From: Moniliella sp. 'wahieum'
Taxonomy: Eukaryota
Reading direction: 5' to 3'
DNA: 64,000 nt
Assembly: GCA_003971905.1 (NCBI GenBank)
Contig: RSEE01000003.1
Coordinates: 558,001 to 622,000 of the forward strand
Of the stretch, positions 1-64,000 are shown one piece after another. Under the pieces are notes generated by a model. That model was not told the DNA's origin. It ran no database searches and saw only the letters and a program-made list of their open reading frames with translations. The first letter of the stretch is position 1. Each line of letters opens with the position of its first letter. A program made the translations under genes and the position numbers.

Positions 1-747
1 GTCCTGTCCTACCCGGATCACTTCCCACTGGATCACCTGTGATGACACTCCCCCAGTCCAAGGAGGAAAGCTCGTCAGAGGATGAGCCCCTGGCGGTGAG
101 CCACAGTCCGAAAAGGACCTCTCCCCCCCTCCTAAGGAGGATGTGCGAGAGAGGAAACTTGCCTCTCTCCGCGGGGGCGAGGGGTTCGACGCTGACCTTT
201 CCCATTTTAGCCCAGATGTGTTTCTGAGCACAACGTTGGCGGGGCAAGTGCTTCTGTGGGACCGGCGTGTTAAGCCTGGGGAGAAGGGTGGGGTGCATGC
301 CCTTCCCTTCAGGAAAAGACCCCGCCGTGGTGCCAGTCTGCCTGCTGGTCGCCCTATGGTGATCGGATCTATGTGGGCCGCAGGAACGAGTGCGTGGAGG
401 AATGGGATTTACGCGCCCTCTCATCCAGCAGCGAGTGGGGCAGCAACGCTGGGCTCCGTGCTACCCATCGTCTTCCCCGCGGATGTGGCCCTGTGACCGC
501 GGTGCTGGCCATGCCGAATGACCGGCACATTGTGACAGGGACACAACCGATAATGTGCGCTTCTGGGACACCCCAGCCCGCGACCAAGAACTCCGCGTTT
601 CGTATCATCGCCGGCCACAACGGTGCCACCGTATCCTCACTTGCGCTCGACCCGACAGCGCGCTTCCTCTTTGTCGGATCAGGAGACCGAGGTTGGATGG
701 GTACCTCCACCGAGTCCATCTTGATCCATGAAGTGGTTCCCGTGTAG
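1..747 (+). CDS. SPT8: SAGA complex WD40 subunit Spt8, 3' part (5' end outside window; frameshifted in assembly)
   Basis: Joined frames read 'VLLWDRR...KTPPWCQSACWSPYGDRIYVGRRNECVEEWDLR...GPVTAVLAMPNDRHIV...FRIIAGHNGATVSSLALDPTARFLFVGSGDRGWMGTSTESILIHEV*', matching the characteristic Spt8 C-terminal WD repeats; stop TAG at 745-747. Confidence 0.85.
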
Positions 748-1384
748 CGTCGATACTACGATACACTGGATCTTTTATGCATGGTCTCCTTCAATAGACC
801 ATCCACCCCACGTCTTTCAAAAATAGGCCATGAACTGCATGAACACAAGGCGTATATTTTAGCCGGGTTTAGGATACCTACTCCCAAGACGACGGAGTCG
901 GCGCGGCGAAAAATCTTGGAAATAAAGTGATCGTGCTTATTGGTCGCGGGTTGTGTGGTTCTAACTGTTCCCGGTTTCGGTCCACATCTCTTTGACATCC
1001 TGTGATGACGATATTGAGGCGTTCAAAGGCTCTGATGCGGGCAGGGGGCGGGATAGTAACCTGGTTGTTGTTGCACAGCGCCTGCTGTAGGACAGAATGA
1101 AGGGACTTTTCTCCGGTGGTACACCTCACGTTCCCGCTGCTGCTAATTGTAGTTTCTAGAAGCTAGCCCGTCTAACTGGTGGGGTACAGGGGCTCAGCGC
1201 TCAGCGCGGGCTGATGGATGATGCGTTGGGAGCAGAGCTCAGCCTGAGCCATACGCTGGCTAGAAGCAGCTGCCCCACACAATTCAGCACACGTGACAAT
1301 GCGGGGTGCCCAACAGCGGCCCCTCCGCTCGTCCAACCGGCTCGGCGTGTGCTGGACCTGCACGACGCACCCGCCATCCGCATC

Positions 1385-2554
1385 ATGGGCAGCAACACGT
1401 CCAGCCACACTTTCCAGCTCTGGTCCACGCCATCTACATGGCGGCATAGCCAACCCCAGAAGCAGCACAACCGCCTAGCTCTCGCGGCCTCCACCCTCAC
1501 TTCTCCTCCCGCCCCGCCAGTCCCCACACCTGAAAGGGAAGGCCACCTTGGAGGGTCAATGGAAGTACCATTGATCACCACGGCTCCCTCTTTATTGACC
1601 GATCTATACCCGCCGGTCTGCTCTGAAGCCGAGAGGACTCCTTCTGTTGGATCAACTGATGAAGAACAAACCACATCTGCCGCTAGCAGTGTGGCCCCCC
1701 ATGCCAGTGCGAGCACGGCGGGATCACCGCCTCAAGTACCGACTCCTGGTGAGACCTTTCCCTTGTCTCGAAATACAGAAAGCAGAAACACCGCTGGCCC
1801 TGGAGACCAAGCCTCAATCTGGTGTCTTCCCCACCCTCAAGGGCACACGCACGGCCATCCTCGCCGGTCTCTCTTCAGCGTCGGTCCGACTGCAGCAAAA
1901 AGCATTTTTTGCACCTACAATGGAAATTCCAGCAAGAGCACCAGCCCCCTGGACCTCGGCCTCGCTTCAAGACACTGAAGCTATAGAAACGTCATCATCG
2001 TTCCCTTTGCTTTCAGAACAACAAGAACCCGTTCATGAAGAGTTCATTGTGAAGGCTGCCCAAGGCCCTTACCCCGTTAGGGTGGGAGATACATCAGCCT
2101 CGACTGAATCGCGGACAAGTGAAAAGTGGCTTCATGCGCGCAGCAAAATAAAACGCCCAACAACAATACTCGTTCAACCGATGAGTTCTCACCACCATCG
2201 CCTATTCGGACTCTTCGCCCCCGTGGCGCGTTCCCCCTCGCGTGGAGAAAGCATCGAGACACTGAAGTGTTTGTCGGTGCGGAGGACCAGGCAAGTATTC
2301 CCTCTTCTTCATGGGAGGAGACGATAGTGGAGCGTTACCTTGGGCAATGGGGAAAACGTGTGCGTCTGGCCCGGGCCGCAGCGCCGCTGTCTGGCTGGGT
2401 GCCCAGGAAGTTCCCACGGTGGCATGAGTGGACCGAAGAACAAGAAGGACGGATGGAATTTGATTCCCCGGGTTATTTATTGGCCCTCCTTGAGGCAGTG
2501 GCGGGTGGTTTGATGGCCAAGACCCGAGCGATTCGTACAACCTATACCGTATGA
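1385..2554 (+). CDS. Hypothetical Ser/Thr/Pro-rich protein (probably one gene split by indels)
   Basis: Three long overlapping + strand ORFs (1214-1978, 1647-2327, 2126-2554) tile the region, ending in a more ordered segment 'EFDSPGYLLALLEAVAGGLMAKTRAIRTTYTV'; no family recognised. Confidence 0.35.
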
Positions 2555-5060
2555 CGAAACGGGTGGCGGGATGTACGCTGCGTATCTCCCCCTGCAGGCA
2601 GCGTTTGACAGTACTGTTGCTGCATCTATCGCTGGGACAGCCCCAGTGTGTCAGCAATAAGCTTGTTTGTATGTCCGTACACTCTGCTTCACCGACTGTC
2701 TGATAAGCATGACTGACCCGGGCAGGTGTGGCTGTTGACGTTGAAGTATGGACTGTGGGTTTTGATACCCTTCTTCGTTGCGATGCCAATTAAGTGCCGC
2801 TATCTTCGAAGGCACCCGCTGCCCTCTCCTCTCAAGCATGGACGTACCGCATAACCCGGATTGAAGAGCAAGTAGGCAACGTTCTTTCCTGGCACGCGCC
2901 CGAAGCCAGTAGACGTGCACTGGTGCTGCTCGTGATGTGCTTGACCCCGTATGCGCCTCTACTGATGGGCATGCTGTTCTTCAGCGTGCCCTTACGCCGA
3001 CAAGTCGGATGGGGAGGTAGTGGTACGTCGCTATTGCGCCTTGTTGGGGCACCAGATAATACCCAACTGGCCATGGCTCTACTACGGAGCACAGGGACCC
3101 GTATGTCCACGCTAATGGGCGACGGACTGTTGCTTCTGCATGGAAGGGAGATGATGGTGGGGGAGCACACTCTTCTCCCTCGAGGAGGTGGAAGAAGTAA
3201 AAAAAACTACAGAGGGGTTGGAGATGCGCTTTGCTCCGGCCAACGGGTACGGTTGCCCATATCCGACACGATAGGGCGCAACGTACCTTCAACCACATCT
3301 TGGCGTTGGCCCCTTTTGTGTGGCATGCGAGTGACGCCATACTGTGAAATGACCGCAATCGTTTTTTGGAGGGATACGAATATATACCCTTGTGAGAGCA
3401 TCATGTCCTTCTGCTGTGAATATAGTAGGAATAGCTCACCTACTATAGCACACTCTGATGTTCTTGTTATCATACTAGGACTCATGGATCTCACATTTTT
3501 TTGCCGCGTGTTTCATGAACCGCCTGAGTTGGGAACAGTCTTTTCTACCCTAACCACCACCAACAGATTGCATTGCTCTGCTTCTCCATAGGTTCACGGC
3601 CCTATGCCTTGGGTTCACCTGTGGTATTTTATTACAATGGATTGAGTTGCCAATCAAACACCTCCCTCTTCATATTCTCTTTGCGTTGCGTTCTTCAACA
3701 CACGTTACCGCCAAAACTACACTTCTATATGAATGGTTGGCATGTTGAGAGTGGCAAACCGTTTATCGCCCCCATTTTGGCAACTACACAGCGCCCACGG
3801 ATCATAAAGCTGGATGACGTTCATGAACATGGGGGGGGTGGATGGCGGGGGGCTTGAAATTTGGCCAACAACTTTGTCCCTATATATACGCCCGTCCCCT
3901 TCTCCCATTTTCCCGGAGGAGCTATTCGTGTATAGCTTTCATAGTAGCATTTGCAAAACTTAGGACAAGAAAAGATCGCGCCCATCCGGGGTGTGCTTTT
4001 AGCGTGCGCCACCAACTCTTTCAGGGAACCAATGGTGTCCCCACTGTGGCAACCAACAGTGAGGGCCCCTTAGCTCCCGCCATGATACGCTAGGAGTAAC
4101 TCATAACTAGTGACTAGTGCCTAGGCGAAGTTGAAAATCAGTGGGGCAACCGCATTCCGCCCCTTCACCTTTTCCGCCATCCACACCACACTCTTCTCTT
4201 TCTTCACTTGCATCCACATTTCTTAACTGACGACCACCACCATTCCTCAGTAAGTGTCTGCCTAGGCGTTGGATGATGACCAAGCCCCACGGGGCGTGTC
4301 CGTCTACTTAGGAAGAGCCGTCGAAGCGGCGGGGTTACCTCACAATCACGACCAGTGGGCATGCCGCCTCTCCTTCGCTCTAGAATGAGCATTGTGGTAC
4401 AATGCTCCGCCTGCCCAGTGGATGCCCAGGATACCCGGCCCCGCGCCGATTCAACTCCCCTATGGGGCCCCATTCTTTTTATAGGATGGGGTTTGGTAGT
4501 GGGAGGGGGGTAGGATGTTGTGGGTTGGGGGGAACGGGAGCAAACGGGGCAGACGTTGAGCGTCGTATCTGGTTTGTTCTGGAGCTTGAGGGTGAGGTGC
4601 CCGTGCCCGCATGGCCGGCTTGTGTACCCGTCCGCGAGGGCGAAATCAGGTCACGACTGAATTGCTACCTTTTTTTCGTCTACAAAGACATACTGACCTT
4701 TCTTGCTGCGCAGACTGGCTTCGCCACAAATGCACCCCCGTTGTCTGACTCGGCATGACGCTTTGTGCTGTAGCCGCCGGTCGCCAACCAAGCATCCGTA
4801 ATTGTGTAGTAGTACTGCATGGTGGTTGAAAAGCCAACAGATCTAGATCCTCCCGAGCCAGTGATGACCTAGGACGTTCCAGGCCGCGGTAGGGTGGAGA
4901 TGGCGTCCCACAGATAACACTTTTTTCGAACAGTTGAAATCCCGTGCTGGCAATCAGTGTTCCTGTGGCGCATCTCTTTTGCCACAGCGGCTGTCCATCA
5001 TAATCACACCCCTTCCCCACTGCAGCATCTGCATCAACACCACCTTTCCCCCATCCCCCG

Positions 5061-6347
5061 ATGCTGGCTCGTATCTTTGTGCTCCTTTTTCTTCTCTTTT
5101 CAATCAGCGTCGGGGCAATCCCTTTGACTGAGGTATCGGGTCTGTCGTTACCCGCCTGGGTAGCGCTTCGTCTCCAACCATTGTGGCCCTACTACCACAC
5201 AGAGACATTCTGTTCTCCCCTGTGATCAGGGAGGAGACGAGCAACTCCGTACCCCGGAAAGTACCAGTATTCACTTTGAGGTCGCGATGGGCCTCATACC
5301 GTCGCCGTCGTGTTCCAGAGACCAGGTTAAAAGCGAATAACTTGTCGGACGCCTGCCCCATTACCCAGGCAGAGTGGGAGGATGTGCGCGTGAAGGCCCC
5401 TGATGTGTCGGATCGGCATACGTTACTCGCATTGGGAGAAATGGCTCAGTACGCCTATTATGAAAACTTCACTGGGGAGCCGATGGACGGCTATAACCGC
5501 ACATTGTCTTGGGATGTGGGAGGGGTGAAGGGGCACGTGTTTGTTTCTCACTCCAACGAAACAGTGGTCGTGTCCATACGGGGAAGCTCCCCCCCATTCC
5601 TCCCCGGGGTACAGGGGGCACGATTGAGGATAAAGCAAACGACAATCTCCTCTTCTCGTGTTGCTGTGCACGGGTAAGCTGGTCACCGTCCACCGTGTGC
5701 GGGTGCTTTCAGCCCAGCGGAGGCAGGGGCTGTGGAGCATCCTGTGTCCAAAGCGCTCTCTTGGAAGGAAGCTATTACTACCCGCACCGCTACCGAGGTG
5801 TATACCAACGTCACGCGCCTTTACCCAGAGGCCCAGATATGGCTCACAGGCCATTCCTTTGGGGGGGTGCTGGCATCGCTGATGGGGATGACATACGGTT
5901 ACCAACGGTCACCTTTGAAGCCCCAGGGGACCGTCTTGCAGCACGCAGACTGCACCTCCCAGTGCCGGGTGATGTTCCCGAGGGGGATGTCGAAGACCTT
6001 CCGATCGTACATGTCTACCATACCGCAGACCCACTTGCGCGGGGGCAGTGCGTAGGACAGATGATCCCTGTGGGCAGTTCGGGTATGCGATGGAATCCCG
6101 TTGCCATGCGGGCAAGACGATCGTGTATGACACGATGGGCAAGTTGGGCTGGTCACCCTCATTGATGCTGTATCGGATGGAGACATTGACCAAAGATCTG
6201 CTCTTAACCGACTGGAATGAGCGGGGGGCACAGGATGAGTCGTGGTGGGCGTGGCTCATGCGGAAAAATGGCCGGCCCGTCCCGCCAGCGGAGTACGAGC
6301 GCGGTTGCGAGGACTGCATTGGCTGGCAGTTCGGAGACACATTCTAA
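5061..6347 (+). CDS. ATG15: Atg15-like vacuolar/autophagy lipase (class 3 lipase fold)
   Basis: Hydrophobic N-terminus MLARIFVLLFLLFSISVGA at 5061; 'APDVSDRHTLLALGEMAQYAY', 'VVVSIRG', 'DNLLFSCCCARVS', nucleophile motif 'IWLTGHSFGG', 'VTFEAPGDRLAARRLHLP', 'VYHTADP', 'ESRCHAG', C-terminal 'CEDCIGWQF'; several frameshifts. Confidence 0.9.
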
Positions 6348-6725
6348 CTGGTTCCTGGACCCACTGCTTAGAGCAATAGTATCACCGGAAAACCCATCGA
6401 GGAACCCATAATGGCGGGGGAGGTGGGGGTGGCACCGGCGTCGACTGGCTATGTTTTGCCCATCATTACCCCGCCTGGGCACAAACAAGCCAATTAATTA
6501 ATCACTCTGGCCTGGCCCGCAGACGCTTATGTCATAGCACACACACACAGGCAATGGGGCAGTGTGCTCTCCAACGTCCGCCACGCGCAGCGAGCGAGGG
6601 CCGGAGGCTGCTGAAGCCAACCTGGGGCGTTCACACAGCACCACCACCCACCCCCTGTATTCCCCTTCTTTGTCGCCACCTTCACTACAACGTCCTCATT
6701 CTATTCGTACTTCTGATCAACTCGG

Positions 6726-7395
<670 letters not shown>

Positions 7396-9330
7396 GTCTG
7401 CTGATTATCGTGCCTTCCGCCCTCGGAGAGGCTCATTTGGCTTCTTGTTCATCATCCAACACATGTCCTACAGTACCTCTTGGTGTACTTCAGTAATTCT
7501 ACGTCGCTGCTTTTGTGGTCCCCGTGGCCTGGGGGTAGAAACTCTTTTCTGCTTTGATGAGGACTCATTGGCGGTTGGGGCCTGTCCATCCTCCTTCCTC
7601 CTGACCTCCAGCTTAGCCCAAGGCCAAGCTGTCGTGTGTGTTCTGGCTGAGCCAACGAGTTCGCTTGTCTTGAACGTTGATCAGCAGGCGTTGAGCCGAC
7701 GTTCAATCGATGTTAATCAATGGGTGCCCCGAGGATGTAATAGCCACGCCCCTCGATTTACCCACTCCATCGATGTTGTTGGGTTGCCACTCGGATACAG
7801 TCGCATGGACGTACCCTTGCCTGCCCGCCCAACCTGCGCCTCTATTGTGAGCACCTTACGTTGGGACCGAAGGTTCCGTAGCTAGACCCACAGATGCTTT
7901 GAGCCTTATCGTCAATGACCCTTTGTTTTCCTCGATAACCTTCAAAACCTCTACGTGCATGTACATATTGGCTCGTTCGAACCCATGTCTCTTCGGCAGG
8001 CTGTGATAGGAGGTATAAATACTACTTATCTCTCCTCCCCCGTCGCCCTTGCATTGTTCACTTCTTCAAAGGTACTCAATCGAACCCCTTGGGTTCCTCT
8101 GGTGTTTTTGTACCTTATTTTAGCAATAGAGATCTTCAGTAGTTGGCCAGAGGTTAAGTCGTGATCAATGATGCTTAAGGGATGCCTGATTGCTCTCCCA
8201 GGAGACAATCTCTCCCGTCCATACTCTCGTATATACTCCAGAGTAGCTTCCAACATTGTACGTGGGAAGTGCAGTGAAAACGGCGGGAGTGGGTCCGTCT
8301 GTTTACGTCTGTTAACACAGCTGTTCACTCGCTATCGTGGTCGAGTCTTTGACCTTTTTTCAGACAGCTCTGTGGGTCCATGTCCTTGAAAAGATGAGCC
8401 GCGGAAGGTCACCAAAGCCCTCTCTTCAAGCTTCTGTGGGGAATGAAAAAAGCCTACTGGGAAGACGAAATTGTGGGGCTTGAAGGCAAAATACTAATGG
8501 CCGGACCAAGTACAGAAGTAAACATTGAACCTTGAACCTTGAATTATTGAACGTTAAACATTAAACGCTGAGAACACGTTGAAGCGGGCGCATTGACGCG
8601 TTCTGTCACACATGAGGGGTGGTGGCCAAGATGGTCGATTTGCTCTCAGATCAATCTCGGATCTCATCTTCTCGAGCACCGGCATCGCGCGGTGGAGGTG
8701 TGCATGGGATTTGGGTCGAGGACAAACTATTGTACCGGAGTGGAGAGATTTTGTGCACTGCCCCTGTGCCTCCGCGTTTTGAAAGTGCACGGACCAGGGT
8801 GACAGATTGATTTTTCCTCTCCCTCCGTCTCGCTCTGCGCTTCTTCAGCCTGTTCAGCGCGTTCAGCCTGAGCAGCTTTCGTCGGAGCGCATGAGCGCGC
8901 TGAAGCTTGAAGCAAGGAGGATCAGCAACAGAAGGCCCAGGCTACAGACTGCCCGAGCCCCGCAAGCTGAGATATATGAGAACAGTGCGAGCCAGCCGCT
9001 GTGGACTCTCGGCGTTCGACGGCTTTGGTGCTGCTGCGGGTCAGGTGGAGCGGCAGATGGTGGGCGCAAAGTCACACCGTGATCGAGATGATCTCACATC
9101 TCGTCGCTAGTCGCCTCCCACCTCGCTTCTATATTCTACCTCTCCGAGCACTACCCAAATCTGGCGTCCCTGGCCCTGGCCTCAGCTGATCGAGAGGGAA
9201 GCTGTGGTAGGGTTGGTACCATCTGCCTTTTATCCCCCGCGTCGAGAAAGCAGTAGTATTCCTTCTTCATTGCTCCGCACCCCCCTCTCTTTTCTCCCTC
9301 TCCTCCCTCCACCCGCTCGCCCATTCCACC

Positions 9331-10501
9331 ATGTCCCTGGACCAGCTTGAAGCCCGCCTCGCCGCTCTTGAGGCCGAGGTGAGTTCGCTCCGGTCGGCCC
9401 ACGTCTGCTTCCGCCATCCCTCCCCCTGGCCCTATTGCATCGCCTCCCAAGGCTGAGGAGACTGCCGGCCTGGAGGATGCACCCGTGCCACTGCCGTTGC
9501 CGCAGGTCGGTACCCCCTCTGTTTCGTCGCCGTCCAAGTTCCAACCCAACTACGACCACGAAGTAGGCTCCTTTGACCTGATGGGCCTTAAACCTGAGCT
9601 AGTGGCAGCCCTGCGGGAAAACGGATACGTGAAGCCGACGGCGCTCCAGTCCGTCGCCCTGGTTCCTATCGTGCGTGGGCGGAACGTGTTGATCCAGAGC
9701 CCATCGGATACGGGCCGTCTCATCTCCCATGCCCTCTCCGCTCTGCAGCTGGTCGACCCTTCGCGCGTCCATGTCCAGGCCCTCATCCTTTCTGCCAGCA
9801 AAGATCGTGCCATTCGCATTGCCAAGGCCATCCGTGTTCTGGGTGGAGAAGAGACGGCACCACGTAGCGGCATGACGGCTAAGGTCTACGCCTGCGTTGC
9901 CGGCACCTCGACTGTGACTGACATTGAAGCGCTTTCGCGTCGCCCGCAAATTGTGGTCGGCACCCCCGGTCGCATCTTCCATCTATTGGACCGTGACCAT
10001 CTCACCACGTCGCACTTGAAAGTGCTGATCTGCGACGAGGCCGACGACCTATTGTCGACGTTTAAGCAACTCGTGGGCCAGATTCGCAAAATATTGCCGG
10101 ACAACCCTCTGTTCCAGACAGTATGGGCTAGCGACAATTTCCCCCCCGGCCCACTGGCCCTGGCGCTGAAGTATTCACATTCGCCGACCATGGTCCAGGT
10201 CCGTACCCAGGACGGTGTCTTCCGTGTTGTGCAAGCAGTGCATAAGATTCAGCCGGACGAGAACAGGTGCGTCCCCACTTTGATTTCATTCTGCATTGAT
10301 GATATCCTTCTAACACATTGCTGGCAGCCATCCGTACTAATGGACTTTTGTCCTACCGACTACGTCGCGTCCCTCCCAGTGAACAGATCCATTGCAATTC
10401 ATCTTCCTGATATTAGGCATGTTCTGCTCTTCTACAGCTGTCTTTTGTCCTTGAGGGCATTGAAAGCAAATATACGCCTACCTGTGCCTGACCCGTCGTG
10501 A
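9331..10501 (+). CDS. eIF4A/Fal1-like DEAD-box N-terminal domain protein with degenerate ATPase motifs (3' end uncertain)
   Basis: Q motif 'SFDLMGLKPELVAALRENGYVKPTALQ', 'VQALILS', 'IVVGTPGRIFHLL', 'LICDEADDLL'; motif I reads SPSDTGR, Ia SASKDRA, III ASD; ATG at 9331. Confidence 0.7.
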
Positions 10502-10785
10502 TGCATGCAGGCTTCGGTGAGCTATAACAAGAGGAAGTGTCCAGGTTGCCCTAAACCGAATGGAACATCGCCCAGATGCGGGCTATCCTCCTGCTCACAA
10601 CCACACTGTTTGACACCAGAAATGAATTGGTTCCTGGCCGGAGCCGGATCAGTAAACTTCAGAGACAGGCGCGGGGACACGGACCATCTTTACTCCATCC
10701 CAAGGTCATGATCAAGGTGATGCGTTTGATGAGAAAAAGTCGTGTCAAGCTCACCCATCTCCAACACTTGCTCACTGCGGCGCAT

Positions 10786-12565
10786 CTATCCCGCCAGTTG
10801 TTGACGCAACAGAACAAGTTCTTCTTTCATCTCGCGAAAGCGGCGCGCTCTGCTCTCTTGATACCCACGTAGGGCTGCATTCTCCTCCTCCAATGCCGCC
10901 ATGAGCGACGCATCGGCCGCCACAGTGTCGAAAAGGACCCGTGCAGCATGGGCGGCCGCATTGGTTTCCTCCATCCCCTCATCACTGGTTCCAATGTGGA
11001 CATGTCCCTCCACCAGCCCAGCTTGCCGCATTTCCTCCAAAGGCATGTGAAGACTTTTCTCTGCTGAACGAACCGTGCCGGGCTGGTTTGGGAAATGTTG
11101 ATACAGCAAGTCGTCCTCTACGCCCTCCTCGCCTTCGGTCGACTTTTTACCATCCGCCCGGTCCTCCAGTGCAACCTCGCGAGCTTCGCCCTTTTCAGGG
11201 TCTAAATTGACCTTCTCCAGGACGTCAAGGCGGCCCGATTTGACAACATGGACACAACAAGACGGAGTTGTGCAGAGAATGATCTCTGTTCTTGCAAGCG
11301 CCGCTCGAGTTCCACAACATGAAGGCGCCCGTCTGCTTCTGCTCTTCGACCTCTTCCGTCCAGCGCACCGGTTCTTCTCGTGATCACAAACCATATGCCG
11401 TTGGAGTGCTTGAAATTCATCATCTCGCAAGACGATCTGCTCACTCAATACCCCCAACTGGTCTCGTAGGTGCAAATTTTCGTCCTCCAGGACTTCTAAT
11501 TCGTCCTGCGTCTCCTTCAAGCGAGCACGCAGATCATGGCTCTCATCCAGCTAACAGCTCATATGGTCAGTACCTGTACCACACTGTGGTATAGCGTAAT
11601 GGGCCGCACCTTCATTCTCCACGCATGTTCAAGGCGCAGCCCCAGTTCACGAAACGTATCCGAATCGTGATCCGATCGAAGAATGTGGCGGGCCTCAGCA
11701 AAGCGCATAACCTCTTCAGCCCATTGATCTTCGTCCACATCCCTTCGAGGAAGACAAGATGCTGCTCATGTCCGTCATCCAGATCCTCCTGGGGACATGT
11801 AACTGCTGCTAGGGTCGCAGCCAAGCCCCGGCTAAATCCTGACAGACCCGTAGTGAGGCTTGATGCAGCCCCGCCCATCCCAGCCATGGGAAACCAGGAG
11901 CTTTTCCCCACTGCTGAGGGGCGTGGTGGAAGCTTGGGGGCATTCTCCAGAGGGAATTGAGACGGCAAGTCGGAATTCTTTCCAGGTGCAACGTGCCCTC
12001 TTTGGTTGCTGACACTTCCTAACTTTGGGGGACGCGATATTGGCCGGAGGAAGGAGACGTTCCTCCTCCAGGGGTACTGATTGTCCTGAGTCAAGGTCCA
12101 AGATCCGCATCTGACCCGTCACGCTCGCATCTGGATGGGTTAATTGTGAGGCCATCTTGTCCATAGAGGCGCGCGCGCTATCGCGGGGAGAAACGCCCCC
12201 CCCCACGTACATTTCTGCCTCACGTTCCTCCTGAGTAGATGAATCAAGTGAAAGCAGGTGGGTTTGTGGGAGCACCTCGTGGTGCAGCACCGATTCGCTC
12301 TCATCTTGCGCAGGGGAGGGGGTGGCGTCGTAAAAATTAGCCTCAGAGTCGGGCGTGGTCCGCTTCTTTCTCCGCCTCTTATCCTTGTCCTCCTTCCTGC
12401 GGCCATCCTTGTGCCGCCGACCGTCGCGCTTCTTCTTCTTCTCGGGTGAGGCAGACACGTCCATGGGGGAAGTTGATGATCTGGACCCAAGATGTGGTGG
12501 CGTGGCAAATATTTGGGTTGCGTGGGTTAGTGCGGGGATCTGTTGCGGGGATCTCTGTAGGGCAT
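10786..12565 (-). CDS. Hypothetical protein with a basic (NLS-like) N-terminal region and C-terminal coiled coils
   Basis: Tiled minus-strand ORFs: 'SPEKKKKRDGRRHKDGRRKEDKDKRRRKKR', 'KETQDELEVLEDENLHLRDQLGVLSEQIVLRD', 'ALEEENAALR...REMKEELVLLRQQL'. Confidence 0.5.
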
Positions 12566-13179
12566 AAGCCGTTCAGCCATCGATGCGGAGGGCAATGTGG
12601 CTAATGGCTGCCTTGCGCCACCTGCCTTTGCTTGGTGGAGCAAGACTGGCCACATGCGACGGGAGGCTTACTAACCCTAAAGTGCCCCAGCGCTTCCGGT
12701 ATTGCTGGAGCCTAAAATACCCGGCGCTGTTTCTTAGCTTCGACATGTTCGCGTTCGCTCCTACTCATCGCTTCGACGCGCCCACAGCTGTCGACCGACA
12801 GTCATTAATCGTTATGCATTGTATGTCACCCCGATTAGGCCAGAGCATGTTGGATTAGTTACAAATCCCGAGCGGAGAAGTCGCGTGGTAAAACATGATT
12901 TCGGATGAGGCGTAGGGAGGACTGGGCACGTACAACAGAAGGCTGTTGTATCCACTCCCAGCCCAAAGGCTGGAGAAGACTGTTTGTCCCAGCTTGGATT
13001 GCGGAAATCCTAATTGCATTGATAGGAATGCTCCCCTGTGTTGCACGGAGGTGGGCAACTGCGAAGAACGAATACTGTACCATCAGTGAACAGAGGATAA
13101 TAGAAAGCTAGGGGATGACGCATGTGCAGGAGTAAGGCCATGCGAGCAAGAAGATCAACATGTAATTAGCAGCCATCCC

Positions 13180-13784
13180 TCATTCGTCACGCATCTTATC
13201 TTGCATTCGCTTCATTTGGATATACCAATCCGTGTCATCGGTTGCTGGCCGGGAGGGTTTCTTACGTTCGTCCAGACGTTCTTGCCGCGCCTCACGAGCC
13301 TCCCGCTCCTCATCCGCTGCTCGACGGAAAGTGTTGCGCATCTCGGGTTTTACATCGTCAAGACGCATTGGCCCCTTGGAAGGCGAAAACGGATCCTCCA
13401 TGTCATGTGGCTCCCCATAATCTTCTTGTGGAATAACTGCCAGAAGGATGAATTAGCCACTGATGGAGAACAACAGGGGAACAATGAAAACGCACACTTC
13501 TTCTCGATCGCTTCCCGTTCAATGATGGGCGGACCCTTGAACTTTGGGATTGGCTTTCCCTCAGCAAGACGGGCTGGAAGGTGGTCGATCTGATGCACTG
13601 CCCTAGCCACGAGGCGGTGGAATGTGGGGGATCGCATCATCTGTCCGCAAAGTTAGCGCAGGTGCGGTGCGTAGAGTGGCGCGCCACCAAGACGGATACA
13701 TACAGCAACCGTGAGCCTCTGTGTAATGGCAGGCGCAATAGCGCTTACGATGGCACGGATGAATGAGGGTGGTATGGGCGCCAT
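13180..13784 (-). CDS. Small intron-containing protein, possibly Mrx7 (MIOREX component 7)-like
   Basis: MAPIPPSFIRAIVSAIAPAITQRLTVA, then an intron, then 'MRSPTFHRLVARAVHQIDHLP', resembling the SPxFHRxV motif; charged C-terminus ending at 13180. Confidence 0.45.
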
Positions 13785-14101
13785 CTGGGATATGGAGATG
13801 AGGAGGAGAAGGGGATGGAGGCGGTGGCGGTGGCGGTGAAACAAGGACTTGCGAAGCATGCTTTCATCGATTGAATTGATATTTGATGCCGTGAACATTT
13901 CATGGTATGCTCACGTAAGATGGGGTGCATCACACACGTGGCACTGCCCCTGCGCCTGATGAGATCGATTAGTGCGCCACTCTAATCTGCGCTGGGGTGG
14001 TCGTATCGATCGCATCAAGGCGAGGCCTGAGCGCACAAAGCGCAGGTCTGTGAGAGGTGAACCACCACCACACCCCTCCTTCCGGATTCCCATCTCGCAC
14101 G

Positions 14102-15683
14102 ATGGCCGCTCCGTCCCCTTGGGAAACCTGACGACGATCATCAAGCGCCTTGAAGCCGCCACTTCCCGTCTCGAGGACCTGGCGGAGGCGCAGGCTGCTG
14201 GTGCTCCCCCTGCCCCCCAGCCAGCTGCGGCTTCCGCTGCACCGGCTGTCGCAGCTGGCGCGGTTACTGGGGCCGCTGCGTCAGTGGCTGCATCTGGCAG
14301 CGCCCCCCTCCTCCTCCCCCCCCCCCCCTCCCTCCTCCTCCTCGGCTGTCGAACCTGCTGCGCCTGAGGTACCCAAGGCAGTGGAAGCCTTCGACGAAGC
14401 AATTAAGGACCCGTTGGCCAAGTTTGTCGAACTCAGTAACCAGATTGGCGGGCTGGTGGCCGACCAGGCGAGTGACTTTGCTAAGACGTTCGATGCGCAG
14501 CGTGCACTTATATGGATCGCGGCTGAGAGCAAGAAGCCGGCCGAGGGATTTGCGACACCTGGGTGTGACGTGCTGCTCAGGTCGTTGCAGGAGTCGGTCA
14601 TGGCCACAACTGAGGTGCGAGAGAAAAATCGAGGGGAGCGGAAACTGTTCAACCATCTATCGGCTGTTTCAGAGGGTGCTCCTGCTGTGGGTTGGGTGGC
14701 TGTTGAGCCCAAACCGGCTCCCTTTGTAGGGGAAATGAAGGATGCGGCGCAGTTTTACTCGAACCGGTGATCAAGGAGTTTAAGGACACGGACAAGACCC
14801 ATGTCGAGTGGACCCGAGCGCTTGCTGCACTACTCACCGCACTTCAGGCTACGTCAAGCAGTACCACACCACTGGTTTGGCTTGGAACCCCAAGGGAGGC
14901 GATGCGTTATCGTTTAAGATTCCCGGAACAAGTGATGGAGCTCCTCCTGCCCCTGCGGCCCCTGCTCCACCTGGTGCTCCCGTGCCTCCTCCTCCTCCCC
15001 TGTTGCGGCATCTGCACCTGCTGGCGGTATGGACGCAGTCTTTGCCCAATTGAACAAGGGCGAAGGCATCACCAAGGCACTCAAGAAGGTGGACGAACGC
15101 AGAAGACCCACAAGAACCCCGAGTTGCGCGGCCACACCGACAGCTCCAACCCGCATGGGTCTGCGCGGCCTAAGGTGCCCTCTAAGCCAGCTACTACGAG
15201 CGAAGAAGCCACCTGTCTTGGCCCTAGGGGAACAAGTGGATCGTGGAGAACCAGGAGAACGAACGCAACATCGTCATTAAGGACACGGAACTGGGCCATA
15301 CCGTCAATATCTTCCATTGCAATTCATCTACCATCCAGATCAAGGGCAAGGTGAACCAAATTAATATTGTGGGGTGCTCCAAGCTCTCGCTCGTGTTCGA
15401 CTCGGTGGTGGCATCTGTCGATATCACTCACTCCCCCTCGTTTGAGGTGCAGGTGATTGGCAAGGTGCCCACCATTCTCCTTGATGGGTGCGATTCGGGC
15501 CAGATTTACCTCTCGGCTGAATCGCTTGAGGTTGACTTGGTCACGGCCAAGTGCTCTGCAATCAACGTGTCGGTCCCCAAGAATGGATCGGACGAGTTTA
15601 CGGAGCTTGCTTTGCCGGAACAGATGAAACACACGTTCCCCGGCGGCAAGCTCCAGACGGAGATTGTAGCACATGCTGGCTAA
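14102..15683 (+). CDS. SRV2: Adenylyl cyclase-associated protein CAP/Srv2
   Basis: 'LTTIIKRLEAATSRLEDLA' RLE motif, helical domain 'FNHLSAVSEGAPAVGWVAVEPKPAPFVGEMKDAAQFYSNR', 'YVKQYHTTGLAWN', polyproline, WH2 'AVFAQLNKGEGITKALKKV', C-terminal CARP domain ending 'TEIVAHAG*'. Confidence 0.97.
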
Positions 15684-15774
15684 GCGCTAAGCGCTTGAGC
15701 TTTTTCTTCTCTCTGCTCGGGCCCTCGACGCATCTTTTGCCCTGTGCACGGCAATAACTTCGACGCATTTGTGG

Positions 15775-16190
15775 CCCTCAGACCTGAGTCAGGCCTCAGT
15801 ACCTCAGTAATGAATAAGATGGGACGTGGCGCGCGCGTGAGGGGATGCAAATGAACAGCTGGCTGCCCTGGAAACGGGTACCGGTAACCTCCAACTTATC
15901 CAGGGGGCTGGACCGGCCCTGCTTCACAGACGTGCTTGAAGCCTTGTGCTCACCACTTCATGCTTGAAGACTTGGGTGGGCCTCGCCGAGGCGCGCGCGC
16001 GCTGAGCCTCGGGCCTGAGGGTCGATCATCGACCAACGTCGATCACCGCGAGCGCTCAGCGGCTCAGCGCTGAAGCTCAGCTCAGTACGTCTGAGCGGCT
16101 CATTAGTCACTAGTCACTAGTCACTAGTCACTAGCTGCGCTCAGGCTGAGCAGCACTAGTGAGGCTCAGCTTGCACTTAGCACTCACTAG
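15775..16190. repeat. TNA/4-bp-palindrome 7-nt island between SRV2 and the ceramidase gene
   Basis: (AGTCACT)x4 at 16105-16132; tca-ggcc-tca-gtac, tca-gcgc-tga-agct, tcga-tca-tcga. Confidence 0.85.
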
Positions 16191-16666
16191 ACTGGAGCAC
16201 TTGGCCTCCTCGCCTTGTCTGGATCTGAAGCTTGGAGGTTGCTCCGCAGTCGATCCACTGGGTAGATCCCCGAGTACTCCCGAGTTGTACCCTGTTGTAC
16301 CCTGGCACGCATCGGGTGGGCCCACTATCGAGGGGATACTGGATCGATACTGGGCGGCAGTGTTATTAATGTTCAAGCTTCAAGCGCCAAGGACAAGGGA
16401 GGATATATAAGGGTGCTTACGTGTGGGCCCTGCCAGACCAGGCAGTAGCGTTGAAGCGTGCAGGGGTCTTTCATAATCTACCGTGTGCTCGGTCTTCGGG
16501 CCTCGATTCTCTGTCGCAAATGCACAAGGTGGCCCAGCTTCCGCAACCAATAACGCGGCAATGGATACCATTCCATTTCTCGTTGCGCTATTACTTCCAA
16601 CTCCACCGTCCTGTGGCTCTTCGTTCTGCCCCCCGACCTGTCGTTAACGTTTAACCACCCCTCACT

Positions 16667-17838
16667 ATGGCCTTCATCGCTCGAGACGATCCTCTGCCCC
16701 GCGGCGCATGGGGCGACATCACATGGCGAGTCCCCTTTCCCTTCCCCATCCTATCCTCTCTCGTTCGCCATCGCTAGTTACTGACCGCTGGACAGCACGC
16801 TGTATTGGTGCGAGGAGAAGTACCAATGGTCCCGCTGGGTCGCCGAGCCAGTCAACACGCTGAGCAGCATGATTTTCGTCTACCTCGGGTGGTACGGAGC
16901 ACGATTGGTGCAGCAGAACAGGATGCAAAAGCGCTTCATGCTCGGTTCCATTGGTATGTCCCACATCTCGCCAGCGAATTAGTGTCCTAACCACTTGTTA
17001 TGGCCCCTTCCAGCCTTGGCGGTCGTGGGTTTGGGCTCAGTTGCATTCCATGGCACGCTCAAGTACTCCGCCCAGATGATGGATGTACGTATCTCTTGAC
17101 GCGCACTATCCGCCGCGGTACTCATTCGTATTACTGACCATCTTTTTAGGAGATTCCTATGATCTGGGCCGCGAGCGTGTTTGCCTTCTCGGCATTCGAA
17201 ACCAGCATCGGAAAACCTCATCGCCCCATCTTGCTGCCTGCCGTCTTTGTGGGCACTTCTGTTGGCATCCCATTAGCGTATCTGGCGCTCAACCACCCCG
17301 TCTTCCACCAGGCTGGTACGTCATACTATCCTCTCGAGCTACCTACTATCCACGTATAACCCTCATGAGCACTAGGATCTGACACTATGCAGCGTATGCG
17401 GTCTTGCTTCTGTCGGCGGCTGGCCGGGTGCTGTGGTTGTTGTACAGCCCAAACTCCCCCATGGACCGAAGCTCCACCATTGGAGCACAGCACACACGCG
17501 TTGCGCGTAAACTACTCTTTACGGGAGCCGCCATGTTCCTTCTCGGGTTCTTCATTTGGAACCTGGACAACATCTTTTGCCAGCGCCTGCGCGATACCCG
17601 CAATCTTCTCCGCGCTCATCATCTCTCCTACCTCGCCCTTCTACTCCAAGGACACGCCATCTGGCACTTCTTCACTGCCGTCGGCGCATGGAATCTGGTC
17701 ATCAGTCTGGCCCTTGTCATCGAATCCATCAAACAGGGGCCGGAGGTCTGGCGCATCGGCCCCTCCGCCTACGGCATCTTGGGTGGCGGCTGGATCTTCC
17801 CATCGCTGTACCGCGTTACCAAAAAGAAAGATACCTAA
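16667..17838 (+). CDS. Alkaline (phyto)ceramidase, Ypc1/Ydc1/ACER3 family, multi-exon
   Basis: 'GAWGDITCTLYWCEEKY...VAEPVNTLS', 'VVGLGSVAFHGTLKYSAQMMD', 'IPMIW', 'GFFIWNLDNIFC', 'LLQGHAIWHFFT' (CREST-family Zn-binding His residues). Confidence 0.93.
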
Positions 17839-18529
17839 ACTAAACCATTGTCGATCAAGGGACCTGGGTCATTATTTCTATTGGATTCTGCTCCCATTGG
17901 CATATTGTACACCGAGATCATGCATTGCGACTCCTGATAAGCGGAGACCGGCAAGCAGATCATCGAGATGTCCAGTTCAGCAATGCATGCCTAGTGACAG
18001 TCGCCAATCAAGCTACTACGCCACCCACTTAGGAGTTGCCCTCGTTCCCTCGTCGATAGACAATTGTGTATCGTCTGAAATGAAGGGCGTGTCGCCGGTT
18101 TCGGAGTCAGGCATAGCCTAATACATGGGTGCCAGTAAGGTGCGGTCACGCCAAGAACTCGACCCTGGGGGTGGTTTGGCCGGACCACAATGGCGTTTAC
18201 GCGTCTTTGTTCGTGTGGGGGGTGTTAGACTGCGATCCTGCAGCTGTTGCTCCTTTCGTCCTAGCTCGGTGCATATAGTGGCTACCCGTCTCTGGTCATC
18301 CGGTCATAGGCGAATTATGAACTCGATTGCCGTGATGTCATACTCTGCAGAAAAGGGTGAGACAAGGGCGCCTGGCTGTCGTTGAGTCTCGTGCAGCGGA
18401 GTTCCTCTTACGGCTTGAGGCTCCGACAAGTAGTCCAGGTAGGTAGTGTTCCGTTGGGCGCTCTGGCTCTGTGAGAGCACAGCGCGCGCTCGGCGATGAG
18501 GCTCATCAACATCTGAGTCCGGAAGCTTG

Positions 18530-18860
18530 AAGAGGGCCTGAGCGCCCTGAGGCTCAGGTGAGCTTTCACTCAGCGCTCAGACTGAGTACTGAGTAGCTGC
18601 TGAGCAGCTCAGGAGCGCTCAGGCTGAGCGGCGAGTGAGTGATCAGTGATCGGGCAGTATTCCACGTCACGCGTCACGTGCGCTCATCGGGACGGGCGCC
18701 GGCAAAAGTCCGTGCGCAGCTAACTGAGTCACGTTGGCGCGCGGGATGGTATCTGGTCGAAGCAGGCCGAAGCCATGTTGGACACGGCGGGGGCCCAGTG
18801 TGTGCCGCTCTCTCCTTCGCCGTATTGCGGAGGGCTGGCGTGATGCATGATGCATGATGC
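18530..18860. repeat. TNA/4-bp-palindrome island upstream of cyclophilin
   Basis: ggcc-tga-gcgc, tca-gcgc-tca, tga-gtac-tga, tca-cgcg-tca, tga-tgca-tga-tgca-tga (18841-18857). Confidence 0.85.
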
Positions 18861-19137
18861 GCCTGCCCTCGCAGGGGCGCAGTATACGTGGCGCTCGAGC
18901 CAGTGAGGCCGATCGTGGGTGTTCGATCAGCGTCTGGGCCTGCCTCGTTCATGCGCGTCTTCTGGTAGGGTTGCGCACGGCCTTCGCACACTCCTTCTTG
19001 GACCCGTGCTTAAATAGCCCCGCTGGCGGGGGTGTTCGTTTGCTTGCCCCCCACCCGAGTCTACCCGGATCCACTCTTCTTGTACGCTTTCCCTCGTTCG
19101 TCTTCAAATTGGAGCTCGGGCTAACTTGGCGCAGATC

Positions 19138-19625
19138 ATGTCTAAGGTCTTTTTCGACATCTCCCGCAACGGCTCCCCTCTTGGCCGTGTCGTCTTCCAG
19201 CTGTACGATGCTGACGTCCCCAAGACGGCCAAGAACTTCCTCGAGCTGAGCACTGGCCAGCACGGCTACGGGTACGCCGGCTCGACGTTCCACCGTGTCA
19301 TTCCCCAGTTCATGCTCCAGGGTGGTGACTTCACTGCTGGCAACGGCACCGGTGGCAAGTCCATCTACGGCGCCAAGTTCCCCGACGAGAACTTCAAGTT
19401 CAAGCACACCAAGCCCGGTCTTTTTCGATGGCCAACGCTGGCCCCAACACGAACGGCTCGCAGTTCTTCATCACCACTGTTCCCACCCCGTGGCTCGACG
19501 GCAAGCACGTCGTTTTCGGTGAGGTGATCGAGGGTTTCGATGTTGTCAAGAAGGTTGAGTCGTACGGCTCGGGCTCGGGCAAGACCAACGGCACCATCAA
19601 GATCGACCAGTCGGGTGCTCTCTAA
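19138..19625 (+). CDS. CPR1: Cyclophilin A-type peptidyl-prolyl isomerase (one frameshift near 19421; upstream intron 19082-19134)
   Basis: MSKVFFDI...VPKTAKNF...[31 protein letters not shown]...[33 protein letters not shown]. Confidence 0.96.
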
Positions 19626-19860
19626 GTGCATACCGAGTCAATCCCATTGATGCCCTTAGTTTGATTCACCATCATCTCGATGTGATACGTAGTGGTTAGG
19701 AGTTAATATATTCCAGTAGGCCCAGTCGAGAGAGAGTAACAACGGTGAGACGTGAGATCTGAGAGCATGCCAGGTCTCAGACCCAGTTAGACAGGTCTGA
19801 TCCTTGGACAACAGATACTAGAGTAGAAGGCATGCCCCTGAACGGACACGACGGACACGA

Positions 19861-19920
19861 AGCATGAGCCTCTTTCAACCGCATGAGCCTCTTTCAACGC
19901 AGCATGAGCCTCTTTCAACC
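19861..19920. repeat. Three tandem copies of an ~20-bp unit (GCATGAGCCTCTTTCAAC core)
   Basis: agcatgagcctctttcaacc / gcatgagcctctttcaacgc / agcatgagcctctttcaacc. Confidence 0.9.
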
Positions 19921-20755
19921 ACTGCTCAGTCATTGTGCAGCTTATACATAACGGCAAATCAAAAGAGCGAGTATCAGAAAACAGCTGCCATGGGTTATAG
20001 TAACCGGGCAAAGACAGAAACGCCCGACTGGCGTGTAAAATGTCTCTGTGAACAAACCCAGGACAATTGTCCAGTTTTCCTTGCCTTCAGCCTGTTTCCG
20101 CCTCTTCGGCTTCGTTTCGCCCTCCGTCTTCATCTCTATATCTGCTTCCCCCATGCAACTACTCAGCCCACTGCAGTAACGTTTTTTAAAGGGTGGGAAT
20201 CAGCAGTAAAAATGGGGGGCTCAACCTGTGGCCGACACTTCTTCTCATGGTGAGTACAGTAATGAGACTATTATTGGTGGGAAAAAGAGGGGTACGTGTT
20301 TGGGTCCAGGCGTACTGTTCATCCTGAGCTCATGGAGGAGGGTAAACTCAATCAATGGTGGCTCAGGCTGAGCTTTTGTTCCTGAGATGATGCAATCGCG
20401 TATTACTGCTTCCTAGGGCGGGGATGGGGGGAGTCTGAGAATGGGGAATGGGGTGGGAGATGGGTGCACAAAATGATGAATCGCTAGGGCTTTTTTCCTT
20501 GTCCGCCAAGAAAATTCGGCAAGCCTGACCTCATTGTCGATCACCTTCGGTGGTAGTCGAGGATCGATGTGCAAACGATGACGTTATGTGCACAGGTCAT
20601 TTCAAGTTGGTGGATGGGAAGTCTCTACAACAAGAAGTTCAGCATGCAATTAGCAAACCAACTGTCTTCGCTACAGTCATTGCTCCGCGTATCTCCAGAA
20701 ACTGCAGCTGTAGGGTGGGGGCGTTCTTCCTGAACCCCCATTTGACTTTGCTTAA

Positions 20756-22352
20756 CTATAGTACTACTACTAATGACAGGGACAAAGACATCACACATGC
20801 TCCTTCTGGGCTCGATCTCATACTGTGCGCGTGCTCTTTGCCCGTGCCAATCCCATCAGAAGACCAGTGTTTTTGTCGCCAATAACAGCTCAGGACCTTT
20901 GGGCCCTCTCGCCATACGCTCCAAACGGGATATAGCCGTGAGTGAGTACGAATGAGGGCGACAGTCTTGTGAGTTGCATTCCAAGGTGTGGAGTTTGGGA
21001 GTTGGGATCGTGTTCCAACGGGACTGGGATTGTCACGCGGGAGGGAGTGATACTTTGTCCGGATCCGGTTCATCAGGGATAGATATGTGCTGTACTTCAA
21101 TGTCGATGGGGAGGAGTGTGGTGGGTGTAGGTAGTAAGATGTCACGGCGGGGTTGATGTTTGTTCCGGTTTTGCCCTGCTCTTCGCAGGTTGACCATGTA
21201 TCGTGGTGCGACCGCAAGGCTTAGCAGGGCATGCAATGGCAAAGGCAGTGCGCTCAAGGCATTGTTAGGCGGATCCCTACGGTGGAGGTAGATCCAGGTC
21301 AGGGCTAGACCCACACTTTCTACCGCCACGGCGAAGCCAAAGTACCGAATTGTGTCAAAGAGGAACTGACCGCTGACGGGACTCAGATGGGCAATGCGCC
21401 TCCTCACGTATGCCCTAATGCTGCTGTTCGATTCCGAACCGTCCGCCTTGGGGTAGAATGTCCACATCATCGCACACGTGGTGAGCAGCATGATCGTGTC
21501 GCTGATAAACGCCAGGAGGTAAATAACCACGGGCCACCAAATACCAGATTGAAGAGCGCCACAACGCATGCCCACACGAAAGTTGAGAGGTACAGATCCA
21601 CCGCCTGGCCAACTACCATGGTACAATAGACAACCGAGAGATACAAAGGGTTAATAGGAGGGGGGGCATGTGTGTGGAGGGGGGAGAGCGTACAATTCAA
21701 CACGGACCGAAGCCACCCATCCAATCCAGGATGCTGCAGTGCCGGCGACCAAGAGCCAAAGAATGGCACCGAGAACCTTGGCGTAAGGAATCGTCCGAGT
21801 AATAGAATATGTGCGGAGAGTGAAGATTACTTGAGCGTTGATGACGCTAACGGCCAAAAGTGAAATGTAGCCCGTAAGAACTGGGAGTGTGCGTGTCAGC
21901 AGGGATGCAGAATAGGACCACGAAAAGAATATCGGTACTCTCTCACTGGGAGGGGGATAAAGAGACGCGCATACATGTTTGGCAATTTGAAGGATGGCGA
22001 TAGTAGAATATGAATGCCAAGGTGAACAAGGGAATAGTAATCAGACGAGCCAGCATGTGGCAGAAGCCAGCGGGAGAGGGGGCGTATGCGCCGACTTTCA
22101 TCCAAAATGACGGACGCTTTTGTTGACTGACCTGGCGTTGGATTCGTTTCCACTCGGCGTAGTACACATACTTCCAGTCCGAAGGAAAGCTCACCAGCAG
22201 GTCCCAAATGACGCAGCCGGCAATGAAGAGGGATATCCACCATGACAATGCTCCGTCGTATGATTGTCCGTCCTGGAGGGAAACAAAGGCTGTAGTTCCT
22301 CAGGCAAATCACCCATTTGGAGGATGTCGGAAGAAGGAGTCAACTCGGCCAT
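20756..22352 (-). CDS. Multi-pass (7TM-like) membrane protein, DUF6533-like, paralog A (3' end uncertain)
   Basis: 'WWISLFIAGCVIWDLLVSFPSDWKYVY', 'INAQVIFTLRTYSIT', 'PLNFRVGMRCGALQSGIWWPVVIYL', 'GQFLFDTIRYFG', 'LSLAVAPRYMVNLRRAG'; collinear with paralog B. Confidence 0.7.
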
Positions 22353-22569
22353 GATATGCCAACCAGCAGACTCCTGTGGTCTTTTGGAGAACGAGGGGAA
22401 GGTCGTTGAAGGTAAAGTGTGTACAAGTATCAGAGGAGGGGTGGTTGATATATCAGTTACAGGTCCTGCCCGGGGCGGGGCTGAGCTAAAGGACGAGTTT
22501 CACCACACAGCTTGTGAGCCAAGCTTTTACGACAGGGAGAAGTAGGATATAAAATCGTGTGTATGGGAC

Positions 22570-23090
22570 ATGGCGTTAAACGTACGTTAATCGATAATCA
22601 TTCAAGTTTAACGGTAACCGGTAACCGGTAACCCTTGAAGCTTGAGGGTGAGGCCTGAGGCTCAGGCTTGAAGCTTGAAGCACCAAGAAGAGGTTGACGC
22701 TGAGGCGTTGTGGCCTTGAGGTCAAGCCTCAGCCAGAGGTCAGGCCGGTCACCGGTCACCGATCAGGCCTGAGGGGTTTTGAAATTGTAATAGGATCGAA
22801 AGAGAGACCTAGTGCCTAGTGACTAGTGCTAGTGACTGGCGCCTAGTCACTAGTCACCGGTCACCGGTCACTAGTCACTGGTCACATGGATTGTCACATG
22901 CGTGTCACAGTGACTAGTCTCCCTCAGGAAATGTTGACGAAATGTTGAGGTATTTATATCGCCCTGAGGCCTGAGGGCCCCGACTCAGGCCTGAGGCTTC
23001 AAGCTTGAAGCTTGAAGCCATCAGGCCCTCAAACCGTTCAGGGCCGCAAATGGGTTGAACGTTCAGTTGAACGATGAACGTACGTGCCTC
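22570..23090. repeat. TNA/4-bp-palindrome island upstream of paralog A
   Basis: (GGTAACC)x3 at 22613-22633; tga-agct-tga; tga-ggcc-tga; ctag-tca-ctag-tca-ccgg-tca-ccgg-tca-ctag-tca-ctgg-tca-catg at 22843-22888. Confidence 0.9.
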
Positions 23091-23963
23091 AACTCTTGTA
23101 GGATCGCCGCGGGATCTATATACAGAGGAAGAGACTGGAAACTGGAAGTTGACGGCAATGGATTATGCCAAGCTGGAAGGATGCGGAAAAGCCAAGAGAG
23201 GTAGTCGCTGGAAGCAGGTCGCAAGGGATGTGCTGGTGAAACTAGGAGAAGGCGGGAGTTGCCTAGCGGGTCAAGGATGGGTTTTTGCAGAGAATGTTGT
23301 TAATTGAAAGACGAAAAATGAGAGAGGAATAAGATCTAAGAGACGAAGTGTGGACAAAGATGAAGACTAAGTAGACTAAGGAAAAGACGAATAAGACCAG
23401 GGAAGGACGACCGACGAAACGACACGCTAGGGGGAAAGGAACATGTATAACGGGTCATACAGGCAGGGTCGATAAGGGATAGACAACACCACGAACAAAG
23501 GGGAAATGAATCGAGATCAGTGGCTCGCAGAAAAGATCACAGCCCGACGGAATGTTCCCACACTCAGCCAGGAAAGGGAACAATCTAAACCAGAAACTGC
23601 TCAAGATAAAGGTCAGGTTATCCGCACTCCTGAGTACTCACCTAGAAACGTAAAACAAGTAGGCGTAAGGGGAGATTCTCAAAACGAGAACACGAGACAC
23701 AGCCAGGTCAGAAAGTGACGTCCAGACCCGGAAGCTCTACTTAGAGGTCACTTGGGTCCAAGATAACGACCACAAATGATTGAAGTAGGATAAAACCATG
23801 CGGTTGCTGACGCGCTTATGATTGCCTACGCGTTACACGCCAAGTGTTAATCCTCTCTGTCTTCAGGATTCAACTTCAGAAAGACGACCAGATTGCCATA
23901 AACCCAGTCACACAAAGGGCTTAACGTTTAACTCCTGCCACCCATCTGACTTGACATGAACCT

Positions 23964-25511
23964 TCACACTAAAAGCTTTTGAAAAGTACAAGCTGTGGGG
24001 GAGTTGCAAGACATTATTCGTTTCACAAAAATATCGTAATCGCATGGGTAGAGGGGCGGGACAGATTCGTCAACGCGTATCAGCTCCGGACGAGGAAGGG
24101 ACTCAGGCGCGTATGCGGCGAAGGCGGTCCTTGAGGACTTGGCCAGGGGCAAGTTAGAGGGGTACTGAGCCGCTTTGTTTAAATGGGGGAGGGGGACGTC
24201 CCATTCCCTCTCAGATTGAGATGGAAGTTTTTCCAGATCCATCTCCGGATGAGGAACCGAGATGTGTTGAACTTCGATATCAACAGGGATGGTGCGTCCT
24301 CCCTCCTGGAGAGAATAGGTATCGGTATTGGGGTTGTTCGAGAAACTCGTCGGCTCCATGGGTTTTGCCCAGCCCTACGCAGGTTGACAACGCACCGAGG
24401 CGCAACCGCGAGGCTGATCAAAGCATGAAGTGGCAGTGCCACTCCGCTGAGCGCGTTGTTGGCAGGATGAGTACGATGGAGATAGGTCCAACTCAATGCC
24501 AGGCCCACACTTTCGACCGCCACGGCAATTCCAAAGTACCGGAACGCGTCAAAAAGGAACTGGCCACCAACAGGGCTGAGATGGACAAATAGCCTCGTCC
24601 TCCCCCTGAGGTTGCTTTTCGATCCTTCACCGTCCCTCTGGACGTATAAACTCCACATCATCGCGCACGTCGTGAACAGCATAACAACGTCACCGATAAA
24701 TGAGAAGAGATAAATCACCACGGGCCACCAAATACCCGATTGCAGAGCGCCACAGCGCATGCCTATACGGAAGTTGAGAGGCATCGTCACTCCATTTGGC
24801 CAGCTAATAGAGAGCAGATTAGAGCATGAAAGAGAAACAAATGCGCAATGGGGAAAAGGGTTACTTACGTATGAACCCGGACAGATCCCACCCATCCAAG
24901 CCAAGATGCAGCCGTGCCGAGTACCAAGAGCCCCAGAAAAACAGATAACACCTTGCTGTAGGGAACCGTCCTGGTGATCGCATAGGTGCGTAGTGTAAAA
25001 ATGATTTGGGCGTTGATGTTACTGACCGCCAAGAGAGCAATGTAGGCGGAAAGGTCTGCAGTGATGGAGAGACAGGAGTCAGGGAAGCCTGGATGTGAGA
25101 GGAATAGCAGAACGGCACACATGCATACCTCCTTGGCAACTTGATGGGTTGCGGTAGTATGCGAAAGCAAGTCCAAACATTGAGAAGGTGAGAAGACGGG
25201 CAAGGATATGACAGAATGCGGCTGGGGTAGGAATGAAGGCCTTCAGTTTTGTCAAACGACTGCAGTGTTTGCGTTGTTGCACCGTCTGCTTGATTCGTCG
25301 CCACTCGGGACTGTATATGTATTTCCAGTCTGACGGAAAGCTGACCACGACGTCCCAAAACACACCCGCCAACAAAGAGGCATACCCACCAGGTGATCGC
25401 CCCGTCGTACGAACTAGCGTCCTGGAACGCGACAATTGGCTGCAACTCTTTCGGTAAGTCGGCAATTGTTGGGAAGGGGTTGGTGTTGTTGGTGTACGGT
25501 AGGTCGGTCAT
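23964..25511 (-). CDS. Multi-pass (7TM-like) membrane protein, DUF6533-like, paralog B
   Basis: MTDLPYTNN..., 'WWVCLFVGGCVFWDVVVSFPSDWKYIY', 'INAQIIFTLRTYAIT', 'PLNFRIGMRCGALQSGIWWPVVIYL', 'GQFLFDAFRYFG', 'ISLAVAPRCVVNLRRAG'. Confidence 0.7.
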
Positions 25512-25789
25512 GGTAACAAGACCTGCCCGAAGTGTATGGTGGTGACAGAGAGAGGGCCTGATGGTGGGATAAGTAGTTACAAAATATGGGGCCGAGGGGA
25601 CATGAAGAAGACGGTTTGAACCGAAGCCCACCGGGATGGAAGATGCATGACGCATGATACACGGTTTTATGCGTGGGTGATTGTTTGTGACATTTATAAG
25701 AGATCCGAATCTGAGACCCGACCATGTGGAAGGAACGTGGAACCCCAGACAAGTGGCGTTGCCGGTGTGCCGGAAACGTGGGCACAAGC

Positions 25790-26570
25790 TTAGCTTCAAG
25801 GCATGGGATCAGTACTCAGTACCAGTGAACATCGATCATCGATCACTTTAACGTACTTAAGCTTAACCTTTAAAATTAACGCGTGGTACTCTGACTGAGC
25901 TGAGTACTGATATGTAACGTACTGACGTACTGATGTACAGAGTACTGATGCATGATGCATGAGGCCATAAGGCCTAAGGCTTAGGCCTTAGGGCCTCAGC
26001 CTGAGGCCTGAGGGTTGTCTGCGCCGTACGAGATCTGAGAGATCTGAATCTGACAGCTGCTGAAATCCATGTTCCTGAAGCAGAACTGACTGCGCTCCTT
26101 AGCCGGCCGGCCTCTCTCTGAGACCTCACATGTCAGAGGCCCAGGCCTCAGTACCTCAGTGTACTCATTTACTCCGTCAGTACTCTCAGTACTTAGTACT
26201 TAAGATGCCCCCTGTAGCTTAGGTGCATGTGGGAGCGCTTGGGCGATCTCTCACAGTCACATGTGGCGCCCCGGATGTGGCGCGTGGTGGGGCTCAGCTC
26301 AGCGCTCAGCGCTCAGGCTGAGCGCTCAGGCTGAGCAGCTGACGCTGAACGCTGAACAAAACGCATGTTCGTGCAAATTATCGGGCCCAGGGGGTCAGGA
26401 ACCAGGTTAGCTTTATCGCGCGGTTCTAGCCTGTTCTGGCTAGTACACATTAAAGAAGCTACTTGAAGCTTGAAGCTTATGTCGTTGAAACCTGTAGGAC
26501 TAGTCATCTGCATCAATCATTAATCATTAATCATTAGTACTTAGTAACTGTATAACATGTAACAGTTTTG
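25790..26570. repeat. TNA/4-bp-palindrome island upstream of paralog B
   Basis: gtac-tga-tgca-tga-tgca-tga-ggcc (25942-25966); tca-gcgc-tca-gcgc-tca (~26300); tca-ttaa-tca-ttaa-tca (26517-26533). Confidence 0.9.
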
Positions 26571-27637
26571 ACCGCGAGTTCCCTAGACCCATCCGCGAGG
26601 CTGGGCTTATTCGGCAACTGCAGTCCACGCGTCTGCGACTTCTTTTGTGCTAAAACGTGTTCGCGTCGACTCCTGACTCTACAGTGTCTTCACTTCTCTC
26701 CGCTACTGAGTACTGACACCGCACCGACTTCCTCCTTCTTTCATCTCCGTGCCTGTGTGTGCTCTCTTAATCAGATTATTGTCAGTGCCTAGCTCTTTTA
26801 GTCGGTAGGGGTGCCATCCCATTGATGAAACCTGGAGTCCGGATGGTCTCGAGGGTGATGCAATCGCACTAGTGGTGGTGGTGGTAATGGTCTAAGCCAA
26901 CCAGCAACGCCTACTGAGGAACACCAAGCAGCGAGTCGCCACCAGGGGCTAAGCTGCGGAACAAGGAAAAACAGGAGAGAGAAAAAACAACGGAACTCCT
27001 AGGCCTGAGGAGGAACTGAAGGGACATTGGCCAAATAAGCACGAGCCACCTGGCTCAACATCCATGGTGGTCATTTGACCACGGCACTACATTTAACCTT
27101 TACCGGTTGCCAACTTCACCACTCGGTTACAGTCCAGGCAACAAACGATCCGCCCAATTCAAATACATATATCAACACACGTTTGCAAACTGAAGACGAT
27201 TAGGGGTAAGGGTATGCCCAAAAGGGGACGGAGGACTACAGGTGTGATGCTGGAGAAGGTGCGGTTGATAGATCAGGAAAGGAGATGGATCACACCTTGA
27301 GGGACTTTGATAATGGGGGGGGGGGGCATATATAGCTGTTGCGTTCCGGAAGGTATAGTATACACAAGGAGATACGTGCTCGTTTCCCTTGGAAGAGGAA
27401 ACTGTATGCCTTTGCTCTATGTATAATAGTGTTGTTAAACCCACAGAAGAGGAGACAATATGATCACACGCGCCAAACGCTTCCTCAACTCCACCACTTA
27501 TACCATTATCCGACACGACATTGTATTCTGAACATCTTCTACGCGGCTACATTGCAGCATTCAGTTGTTCCGACGTAACGACGTCAACCGATTCAGCTCT
27601 GTTGAGGAAGTCAACCGGCCAAGGCACAGATGGCGGT

Positions 27638-27763
27638 GAGGGAGAAGGAGAGAAGGAGAAGGAGAGGAGAAGGAGAAGGAGAAGGAGAAGGAGAAGGAGA
27701 GAGGAGAGGAGAAGGAGAGGAGAAGGAGAAGGAGAAGGAGAAGGAGAAGGAGAGAAGAGGAAG
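27638..27763. repeat. Homopurine (GAAGGA)n-type microsatellite, ~125 bp
   Basis: Uninterrupted G/A tract dominated by GGAGAA hexamers. Confidence 0.95.
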
Positions 27764-30540
27764 TTCACCTGAACTCCTTCCAGTAGGCTCCTAGGAATTG
27801 GCCTCTTCCTGGGTTTAGAATAAGCTATGTGTGTGGATAGTGGCATCCGGTTACCCCGAAACGAGGAGCGGTTATATTCAACACGCCCGTCCCCTGTCAC
27901 AGCCAGTTCCTCACATCTCGCGCTTGGCGCACAACATTTCACTCTACTGTGCCAGTAACTCACTGGGCATGCCGAGAAAGACTACGCAACCAAAAGTGTG
28001 TTTTGCACATCACACCGTATCAAGAGACATGTTTCCAAGTCGGACCATTATGGGTAGAGGGCCGAGTCGTAACTCGACAGCACTCTCATCCTCCTTTCAT
28101 AATATTCGCACACCTCTCTTGAGATCGCTTCCAAGAGCTGATTATGGACATTTGCAAATTGCCCCGGACCATGATGGTTAGACAGTGAGGAGGAAGTGGG
28201 ATTTAGGTCACGTCGATCATACTGGACGAATAGTACGTCAGTGCTTTTGCAAAGCCGCCTAAGGCAGCATCTCGCGGTTCATGGGATCGGTTCTTTTGGC
28301 AGCCCAAATGACTTGCGGATGGTAAGGACTGTAGTGAGATATCAAAGCCTGTAGGTGGAAGGCGATGCATGATGGGAGGATTAAGCACACTAGTACGCGG
28401 AGAATGCAGTGTGGAGAAAGGAAGGCACAGACATGGCGGATGTAGCCCAAGTTGAAGGGGGTGTTGGCTGATGGTTGGAGGATGGTACGCTGTGCAGCGG
28501 CTGACCGTGAGCGGAATCGCGGCTTAAAGTTTGAATTCCATCCTGTGCTTTTGCGGCTTGGGTAGCCAAAGCGAGCGTCATCCATTTTGCATGATGAATG
28601 ATTAATGATGCATGATGCATGATGTTCGGCCAAAAGACGAGAGTACTGTTGTGCGTACTGCTGGTATTAGGCGCAGGTGATGCCATAAGAGATCAAGATC
28701 CACGAGCGGGGCGGGGGTAACATGTAACAGGTAAGGTAACTAGTACATAATAAGATGTAACCAAGTAGTTGGGGACCATCGACCAAGGGGCGAGATGCGG
28801 AAAGAACAGCAAGCTTGCACTGCTGTGGTGGTAGTTGTGGCAGCACACGTTGGATCAACGATAGTGCTGGGGTAAACCCTTGCTGACATAATCGACGACC
28901 AGGTGCAACGCCAGCAGCTTGAAACTGCTCCGACTTCTGGCGGAAGGTCGGATGGCTATGAGCTGAAGGCCACCATGTCCATCTCCATGTCCATGCGAGC
29001 GCTGCGAGCGATTCCGTCACGCTCCAGCCCACTTGCCCTGCGAAACATCTGCTCCTCTGCTCGACTTGGCGCTTCAGCCCTGAGGAGAGGCCAGAGGTTA
29101 AGTTCGATCTGCCCAAGTACGTCAATGAGCCAGGGGGTGCAGCGCATGTGCCCAAGGTGCGCCCCGTGTTGTGCGCGACATCCCCCCGATCCACAGTGAA
29201 AGCTCAAGTACGGGCTGATATTTGGTGGAATGTGCGCCTTCTGGGGCCTTTATACCCTCTACCTCCCAACCGTGAGTCACTACCTCTACAGGTTTCCGCT
29301 ACGCCGTCCGCTGTGTGCGGGACAACGAGCTGGCCAAACATGCCTTGGCGGTAACGTCCGCCTGGAACCGTCAATCGTGGGAGATCCTGGATCAGCGGCA
29401 CAGTATGTTAGCTTTCGTCTCCTTTTCCCAGTCGCTAACTAGCTGACACTGCGCTCCCCTCAGATCAACGTCTTGCAAGGCAAGATCGACATTTCCTTCC
29501 GCGTGGTGGGCGGCTTGCGTACGTCCAAATTTTCCTATTACTTTGGAGAGGAGCGACAGATGAATCAAGGTGGGGGAAGGTTACTTTACCTCTATCCGGC
29601 GCGAGAAAGTGCCAAGTTTGAGGTTATGCGCTTTGCCCTCGTTCCCGGATCGTAAGGGCAAGTCGGGAACACACTGGACGATACGACATGTCATCTCCCT
29701 CCTTGGACCAGATGGGATGATCTGGAGGATTGAAACATTTTCTCCATGCGACACTCGGCGGTGCACCATTTCTTTGTGTCTTTCACGCTAATTTTCAGAT
29801 GGAATGCGCCCCATGACACACTGTAGTTCTTGGGCTATTTGCGGGCGCTGGACTGGTTGACGGCGACTGTGTCAGTAAAGGAAGGTCGGAGGAGATTCGG
29901 GAAGATGTAAAGTAACAGTATTACTCTAGACCACTGCTTGTAAAATGAGAGTATCTGTTACTGTGCTTTCGGTTTGTGCAACAGCTGACGATAGACAATG
30001 CCACCGAAAAAGGACCCAGTTTACCAGTAGTCAACTGGCGTCGCGCGCTGCTGACCCTCGCATCGTACCTTCCGCGTTATCGGCATCTTGGGCCCATGTT
30101 CCCCTCGGCAAAGGGGGTGGAACCAAGGTCAAAAGAATAATCTCCCCTCCCTTCAATGCCCTACTACCTAAGTACCTGATCATTCACGTTAAGCAGGACG
30201 CGGCAGAGGCGGCGCCCCGCGGGGGTAGTACTGGTGCTGCCATGACGTTGTATTTCATCACCACCGTCCTGGCCACCAATTCATTCTCCCTTGATCTGAG
30301 CCATATAACCGGCCCAGTGTCGACACGATTGGTGCTTTCCACAGTCATTTGGTCTACACCCCGGGGGCAGTACGGTTATTTGGCCCTTGACTCCTGAATC
30401 GTGAGGAGGAAGCAAAAAGCAGTCTTGGCTTGAAAAAGGGCAACATTGACATATTGACATGGCACCGAAGTCTTCAATCGTACTATATTGCCTCCTAGTT
30501 CTAACGAAGGAGACAGACCTACGCTTAAGGTGTTTGGTCT

Positions 30541-33500
30541 TTATCTCTTTATAGTACCTCGCGATCCTATGGCCCCGCACAGGGCAAATGCTTGGACGCG
30601 GAGAATGACATTACGAAGATACCCTTCGACTGCTGTTTTTGGGCGGGGAGGTGCACTGAGTCCAGCCAAGACAGCGAGGGCGGGGCCATTGTCGTCTTTG
30701 ATACAAGTCTCCGTGTTGGTGCGGCTGGACCAAGCACGTTGGGTACGCAGGACCATAGCCTGCTGTGCGGCAAACTTGCGTCCTTCCTGTTCAAACCGCT
30801 CCCCACCAGATACACGCGACCGTTGGTGCGAGTCCCCCTAGTACACCTAGGAGCGTCTCCAAATCCTCCAGAACCCGTGAGCGAAGCGATGGTCTGCTCG
30901 TGTTCTTCCTGAACAGGGGCAGATGGTGCAGTGGGGGCGGAATTGGGAGGGGGTGAGAGCGCTTGGACGCGCGCTGCATATGACGTTTGACTGGGTAGTG
31001 GCCCAACGAAAACCCGGGTAGAAAGTAACACTGCCTCGATCATCTGCCGCGACTGGAGCAGGAGGGTAGTAGCTTGCTGGGCATTGTGAGGGGCAACAAG
31101 GACGCTGTTGGTAATCAAACTTGCTGTCAACAACTCCATTGTGCGGCGAGTGACCCGTGCCCGGGCATAAGCAGCCATCTGCGCTGGAAGCAACCCTGCC
31201 TGTGGGTCGGCTCCGGTGAAAGAGCCACGCTAAATTCCACGGTATTAGGAAGGCGGCTCGCCTGCTGATGCGTCTGGGGTCTCGGTACGATGCGTCGCAA
31301 TGAACAGAGGTGCTTCCTCTACTTGGGAGTGGAAGCAGGCTGGGTCCATACCAACTGCAAAAGGTATTCGTCCATCACTCCTTCTTCTGAGGGAGGGCAA
31401 CACTGCGGTAGACCCATCGAAATCCATCTCGAGTTCTAGAAGGATGTCCCGCTGGCTCCCATAGGGGAGTGGACCAAGGGTACTTCCACACCTTTCCCGT
31501 CCGCAGAGACGAAGTAGTGGCTGGAGGACTTGGGCTTGCGTGCGAGCACAGGCCGATGAGGGTCGAGCGTGATACGCAGCGTGACCTCAGTTAAGGCAGT
31601 AGAGATAAGCGAGCCGACACATCCGGAGAGCACAATCCGTAGCTCTGAGGCACGACGGAGGTAGGTATAGCTCCCTTTGGTTTGGGAAGCAATCAACCAC
31701 AGCGAACTGGGGTCATGTTTCGCCCCCGGCCGAAGGTGTGGACCCTAGCTCCCGTTGCCTCAGCTCGCTGAGAAAAGAGATCCATCTCGCCTCTTTTGGG
31801 CCCGATAGGGGAATCGTCCACTATTAGCAGAGCCGAGATGGGATTTTGCTCTTGCGTTGGAGCAGGACATCAACACCCACATTTCCCCACTGGCAAGGTC
31901 GACATATTCGCTCATACCGGGGAACTGAGAGAGATCCTCCACAAAGTCCCCCATCGAAGACGCGTCGTGGGCCTGAGAAAGCAAATCGAGGAACTGTGCA
32001 AGCGTATCGTGTGAGTGAGGGAGAGAAGGACGAAGAAGCTGTGTCTTGGCGACGAAACCCCCATCTTGCTTGTGCGCTGCACGGTAGGCCACAATACTGA
32101 TCCGCCCTTTGTCCCCCACTGCGTCGAGCAGGAAGAGCAAGCTAGAACGAAGTAGGGTGAGCTTGATTGCATCAGAGGGGGGCATTCCTTCTCTCGGTAT
32201 GGGGGGATGGGAACCACGAGAACCAAATCGAGAGCCACGGGGGGTAGAGTTTTGGGGTGGGATCCCCAGGAAGTGCCTCAGAACCATCGAATCCAAATCG
32301 GTCCAGAGCATCGACTTTACAAGGAATCGGGGGGAGGGCCCCCTGCGGACTGGGGATCGGGGAAGGTCGTGGAGTTGTGCCGGAACGAGGGGTAAATTGT
32401 CGACTCTTTGTCGAATCAGGCGAGGCGACCTCATCTTCAGGGGCGATGCTCTTGGGAATGGAGGACGATGAAATATCTGACCTTGGGGACCTCACTGACG
32501 GGGCCTCCTCCATTCGACCACTCAAATCCATGTCAAGCGGGAGAGAAACTTTGGCCTCGGGGTGGTGAATGTTATGGATCAGCCCTTCAATTCGATCTTT
32601 CCATAGCTCAGCTTGTCGTTCCGAGTGAAAGACCAAGATAAAGTCAGGGAGCTTCTCATCGATCATCTTGATGCTCAGTGCAGCCTCTGCCGAAGATGAG
32701 GCCACGACTGCCCGATATGGCGCAAGTAAATTCTTCCCTTGAGCTTGAGAGCTGAAGGTGCACTTCGGATCACCTTACTCCGGCCATCATCTGAGGAGTT
32801 CGAGTAGGGTATACTGAGGTACCGACTCACATGTTTTCTCTTATCTTCCAACGTGCAGAGCAGAGCCTCCTCCAAAAGATATACTCCAAACTGGCGCGCC
32901 GTCTTGCCCTGAACGACGGAAATCGAATCGAAGTACTGCAACCCGCCAAATGTTCGAGCTGGTGGCCTTTCCAGTCAAGGATACGATCGTTTAGATCAGC
33001 TGTTACTTCGGCGCGGCGAGAATCAGGTGTTTGCAAGGGGGGATACTGGCCCTTCTTCGGGAAGGTCGTATAGTCGTTTCCCTTCCGTGGGCGCGTCGCT
33101 GGACACCGTCATGGATCGGATTCGGCTTGAGGTACTCCCTGACCGGGGCAGACTTGGCAGGCTCACCGGCTGTTGCGTCGAAGGAGTTTCCTCCCACCCA
33201 ATCCGTAGTCACTGTACGATCGGCGCCCGGGAATGGACACAGTGATCAAAACGTTGAGAAGTTGCATGTTCCCTGCATTGGCCGCCTTGCGGTAAACCGG
33301 GGAGAAGTCACTGATTGCCTCTATGCGAGGCTGAGCCATCGGCCCAGTCTCCCGCCCAGAATCGGCCTTGTCATCCCCGTTCGAATCTGAGAGAGGGTTG
33401 CTGTCCGAAATTGAGGGCCGTCCCGCCCCCAAGCCGAGCCAATTATTGCCGTAGTCTTGCTTCCCACTCTGTCTCCGGTAAGCAAAATCTGTTTACGGCA

Positions 33501-34188
33501 GACTTGGCAGATCATCTCCTCGTGAGAGGTACGACGCAACGGGCCAACCCTCTCCTCTCTCTCTTTGCGGAAAGTACAGCTTTAGGGTCGCCGTACATGG
33601 CAGTAAAGCACTCGTGGTGCATGGCATGTGCGCATATCGGAACCACATGTGGCCGTTCACCATTCAACCGGAGCGATAAAGGCTCGAGGCAGATGGGACA
33701 TTCGGGCTCATCGTTCACGTCGAGTACGCTTTGGGTAGGAACGGGTGGGGACATGTGGCGGGTCAATGAAGCCTGGGAAGAAGCAGGAGTGGAGCGCTCG
33801 TCCACATGTGGTCAGAGCTCAGGCTGCCCCGTGAGAAGGGGGGCGCGGGCTGGTACTTGAGAGCGGTACTGATGGCGCTGATGCGACGTTCTTGTCTTTC
33901 CTTGACAAGAAGCTTGAAAACCGCCCAGATCGCTTGGGAGGCGGTGCCGACGCTGGGGGGGACAGGCCCGCCATCCCGGCTGTTGCCGATGGGGGCCCAT
34001 TGGCCGAAGAAGGATGGTAGATGCCTGGAGAATGGTTAGGGGAACCAATCGTGACGAAACGGTGCACGAGAGGCCGACGTACCTCCTTCCTCAAACTCCC
34101 AAGGGGTGACTTCGGCAGCGTAAGCCTGGGCTTCTGCCTCGGCAGAAGATGCACTGGGTGGAGGTTGGCCTGATGGGCGACGCAACAT
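30541..34188 (-). CDS. RING finger + PH + von Willebrand A domain protein, Far1/Ste5-like scaffold architecture
   Basis: RING 'ECPICLEPLSLRLNGERPHVVPICAHAMHHECF'; PH 'DLNDRILDWKGH...FGVYLLEEALLC...LKLKGRIYLRHI'; vWA 'LDLVLVVPIP...IKLTLLRSSLLFLLDAVGDKGRISIVAY'; ATG at 34188 with an early GT-AG intron; many indels. Confidence 0.75.
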
Positions 34189-34439
34189 GCCCGGAATAAG
34201 GAGGGGATGTGGAGGTAGAGGGGGGGTGGTGGTGGTAGTGGCCTGCTGTTCTGGATGCTGGCCGCGGCACTGGAGCGGCTGACCGACGCACCGAAGAGCC
34301 AGCCACTAAGGTTATAACCCCCCCCCCCAGCCACATCCCTCGCGCCACAGACCATGCAGTACTCAGCCCCCGTGCCCAGCCCATCTATTGCGGCTGAAAC
34401 GACACAAAAGGGTCCCCGAGCAGCTGCCCACAGCAAAAC

Positions 34440-35715
34440 TGTCATTAACGTTTAACGTTTAACGTTTAACTAAACTGGCACAGATCTACTCGATCGATCA
34501 CTGATCGGATCAATGGTCGATGATCGATGATCGATTATCGAATATCGACGATTACCGGTTACCGATTGCCGGATTACCAGCATCGTTATATCGCCATCGG
34601 TTCATGACATTCATGCAGTTCATGTTTCTCGACATACCGTCCTTCGAGCTTCGAGCTTCAAGCTTCAAGCTTCAAGAAGCTTCATCAGCTTCATCGATCA
34701 TCGATCATCGAACCCGACCATCTATTCGCTACTCGTACCTACGGTCGATCTCAGGCAGCTGGTTCTCACTCGACCTTTCTAGTATACCTGATGCATGATT
34801 CATGGTCGTGATGCATGACGGCAGCCCGCCACCAGCACACAAGCCGCCCAGCATGTTTCCAATTACTACCCGAAAGGCGTTTACGGATATCCCGTTCAGA
34901 GTTCAGATCAGAAATGGCCACACGTGCTCACATCTCTTTCACTTACGACCAGCTTGGACTACCGAAAGCCCCTTTTCGCCACTGAAAACAGCCTGTACGT
35001 TTCTGCGAGGAACGCCTCCCCGAGATCTAATATTGAGTAGCGCTGAGCCTCAGCTCAGTCTGCGTGCGCTTTGGCAGTTCTGAACGTTGAACGTTGAACT
35101 CGATGATGTCGACGTGCACGCCCCTTGAGGAAATTCTAACCAGACAGCAGGCGTAGGCTGTGTGGCGTAGCCACAGAGGACTCAAGCTCAAACTGAGGAG
35201 GCGCCCAGTTTGAGCCTCAGCCAGCTGAGCCACTGTGGAAGTAACCAGAGGTCCAGGGTTGGGAGCATTTCATCATGGGCATCATATGATGGCACGGCTT
35301 TCGTTCCCCGAAAGCAAGCGACAGCCGCCACCCTTGGCTATCCCGATAAAAGGGGGATTTGACTGTTTGTGGCAGATATGCGGGCGAGACGAGCAAGGGC
35401 AAAGTACTATAATGACCGCGGAAACTGATGTGCATGCATCTACTGCTACCGTCTGAGATTGAAAGAACGTGCGGAGTGCAGTGACTAGGGAGGGACGCGT
35501 GACCATGGTATTTCGGTGCTCATATTCATAAGATCTAAGACAGCATCAGTCTAGAGGCCGGATACGATGTTGCCACACAAGATGACTGAGTACTTCGAGT
35601 ACTAGCTGTACTGCCTACTGATATATGATACTGAGTACTGACCACTGACCGCTGACTACTGACTACTGCGACTTGGCATGTCTCTAGTCACTAGTCACTA
35701 GTCACTAGTCACTGG
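34440..35715. repeat. TNA/4-bp-palindrome islands between the Far1/Ste5-like gene start and the actin 3' end
   Basis: (GTTTAAC)x3 at 34450-34470; (agct-tca)x3 at 34654-34674; tga-acgt-tga-acgt-tga at 35081; tga-tata-tga at 35619; (AGTCACT)x4 at 35686-35713. Confidence 0.85.
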
Positions 35716-36158
35716 CGAAGCCCACAGACTCCGAAGGCTGATATGGCGTGGGCTTGGCAAAATGTAAGCCAGGGGCTTTCAACCGTATTACTATCTTCTA
35801 GCTCTCTCCTCCAGCTTTCTGCCACCAACGCCCATCTTTCACCCGCTATCATAATATCGATCGGCTCCGCTACTTTCCCTATACTTCAGCATCCATTGCA
35901 ATCCCCTGGCCGCGTGGCTCAGGACGTCGCTAAAATGAAAAGAGTTCAGTAGGGGCAATTCAATTGGGCTCGCGCGCATTGAGTCGATGCCAAATTGTTA
36001 CAGACTATGCAAGCAAGAAGCCAACCACAGGGGAAACGAGCATATTTTTGTATAGTAAGCAGCTGGACAGTTACACACCCACACAGCAGAAAAGGCAAGG
36101 AAGAACAACGGGAAGAAAGTGCTCCGATGGGATAGGAGGTGACGCAGAAGTCCCAAGT

Positions 36159-37550
<1,392 letters not shown>

Positions 37551-39501
37551 TTACGTGGCGCCCCCCGCGCAGCACGGGGGCAGTGGGGCACGTTTGGGTT
37601 AGGTAATCCGGGGCTGGGTCGCCGATTGCTGGGGGTTTCTGGCGGCGCGCACCCACTTGGGCTCCTGCAGCTGCTCGCGGTAGAATGAGCTCAATGCAGC
37701 GGGCTCGCCTCACGATACGACGAATGAAACCAAGGAGCCACGAAGGAGCCTCTCCCATAGCCTGCCTACTTCGCAAACCCCCGCCGAAACGGGGTATCTT
37801 CACCTCGATACACGATCATCGATCAAGAGTGGGCCTGCGCCATAATAAGAGCCTCTCGTCTTCTGGGTGAAACAATACATGTGATGGCGGAAGAGTCCTG
37901 CGACCTTAGTTTTGCCCTCCTTTTTTGGCACTTCTTTTATCGACAGAGCCTCCACCTTCGCCTCTTCGATGTACCGTCTGTCTGATATGTATTCCAGTGG
38001 TCTGTGTTTTCTCGGCGTGGGTCGCAGTGGTCATACTAAAAAAGAGTTACGATGAAGACGTCATCCTGTACTCTCAGGTATTTTGTTCGGCTGACACCCC
38101 GGGCCCCGAAATCAAAGCTTCTGGGTGCTCAAGCTCAAGTCTCGAGTGCAGAGGCTGAGCATGCATTCCCGGAGACCGTTTCTAGTCGTTGAGCATGGTC
38201 CATCACACTAGTTTCACAGCCTCTTCCGGACCGTCAAATGGGTGTGTTTTTGAGGTCGGGCGTGGCTCTGCTATTGTGCGAGGAGAATGTTAATGACCAC
38301 AGAGATCATATTCGGCTGAGAGGCTGAATGTGTGTGTGCCCGAAGTAATAGATAGGTGGTCTACATGTGTCGCTCAGGGATATATAAGCGTGCCGTAGTG
38401 CCAAAATCCGCATGAACTATTAGATATCACCAATTAAGTATAGGGGTATTGCAGAGACTGTGTGATGAGGCATGTTATGCGACGGAGGTTGTGAATTGAG
38501 GCCATCAACAGAACCCGGTGGGTCCCTGCTAACTCTGTTGAACAGAGCATGTTATTTCAGACAGTGGATGAGTGGCGGGATCGATGTTTCGTTCTAGAGA
38601 GCACCGAGAGAGAAGACCGCGGGAAGAGAGTTGACAGTGACAAAATGAACAGCTCGCACGCATATGCATGACATGTCATGCATGTCATGACAGTTCTGTC
38701 GAACAGATCCAGCTGATGCAGAGGTAGTTAGTACCGTTAATCGCGTTAATGACGCGTGCGAGCATCTTCGGAAATGTGGTGAGATAAGAAATCCGCCGAT
38801 CAGAGGTTATTTTTTTCGTTGTTATGAGGATGCGCGGGCGCAGTTTGCTGCCCAGCGGTGCTCCAGCAGCATCCCCAGTACTACGATGGGCGAACGAAAC
38901 GGAGGGAATGATTAATGAAGGCGCCAGAATAAGGGGAGACAAGGCGAAGACTGGCTGAAGGGGCCGGTGAGCGGCTGATCGCAGGCTGAATAGGCGCTGA
39001 ATATGAATAGCTTTAGTTGAACGTTGAACTTGAACGCAACGGTGCAGGCTGTAGCGCGCCGAGCGGGCTGGCTCAGGCGCCCAGGCTGAGCGCACCACAA
39101 AAGAGAGCCTGCCGGATGTACCAGTGACGCCCAGGGGCACGGCCGTGGGGCAGTGTGCGGGGCAGATCGGCGCAACCAGGCAGCGGCGCAGGGGGGCTGC
39201 CATGGCTGTGTGCGCGGCCGCTGGCCGTGATTAACTATTGCGCCACAGGCAGCTCCGCAGCGAAGCTTCACCTCGAGGCCCACGAGCACCAGCACGAGTC
39301 GCTTCCATCTACGCCGCCTCCTGTGCTCCATCGTCTCCCGCAGCCACCCCAGACCACACCTCGGATGCACTAGGCTGCGCCCGCCACCACGCCCATCAGT
39401 CCCGCGCCGTTTCCTGTTCCCCGCGCTCCTCTCTCTGCCCCTTCGTCTTCGTCTTCGCTGTGCTGTGTGCTCTGCATCGTTTACCCCCCACCCCAGCCGC
39501 C

Positions 39502-41388
39502 ATGCAGCCGTTTGCCCCCGCCAATTTCCCCCCTCCCCCCACCCACAACACGGACGACTACCTGTCACCCCATGAGCCCGGGCAACTCCCCGCACAGCAG
39601 GCCCAGCGCCCTCTCCTGCTGGTCTCGGCATTTATCCCCCTATCCTCAACCCAGCCGGCATGTACCCTCCCCCTGTGGCCTCTGCGCCGCAGGCCGAGTC
39701 CCCCATCACTCCCAGTCGTATGTGTCCCCCTAGCGTAGCATGCAACACAGCAAGGGTGCTGACCAGACACATCCTCTTCCTCACCGCCCAGCATATGGCG
39801 TGCTGCCACCTGCCCCTGGCTATGGTCAGGCCGGGTACCTCACTCCTGCCCAAGGATATGGTTTCATTGGCACCCCCCCGCTCGGTAGTCCATATGGACT
39901 AAATATGCCCGTTATGGGGTCCCCTTACGTCAACAGCCCTGGTGGCTCCAACGCGCCCGGCCGCACCGTGTACGTAGGTGACCTCCCTCCGTCGGCGTCG
40001 GTGGAGGAGCTGCTGAACCTGGTCAAGTTTGGTCCGGTCGAGAATGTCCGCATCCTGCCCGAGAAGGCGTGTGCGTTCATTTCGTTCCTTGAACCCGCCA
40101 TGGCTGCGGCGTTTCATGCGGATGCCTGTGTCAAGCGCCTCTCGCTCCACTCGTCGGAGCTCAAGATTGGCTGGGGCAAAATTCGCCCGTCCCCCGGCAG
40201 TGGCCCAGGCGGTACAACAGAGCAGCGCGACACGCAATGTGTATCTCGGCAATATGGAGGGATGGACCGAGGATGCACTGCGGAAGGAGCTCAGTCGGTT
40301 TGGGATGATTGACCAGGTCAAGGTAGTCCAGGACCGCAACATTGCCTTTGTCCACTTCGTCTCCATTGCGACAGCCATGAAAGTCGTTGCTGTGTTGCCG
40401 CTTGAGCCTGGTTGGGGAGACAAACGTGTCAACTATGGCAAAGACCGGTGCGCCTACATCCCCAAGAGTCAACAGCAAAACCAAGCTCACAACCATCAGG
40501 CCGCAGTTATGGGGTTCGCCGCTGCCGCTTCATTGGGCTACTCGGCTTCCCTGAGCCCCCTTCCGTATGATGACAACGAGACTCGCCCGCCAGTGCTGCT
40601 GCCGCAAGTGCTGCTGCCGCGCTCTCTCAGATGGGCAACCGTACCGTCTACCTGGGCAACATCAATTCGGAAACGACCACCGAAGAGATCTGTAACCATG
40701 TTCGCGGCGGCCTGCTACAGACCATTCGCTACCTTCCCGAAAAACACATTGCGTTCGTTACCTTTATTGATCCCCATGCCGCCCTGGCCTTCTTTCACAT
40801 GGCGTCCTTCTCGGGCGTCATGATCCACAATCGGCGGCTCAAGATTGGGTGGGGGAAGCACTCGGGCCCTCTTTCGCCTGCAATTGCTGTAGCGGTGCAA
40901 GCTGGGGGCTCACGCAATGTCTATGTCGGCAACATCACCGACCCTGCCCTCCACACGGAGGAGAACTCCGCCGCGACTTTGGCGACTTTGGCGAGATTGA
41001 GCAGGTCAATTTCCTCCGCGAGAAGAATTGTGTAGGTACTGATACTTTTGCGCTAGCTTGGGGGAACACGGGGTGACCCCGATCGATAGACTGACTTTTA
41101 CGGAACCAACAGGCCTTTGTCAACTTCTGCAACATTCAGAACGCCATCAAGGCCATTGCGGCAATGAAGAACCATCCCGATTACGAGACGGTCAAGGTTA
41201 GTTTTGGCAAGGACCGGTGCGGTAGCCCGCGCGGAGTGTGTTGCAGCGCGTCCAAGCCAATCTTAACCCCGAGTCTCGTATTGCAGCACCTGCATCAGCG
41301 GGTACGGGCCCGGCCTCGTCCGAGGTCCTCTCCGCCACAGGCCCCGTCTGCGTCGTCAGACGGACCAACGGGTGGGGCGGCCACCTAG
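39502..41388 (+). CDS. Four-RRM RNA-binding protein, Mrn1 / S. pombe Nrd1-like
   Basis: 'RTVYVGDLP...[26 protein letters not shown]...LKIGWGK', 'RNVYLGN...IAFVHF...VNYGKDRC', '[10 protein letters not shown]...[28 protein letters not shown]', 'SRNVYVGNI...[14 protein letters not shown]...SFGKDRC'. Confidence 0.88.
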
Positions 41389-41832
41389 GCTTCTGCTTTC
41401 AAAGCCCACCAGCGTCGCGGGGGCAGAGCGTATACCCCATCGACTTGTCTTGCTTGGCAGAATCAAGACACGAATGCATGCACTACCTTGGATCCCAGGC
41501 GAAGAGGAAAGGACAAAAGCGATTGCCAGTGGACTACTTAGTACTTAATGTCGACATATGCCATTTATCTTCCTCGACTTGCTTCACATCTTTCAAAGCC
41601 ATCAATATATAAAGCACCAACAGAAGGATAAACAAAATTCGCATCAATTCGAGCAAAGGCACTCAATTGGTTTACACTGGAGGCAATAGAAGAGTATAGG
41701 TTTGGCGAGTATAACGGAACTGTGAAAATGGCATGAAAAGAAGAATAAAAAACGTAAAGCAACGCAATGGAGGCAATGCACCCATTGTTGGTCACAATCG
41801 GCGGGCACAGGGGGCAGGAACAGTTCAGGCGA

Positions 41833-44800
41833 TCAGAGGGGCTGGAGGTGGAAGAGGCGGCATGACGGATCGAGCTTCCTCGACCCTCTTCTACAAGTCG
41901 GAGGTGCAATCCCATCGCCGGCTGACACACGGGTAGGCCCTTGAGGATGGGCACAGCATTGCATGCAAATTGCACGATGGGGTCATTGGTGTTGAGCGAT
42001 TGGGCCATCATCTGCACCTCGTTCACGGGCATACGCTGCAGTGCCGGCAACAGGGAATTGGTCACTTGTTCCGGACTAAGCACAGCCAGGATGGTAGGCA
42101 GAAGATCGCCCACAATTGTGGTGATGTTGATCGGAATGTCCAAGACGGTGGCAAGGTAGGTGGTGTAGATGTCATACCTGTCCAAAGTGTTAGTATACAC
42201 GGTAGAATATGTCAAGCAGGAGAGGGTTTGGAAGGGGAGGCGTACTCGGTGTAAGACAGGGAGGGGATCACATATCCTCCCTCAATTTCCGCCTTGATCG
42301 TCGCTTCGATGGAGAGAGGCTGAGTGAGTAGGTCGAGAGAGAACAGCAAGCCGCGGGTCATGGTAAATTTACGGGGATGCGGCCCGTTTCGCCTGGATTC
42401 ACCTGGACGGGGGAATGATATCTTGATCCACGGTGGCGCGGATAAGGGATGGATCACCTTCCCTTCGAGCCAGCTTTCCAAACCAATGCGGAGATGCGCT
42501 CGACCGTCAAGGCGGCTGCGAGCGGATTGTGGATAGACAGCTGTGCCTGCCCCTTGCTGTCGAAAACGCCGGCAAAACAGGGATAGTCAAATCCAGCTCC
42601 AGCACCAACCTGCCCCTGCTCCAGGAAGAACGGTGGGCATATCGAGCCCATACAATGCCGGCACCAGCGAGTCATAGGGAGATGCAGGGTAGAGATTTTC
42701 TGTGGGCACCCCTCCCACCTTAATGGGGGTCATGGGGTATGGCTCCCCCTCCCGTACCATTGTTTGCTGGCCCCAAGTACTGCCGGATCAAATCAAGCGC
42801 AATCGGATCAGGGGTTGCTGGGCTCATAGTAAAATCGAACCGGAACGGCGTTGTCTCCCGGGAGTAGGTTCAGCTTAGGCAGGAGGAACGCCCGGCCCAC
42901 GTCTTCTCCTCGGTAAAACATGGGCAGATAGAGGTCGCGCGTTAAGATCGATATGTTACTCGGGTTGGGCAATGTAACGGTAAGAGTAACAATAAGATAC
43001 TCGGGGGTGGACCCCGCAATGCTCACCCCGGACAAGGGGGCTTGGTGGTTGAATGAGTTGATGCCCTTGAGAGAGGAGGGCACATTGATGGTGATTGGTG
43101 ATCTCGATGGTCCCAATGTGAGTGTTGCGCGTACGACTGCCTGCCCAACCAGCTGGAGGTCCAACTCGGGTGTGTCCGCAGCCGCAGCGACAAATTTGTC
43201 AAATGTGCGTTGTTGAGAGACAAGAGGTTTTCATCTTGGAAAGCGAGAACCAGGGGAGAGTGATGCTCTGGTCCAGTAGACACCTCTCTCCCACATCCCT
43301 CATGGGCAGGTTGAGCTGAGCGCGGCGACATTTCAAACATGATCGTGTGATAGCCGCACTGACTTGGGTCGGAGCCAGGGTGAAATGAATGGGATTGGCG
43401 TACATGGCCAGCGTATCCTTGCTTGAAGGGGATGTTGTAGGATACGATGGCCGGGTCCCCCGATAAGTCCAACTCCAAATCCAACAGCGTCACCGAAAAT
43501 AACCTCATACGCCTTTCCCACCAGCGTCACATTGAGCTGGAGGGTGGAGAAGGCATCGGATAACCAGCCCACCCTCCCGTTTGATAAGGAGTGTCCACCT
43601 CCACTCCTTGTACCACTAGACTCAGATTGTTTCCCTGTAGGAATTCAGAGAATAACACCCGAGGTTATTCAGCCCCGTCTGGGATGTCTGCCGCACCAGC
43701 TGCCCATTCAGCACCGTCGAGGTTACAGCCACGGGAGCTAAGGAAAGTCCATCGGCTGAGCGGAACCCAGCTCAGTTCCTTGGAAGAAGAGGTTGAACTT
43801 GGCGGTATTGAGCTCGATGCCCAGCGTTGCTGGCGACGGGATATTCGCCCCTACTGAGATGGAGAGGTAGTCGGATCCCTCGCCGGGAATGTCAAAGGTG
43901 GTGGTGGCCACACCAGGGAGTCCATTGAACGCCTGGAATGTCACGTTTTGACCAGGTTCACCTCCGAGAAGGTGATCCCCAGAGCCAAGACATTCACTTG
44001 GGAGCTGCTGATCTCCCAGGTAAATGATGGATGTGGAGAATGTACTGGGCAAAGGCGGTGAATGCAGCTTGATCCGTGATATTCACTTGACCGAGATGAG
44101 CAAATTGGGCACACCCTTCCCAGGTATCGTGCAGATGGGAGGTAGACTGATGGTCGCAATGAATGAGCCATTCCATCGAATCTTCAATGGGACGGAAAGT
44201 GATCAACGCATTGGTTGGTGCATCGGTCAGAAGCTCTCCACGTAGGTCCACGTTGAGTCCGTCGTCGGTAACGGGGGTAATGTTACCTTGGGCAAAGCCA
44301 ATACGGCCTGATCAACAATCTGCTGGATCAACGGAGCTCCCGCCGGTGCAGAAGGTAAAGTGCCGATTCGTCCGTGTGAATCGGAACAGGGGCCTGGCTG
44401 AAGTAAGAGTCACCCCATACTCATCGATATCGACATCCGTCACGATGGGGATGGTGACTGCCAGCCCTTAAGAGCTTGTAGCATGGCTCCTAGTAGATCA
44501 AATGCCCCATTAGCGGGACAAGAGCTTTCGTCTCCCCCGGCATACCCTGACTTGCGTCGAGGCATTCCCGGGTAAATCAACGATGCGATGAAGGAAGGGA
44601 GGCCAAGGTCCGAGCGAAGTCCCGCTTCCTGAGCCAGTTGCAAAAGCAGGCTACGAGTATTTTGGGGTTCGTATTGAGGCCATAGGAATGGCCTGGCTGA
44701 CGTAGTAGTGTGCCAGGTGCATGAATGACAGGCGACAAATCCGCGTGATGGAGCCCAATGTCAAGTTATTGTACACTTTAGATATGCCGCAAATGCCGTC

Positions 44801-47800
44801 AGTCATTATTGTACGGCACACAGCAGTAAGAGAGGGGACCGTACCAGGAGCTGCTACGATTGATTGATATTCAATGCTGCGGTAAGGGATTGGCAATGTG
44901 ACCATAACAAAACGTCGTTGTCGGCATCAATGTTGCGCGGAACAGTGAGGTTCCTTCGGTGATCAGCAGCTTCCCGAGCGGAGGGATCTCTGTGGTTAGG
45001 CGGATACCTTGCAGGGCTTGGGAGAGGGAAGGTACCTGAGTTGAGTTGTCATATCCTGCCACCACAGCCACTGTGGTCACATTGCCCACATAGTTGTTCA
45101 GTACAGTTTGCCCCGCTTGCACATTCTCTGCTCCCTGAGGGGAATAATGCAAGGCGGTGGGGACAATGTTCTCCATCGGACAGCTACCAGATTCTCGATT
45201 GCTGCCGGACCGACAGGGTGGTCGTTGTACAGAACTTGGAACTGCACATCGCCTGTGCTAATGGTGATGTCCGAGGGGTTGAAGAGGGGGTGTTGAGGTT
45301 GATCTGGAGATAGGAGGGGTAGCCGTGGAAGACGTCCAGATCCGTCACATTGGCTGGACGGGCATTAAAGCCCTGCAAGCCCAAAATGGACGTATTCACT
45401 GCAAACGGAATGTCCGTAATGGTTACCACACCCGCCGCTGTCTCCGCCAAAGCAGTTGCTGCTCCATGAAGTCCGAAGTCCACCTGAGGTTGCAAAGTGG
45501 CATCGGCAAGGAAATGGCTGAAAACGGGGTGAGACGGTCCGGAAGAAACAAAGGGAACATTATCAAACCCGAGCGTGAGCACACGGGTATCCACATCCGT
45601 CTTTGCAGGGGAGGGAGGGATGTCGAGGACCGCCGCATCGCCTGACCCATAGTTGGCAATGAATCGCCCCTGAATTTGGGTGATGTTGATGGGGAACGCG
45701 AACGGGAGGAAAAAGGGGCCGTGGTGTTGACACTACTGGCGGCAGGGCTCCAGGCCGAGGAGGGGGTGAAGCCCAAAGAAAGCTGATTGAGCGTGACACC
45801 ACGGATGACGCCGAATCTTGCAGCGGGAAGCGTGACCGGAATACTAAGCACCTTAATTGCGTTGTTGAGCCAGGACACATTGGCTGGCCCAGCATGGTCA
45901 CCGTTAACAACCAGGGCCGTTGGGATGTCATGCACAAAATTGGTAAACACAGTGCTAAGTACAGCTTGTCCTGCACTCGTGGATTGCTGAAGCAACTGGC
46001 CAGAGAGATTGAGAGGCGTTTGGCCGAGTGCGGCCAATGTGAAGGTGTTGGCGGCTGCGGCAGGACCCAGCAATGTATTGTTCCCTACCACGTCCACCCC
46101 AAAAGTAGACAGTTCCATACCCAACTGGGAGGGATTATTGATGAGAGTGCTGACGTCAAGATGAATCCCTCCTTGAGGATCGTTCCCTGGCAAGTCAAAT
46201 GAGTTGATCTGGACCTCTCCCTTTAGGCCATTGAAGCCAGTGAGCACAACCTTCTTGGACAGGGTAATGTTAGGCACCGAAATACCAAGCGCATCCACCA
46301 CGATCCCCCAGCTGTGATGTCCCACGCAAAAGAAGGACCGGTAAGCGCCGCCTTGGTAAATTCCTCCATAAACGTCACGTTGCCCACTTGGAATACTGTT
46401 GTCACATTAATCGTCGCTCCCACATCCCCAACCAAGGTGATGTCTGGGAACGCAATCTGGCCCAACAGTCGGCCATCGTAGTTGACCTGCATCCCCTGGG
46501 GAAAGTGAACCAGACCGTCAAACGGCCCAGCCTCTGTGGGGTGCCTTGCATTTGCACCCCAAACGTCGTCTCTTGAGGATTGAGGACTGTGACCGTATCA
46601 ATCGCGAGGAGTGCCTTGTCCACAATCCGCTGAACAATCGGCTGGGCGAGAACGGGGAGAAGGTAGAAGAGCGTATTGTCCGTCGCTAGCGGAACATTAA
46701 GTTGGGCCATCGACAAGGAGGTAGCGTAGTCACCGACCGTTGTGTTGGCCACCACAGATAGGTTGCTGAGCGCATGCGCAAACGCCTCACCCACATAACT
46801 TGTGAGGTTGAAGTCATGAAACATGTTGCGCTTCTGATGGCGATTCACTTGGAGGCCACGCTTGTACAATCCATGCTTCAGCGCATCCTCTTCCTCCGAC
46901 ATGCAACACTCCACTCCGTCGCTCTCCACATCCCTTTTCATCGTCCCCCCCACTGAAAGGTGTACTACCGGCGGTGGTGGCATATCTACTGTCGGAGTGA
47001 GATTGTCCCCCCCACAGCACAGATGCCATCGATGAATCCTGGATCAAGTCCGGCCATTTGAGCATACGCCCGCACCGCCCCAAAGATATCGGGGGGATTG
47101 AGATTTAAAGTGAGTGGGATGGTCGGTGAGAGCGTAGTGGCGTTCGCATTGGCCGGGAAGTTGAGCGCATAATCGATTTTGGCCAAATTGATTCCGTACG
47201 CGAAGACATCCGAAGAAATATGAGTAATGGTCAAGTCGGTACTGAATGGGTTGGCGAGGGAAACCACGGCATCTGCCGTGTCGTTGACAATGCCTGTAGT
47301 GTTGAGCACTTGGAGCTGCGCTTTTGATACCAACGTCTGCTTTAGGCCAGGGAGAATGGTGTTGATCCGAATCTTTTCGAGCGAAGGATTAAGTGAGGTA
47401 ATGGATGAGGAGCCGTTATACCCGTTGATGTAAAGCAAGGTGTCCTGCCCTGATACGAAGCGGTTAAGAGTAACTTGGCCTGTCGGGCCTGCCCGAGGAT
47501 TAAAGACGGCCTGTGCTGTCACATTATTCTCCCCCAAGTCGAGGTGCAGATTGGGCATCGTTACCGTTCCCAAAACCACGTCGTTGACCAATTGGAAGTT
47601 GACCGTGCCGGTGGTGAGGTTCAGGTTCGAGGGGTTGATGATGGTGGTCTGAATTGAGAGTAGCAGTGCATCCGTCGTACCCCCTGTCAGATCCACAGCA
47701 CTGATCACAGTTGGGTACTTGTTCAGTCCCTGGAGTCCCGTCAGTCCCGACTCGACGTCAAAGTTGATAGGAGAGAGGAGGATGCGCCCAACGGGAGTAT

Positions 47801-49385
47801 CGGTCAAGGCGTGAGACACACCAGCAAGACGAGTGGAGGTGTTCACACCAAATACCAACACATCCTGGTACTGGGTCCATAAGTCCTGCTGCGTCTGGTT
47901 ACCCCCTAGCACCAAAGGTGAGAGGGGTAAGGTCAAGGCTAAGGTCCCCGCCGTTGAACCGGCATTTACCACGTCCAAACTTAGAGTCGAATTGGAGTAG
48001 GTACCCTCCACCACACCGACAACCGAGTTGTTATACATCAGCTTGATCATGTCTTGTGTGTCGATAATGTTGAGCTGGAACCCAAACGGCAGACCGATCA
48101 TCGCTTTAAGGTTGTCAGAGAAGGCCAACGGTTGCCAAGGAGAGTCTTCTGAAAAGATGATGCTGAATTCGTCAATCTCAATGGACTTGATGGGGCCGAT
48201 GGGCTGGGTTTGCAGCGGAACGTTGATCGTCAGCGCCTTGATACCCTTTGTTAACCACGAGATCACGTCCCCATTTGCTTGTGTTGCCGAGACACCCTTG
48301 GCCACAACAGGAACGAGTTCGCCATTGATATATTTCGTAAAAATATCGCTGGTGATGTCAAGTGCGGTCTGGTTGGTGTTGTAAGGCAGTAGGCGACCGG
48401 TGAGAAGGATAGTTTGTGACCAGAGGTAATGTTAACCGGTTCAGAACTGGCGCCTGGTCCCATGTAGTGGTTCTTGTAGTAGAGATCCAAATTGAGGTAT
48501 CCTAGCTGCACCGAGAAAGGCGATGGGTTGACCAAGGTGGTCAGGGCTTGGAACGTGATGCCGCCCAAGGGATCGTTACCTGGCAACTGAAAGTCTAGAA
48601 GCTGAACGTCATGGAAGTTGTCAAAGCCGTTGAAGTTGACGTGTTTTTGGAACTTGTAGTTCTTGTACGTTGGCAAGAAGCCAAGAGCCTCAACATGGGT
48701 GTTGTTGCATACGAGGTTCCAGGTAAACCGCGGCTGGGTGACGAGGAACTCGGTAAAACGACCAAACGCTTCCTCATCGGCAATCGTAAACGTCGTGGAT
48801 TGAAGCACCTGACCGTGGCCACTGTCGACACTCACACGCCCCAGTGGGAAGCTTCCCAGGTGTAGCTCCTTCAGTTCTGGGGGTGGGGACATCCAGTAGA
48901 CATCTAGCGGCTCGCGGAAGTACAGCGAGGCTGGGAAAATGCCAGCCTTAATACTCTGTTTCTTAGGGGTCAGGCGGAGTCTGATTTACGCAAGAAAAGG
49001 AGTCAAAAAGGGGATTGCAACGGACCTGTCCAGAGAGCGAGAGAGGAAAAGAGTTGTTGGTGAGTGCGGTCAGGTTGGCCTGATCAATGGCCAATTGAAC
49101 GACATTAAGAGTGTGGTCTGCAATGGCCCAGAGGACGGGGACAAGAGCAATCACTATGCTGACAAGGGCGGTAGGAGGAAGGAAAACAAGAACGAAGAAG
49201 CCCAATTTCTTGGTCAGATACTTTTTCTGGTAGGGCGTACCATGTGCGGCAAAATAACCGATGGGCTGCCCAACCCGATACATCTGCCCAGATCTGCGTG
49301 GGGGAGGGGCATTGGGGTGACGGCGTCGGTGTAGGAGTCCTGCACTGTCGATGGGCGCCCGTATACCCGAGGCGGATGAAGACAT
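41833..49385 (-). CDS. Giant single-pass membrane protein with repeated LEA-2/DUF3712-type beta domains (Tag1-like), roughly 2400 aa
   Basis: N-terminal TM 'FFVLVFLPPTALVSIVIALVPVLWAIA'; recurrent 'FQLPGNDPLGGI...TLVNPSPFSVQLG', 'FDLPGNDPQGGIHL...INNPSQLGMEL', 'TIINPSNLNL', 'TLPNPSNISI' units; ORFs tile about 7.5 kb with many indels. Confidence 0.8.
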
Positions 49386-49594
49386 ATCCCAAGTCCAGGC
49401 TGGTGGAAGTGTGCCAGAGAGAGTGAGTATTGCGCGGCCACAACGTCGGAGCTTGAGGTCCTCGTCCAAGTCTAGGGCCGCGTCCACTGGTGGCAGTCCA
49501 ACGGGCTGTGCACAACGGACGAATGTGGGGAATAAGTGGTGGCGTATCGTATAGGAGTAGTCTCTAGTCATCTTTTTGGGGGGATGAAGACGAG

Positions 49595-51000
49595 CGGGGT
49601 AACCGGTAACCGGTAAGGCCTACGCGGCCTAAGGTCCACGGCGAGGGGACTAGTGACTACTAAAGATACTGAGAGTGTTTCCAGGAGTTGGCACGTGCTA
49701 GGGTACGCCAAAGCACTTGGAACTGTTGCCCCGTCACATGTCACAGTGTGTACACTAAGTACTAACGCATGTAACAAGCACATGTCACACCATCACTGAA
49801 TGTGATATGCGTGACAGACACGTACAACATGTAAAACACATACTGTGAATGTGAAGCGCGAAGACGTTGCTGTCACGGCCCTCTTAGCCAATCAGGTAAA
49901 TATTCTCCTGCACTTCGCCGACCCGGTTTCCGTCTCTCTATACCAGTGCATCATTTGCCTATACCTTGCACTTGGTCTCACTCGTATCGTCCGACCCTTT
50001 TACAGTCGCCCACAAATCGCGATCAGTGCTCCCTCTACCTTCTATAGTTTGCTGGCTTCAAATTGTACCCACATTCGCCGTTAACGCGTACCGTTTAACG
50101 TGTGGCCCACCCTTCTCTCATAGCCTCCTGTACATCTCCTCAAAACAACATCCCTCATTCTCCTCCTTGAACAGCAGACCCTTCCTATAACGGGCGGGCG
50201 AATCATATGCATCACACAGCCCACGGATCGTCTACCATATAATTCAGCAATGCCCCCGTGCTGTGTGTGTACCTGAACATCATGCCTCTAAACATCGTGG
50301 ACGCCAACCCCTGTTGCGTCCCCGGGCCCATTGCCCATTACCAACGCGCTATTGCCCATATCGCGAGCTAGTCAGTAGTCAGTACTCAGTATAGTCAGTA
50401 GTCACTGGTCAGGCCTCAGGGCCTCAGGCCTCACGCGCCTCACGGCCTTACTAGCACCGGCCTCACTCTCACGTGTCACACATCCACAGGACCTCGGCCG
50501 GCCTCGGCGTCAATCAATCGTTAATCGCGTTAACGTTAACGCTTAACACTGGTACTGGCCGGAATGATTAATGATTAATATTAATGATTAATGACCGCTG
50601 ATAGGTGTAAGCCACCGGTGACCACTGACCTATTCATGCATCATGCATCATGACCAATGGAGAGGTAGGATCTAAACGATAAACACGATAAACGTTAAAC
50701 GATGATCGATGATCAACCGGTCGTTGTTGTCTCTTCAAGCTTTTCAGTTTGCACCAGCTGGTCCTCCGCCATACTCGGCCAGTATTACTATAACGCCTAC
50801 TCCGCCCTACTCCGCCCCGCAGCAAACAGTAGATACAGGTCACCGGTCACCGGTCACTAGTCTGTCCTCAGTACCTAGTACACTCAGTACACAACTATGT
50901 ACGCCTTCAGTTGTGTACTCAAAACGTTCTCAACGTTCGAGATTCAACACACGCAACCGCAGTACTACGTACACTCAGTACTCAGTACTCTAAGTACTCC
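49595..51000. repeat. TNA/4-bp-palindrome islands upstream of the Tag1-like gene
   Basis: taa-ccgg-taa-ccgg-taa-ggcc (49600-49620); tca-ggcc-tca (~50410); tga-ttaa-tga (~50565); tca-tgca-tca-tgca-tca (50634-50650); tca-ccgg-tca-ccgg-tca-ctag (50840-50860); tca-gtac-tca-gtac (~50975). Confidence 0.85.
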
Positions 51001-53000
51001 TCTATATATACCCAGTACTCTTGCAGTGGCGTGGGGGGATAGCTTGCATATAGTCTGGTGCCATGGCTCAGACACTCAGTTGACACTATAATAGGCCCGT
51101 TTGTACTATAGTTCGCGCCTTTCCTGTCGTCCTCCTTCTCTATCCCGGCTCCCGTCTGTCCACCATCGCTCCGCTCTCTTCGCTTATTCACTCGTGACCT
51201 CGTTCCCCTTCTCTCTGTAACTGTGATGGATTGTGGCCACATTTCCTGATGTAGACTGTGCTCATCGGAGAGTGTCCGGTTCCATGGCACAACACAGAGT
51301 CATTGAACGACGTTGACCGTGTGGACTTACGCTGAACGTTAACCGATGAGACTGACTGGTCAAGTTGGTCAAGGGTTAAGTGACCGGGTGACTCAATTAC
51401 GGGCCCGTAGTGCAACGCACCTGTGCTCATGCAATGCATCCTGTAGCGCGGTGACGCGTGGGTCATGCATGCGTGCATTGGCCAGTTTGATGTGAAGAGC
51501 ATGCTGTTATAAGGGCCTCCCCGGATTCTATCTAACCTCAAAGGCACGATGCTTCATTCACTATTAGTAGAGCTCTCGCTCTCAAATCCATCAACCAAAA
51601 ACCACCATCGCGGAACGGTGATATCATGTCCGGTGGCCCGAGCGGCCATCGACCCTAGTACGTATTTTCCTTTTGTTGACGATGGTCGCCCCTTTTGCTG
51701 TCCCTGTTTATATTTTCTGCTGTAATCCATGTTTTGCCTCCTCTTCATCCCACTCTACATACGCAGTGAGAGCAACCGCGCGGGCATTGCCATCCCTGTT
51801 TCCTTCAAATTAAAAGTCTTGTAAACACATCATCTCCATCGACCTCCACAGTAAAAGCCTAGTGGGATACAAAAGGTCCGTATTGAGCAGCTGCGCGACC
51901 GCTGTTTGAGGCTGATTTCTGATCCCCCCAGTGTGATCGGAAGAGAAGTCGAGATGCGGGAGCAACTGCTCATCGATAAGGGAGTAATTAATGTAATAGA
52001 GGTTGTGCCGGGCGAATTGGTCGCTAGCCCATGTTGTCACGCAGTATCTCTATTCTACAGTATCAAAACTAGCAATTGCCTGCTTTCTGTGGTGTTCTAC
52101 ATCGTTAATACTCCCGCGATACACCAGGTTTGGGGGCGAATGGCGAGAGCGAGAGGGTCATGACCTGCTGGGGCTCTACTGGCTTGCTGTTTGGGTCGGC
52201 ACGAACTAGCAACACACGCCATATGAGTGCGATCCTGGGAGACAAAAACAGCGCTTCTTTTTTGTAGCCTCTGCCTTGTGCCATATTCCGATGATAGACC
52301 CACTCAGTTTTCCTCCTTCAATGCGCGCCCCTGGGCCTCATGATAGGCGTAAATAGAAGACGGGGGAGTTTACAGAGAGGTGTCGGGGCATTGTGTAAGA
52401 TGCCGGTGCTGACTCTTACTCACTAGTCTTGCGGAGCTGGCGTGTGCTTCGATGAGAGGTCTAATACGAAATGCTGGGCTTGATTTGTGGACATAACTGA
52501 GCGCCCCTCCGTAATATAGGGACAAAGGTAGCCTATGTTTAAATCGACCCGTTCATCCGGAAGGTGCTGCTTGTTAGCGCCAACTCCGTTTAGGAACCAG
52601 GGGAATCGCCAGGAGATCAGGATTCTCTGGCGCCCGCCATCCGTTCCCAACCCGAGGTATAGCGTGTGTGGATACGGATGAACTCGATGAACGTGGTATA
52701 TATCCCAGCGGTAAACCATCTCTGAGTCCTTCCAGTTCCGCAGTCGCCACCAACACGGGGGAAGGCTGGGGCAAAGCCCCAGACCGTTTCAATGCAGACG
52801 CACGATAAAAGTAGAGAAGGTACCTAGACCAAGCCGTACGCCCTGTTGATATGTCGAGGGTGATCGAGAGAGTTGGTGAAGGGGAAAGCTATCCACACAG
52901 GCACTTCTCACTGCGCGGGACCGGTGGGTCCCAAAGAAACATGGATTGGCTTTGCCCTTATATAGGACCAAATCGTGTAACAATGGGGTCTAGAGAACGT

Positions 53001-53554
53001 CCATTTCATTGGCAGACTTAAGAAGGGGGACAGGGGGAACGCTACGTCTAAACCTAACCGTTCATCTTTATCTCTCTAGAAACGCAATAGAAAGGGGAAC
53101 GGAAACAATAACAAGTGGTGCTAGGTTTGGTCTGAGGCATACCCCGAAACCAGTTTCAAATAAGTTTGAGGCAGTTTGTATCTTGGCTCAATCCCAAAGT
53201 TTGGAGCAAGTGCGCTTTATTCAACACGCCCGCTGGTCCTTCGTATTCCATGCAGTCAATATAACTACGGCACCAAGACGGCGGGCAAGTTGTTTGCGCA
53301 TTGGAAGAGTTGGCTACTAAGTCTCAGTGGAATGGTTCCTCGCTCGGATGTCAACCACGTTCCTCCGTGTCCACACGCGCTTACTAGGGTACGGGACCGG
53401 ACGGCGAGAACCGGAAGGTCCTGATATCCTGGCGATCCCACTGGCTTCTTGACCTTAATTAGTGGCGCCCCCAAGTAACCCCCGCGAGATGATCGGTTAG
53501 GTTTACTACGTAGCGTTCCCCCTGTCCCAGCCTTAAGCTCTGTCAATGAAATGG
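53001..53554. mobile_element. MITE-like element with ~67-bp imperfect terminal inverted repeats
   Basis: 53001-53067 CCATTTCATTGGCAGACTTAAGAAGGGGGACAGGGGGAACGCTACGTCTAAACCTAACCGTTCATCT aligns to the reverse complement of 53487-53554 (CCATTTCATTGACAGAGCTTAAGGCTGGGACAGGGGGAACGCTACGTAGTAAACCTAACCGATCATCT); no clear TSD. Confidence 0.6.
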
Positions 53555-53999
53555 CCGCGACTTAGGCATCAGGTTCAAGACATTTGCCCATTGCCTGCGG
53601 GCGCTTCGACCAGTAGCTGCCCTCGGCCCAGCAGCCACTACAGATATCTCTGATCGATGTTGGTTGGCGTTTCTCTTCGCGGCCGTGAAAAGTGCAAGTG
53701 GCATGTGACAACGCGTGACATGCGGCACGTACTCATTTCCACCAAAAGGTTCCGCTCTCATCGGACGCGACGCGTTAAAATGTTGTACGTGTTGATTGGA
53801 AAAAAAACATCGACTTACCAGTGAGCTCAGCGCTCATGATGGATGATGGATGATTAATTATTCATGCATTCATGATGCATGTGTGCATGATGCGTAAGCC
53901 ATGTATTTAAGCGACTGCAATCGCCGTCATTCTTTCTGGACCCACACACCACTTCAACCGTTACGCTACACAGCACCCACCCCCGATTGATACATCACA

Positions 54000-56568
54000 A
54001 TGACGGTTGACTCGAAAGCTTCTCAGGATGGGGTTGCCGCCACGACCAACAATGATACCGACACGAAGAGCTGGACCACCCGTGAGATCCAAGATTTTGT
54101 CCACAAACACCATACCCTCCTGCTTCGCGAACTTGTCAGCCAGCGGAAGAGGGACAGGTACCTTCTTGAGCCGATTCCATGGCACACCATTATTTGGCGA
54201 GGGTTGGGTATCTCTGTCGCACTAAGGGTGGTACACGACTATACGGAATCATTCGCTAATCGCAAACTCGTTCAGTATGTTGCCGCTCCTTTTCTGATAC
54301 TCTACACCGAAATGCTGACAGCCCTGACACGTCCTTAGCTTATCTCTGGTTGCAGCAGAAAAGATGCTGCCACACGTTATCTCACCAGGTCAGCCCATTG
54401 TGCTTCAGAACTCCCGCATTCCTTACTCGACATACTGGCACAAAGACCCCCCGAAGATCATCTTGGGCACAGTTACCGATGTCCAGCCTGATCGATTGAA
54501 AGTTGTCGTGGCCCAGGTGGGCCGCAGTGTCTTTACCTCTCCGCCTGCTGTCAGGCTGGTTGCGCGAATCGACTATGCCACTTACGCTATACAGCTCGCT
54601 GCGCTGCATGCAATGGCTGAAGGCGTCGGTCTTAACATTCGCATGCCTAACGAGTTGCTGCAAGCTGGGCCAGGGCGTGTGCCCTCTTCTACTGTTGAAG
54701 CGGCGATGAGAGCATGAACTGCCCTATCACCAAGGGTACTGGTACGCTCAAGACACCCCTTACCCGTTCCCTATTGGATCCGACATCATTTTCGGAACAC
54801 TGGGTCACTGAGGGAAAGAAGAAGAACCAGGGCTACCTGCCCCCTTTTCTCCTTCCCAATTTCAACGCCAACCTTAATGAGCAACAAAGGCGTGCGATCC
54901 GCAACGTGCTCCGTTCCCCGATGTGGACCTTCCGTACCGCCTCCCCTTACGTGGAGCCAACGCTGCTGTACAACCACCGCCAGCGGAACCTTCTCACAAC
55001 CAGCAAGGTCAAGACGTGCGAACAACCGCGGGAGCTGCAACGGCTGCGTGATGCCCTCTCTCTTACCTCCCCTTTCACCTTATCCATGGGCCGCCTGGCA
55101 CGGGTAAGACCTCCACCATCGTTGAGCTTGTCCTCCAGGTCACGTTGGGGACCCAGATTCTGCCCGTCGCCCCTAAAGGAAACGCGCCCCCGCGCGCGAC
55201 CCGCATCCTCCTCTCTGCCCCTACCAATGCCGCGGTCGATAACCTTGCCCTCAAACTCCTCTCAGCTCTAGCAGCACCGATTGCAGACAATGCGGTCATG
55301 CTAACTCGGACCGGCAACCCCTCCCGCATGCAGAAAGACGTGCGGGATTTTGAAAAGCGCAAGCGCTCTATGCAAACGGCTAAGCCTCCGTCCAAAAAGG
55401 CCAAAGGCCAGCAGAAGAAAAAGGCTCCCGGCGTCCCTGAGATCTGGCTCGCCACACTCCATGGCACCGCCAAGCTGGAAGGTGACTTTGATTTGATTGT
55501 GATTGACGAAGCGGCGCAGGCGACTGAGGCGTTGAGTTGGATCCCACTCTTGCGCCAGGCTCGTCGGTGCCAGCTACTGTTGGTGGGTGACCCGTACCAG
55601 CTGGAGCCGATGGTGATCACTGGACCCAATACGAATTATGGCGTTTCGGGCTTGAAGGAGGGTTACCCGTCCACGCCCAAGTCCTTGCGCAATACCCTCT
55701 TCCAACGGCTGGAGGACAGCTACGTCCCTAGTGGAGTGGGGGCGAGCGTACACCGTACTGGTCCTTCAGCACTCACCTTGCTCACGACTCAATACCGTTT
55801 CAACACCCAAATCCAGTCATATCCCAGCGACGCCATGTACCATGGCGAGCTGGTTGCCTTCAGCCGCAACGCCGATACCAGGCTCAAGCTTGGCCCGCCG
55901 GCCAAGGTGGACTGGATTCCCGAGGTGGAAGGATTGCATCCTTACCTCCAGGCTCACCCCAAGCAGCGGAAGGTGATCTTCACACCTTCTCGCCTCATTG
56001 CCCGCCCCATTGTGGTGTACGATACGTCGAACCGAGAGATGAACGAGCAGATCAAGCTCACTCACTTTTCCAAAGCTTGGAGAACCCGTCCGAGGCCATG
56101 ATTGCGTTCCACCATCTCATTCTCCTGCTCAATAAAGGCGTGAAGGAGGAAGATGTGGTCCTGTTGACGCCCTATTCGGGCCAAGCCAATTTGCTGGCCA
56201 ACATGAAGCTGGTCAACCCAACCAACGGGAACCGCATTCGTGCCACCAAACTTTACCCACGCCTCAAGATCAGCACTGTGGACAGCATGCAAGGCCAGGA
56301 AGCAGACGTCGTTATTTTCCTCTCCGTGCGCTCCAACAGCGCAAAGAAAGTGGGCTTCTTGAGGAATGCACGTCGGTTGAACGTGGCCATCACCCGTCCG
56401 CGGAAACAACTGTGCGTCGTTGGGGACCTCGATACCCTCTCAGTAGAGGGGCGGGAGGGAGTTTCTGTCACAGTGGGCCTCGCAGTTGCGGGAGATGCCT
56501 CATCTGCCAATCCCACCTCTTGCGGCTTGAGTCTCGCCAAGGTGGGTGAGGGACATCGTGCATGGTAG
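54000..56568 (+). CDS. Upf1-like superfamily 1B helicase, Hcs1/IGHMBP2(SMUBP-2)-like, divergent; intron ~54275-54338
   Basis: Q 'LNEQQRRAI'; Walker A 'IHGPPGTGKTSTIVELV' (~55082); Ia 'LLSAPTNAAVDNL'; II 'IVIDEAAQATEALSWIPL'; III 'LVGDPYQLEP'; IV 'LTTQYRFN'; 'LTPYSGQ'; V 'STVDSMQGQEAD'; VI 'RRLNVAITRPR'. Confidence 0.9.
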
Positions 56569-57449
56569 GGCAAGTTATGAGAAGGACTTCTTTCTTTTCG
56601 ACCTTACTATCCGCCGCGTTGAGAAGCCTTGAAGCAAGTTTTTGGCTCGTCGATGTACGCACCTATCTTGCCGCAAGACTTCTCCCACGGGGTCTTAGTT
56701 CCTGTTGGCAGCGAGTTGGGATGCTTCCCCTTTCGTTGTGGCTCGCAGAACTCCTTCTTTTTTTTCACCTTCCATTGAGTGCGAGTTTTGGCTTTCTTTC
56801 CTCTTCATCTTCAGGCTCCATTCGTTGGTGTTATACCATTTTTTTCTTTTGGTGTCGTTCATGTTGCCCGTAGACCTGTTTCTTTCATCGTGAGGCCATT
56901 CATCACTGTGTCAACCAATCGTTGACCATAGGCCACCCCTGAGGTCAAGTCCAGGCCTCGGCGGTCTGAAGAGGTGCCTCTCCCTTTTCTCTCTATCCGT
57001 GTTACAAGTTTTTTGGTGTCCAATTGAAACTAGTACCAGTCTTTCCCCACTTCAATAGGTATATCCTGTGTCTTCGACGTCCATATACTTCAGTGTAATA
57101 CTCAGCACGATCGATAGGTTCGAGGTATTCTGGGTAGGGGTGAGGCCTCACCGGGTGCGGTCACAGCACGTGCTCCCCTGCGCCAACGGGAGCAGGCTGG
57201 GGCTGGTTTGCTTTCGTTGTGTTGTCTGGCCGATGCTCCCTGCTGACATGTGACAGCAACCTAATGTCATTGAGGTTCAAATTCAAAGACTGTGCTTCGT
57301 AGGTGGAGTTTTGCGGCCTAACAGAAGGGTTGGAAAACAACCGAGTCGGTTGCTCGCCTTCTTGGCCCTCTTCCTTCACCTTTTCGTCTTAGTGCCCATG
57401 ACTCATTCGGTCTTCCCTTTTGGTCCTTTGTCAGCGGCTAAAACGCTTG

Positions 57450-59600
57450 GGGCTCAGCCTGAGGCCGGCCTGAGCGCTCACGCTCACTAAGTACACATAC
57501 TGGCTTAGTGAGTACTGAGTTACTGAGTAGCCAACGTAGTAGTCACTAGGCTAGTCACTAGTCAACGTTGCGAATGACTAAAGTGGTTGTCCGTTCCCTC
57601 TTTCATCTCCTCTTGCCTCCGTCTCGGGGCCAGTGGGCTTTAGCCCCCTATAGGCGCTAGTACTTCACAAGCTTCACAACGGGTCACCGGTCACTGTCAT
57701 GGGCGGGCGCCGCCAGGGGGCCCGCCCTGGGGATTTTGGGGTACAATCCCTTAGGCGACGGTAGGTCGACTCACGGTAGTTTCGGGCTTAGGCTGGTTGG
57801 TGCGTCCGAGCGGAGCTAGGGACGAGGAGAGGCCTTTGGTGGGGCGGCTGCACGTGTGGCAAGGCTGCGTCTGCACCGGCTTGGGCCGTAGTAACGTGTC
57901 TGAAGCCTCCGAGACTTAGGGACGGGAGGAGGAGACAGCGGCGGACAAACACTGCCTCAACTGAGACTGGGAATCGCCGCGACCAAAGGAGGGCTCGCGC
58001 GATTGGACTGACGAAGGGCTGGAGGACGAGGTCGGAGGAGAAGTCGGACGCTAACAAGAGAAGCTGCCTGTACTGGATAAATTGGCTGAAACGGGCAGGA
58101 GTCGGACAGGATAGACGGGAAGGCGAGAGGATGACGAGAAAGGACGAGAAATGGAAGGTGGGGGAAAAGATCCCCATCAACCAGGGGTCAGGCAGGATCA
58201 AAAGGGAAACGGATACAAGAGGGGGTGTACAAAGGAAGACACGTCAAAGCGGGGTTGGTCGCCGCAGGCGCGACCGAGAAAGGAAAAGGAAACGGGACGA
58301 GGCGGCAGAGGCCGCCACGGCATTGGAAGCTCGGTGGCCTTATTTAGGCCGGCCGACGTGGACTTGGGCGGGAGGCGACTGTTGTCGCGCTGAGCATGGC
58401 CCTTCGGCCACGATACTTAATTTAGCCAACCATCATCACACTCGGTTGGCCTGCGGAGCACGCTCTACTGGGCATGTGCGGAGCAGGCGGGCCTTAGCTT
58501 GGGTCGGACCATCTCGTGTCCGCCGCAGCCCGTGACAGTCACCGGTCACCAGTCAACACACCTGTAACATATGTAACAGAGGTTCTTCTGGAACGTTTTA
58601 TACGCTCAACGTTCACACGTTCATCCCATCCACTGGCACCTATCTCTACCCTGTAACCATATCAGTGACGCGTGACGGAGCGTTTAAGACCGGGACAAAT
58701 AAACAGTTGCTGGCCCAAGCCGACCCGTTCATCCGGCGTGTGGAACGGTGAGACTGAAACGAAGTGGGCAGATGGAACGGTGGTTAAGGTGGCGAACAAG
58801 CTGGGGGGAAGCCCCAGCAGACCGGGCCGTAAGCCCGGTGGTCTCTAGTACTCAGTTACTCAGTACTAGTACTCAAGCTTCAAGTATACTCTCAGATCTC
58901 TCAGTACTCCAGCTGCTAGTAGGTTACGAAAAGTCACTACTAGTCACTAGTCACTAGTCACATGTCACATGTCACATGTCACATGTCACAGCCACGCTCG
59001 GATCCCACTCGGTTAGGTGAATTTTGAAACGTCAATAATCGTCGCTGTCGGCGCCGCTAGACCCTGGAGAGAGACCCCATATCCCCGGCCGAGGCCCCAG
59101 GCAGCTCTGCAGCCACGCGTTAGCGGTCAGGCAATGGACCGAGGGCCGCCACAGCTTCCGCCCCGCTTAAGCGTCAGGCCCAGGAGCTTAAGCTTCAAAG
59201 CGGGGAGCGCTCTGAAACACACAACTAAGTGCTGAACCTCTCAGCCTTCAGCTGACGCGCTGACGAAGCTTGAAGCTGCCTGCGGAAGATCCAGAGCATC
59301 GAGCATCTCAGTATCCGAGAAACAGTGACTAGTGTGACTTGGCATCCGCTCTGTCTCTCTCGCTACTAGCTCCGGGGCGAGGGGCACAAGGGTGCGCATG
59401 GTGGCTTAGCGCTTAAGGGGCCTAATCAGAAGCTGGCTGGTGGACTGGTACAGAACATAGGACAGACAGCCAGACAGGAGAGCTAAGTCATAGTTGCGCT
59501 TAATAGCTTAACGCCGCAATATCAATTGCCACCCTCCATGTTGGCACAGCTGCAGTGCCACAAATAATCTCTCGATCAACAGCGATCATCGATCACGGAC
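57450..59600. repeat. TNA/4-bp-palindrome islands between the helicase gene and the Pro-rich gene
   Basis: ggcc-tga-gcgc-tca (57467-57480); gtac-tca-agct-tca (58869-58882); tca-ctag-tca-ctag-tca-(catg-tca)x4 (58944-58988). Confidence 0.85.
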
Positions 59601-59773
59601 CATCCCGACCAGTCTTGCCTTCCGTTGCTCTCGCTTTCCATCTCCGCCAGCCTCTTCCCCCAATACTACAGCAATACCCTTACCCCTCCCTCCACCACGA
59701 TCCCTTCACTGCTCTCACTATCACTCATCCCTGCGTTCATATTCACCCACCTGCACGATACCAACCCAGCACC

Positions 59774-60795
59774 ATGTCTTCGACCGCCGTACTCCCTGGC
59801 TCTGAACCAAGGGGAGACGATGGAAGCAAGTGGCGCCTGCGTCTGGGCAAGCGTCCTTCTTGGGGCAGCACCACCCGGCTAGGCCGGCTGCTGACCAAGG
59901 CCAAAAGTGCTACCTCGCTTCGTACGGCCTTCCACAACCACCCACCCGCCATTCCTGTCTTGCCTTCTACTCTCCCGGCCCCAAGTGCACCTCCCGAAGG
60001 GTTTGCTGGCTTTGCTGGCACACATGACATCTCTGCGCCATCACGGGACCAATTTGCTCCGATGATGATGTCGCGCCCACCCGCGCCGGATCCTGGTATG
60101 CTGCCCCCCAGTCCAGAACAGAAAGGTTCAGACCAGCGCAAATCGGCCCTACCTCGCATGAAGATGCTCAAGCACCGTACCCCCATTCCAGCTGCCCCTA
60201 CCTCGCCCCCCTCTCGCCGGCAGTGACCGAAGATGCAGCAAGTCAAGCAACACTGGCATCCCCCGTGGCAATGGCACCGGTAACAGCACCGGTATCGGCG
60301 TCGGCGTCGACGCCGGCACCTGACCCTGACGAAGCAGATCAAGAAGTGGTAGAGGAGAGGCGGCCATCGACCCCGCCAACCCGAGGCGCAGGGATAGCAC
60401 CCTTCCGCTCTTACCAACCAAAGAATCTCCGCAAACCAGGTCGCCATCGCTCCTGCCTCCTTCCCCACAGAGCACGCTGGCCGGCCGCGAGGCCCACGAA
60501 GCGCGCTTGGTCAAAGTTCCCAGCGTGACGCACTTGCCATCTGTGAAGCTGACTGGCCGCACGCCACTACTGCGGGAAGCACGTTCGGCCGACCGTTTGG
60601 GTGGCCCAGCAGTGGCTGGGTGCTGAGCCCCCGACCCGACCGGCGTGGCGCATACGCAATCGTAGTGCCAGTCGGATCGCCGTCGGCACCGTTTCGCCAG
60701 ACGAGTTCAACTTTGCTGCAGGCCGGGCCCCTCGTACGCAACGCCCGCGTCAGCGCATGGTGTTGCCCTCCAAAGAGGAAGTTACGGCAGAATAG
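59774..60795 (+). CDS. Hypothetical Pro/Ser-rich protein
   Basis: ATG after a pyrimidine-rich leader; 'MSSTAVLPGSEPRG...LLTKAKSATSLRTAF'; ORFs tile to about 60795; no family recognised. Confidence 0.45.
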
Positions 60796-61731
60796 GGGAC
60801 TGCTTGCAGCGGGACAGAGGTGACGCGGACGCGGACGATGCGTTCGGTGTGTGTGTGTCTGTGAAGTAAAAGCATCGGTTAATGATTATGCTGTGTGATG
60901 CATGCATGGCAATGGGTAGGATGTGTTGTGGGAAAAGAAGAGTGTGTTTGCTGACCACTGCCGACCATAGATGGATGCTAGGGGGGTGGAGTGGGATGCA
61001 ATGGATGACACTGGTGGCTTGAAAGAACCTGGATGACTGGGACACTGTATTACTTGGTGTGGATAACCGGGTCGGATGAGGTAGATGGAAGGGCTGTGAC
61101 ATGTGCCGGGCCCGGCATGGGACGTGTGACAGCAACAGGAGATGGCTGTGTGACGCGTGTGACGGTGTGGCGCCACCGGCCATAAATGAGTACGAGTAAG
61201 GATTAACGATTAGCGATCGGCGCTGGGTCGTACGGCAGGCAGGGGCGGCGGACGAGAGATGCGGCGTAGCCTGGTGTAGCACCACCGGTAGCACCAAGAT
61301 GTTGCCGACTACCAAAACGATCCGTGCGTACCTGAGTATGAATGAGCTGCCTCTCTGCGGAGAGCGGCTGGCTCGTAGTGTGGGCGCGAGGTCGGGTGCG
61401 AGGTGCGGGATGAAGGCATGAGCACCGCCGGGGTAAGCAGCGCTAAACGCTCGCTTGCATCCCTCGCACTTCGGCATACACGCCTCATCGCTCATCGCTC
61501 ATCGGCCATCCGAAGTAGCGCTCAGTATAGACGCTCAGACAGCTCTAATACTTGTCGTAGACCAAGAAAGACGCCCGGGCTCTCCACCTGCTCGAGCAGA
61601 GCGTTGTAGCGACGGCCAGGAGGAGCTTGCTGCCCACCACGCCCACAGCACACATCAGTGTTTCCGTCTCACGGCGTCTGCCTCTCTGCCTCTTCGCTTC
61701 GCACTTTCGCCGTCGTCTTGGGTCCCATAAG

Positions 61732-64000
61732 ATGCCCTCCTGGTTTCGGCGCAAGACCGGTGACCCCTCCGCCGCCACGCCACCCGCCCTGCTGGGCCGT
61801 CTGGTGGGCGTGGACGAGGTCTGGGCAGGCGCTCCAGCCGAAGATCCCCATCACGCCCATGCCCACGGCACGGCCACAGCCACACCCTCCACACCAGCCC
61901 TCGGAGACATGCTCCGTGCCCAACTCGAGGCCCAGCGCTCCGCCCAGCAGCTCTTCCTTCAGCAGCAACGCCAGGCCCAGCAGGCCTTCGAGCGCCAGCA
62001 GCAGCTCGCCCTCCAGCAGTTCACCCAGCAGCAAGCCCAGCTCCAGCTCCAGTTCGAGAAGTACCGGGCACAGCTCCGCCAGGTCTACCCTGCCACTCCC
62101 CCCCATCCCCCTCCCCCTCCCCCTCTCTCTATTCCCGGCCTCTGCCTGCGCCGCCATCTGGGCCACCTGATGGGCCAGTGCCTGCGCCCCGCCGCGGCAT
62201 TCAACCTGCCTATCCTCCTAGCTCTAGCTTAGGTTCCCGCCTGCGCACGCGCCGACAGGATAGCCAGGGCAGTCTGCGCGACTTTGCTCAGGCGGTCAGC
62301 GACGCAGCTGAGCGCGCCATTGAGGGGCTCACTGCCGTTGGTCGCCGCGCCTCCCTTGACGTCAATCGTTCCGACGAAGGCGTCCGCAGCCGCAGTGAGG
62401 TGTCCCCACGTACTCGAGCCCGGACCCTTTCTTCCCCTGTTGCTGGCAGCAACCCTGCTCATCTTGGCCCACCCTCACCCCACCCTCTCGCTCGTCTTAC
62501 CCGTGCCGCGCGCAGCGCGACCGATATCCGCTTGAATGCCAACACTCTCGCCACTCCCCCGACCACGGCCCCTTCTGCCCAATTCTACACCGCCCCCCCC
62601 AGCCTGATGCATGGCGGGATACCTATTCCTGGAGAAGGTTCAGCCCATTCATTGGCATCAGCGTCGGCGTCGATTGAGGTCGATAATCTCGCCTCGGTCG
62701 GCAGCGTGCCCACCGTCGTGAACCACCCTCCGTCGGCCCGCCGGATGGTTGCGGCCGCCTCTCGTACCGCATGGACAGGGTTTGAGAGTTTCCGCAAACT
62801 GACGCGCAAGGCCTCCTTTACCGGTTCTATCGCCTCGCCTCCCCCGCGTTCCCTGGTCCCTGCTACAAGCGATTATCCCGGGGGCAACCTATTTGCTGCT
62901 GATTCGCCATCTCCGTCCATATTCAACGTGGATCCGAGCCAGGTGCCAGCGCGCTCCCGCCCTTCCACAGCCACCAGCACATCCACCTCCTCCACCCGTC
63001 TTGTGGCTCACCATGCCCTCATACCTTCTGGATCCCCGGCGAAAGACAAACCGTCCCGTCCATCGACTGCCAACACGTCCATCAGCTCCTCCATGCGCTT
63101 CCCACCACGATGGGGCGGGCACATGAGTCTGTCCTCGAACGAAGGTAGGGCGGCGACCTCCTTCGTTCGCAGGCCCGACTCTGCTGACAGCTCCAATCTA
63201 CACGGCCAGACCTCCTCCCAGGCCGGGCACTTCAACTCCACTATTACTGAACAGACATGGACTCGGAAAGAGTCCGACGACCCCCTCCTGCTTCCAGTAC
63301 CCATGATGATTCGAGCCCCCACTCTCATACTTCGCATGGACTGGGCGTACCTGCGCCTAATTCGTCCAACAACACGACCCGACACTGCTAGCTGGTGAAC
63401 TAATCGACGGTTCGCTTTCGGCTGCCAAAGCGCCCTCTTCAATACCACGGACCGGTGACATCCGTGACATCCCTCGTCGGTCTCATCGTTTGGCGGGCAA
63501 AATGAAGTCTCCGCACACTGTTGGATCCGAGGGCACCCACCCGCTCGTTTCGGCCACGTTGCCCCGGCCTGCATTAAGCAACAAGGAGAACCCGCTGGCG
63601 GGGCCGATGGATGCCTACAGGCTCGAGGCCCGCAAAGGCCAGGGGGAAAGCGAGAACGAAGTTGATTCGGGTATTTCGGATGCTTCCCACTCCATGTCGG
63701 AAAATGGCCAGGCGACTGTCGTCGGGTCTTCCGACACTCGAGCGCTCGGCCTGCTGGATACCTGGTCCATACCACCTCAAGCTCTGCCGCCCCTCCCTGT
63801 GAGCCCTCCCTGCCGCCCGCCCTGTGTTGACCATCCCACATTTTCACAGGAGGAGCCGGACGTCTCGTCTCCTCCCTCTGAGAAAAATGAGGTCACGGCA
63901 CAAGCGTTCAGGCCACCGACGCTGACGGCACGCAGGGCCAGCTCTCGCCGCCGCTCGTGCACCAGCTCGGCACGCTGGTCCGTCGGCTCGGGCTTGCACA
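61732..64000 (+). CDS. Hypothetical protein with a Gln-rich coiled coil and a long Ser/Pro-rich disordered region (likely runs off window)
   Basis: 'MPSWFRRKTGD...LRAQLEAQRSAQQLFLQQQRQAQQAFERQQQLALQQF', followed by the 406-codon Ser/Pro-rich ORF 62178-63398. Confidence 0.5.

Follow-up and report, generated by a model that had tools for sequence, protein, structure and literature searches.

Period-7 arrays of palindromic T-N-A-centred units between the genes of Moniliella sp. 'wahieum'

Heptamer repeats and related systems

Short arrays of heptamers have been described in the intergenic DNA of bacteria: GGGAATC in Xanthomonas, GGGGA(C/T)T in Nostoc and three heptanucleotides (STRR) in Calothrix. 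Polymerase slippage has been proposed as their origin, and a fast turnover between related strains or species is reported (PMC4692102). The arrays analysed here lie in a 64-kb stretch of DNA, hereafter called the window. They share with the bacterial heptamers the period of 7 nt, the intergenic position, the shortness of the arrays and the occasional arrangement in inverted pairs capable of stem-loop formation; a fast turnover between relatives may be a further common feature. The bacterial systems are prokaryotic, and in each genome only one or a small number of units occur, which are rich in G and not palindromic. The window, in contrast, carries eukaryotic genes (actin, SPT8, CAP/Srv2, Ras, DUF3712) and at least 11 unit types that obey one grammar. 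Small dispersed repeats inside Nostoc heptamer arrays are the subject of Elhai et al. 2008, as cited in PMC3116915, and a Fusarium paper on a “palindromic microsatellite” concerns, in the part considered, mitochondrial elements. No description of the grammar presented below was found in the heptamer and palindromic-repeat literature, for a eukaryote or elsewhere, the Nostoc array study (Elhai et al. 2008) standing outside this comparison. The array strings, used as literature search text, matched only an unrelated primer.

Three further systems come close. Template switching in quasi-palindromes produces paired complementary changes of several bases that keep or perfect an inverted repeat, and the exchange of TA, CG and AT in the run treated below has this appearance. 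It is described for single imperfect inverted repeats and is not known as a generator of direct period-7 arrays throughout a genome; nor does it predict a T-N-A centre. Hairpin-forming microsatellites are known to produce slipped strands that escape flap or loop repair, as in triplet-repeat expansion and in the response of yeast mismatch repair to palindromic loops. The preferential expansion of self-complementary units would be common to them and to the window. They differ from the present arrays, in which the unit measures 7 nt, the minimum hairpin has a 2-bp stem and a 3-nt loop, and many sequences follow one grammar. Transposon footprints, such as those of PIF/Harbinger elements with their T-N-A duplications, resemble the arrays in their short duplication, palindromic junction and specific centre. 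The same likeness extends to the footprints of hAT7 and Kyakuja elements, which make 7-bp duplications (PMC12730594). No element was found in the window, however, and both the filler diversity and the flank statistics fit footprints poorly.

The T-N-A rule, its grammar and its distribution in the window

The window is eukaryotic and gene-dense, with a GC content of 0.50–0.63, and all rule counts given here refer to its 64 kb and not to the whole genome. The genes recognised in it encode a split actin (36074–37550, minus strand), SPT8, a Ras GTPase, a DEAD-box helicase, CAP/Srv2, a ceramidase, a cyclophilin, an RRM protein, several DUF3712 paralogues and an AAA_11/12 helicase. Of these, SPT8 and DUF3712 suggest that the DNA is probably fungal. 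The identity of the window proteins to their homologues does not exceed 65%. Scans of the window for tRNA genes and Rfam families returned no match.

The run at 22843–22888 (plus strand) is composed of the four-base fillers CTAG, CTAG, CCGG, CCGG, CTAG, CTGG and CATG, in this order, with a TCA triplet between each two neighbours. Re-reading of the run confirmed the pattern recorded in the earlier note: six TCA triplets at an exact spacing of 7 nt, separated by fillers of which six out of seven are palindromic, CTGG being the sole exception. Written in another register, the run consists of six GTCAC pentamers with a TCA core, repeated with period 7, and of the centre dinucleotides TA, TA, CG, CG, TA, TG and AT. 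Tandem Repeats Finder assigned it a period of 7 and 6.1 copies; for the whole window the program gave 125 rows, the majority of them with period 7.

This run belongs to an inverted pair, in which it is the right arm. Its partner on the left (22808–22842, plus strand), recognised from inverted repeats and folding, contains CTAGTG(A/C) units in the reverse-complement orientation, with a TGA core and a GGCGCC centre at its end; the CTAGTGA units occupy 22808–22838. An imperfect inverted repeat able to serve as a template is present, with arms at 22808–22838 and 22843–22885. The single-stranded DNA of 22795–22925 is predicted to fold with −29.8 kcal/mol (z −4.7), and the run alone is predicted to form a hairpin around its third TCA (−8.8 kcal/mol, z −4.3). 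A (TCACCGG) array is located 100 bp upstream. The run itself may be a short interrupted heptamer microsatellite and is provisionally treated as such; it is one of about 40 places in the window at which non-coding DNA consists of 7-bp units following one grammar.

A search of the whole window for at least three T-N-A triplets at 7-nt spacing revealed 50 runs with 133 fillers, 76 of which are palindromic 4-mers. The same search with the other 15 X-N-Y triplets gave at most 9 palindromic fillers out of 84, and the centres A-N-T, C-N-G and G-N-C showed no enrichment of palindromes in the window. With periods of 5, 6, 8, 9 or 10 only 0–1 palindromic fillers were obtained, and 20 first-order Markov simulations yielded 0–3. 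When all decamers of the form T-N-A, four bases, T-N-A are considered, the four bases are palindromic in 134 of 317 against an expected 1/16 (6%; binomial p ~1e-74). Eleven palindromes are used about equally, with 8–15 units each (ACGT, GTAC, CTAG, AGCT, CCGG, GCGC, GGCC, TCGA, TGCA, CATG and TTAA); GATC, CGCG, TATA and ATAT are seldom used, and AATT never. Among perfect period-7 arrays of two or more copies, 42 of 66 consist exactly of T-N-A plus a 4-bp palindrome, compared with an expected 2.7% (p ~1e-48). The microsatellite expectation of heptamer arrays with arbitrary unit sequence does not describe this collection, since these 42 arrays share one palindromic grammar. Arrays of at least three copies number 10 at period 7, against 0–4 for periods 4–12, and nine of the ten obey the rule. 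The middle base N is C or G in 87 of the 111 units whose neighbouring N are the same.

The runs show the fewest broken elements when they are read as odd-palindromic x'TNAx pentamers that take turns with self-complementary dinucleotides. Among the 26 runs analysed in this way, 84 of 100 pentamers are palindromic (27% in the background), with the exceptions mostly at run ends, and 67 of 74 dinucleotides are self-complementary (25% by chance). Between two palindromic pentamers the dinucleotide is CG in 28, GC in 19, TA in 18, AT in 6 and another in 16 of 87 cases, i.e. self-complementary in 71. Pentamer and dinucleotide vary independently, as in the chain at 22985, in which the pentamers CTCAG, CTGAG, TTCAA, TTGAA and TTGAA are joined by GC at every step. 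In these terms the run at 22843–22888 is a constant GTCAC with a varying dinucleotide, so that the palindrome swaps described in the earlier note are changes of the centre dinucleotide. Moreover, two adjacent copies of an odd-palindromic heptamer automatically yield a palindromic filler, which makes filler palindromy a by-product of the grammar.

Each run was also written as a chain of 2-nt half-sites. The identity of the half-sites is seen to change around either type of symmetry centre, in 28 of 100 links across T-N-A and in 14 of 74 inside fillers. Hybrid fillers stand between two blocks in the series GGCC–GGCT–AGCT (22985), ACGT–ACGA–TCGA (50689) and TGCA–TGAA–TTAA (28592). An array of binding sites for a transcription factor with a single consensus was considered and rejected, since every possible pentamer flank and every base at N occur, together with four different centre dinucleotides. 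A possible regularity, in which inner-base changes are mirrored at the filler centre and outer-base changes at T-N-A, was too weak to be retained (n = 9, Fisher p 0.048).

The palindromic units are gathered in non-coding DNA: 99 of 134 fall in 12 clusters spanning 3.5 kb combined, and one of the 134 lies inside Pfam-supported ORF pieces, compared with 26 expected. The non-coding spacer at 22446–23065, between a minus-strand gene (21036–22339) and a plus-strand ORF from about 23159, holds 18 perfect units of T-N-A plus a 4-bp palindrome, of several types (TAACCGG, TGAAGCT, TGAGGCC, TCACCGG, TCACTAG, TGAACGT and others). A second large cluster (25809–26562, 20 units), which includes period-13 mirror arrays GCTCAGGCTGAGC, is located upstream of the paralogous minus-strand gene 24182–25808. 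Both paralogues have array-filled upstream regions of similar size, and these regions, set against each other as an internal orthologue comparison, proved unalignable.

The remaining clusters show the same variety. Downstream of the CAP/Srv2 gene, 15681–16130 includes (TCACTAG)x4.4, and the CAP ORF ends within its first unit (GCTAAGC x2.4); another cluster (18570–18857) separates the ceramidase and cyclophilin genes. Twelve units of the types TTAACGT, TGATCGA, TCAAGCT, TCATCGA and TGATGCA are found at 34445–34818. The cluster downstream of the actin gene (35529–35711) begins with TGA-type units and continues with (TCACTAG)x4.3, the last unit being TCACTGG. At 50379–50984, 14 units include TCACCGG x2.9 followed by TCACTAG, and this cluster ends about 20 nt before a TATATATA motif. 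The clusters at 58539–58988 contain TCACCGG/TCACCAG and, in register, (TCACTAG)x3.3 followed by (TCACATG)x4.9, and a small cluster at 28599–28727 shows the in-register fillers TGCA, TGAA, TTAA, TGCA and TGCA on a constant ATGAT. Arrays end about 20 nt short of TATA-like motifs at 16404, 23117 and 51004.

Mode of array growth and comparison with other genomes

The N of neighbouring T-N-A triplets is identical in 111 of the 134 units and complementary in 14, and the palindrome enrichment is located at a linker length of 4 with the same N (111 of 195). Since N is copied unchanged, the arrays grow as direct head-to-tail copies, which points to replication slippage or unequal exchange. Mirror junctions are also seen, in which T-N-A, a 3-nt odd palindrome and T-N'-A follow one another, as in GCTCAGGCTGAGC. 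Among 32 phases between neighbouring blocks, 11 have the value 0 and 10 the value −1, together 21 of 32 (p 1.5e-5). Odd palindromes with arms of at least 6 are four times as numerous as in simulations (64 against 15.8), and even palindromes show no such enrichment (22 against 17.4). At eight of nine clean boundaries, the adjoining blocks are distinguished by a single base of the half-site. Ten arrays were submitted to fold prediction: seven have z of −3.0 or lower, one has −2.1, and two are no different from shuffled sequences.

Isolated pairs of T-N-A triplets already have a palindromic filler in 58 of 184 cases. Around these 58 units, the flanks match the repeat at ±1 and ±2 in 32–36 and at ±3 and ±4 in 16–19, approximately the chance level. 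This step at the filler centre indicates that repeats tend to end there and that the natural unit is the odd palindrome y'x'TNAxy. Matches on the two sides occur independently of each other (10 units match on both sides, 15 on the left alone, 18 on the right alone and 15 on neither side), a pattern predicted neither by a clean 14-nt duplication nor by a one-sided model.

The earlier note had proposed that palindromic fillers are either added as independent units beside a duplicated TCA or kept symmetrical by restoration or selection, and had held that its reading would fail if single-mutant fillers were as common genome-wide as palindromic swaps. In-register neighbour pairs of fillers were therefore classified across the window by palindromy and base distance. 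The same palindrome is repeated in 26 pairs; four are palindrome swaps (at 22847, 22861, 28599 and 58951), 14 join a palindrome to a non-palindrome one base away, and 19 join it to a more distant non-palindrome. Taken literally, single-base pairs thus outnumber swaps, 14 to 4, and the expected excess of swaps did not appear. Several of the 14 pairs are hybrid junctions between blocks (GGCC–GGCT–AGCT, ACGT–ACGA–TCGA) and not mutants. All four direct swaps keep N, and two of them require paired transversions (TA to GC, TA to AT). The retention of N and the one-base block boundaries indicate that blocks were derived from one another or exchanged, not inserted independently. Independent addition beside TCA is also at odds with half-site changes at both centres and with repeats that end at the filler centre, and this part of the proposal was abandoned.

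The other part stood. The claim that plain slippage with independent point mutation is insufficient agrees with the 26 runs, in which at least 7 symmetry-keeping changes were counted against 0.06 expected, the substitution level for this expectation being taken from the centre dinucleotides, of which 7 out of 74 are broken. That symmetry is maintained here by a bias, by correction or by selection is indicated also by the comparison genomes, in which non-palindromic variants are freely amplified. CTGG as a half-way intermediate, also suggested in the note, is plausible: CTGG or CCAG adjoins GTCAC arrays at five places (22833, 22875, 35709, 50402 and 58549). The observed/expected ratio is 0.83 for CpG, 1.16 for TpG and 1.14 for CpA in the window. 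CpG decay as a general route was rejected, for it fits the change of CCGG to CTGG only and CA/TG make up 3 of 16 broken dinucleotides. Overall, the maintenance of symmetry survives from the earlier interpretation; the independence of the fillers and the predominance of swaps over broken forms do not.

Two collections were scanned for comparison. The seed (TCACTAG)x3 was found at no fewer than 123 loci in metagenomes and the seed (TGAAGCT)x3 at no fewer than 121 loci in prokaryote genomes, many of them Pseudomonas; both seed arrays are widespread among the matches listed. In these listed matches other palindromic fillers remain at background (95 of 2346 in the metagenome scan, 111 of 1765 in the prokaryote scan). 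After 133 (metagenome) and 128 (prokaryote) seed arrays had been left out, the grammar was obeyed, among the matches listed, by 4 of 103 other perfect arrays of at least three copies in the metagenome loci and by 0 of 52 in the prokaryote loci. The rule is followed by nine of ten arrays in the window versus 4 of 155 among the other listed loci (Fisher p 3.5e-11). At the bacterial loci, seed variants that are not palindromic (AAGCTGC and AAGCTAG, for example) are amplified, and one comparison locus (L034) that looked similar at first sight contains arrays that do not follow the grammar. The grammar is unusual and, among the genomes sampled, specific to this one, and the symmetry is upheld here by something that the sampled comparison genomes lack.

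Candidate mechanisms and significance

The explanation preferred here, and held tentatively, is that the arrays are hairpin-prone heptamer microsatellites, formed by direct duplication of 7 nt, in which mainly the self-complementary variants are amplified. Units would multiply as direct head-to-tail copies through replication slippage or unequal exchange, and each unit, or a stretch of an array, is predicted to fold back into a stem with a T-N-A triloop. Slipped-out self-complementary units would escape repair and so be amplified; symmetry-breaking variants would seldom be. Changes of the dinucleotide could arise by substitution, or by templated copying from, or exchange with, sister GTCAC arrays. 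In the run at 22843–22888, the step from CG to TG would be ordinary CpG decay, and a single slip would have re-amplified the unit to give CCGG twice.

Several observations count against this hairpin reading. Familiar stable DNA triloops are of the G-N-A type; a T-N-A centre is not known to follow from hairpin physics, and the A-N-T, C-N-G and G-N-C centres are unenriched. A structural mechanism blind to sequence should act elsewhere too, yet the rule was not seen in the other genomes. Because isolated two-copy units are already palindromic (58 of 184), the bias must act at or near the birth of the repeat, where there is little for slippage to work on. Finally, two of the ten arrays fold no better than shuffled sequences. 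The T-N-A rule and the restriction to this genome are the weightiest of these objections; together they hint at a lineage-specific factor, and none of the candidate explanations accounts for the required T-N-A centre.

Short-range template switching, or quasi-palindrome correction, is possible, though on the unlikely side. According to this explanation, which corresponds to the active restoration of symmetry suggested in the earlier note, the nascent strand folds back and uses itself or the other arm as template. A base substituted in one half-site is thereby carried over to the mirrored position, and double symmetry-preserving changes arise in one step. It would explain the excess of symmetry-preserving changes (at least 7 against 0.06 from independent hits) and the spread of half-site identity over both kinds of symmetry centre. 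Mirror junctions account for 10 of the 32 phases between neighbouring blocks, 13-mers of the GCTCAGGCTGAGC type recur, and the run at 22843–22888 belongs to a well-folding inverted pair. The process itself is described as established in bacteria, yeast and apes (PMC7202029, PMC8794818, PMC8604942, PMC7954356). The arrays, however, grow overwhelmingly by direct copying: fold-back would flip N, and a complementary N was found in 14 of 134 units, an unchanged one in 111. Nor does template switching provide a reason for T-N-A or for the period of 7, and it occurs in all organisms, whereas the grammar does not.

A further proposal is that the duplications were written by an enzyme. A dimeric nuclease or transposase would make a symmetric 7-nt staggered cut centred on T-N-A, the resulting 7-bp tandem duplication would acquire a palindromic junction by hairpin resolution, and slippage would then extend the arrays; elements of the cut-and-paste type with 7-bp target-site duplications, such as fungal hAT7 or Kyakuja, would be the candidates. 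Excision of hAT elements proceeds through hairpins on the flanks and leaves palindromic footprints. PIF/Harbinger elements target T-N-A with a preference for A or T as N, and excise precisely. The strict T-N-A centre and the restriction to this genome resemble sequence-specific enzymology. With repeats ending at the filler centre, what is duplicated is an odd palindrome of 7 bp, the form to be expected from a staggered cut that is symmetric. Transposons that duplicate 7 bp are known from basidiomycetes, hAT7 in Pucciniales and Kyakuja in Laccaria (PMC12730594).

Against an enzyme of this kind, no transposase domain was detected among 142 (12 + 130) ORF translations of the window scanned against Pfam. 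No fewer than 11 palindromic fillers, and likewise the four pentamer flanks, occur at roughly equal frequency, a diversity that element termini cannot supply; nor can a protein require symmetry while being indifferent to the bases. A hairpin footprint would leave matches on one side, which is not what was seen, both flanks matching in 10 and neither in 15 of 58 units. The A/T preference of PIF/Harbinger conflicts with N being C or G in 87 of 111 units. Footprints with P nucleotides were rejected, because the fillers they produce should read x x' x x', a type not seen here; those of the Tc1/mariner or PIF type fail on the number of filler types and on the predominance of C/G as N. The specific enzymatic scheme is judged quite unlikely. 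That some sequence-specific process of the lineage, such as a dimeric nuclease or a transposase-like enzyme, writes 7-bp tandem duplications at odd-palindromic, T-N-A-centred sites and progressively paves the intergenic DNA with them is regarded as unlikely.

It is also improbable that the arrays are cis elements kept by selection for an intergenic function, for instance as cruciform or hairpin promoters or insulators, as sites for dimeric proteins, or as a supply of stop codons in all three frames. Their position suits such roles, for they fill spacers, stop about 20 nt before TATA-like motifs and avoid coding sequence, and the two paralogues have each retained an upstream region of similar size filled with arrays. 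Moreover, T-N-A reads as TGA or TAA on one or the other strand, TGA/TAA at period 7 hits every frame of one strand, and the CAP ORF terminates in the first unit of an array. The sequences suit them less: no one consensus emerges, the 11 fillers occur at about the same frequency, and the upstream regions of the paralogues cannot be aligned, which means that individual sequences have not been conserved. A supply of stop codons does not require the filler to be palindromic, and any repeat prone to 7-nt indels is expected to avoid coding sequence. Chance or an assembly artefact can practically be dismissed: one gene has a 5-nt gap or frameshift relative to its homologues (48413–48419), so that the assembly may hold indel errors, but the p values are ~1e-74 for palindromic fillers and ~1e-48 for grammar-obeying arrays, and many different array sequences at about 40 places are unlike any sequencing artefact known to us.

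Over-representation of heptamers is known in some bacteria, and the eukaryote analysed here shows a much sharper version of it. About two thirds of the perfect heptamer arrays, in many sequences, follow one symmetry rule with an obligatory T-N-A centre, and these arrays make up much of the DNA between genes. The co-varying palindromic filler reduces to a simpler grammar of a pentamer and a dinucleotide. If the cause is mutational, this genome would be a natural experiment on how DNA secondary structure decides the birth and growth of microsatellites. If it is enzymatic, the arrays would mark an undescribed DNA-cutting or transposition activity, and would constitute a readable scar record of that activity. 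If the arrays are functional, they would represent an unusual, sequence-degenerate promoter or insulator architecture.

Arrays beside genes

A (GCTAAGC) array (15679-15695) contains, in its first unit, the end of the CAP/Srv2 reading frame, and the next two units of this array put TAA and TGA into the remaining two frames. Two paralogous unnamed genes, both located on the minus strand (21036-22339 and 24182-25808) and separated by about 3.2 kb, share an identity of 76% over a 203-nt piece and 72% over a 185-nt piece. Upstream of each gene, approximately 750 nt are filled with arrays; these two array-filled regions show no alignment to each other.

The 13-nt odd palindrome

The 13-nt odd palindrome GCTCAGGCTGAGC has been identified at positions 1237, 16139, 18616, 20361, 26308 and 26324, and its variants at 18546, 22653, 25992, 35042 and 57453. 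Together with its CTGAG-N-CTCAG variants, the palindrome occurs at many sites in the window, and at some sites it is organized in period-13 arrays (26297-26353). It may be a dispersed motif in its own right, or nothing more than the most frequent mirror junction (T-N-A, a 3-nt odd palindrome, T-N'-A) between neighbouring blocks of the heptamer grammar.

Other repeats and the DUF3712 cluster

The longest simple repeat of the window (27641-27759) is (GAGAAG)n, in which the hexamer is repeated about 18 times; it has no relation to the heptamer grammar. Two inverted repeats of 50 nt each (52998-53047 and 53508-53557), 80% complementary and enclosing 460 nt, form a foldback or MITE-like element (52998-53557), at the ends of which a clear target-site duplication was not seen. 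At least three DUF3712 paralogues form a tandem cluster on the minus strand (42811-48985). The alignment of one of them (47211-48892, minus strand) with its homologues is split over two frames, with a 5-nt gap between them at 48413-48419; this break is due to a frameshift or, alternatively, to an indel in the assembly.

Short arrays in other genomes

Among the matches listed for the (TGAAGCT)x3 scan of prokaryote genomes (L124-L244), genomes of Pseudomonas, Stutzerimonas and Xanthomonas frequently carry (TGAAGCT)n arrays (for example, loci L171, L174 and L152/L153), which are accompanied by amplified non-palindromic variants, such as AAGCTGC. The metagenome contig L034 (8.1 kb), matched by (TCACTAG)x3, is almost without genes and densely filled with repeats, giving 121 TRF rows; these are 5-9-nt arrays of many different units, in which the T-N-A grammar is not obeyed. 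L034 represents a repeat syndrome different from that of the window.
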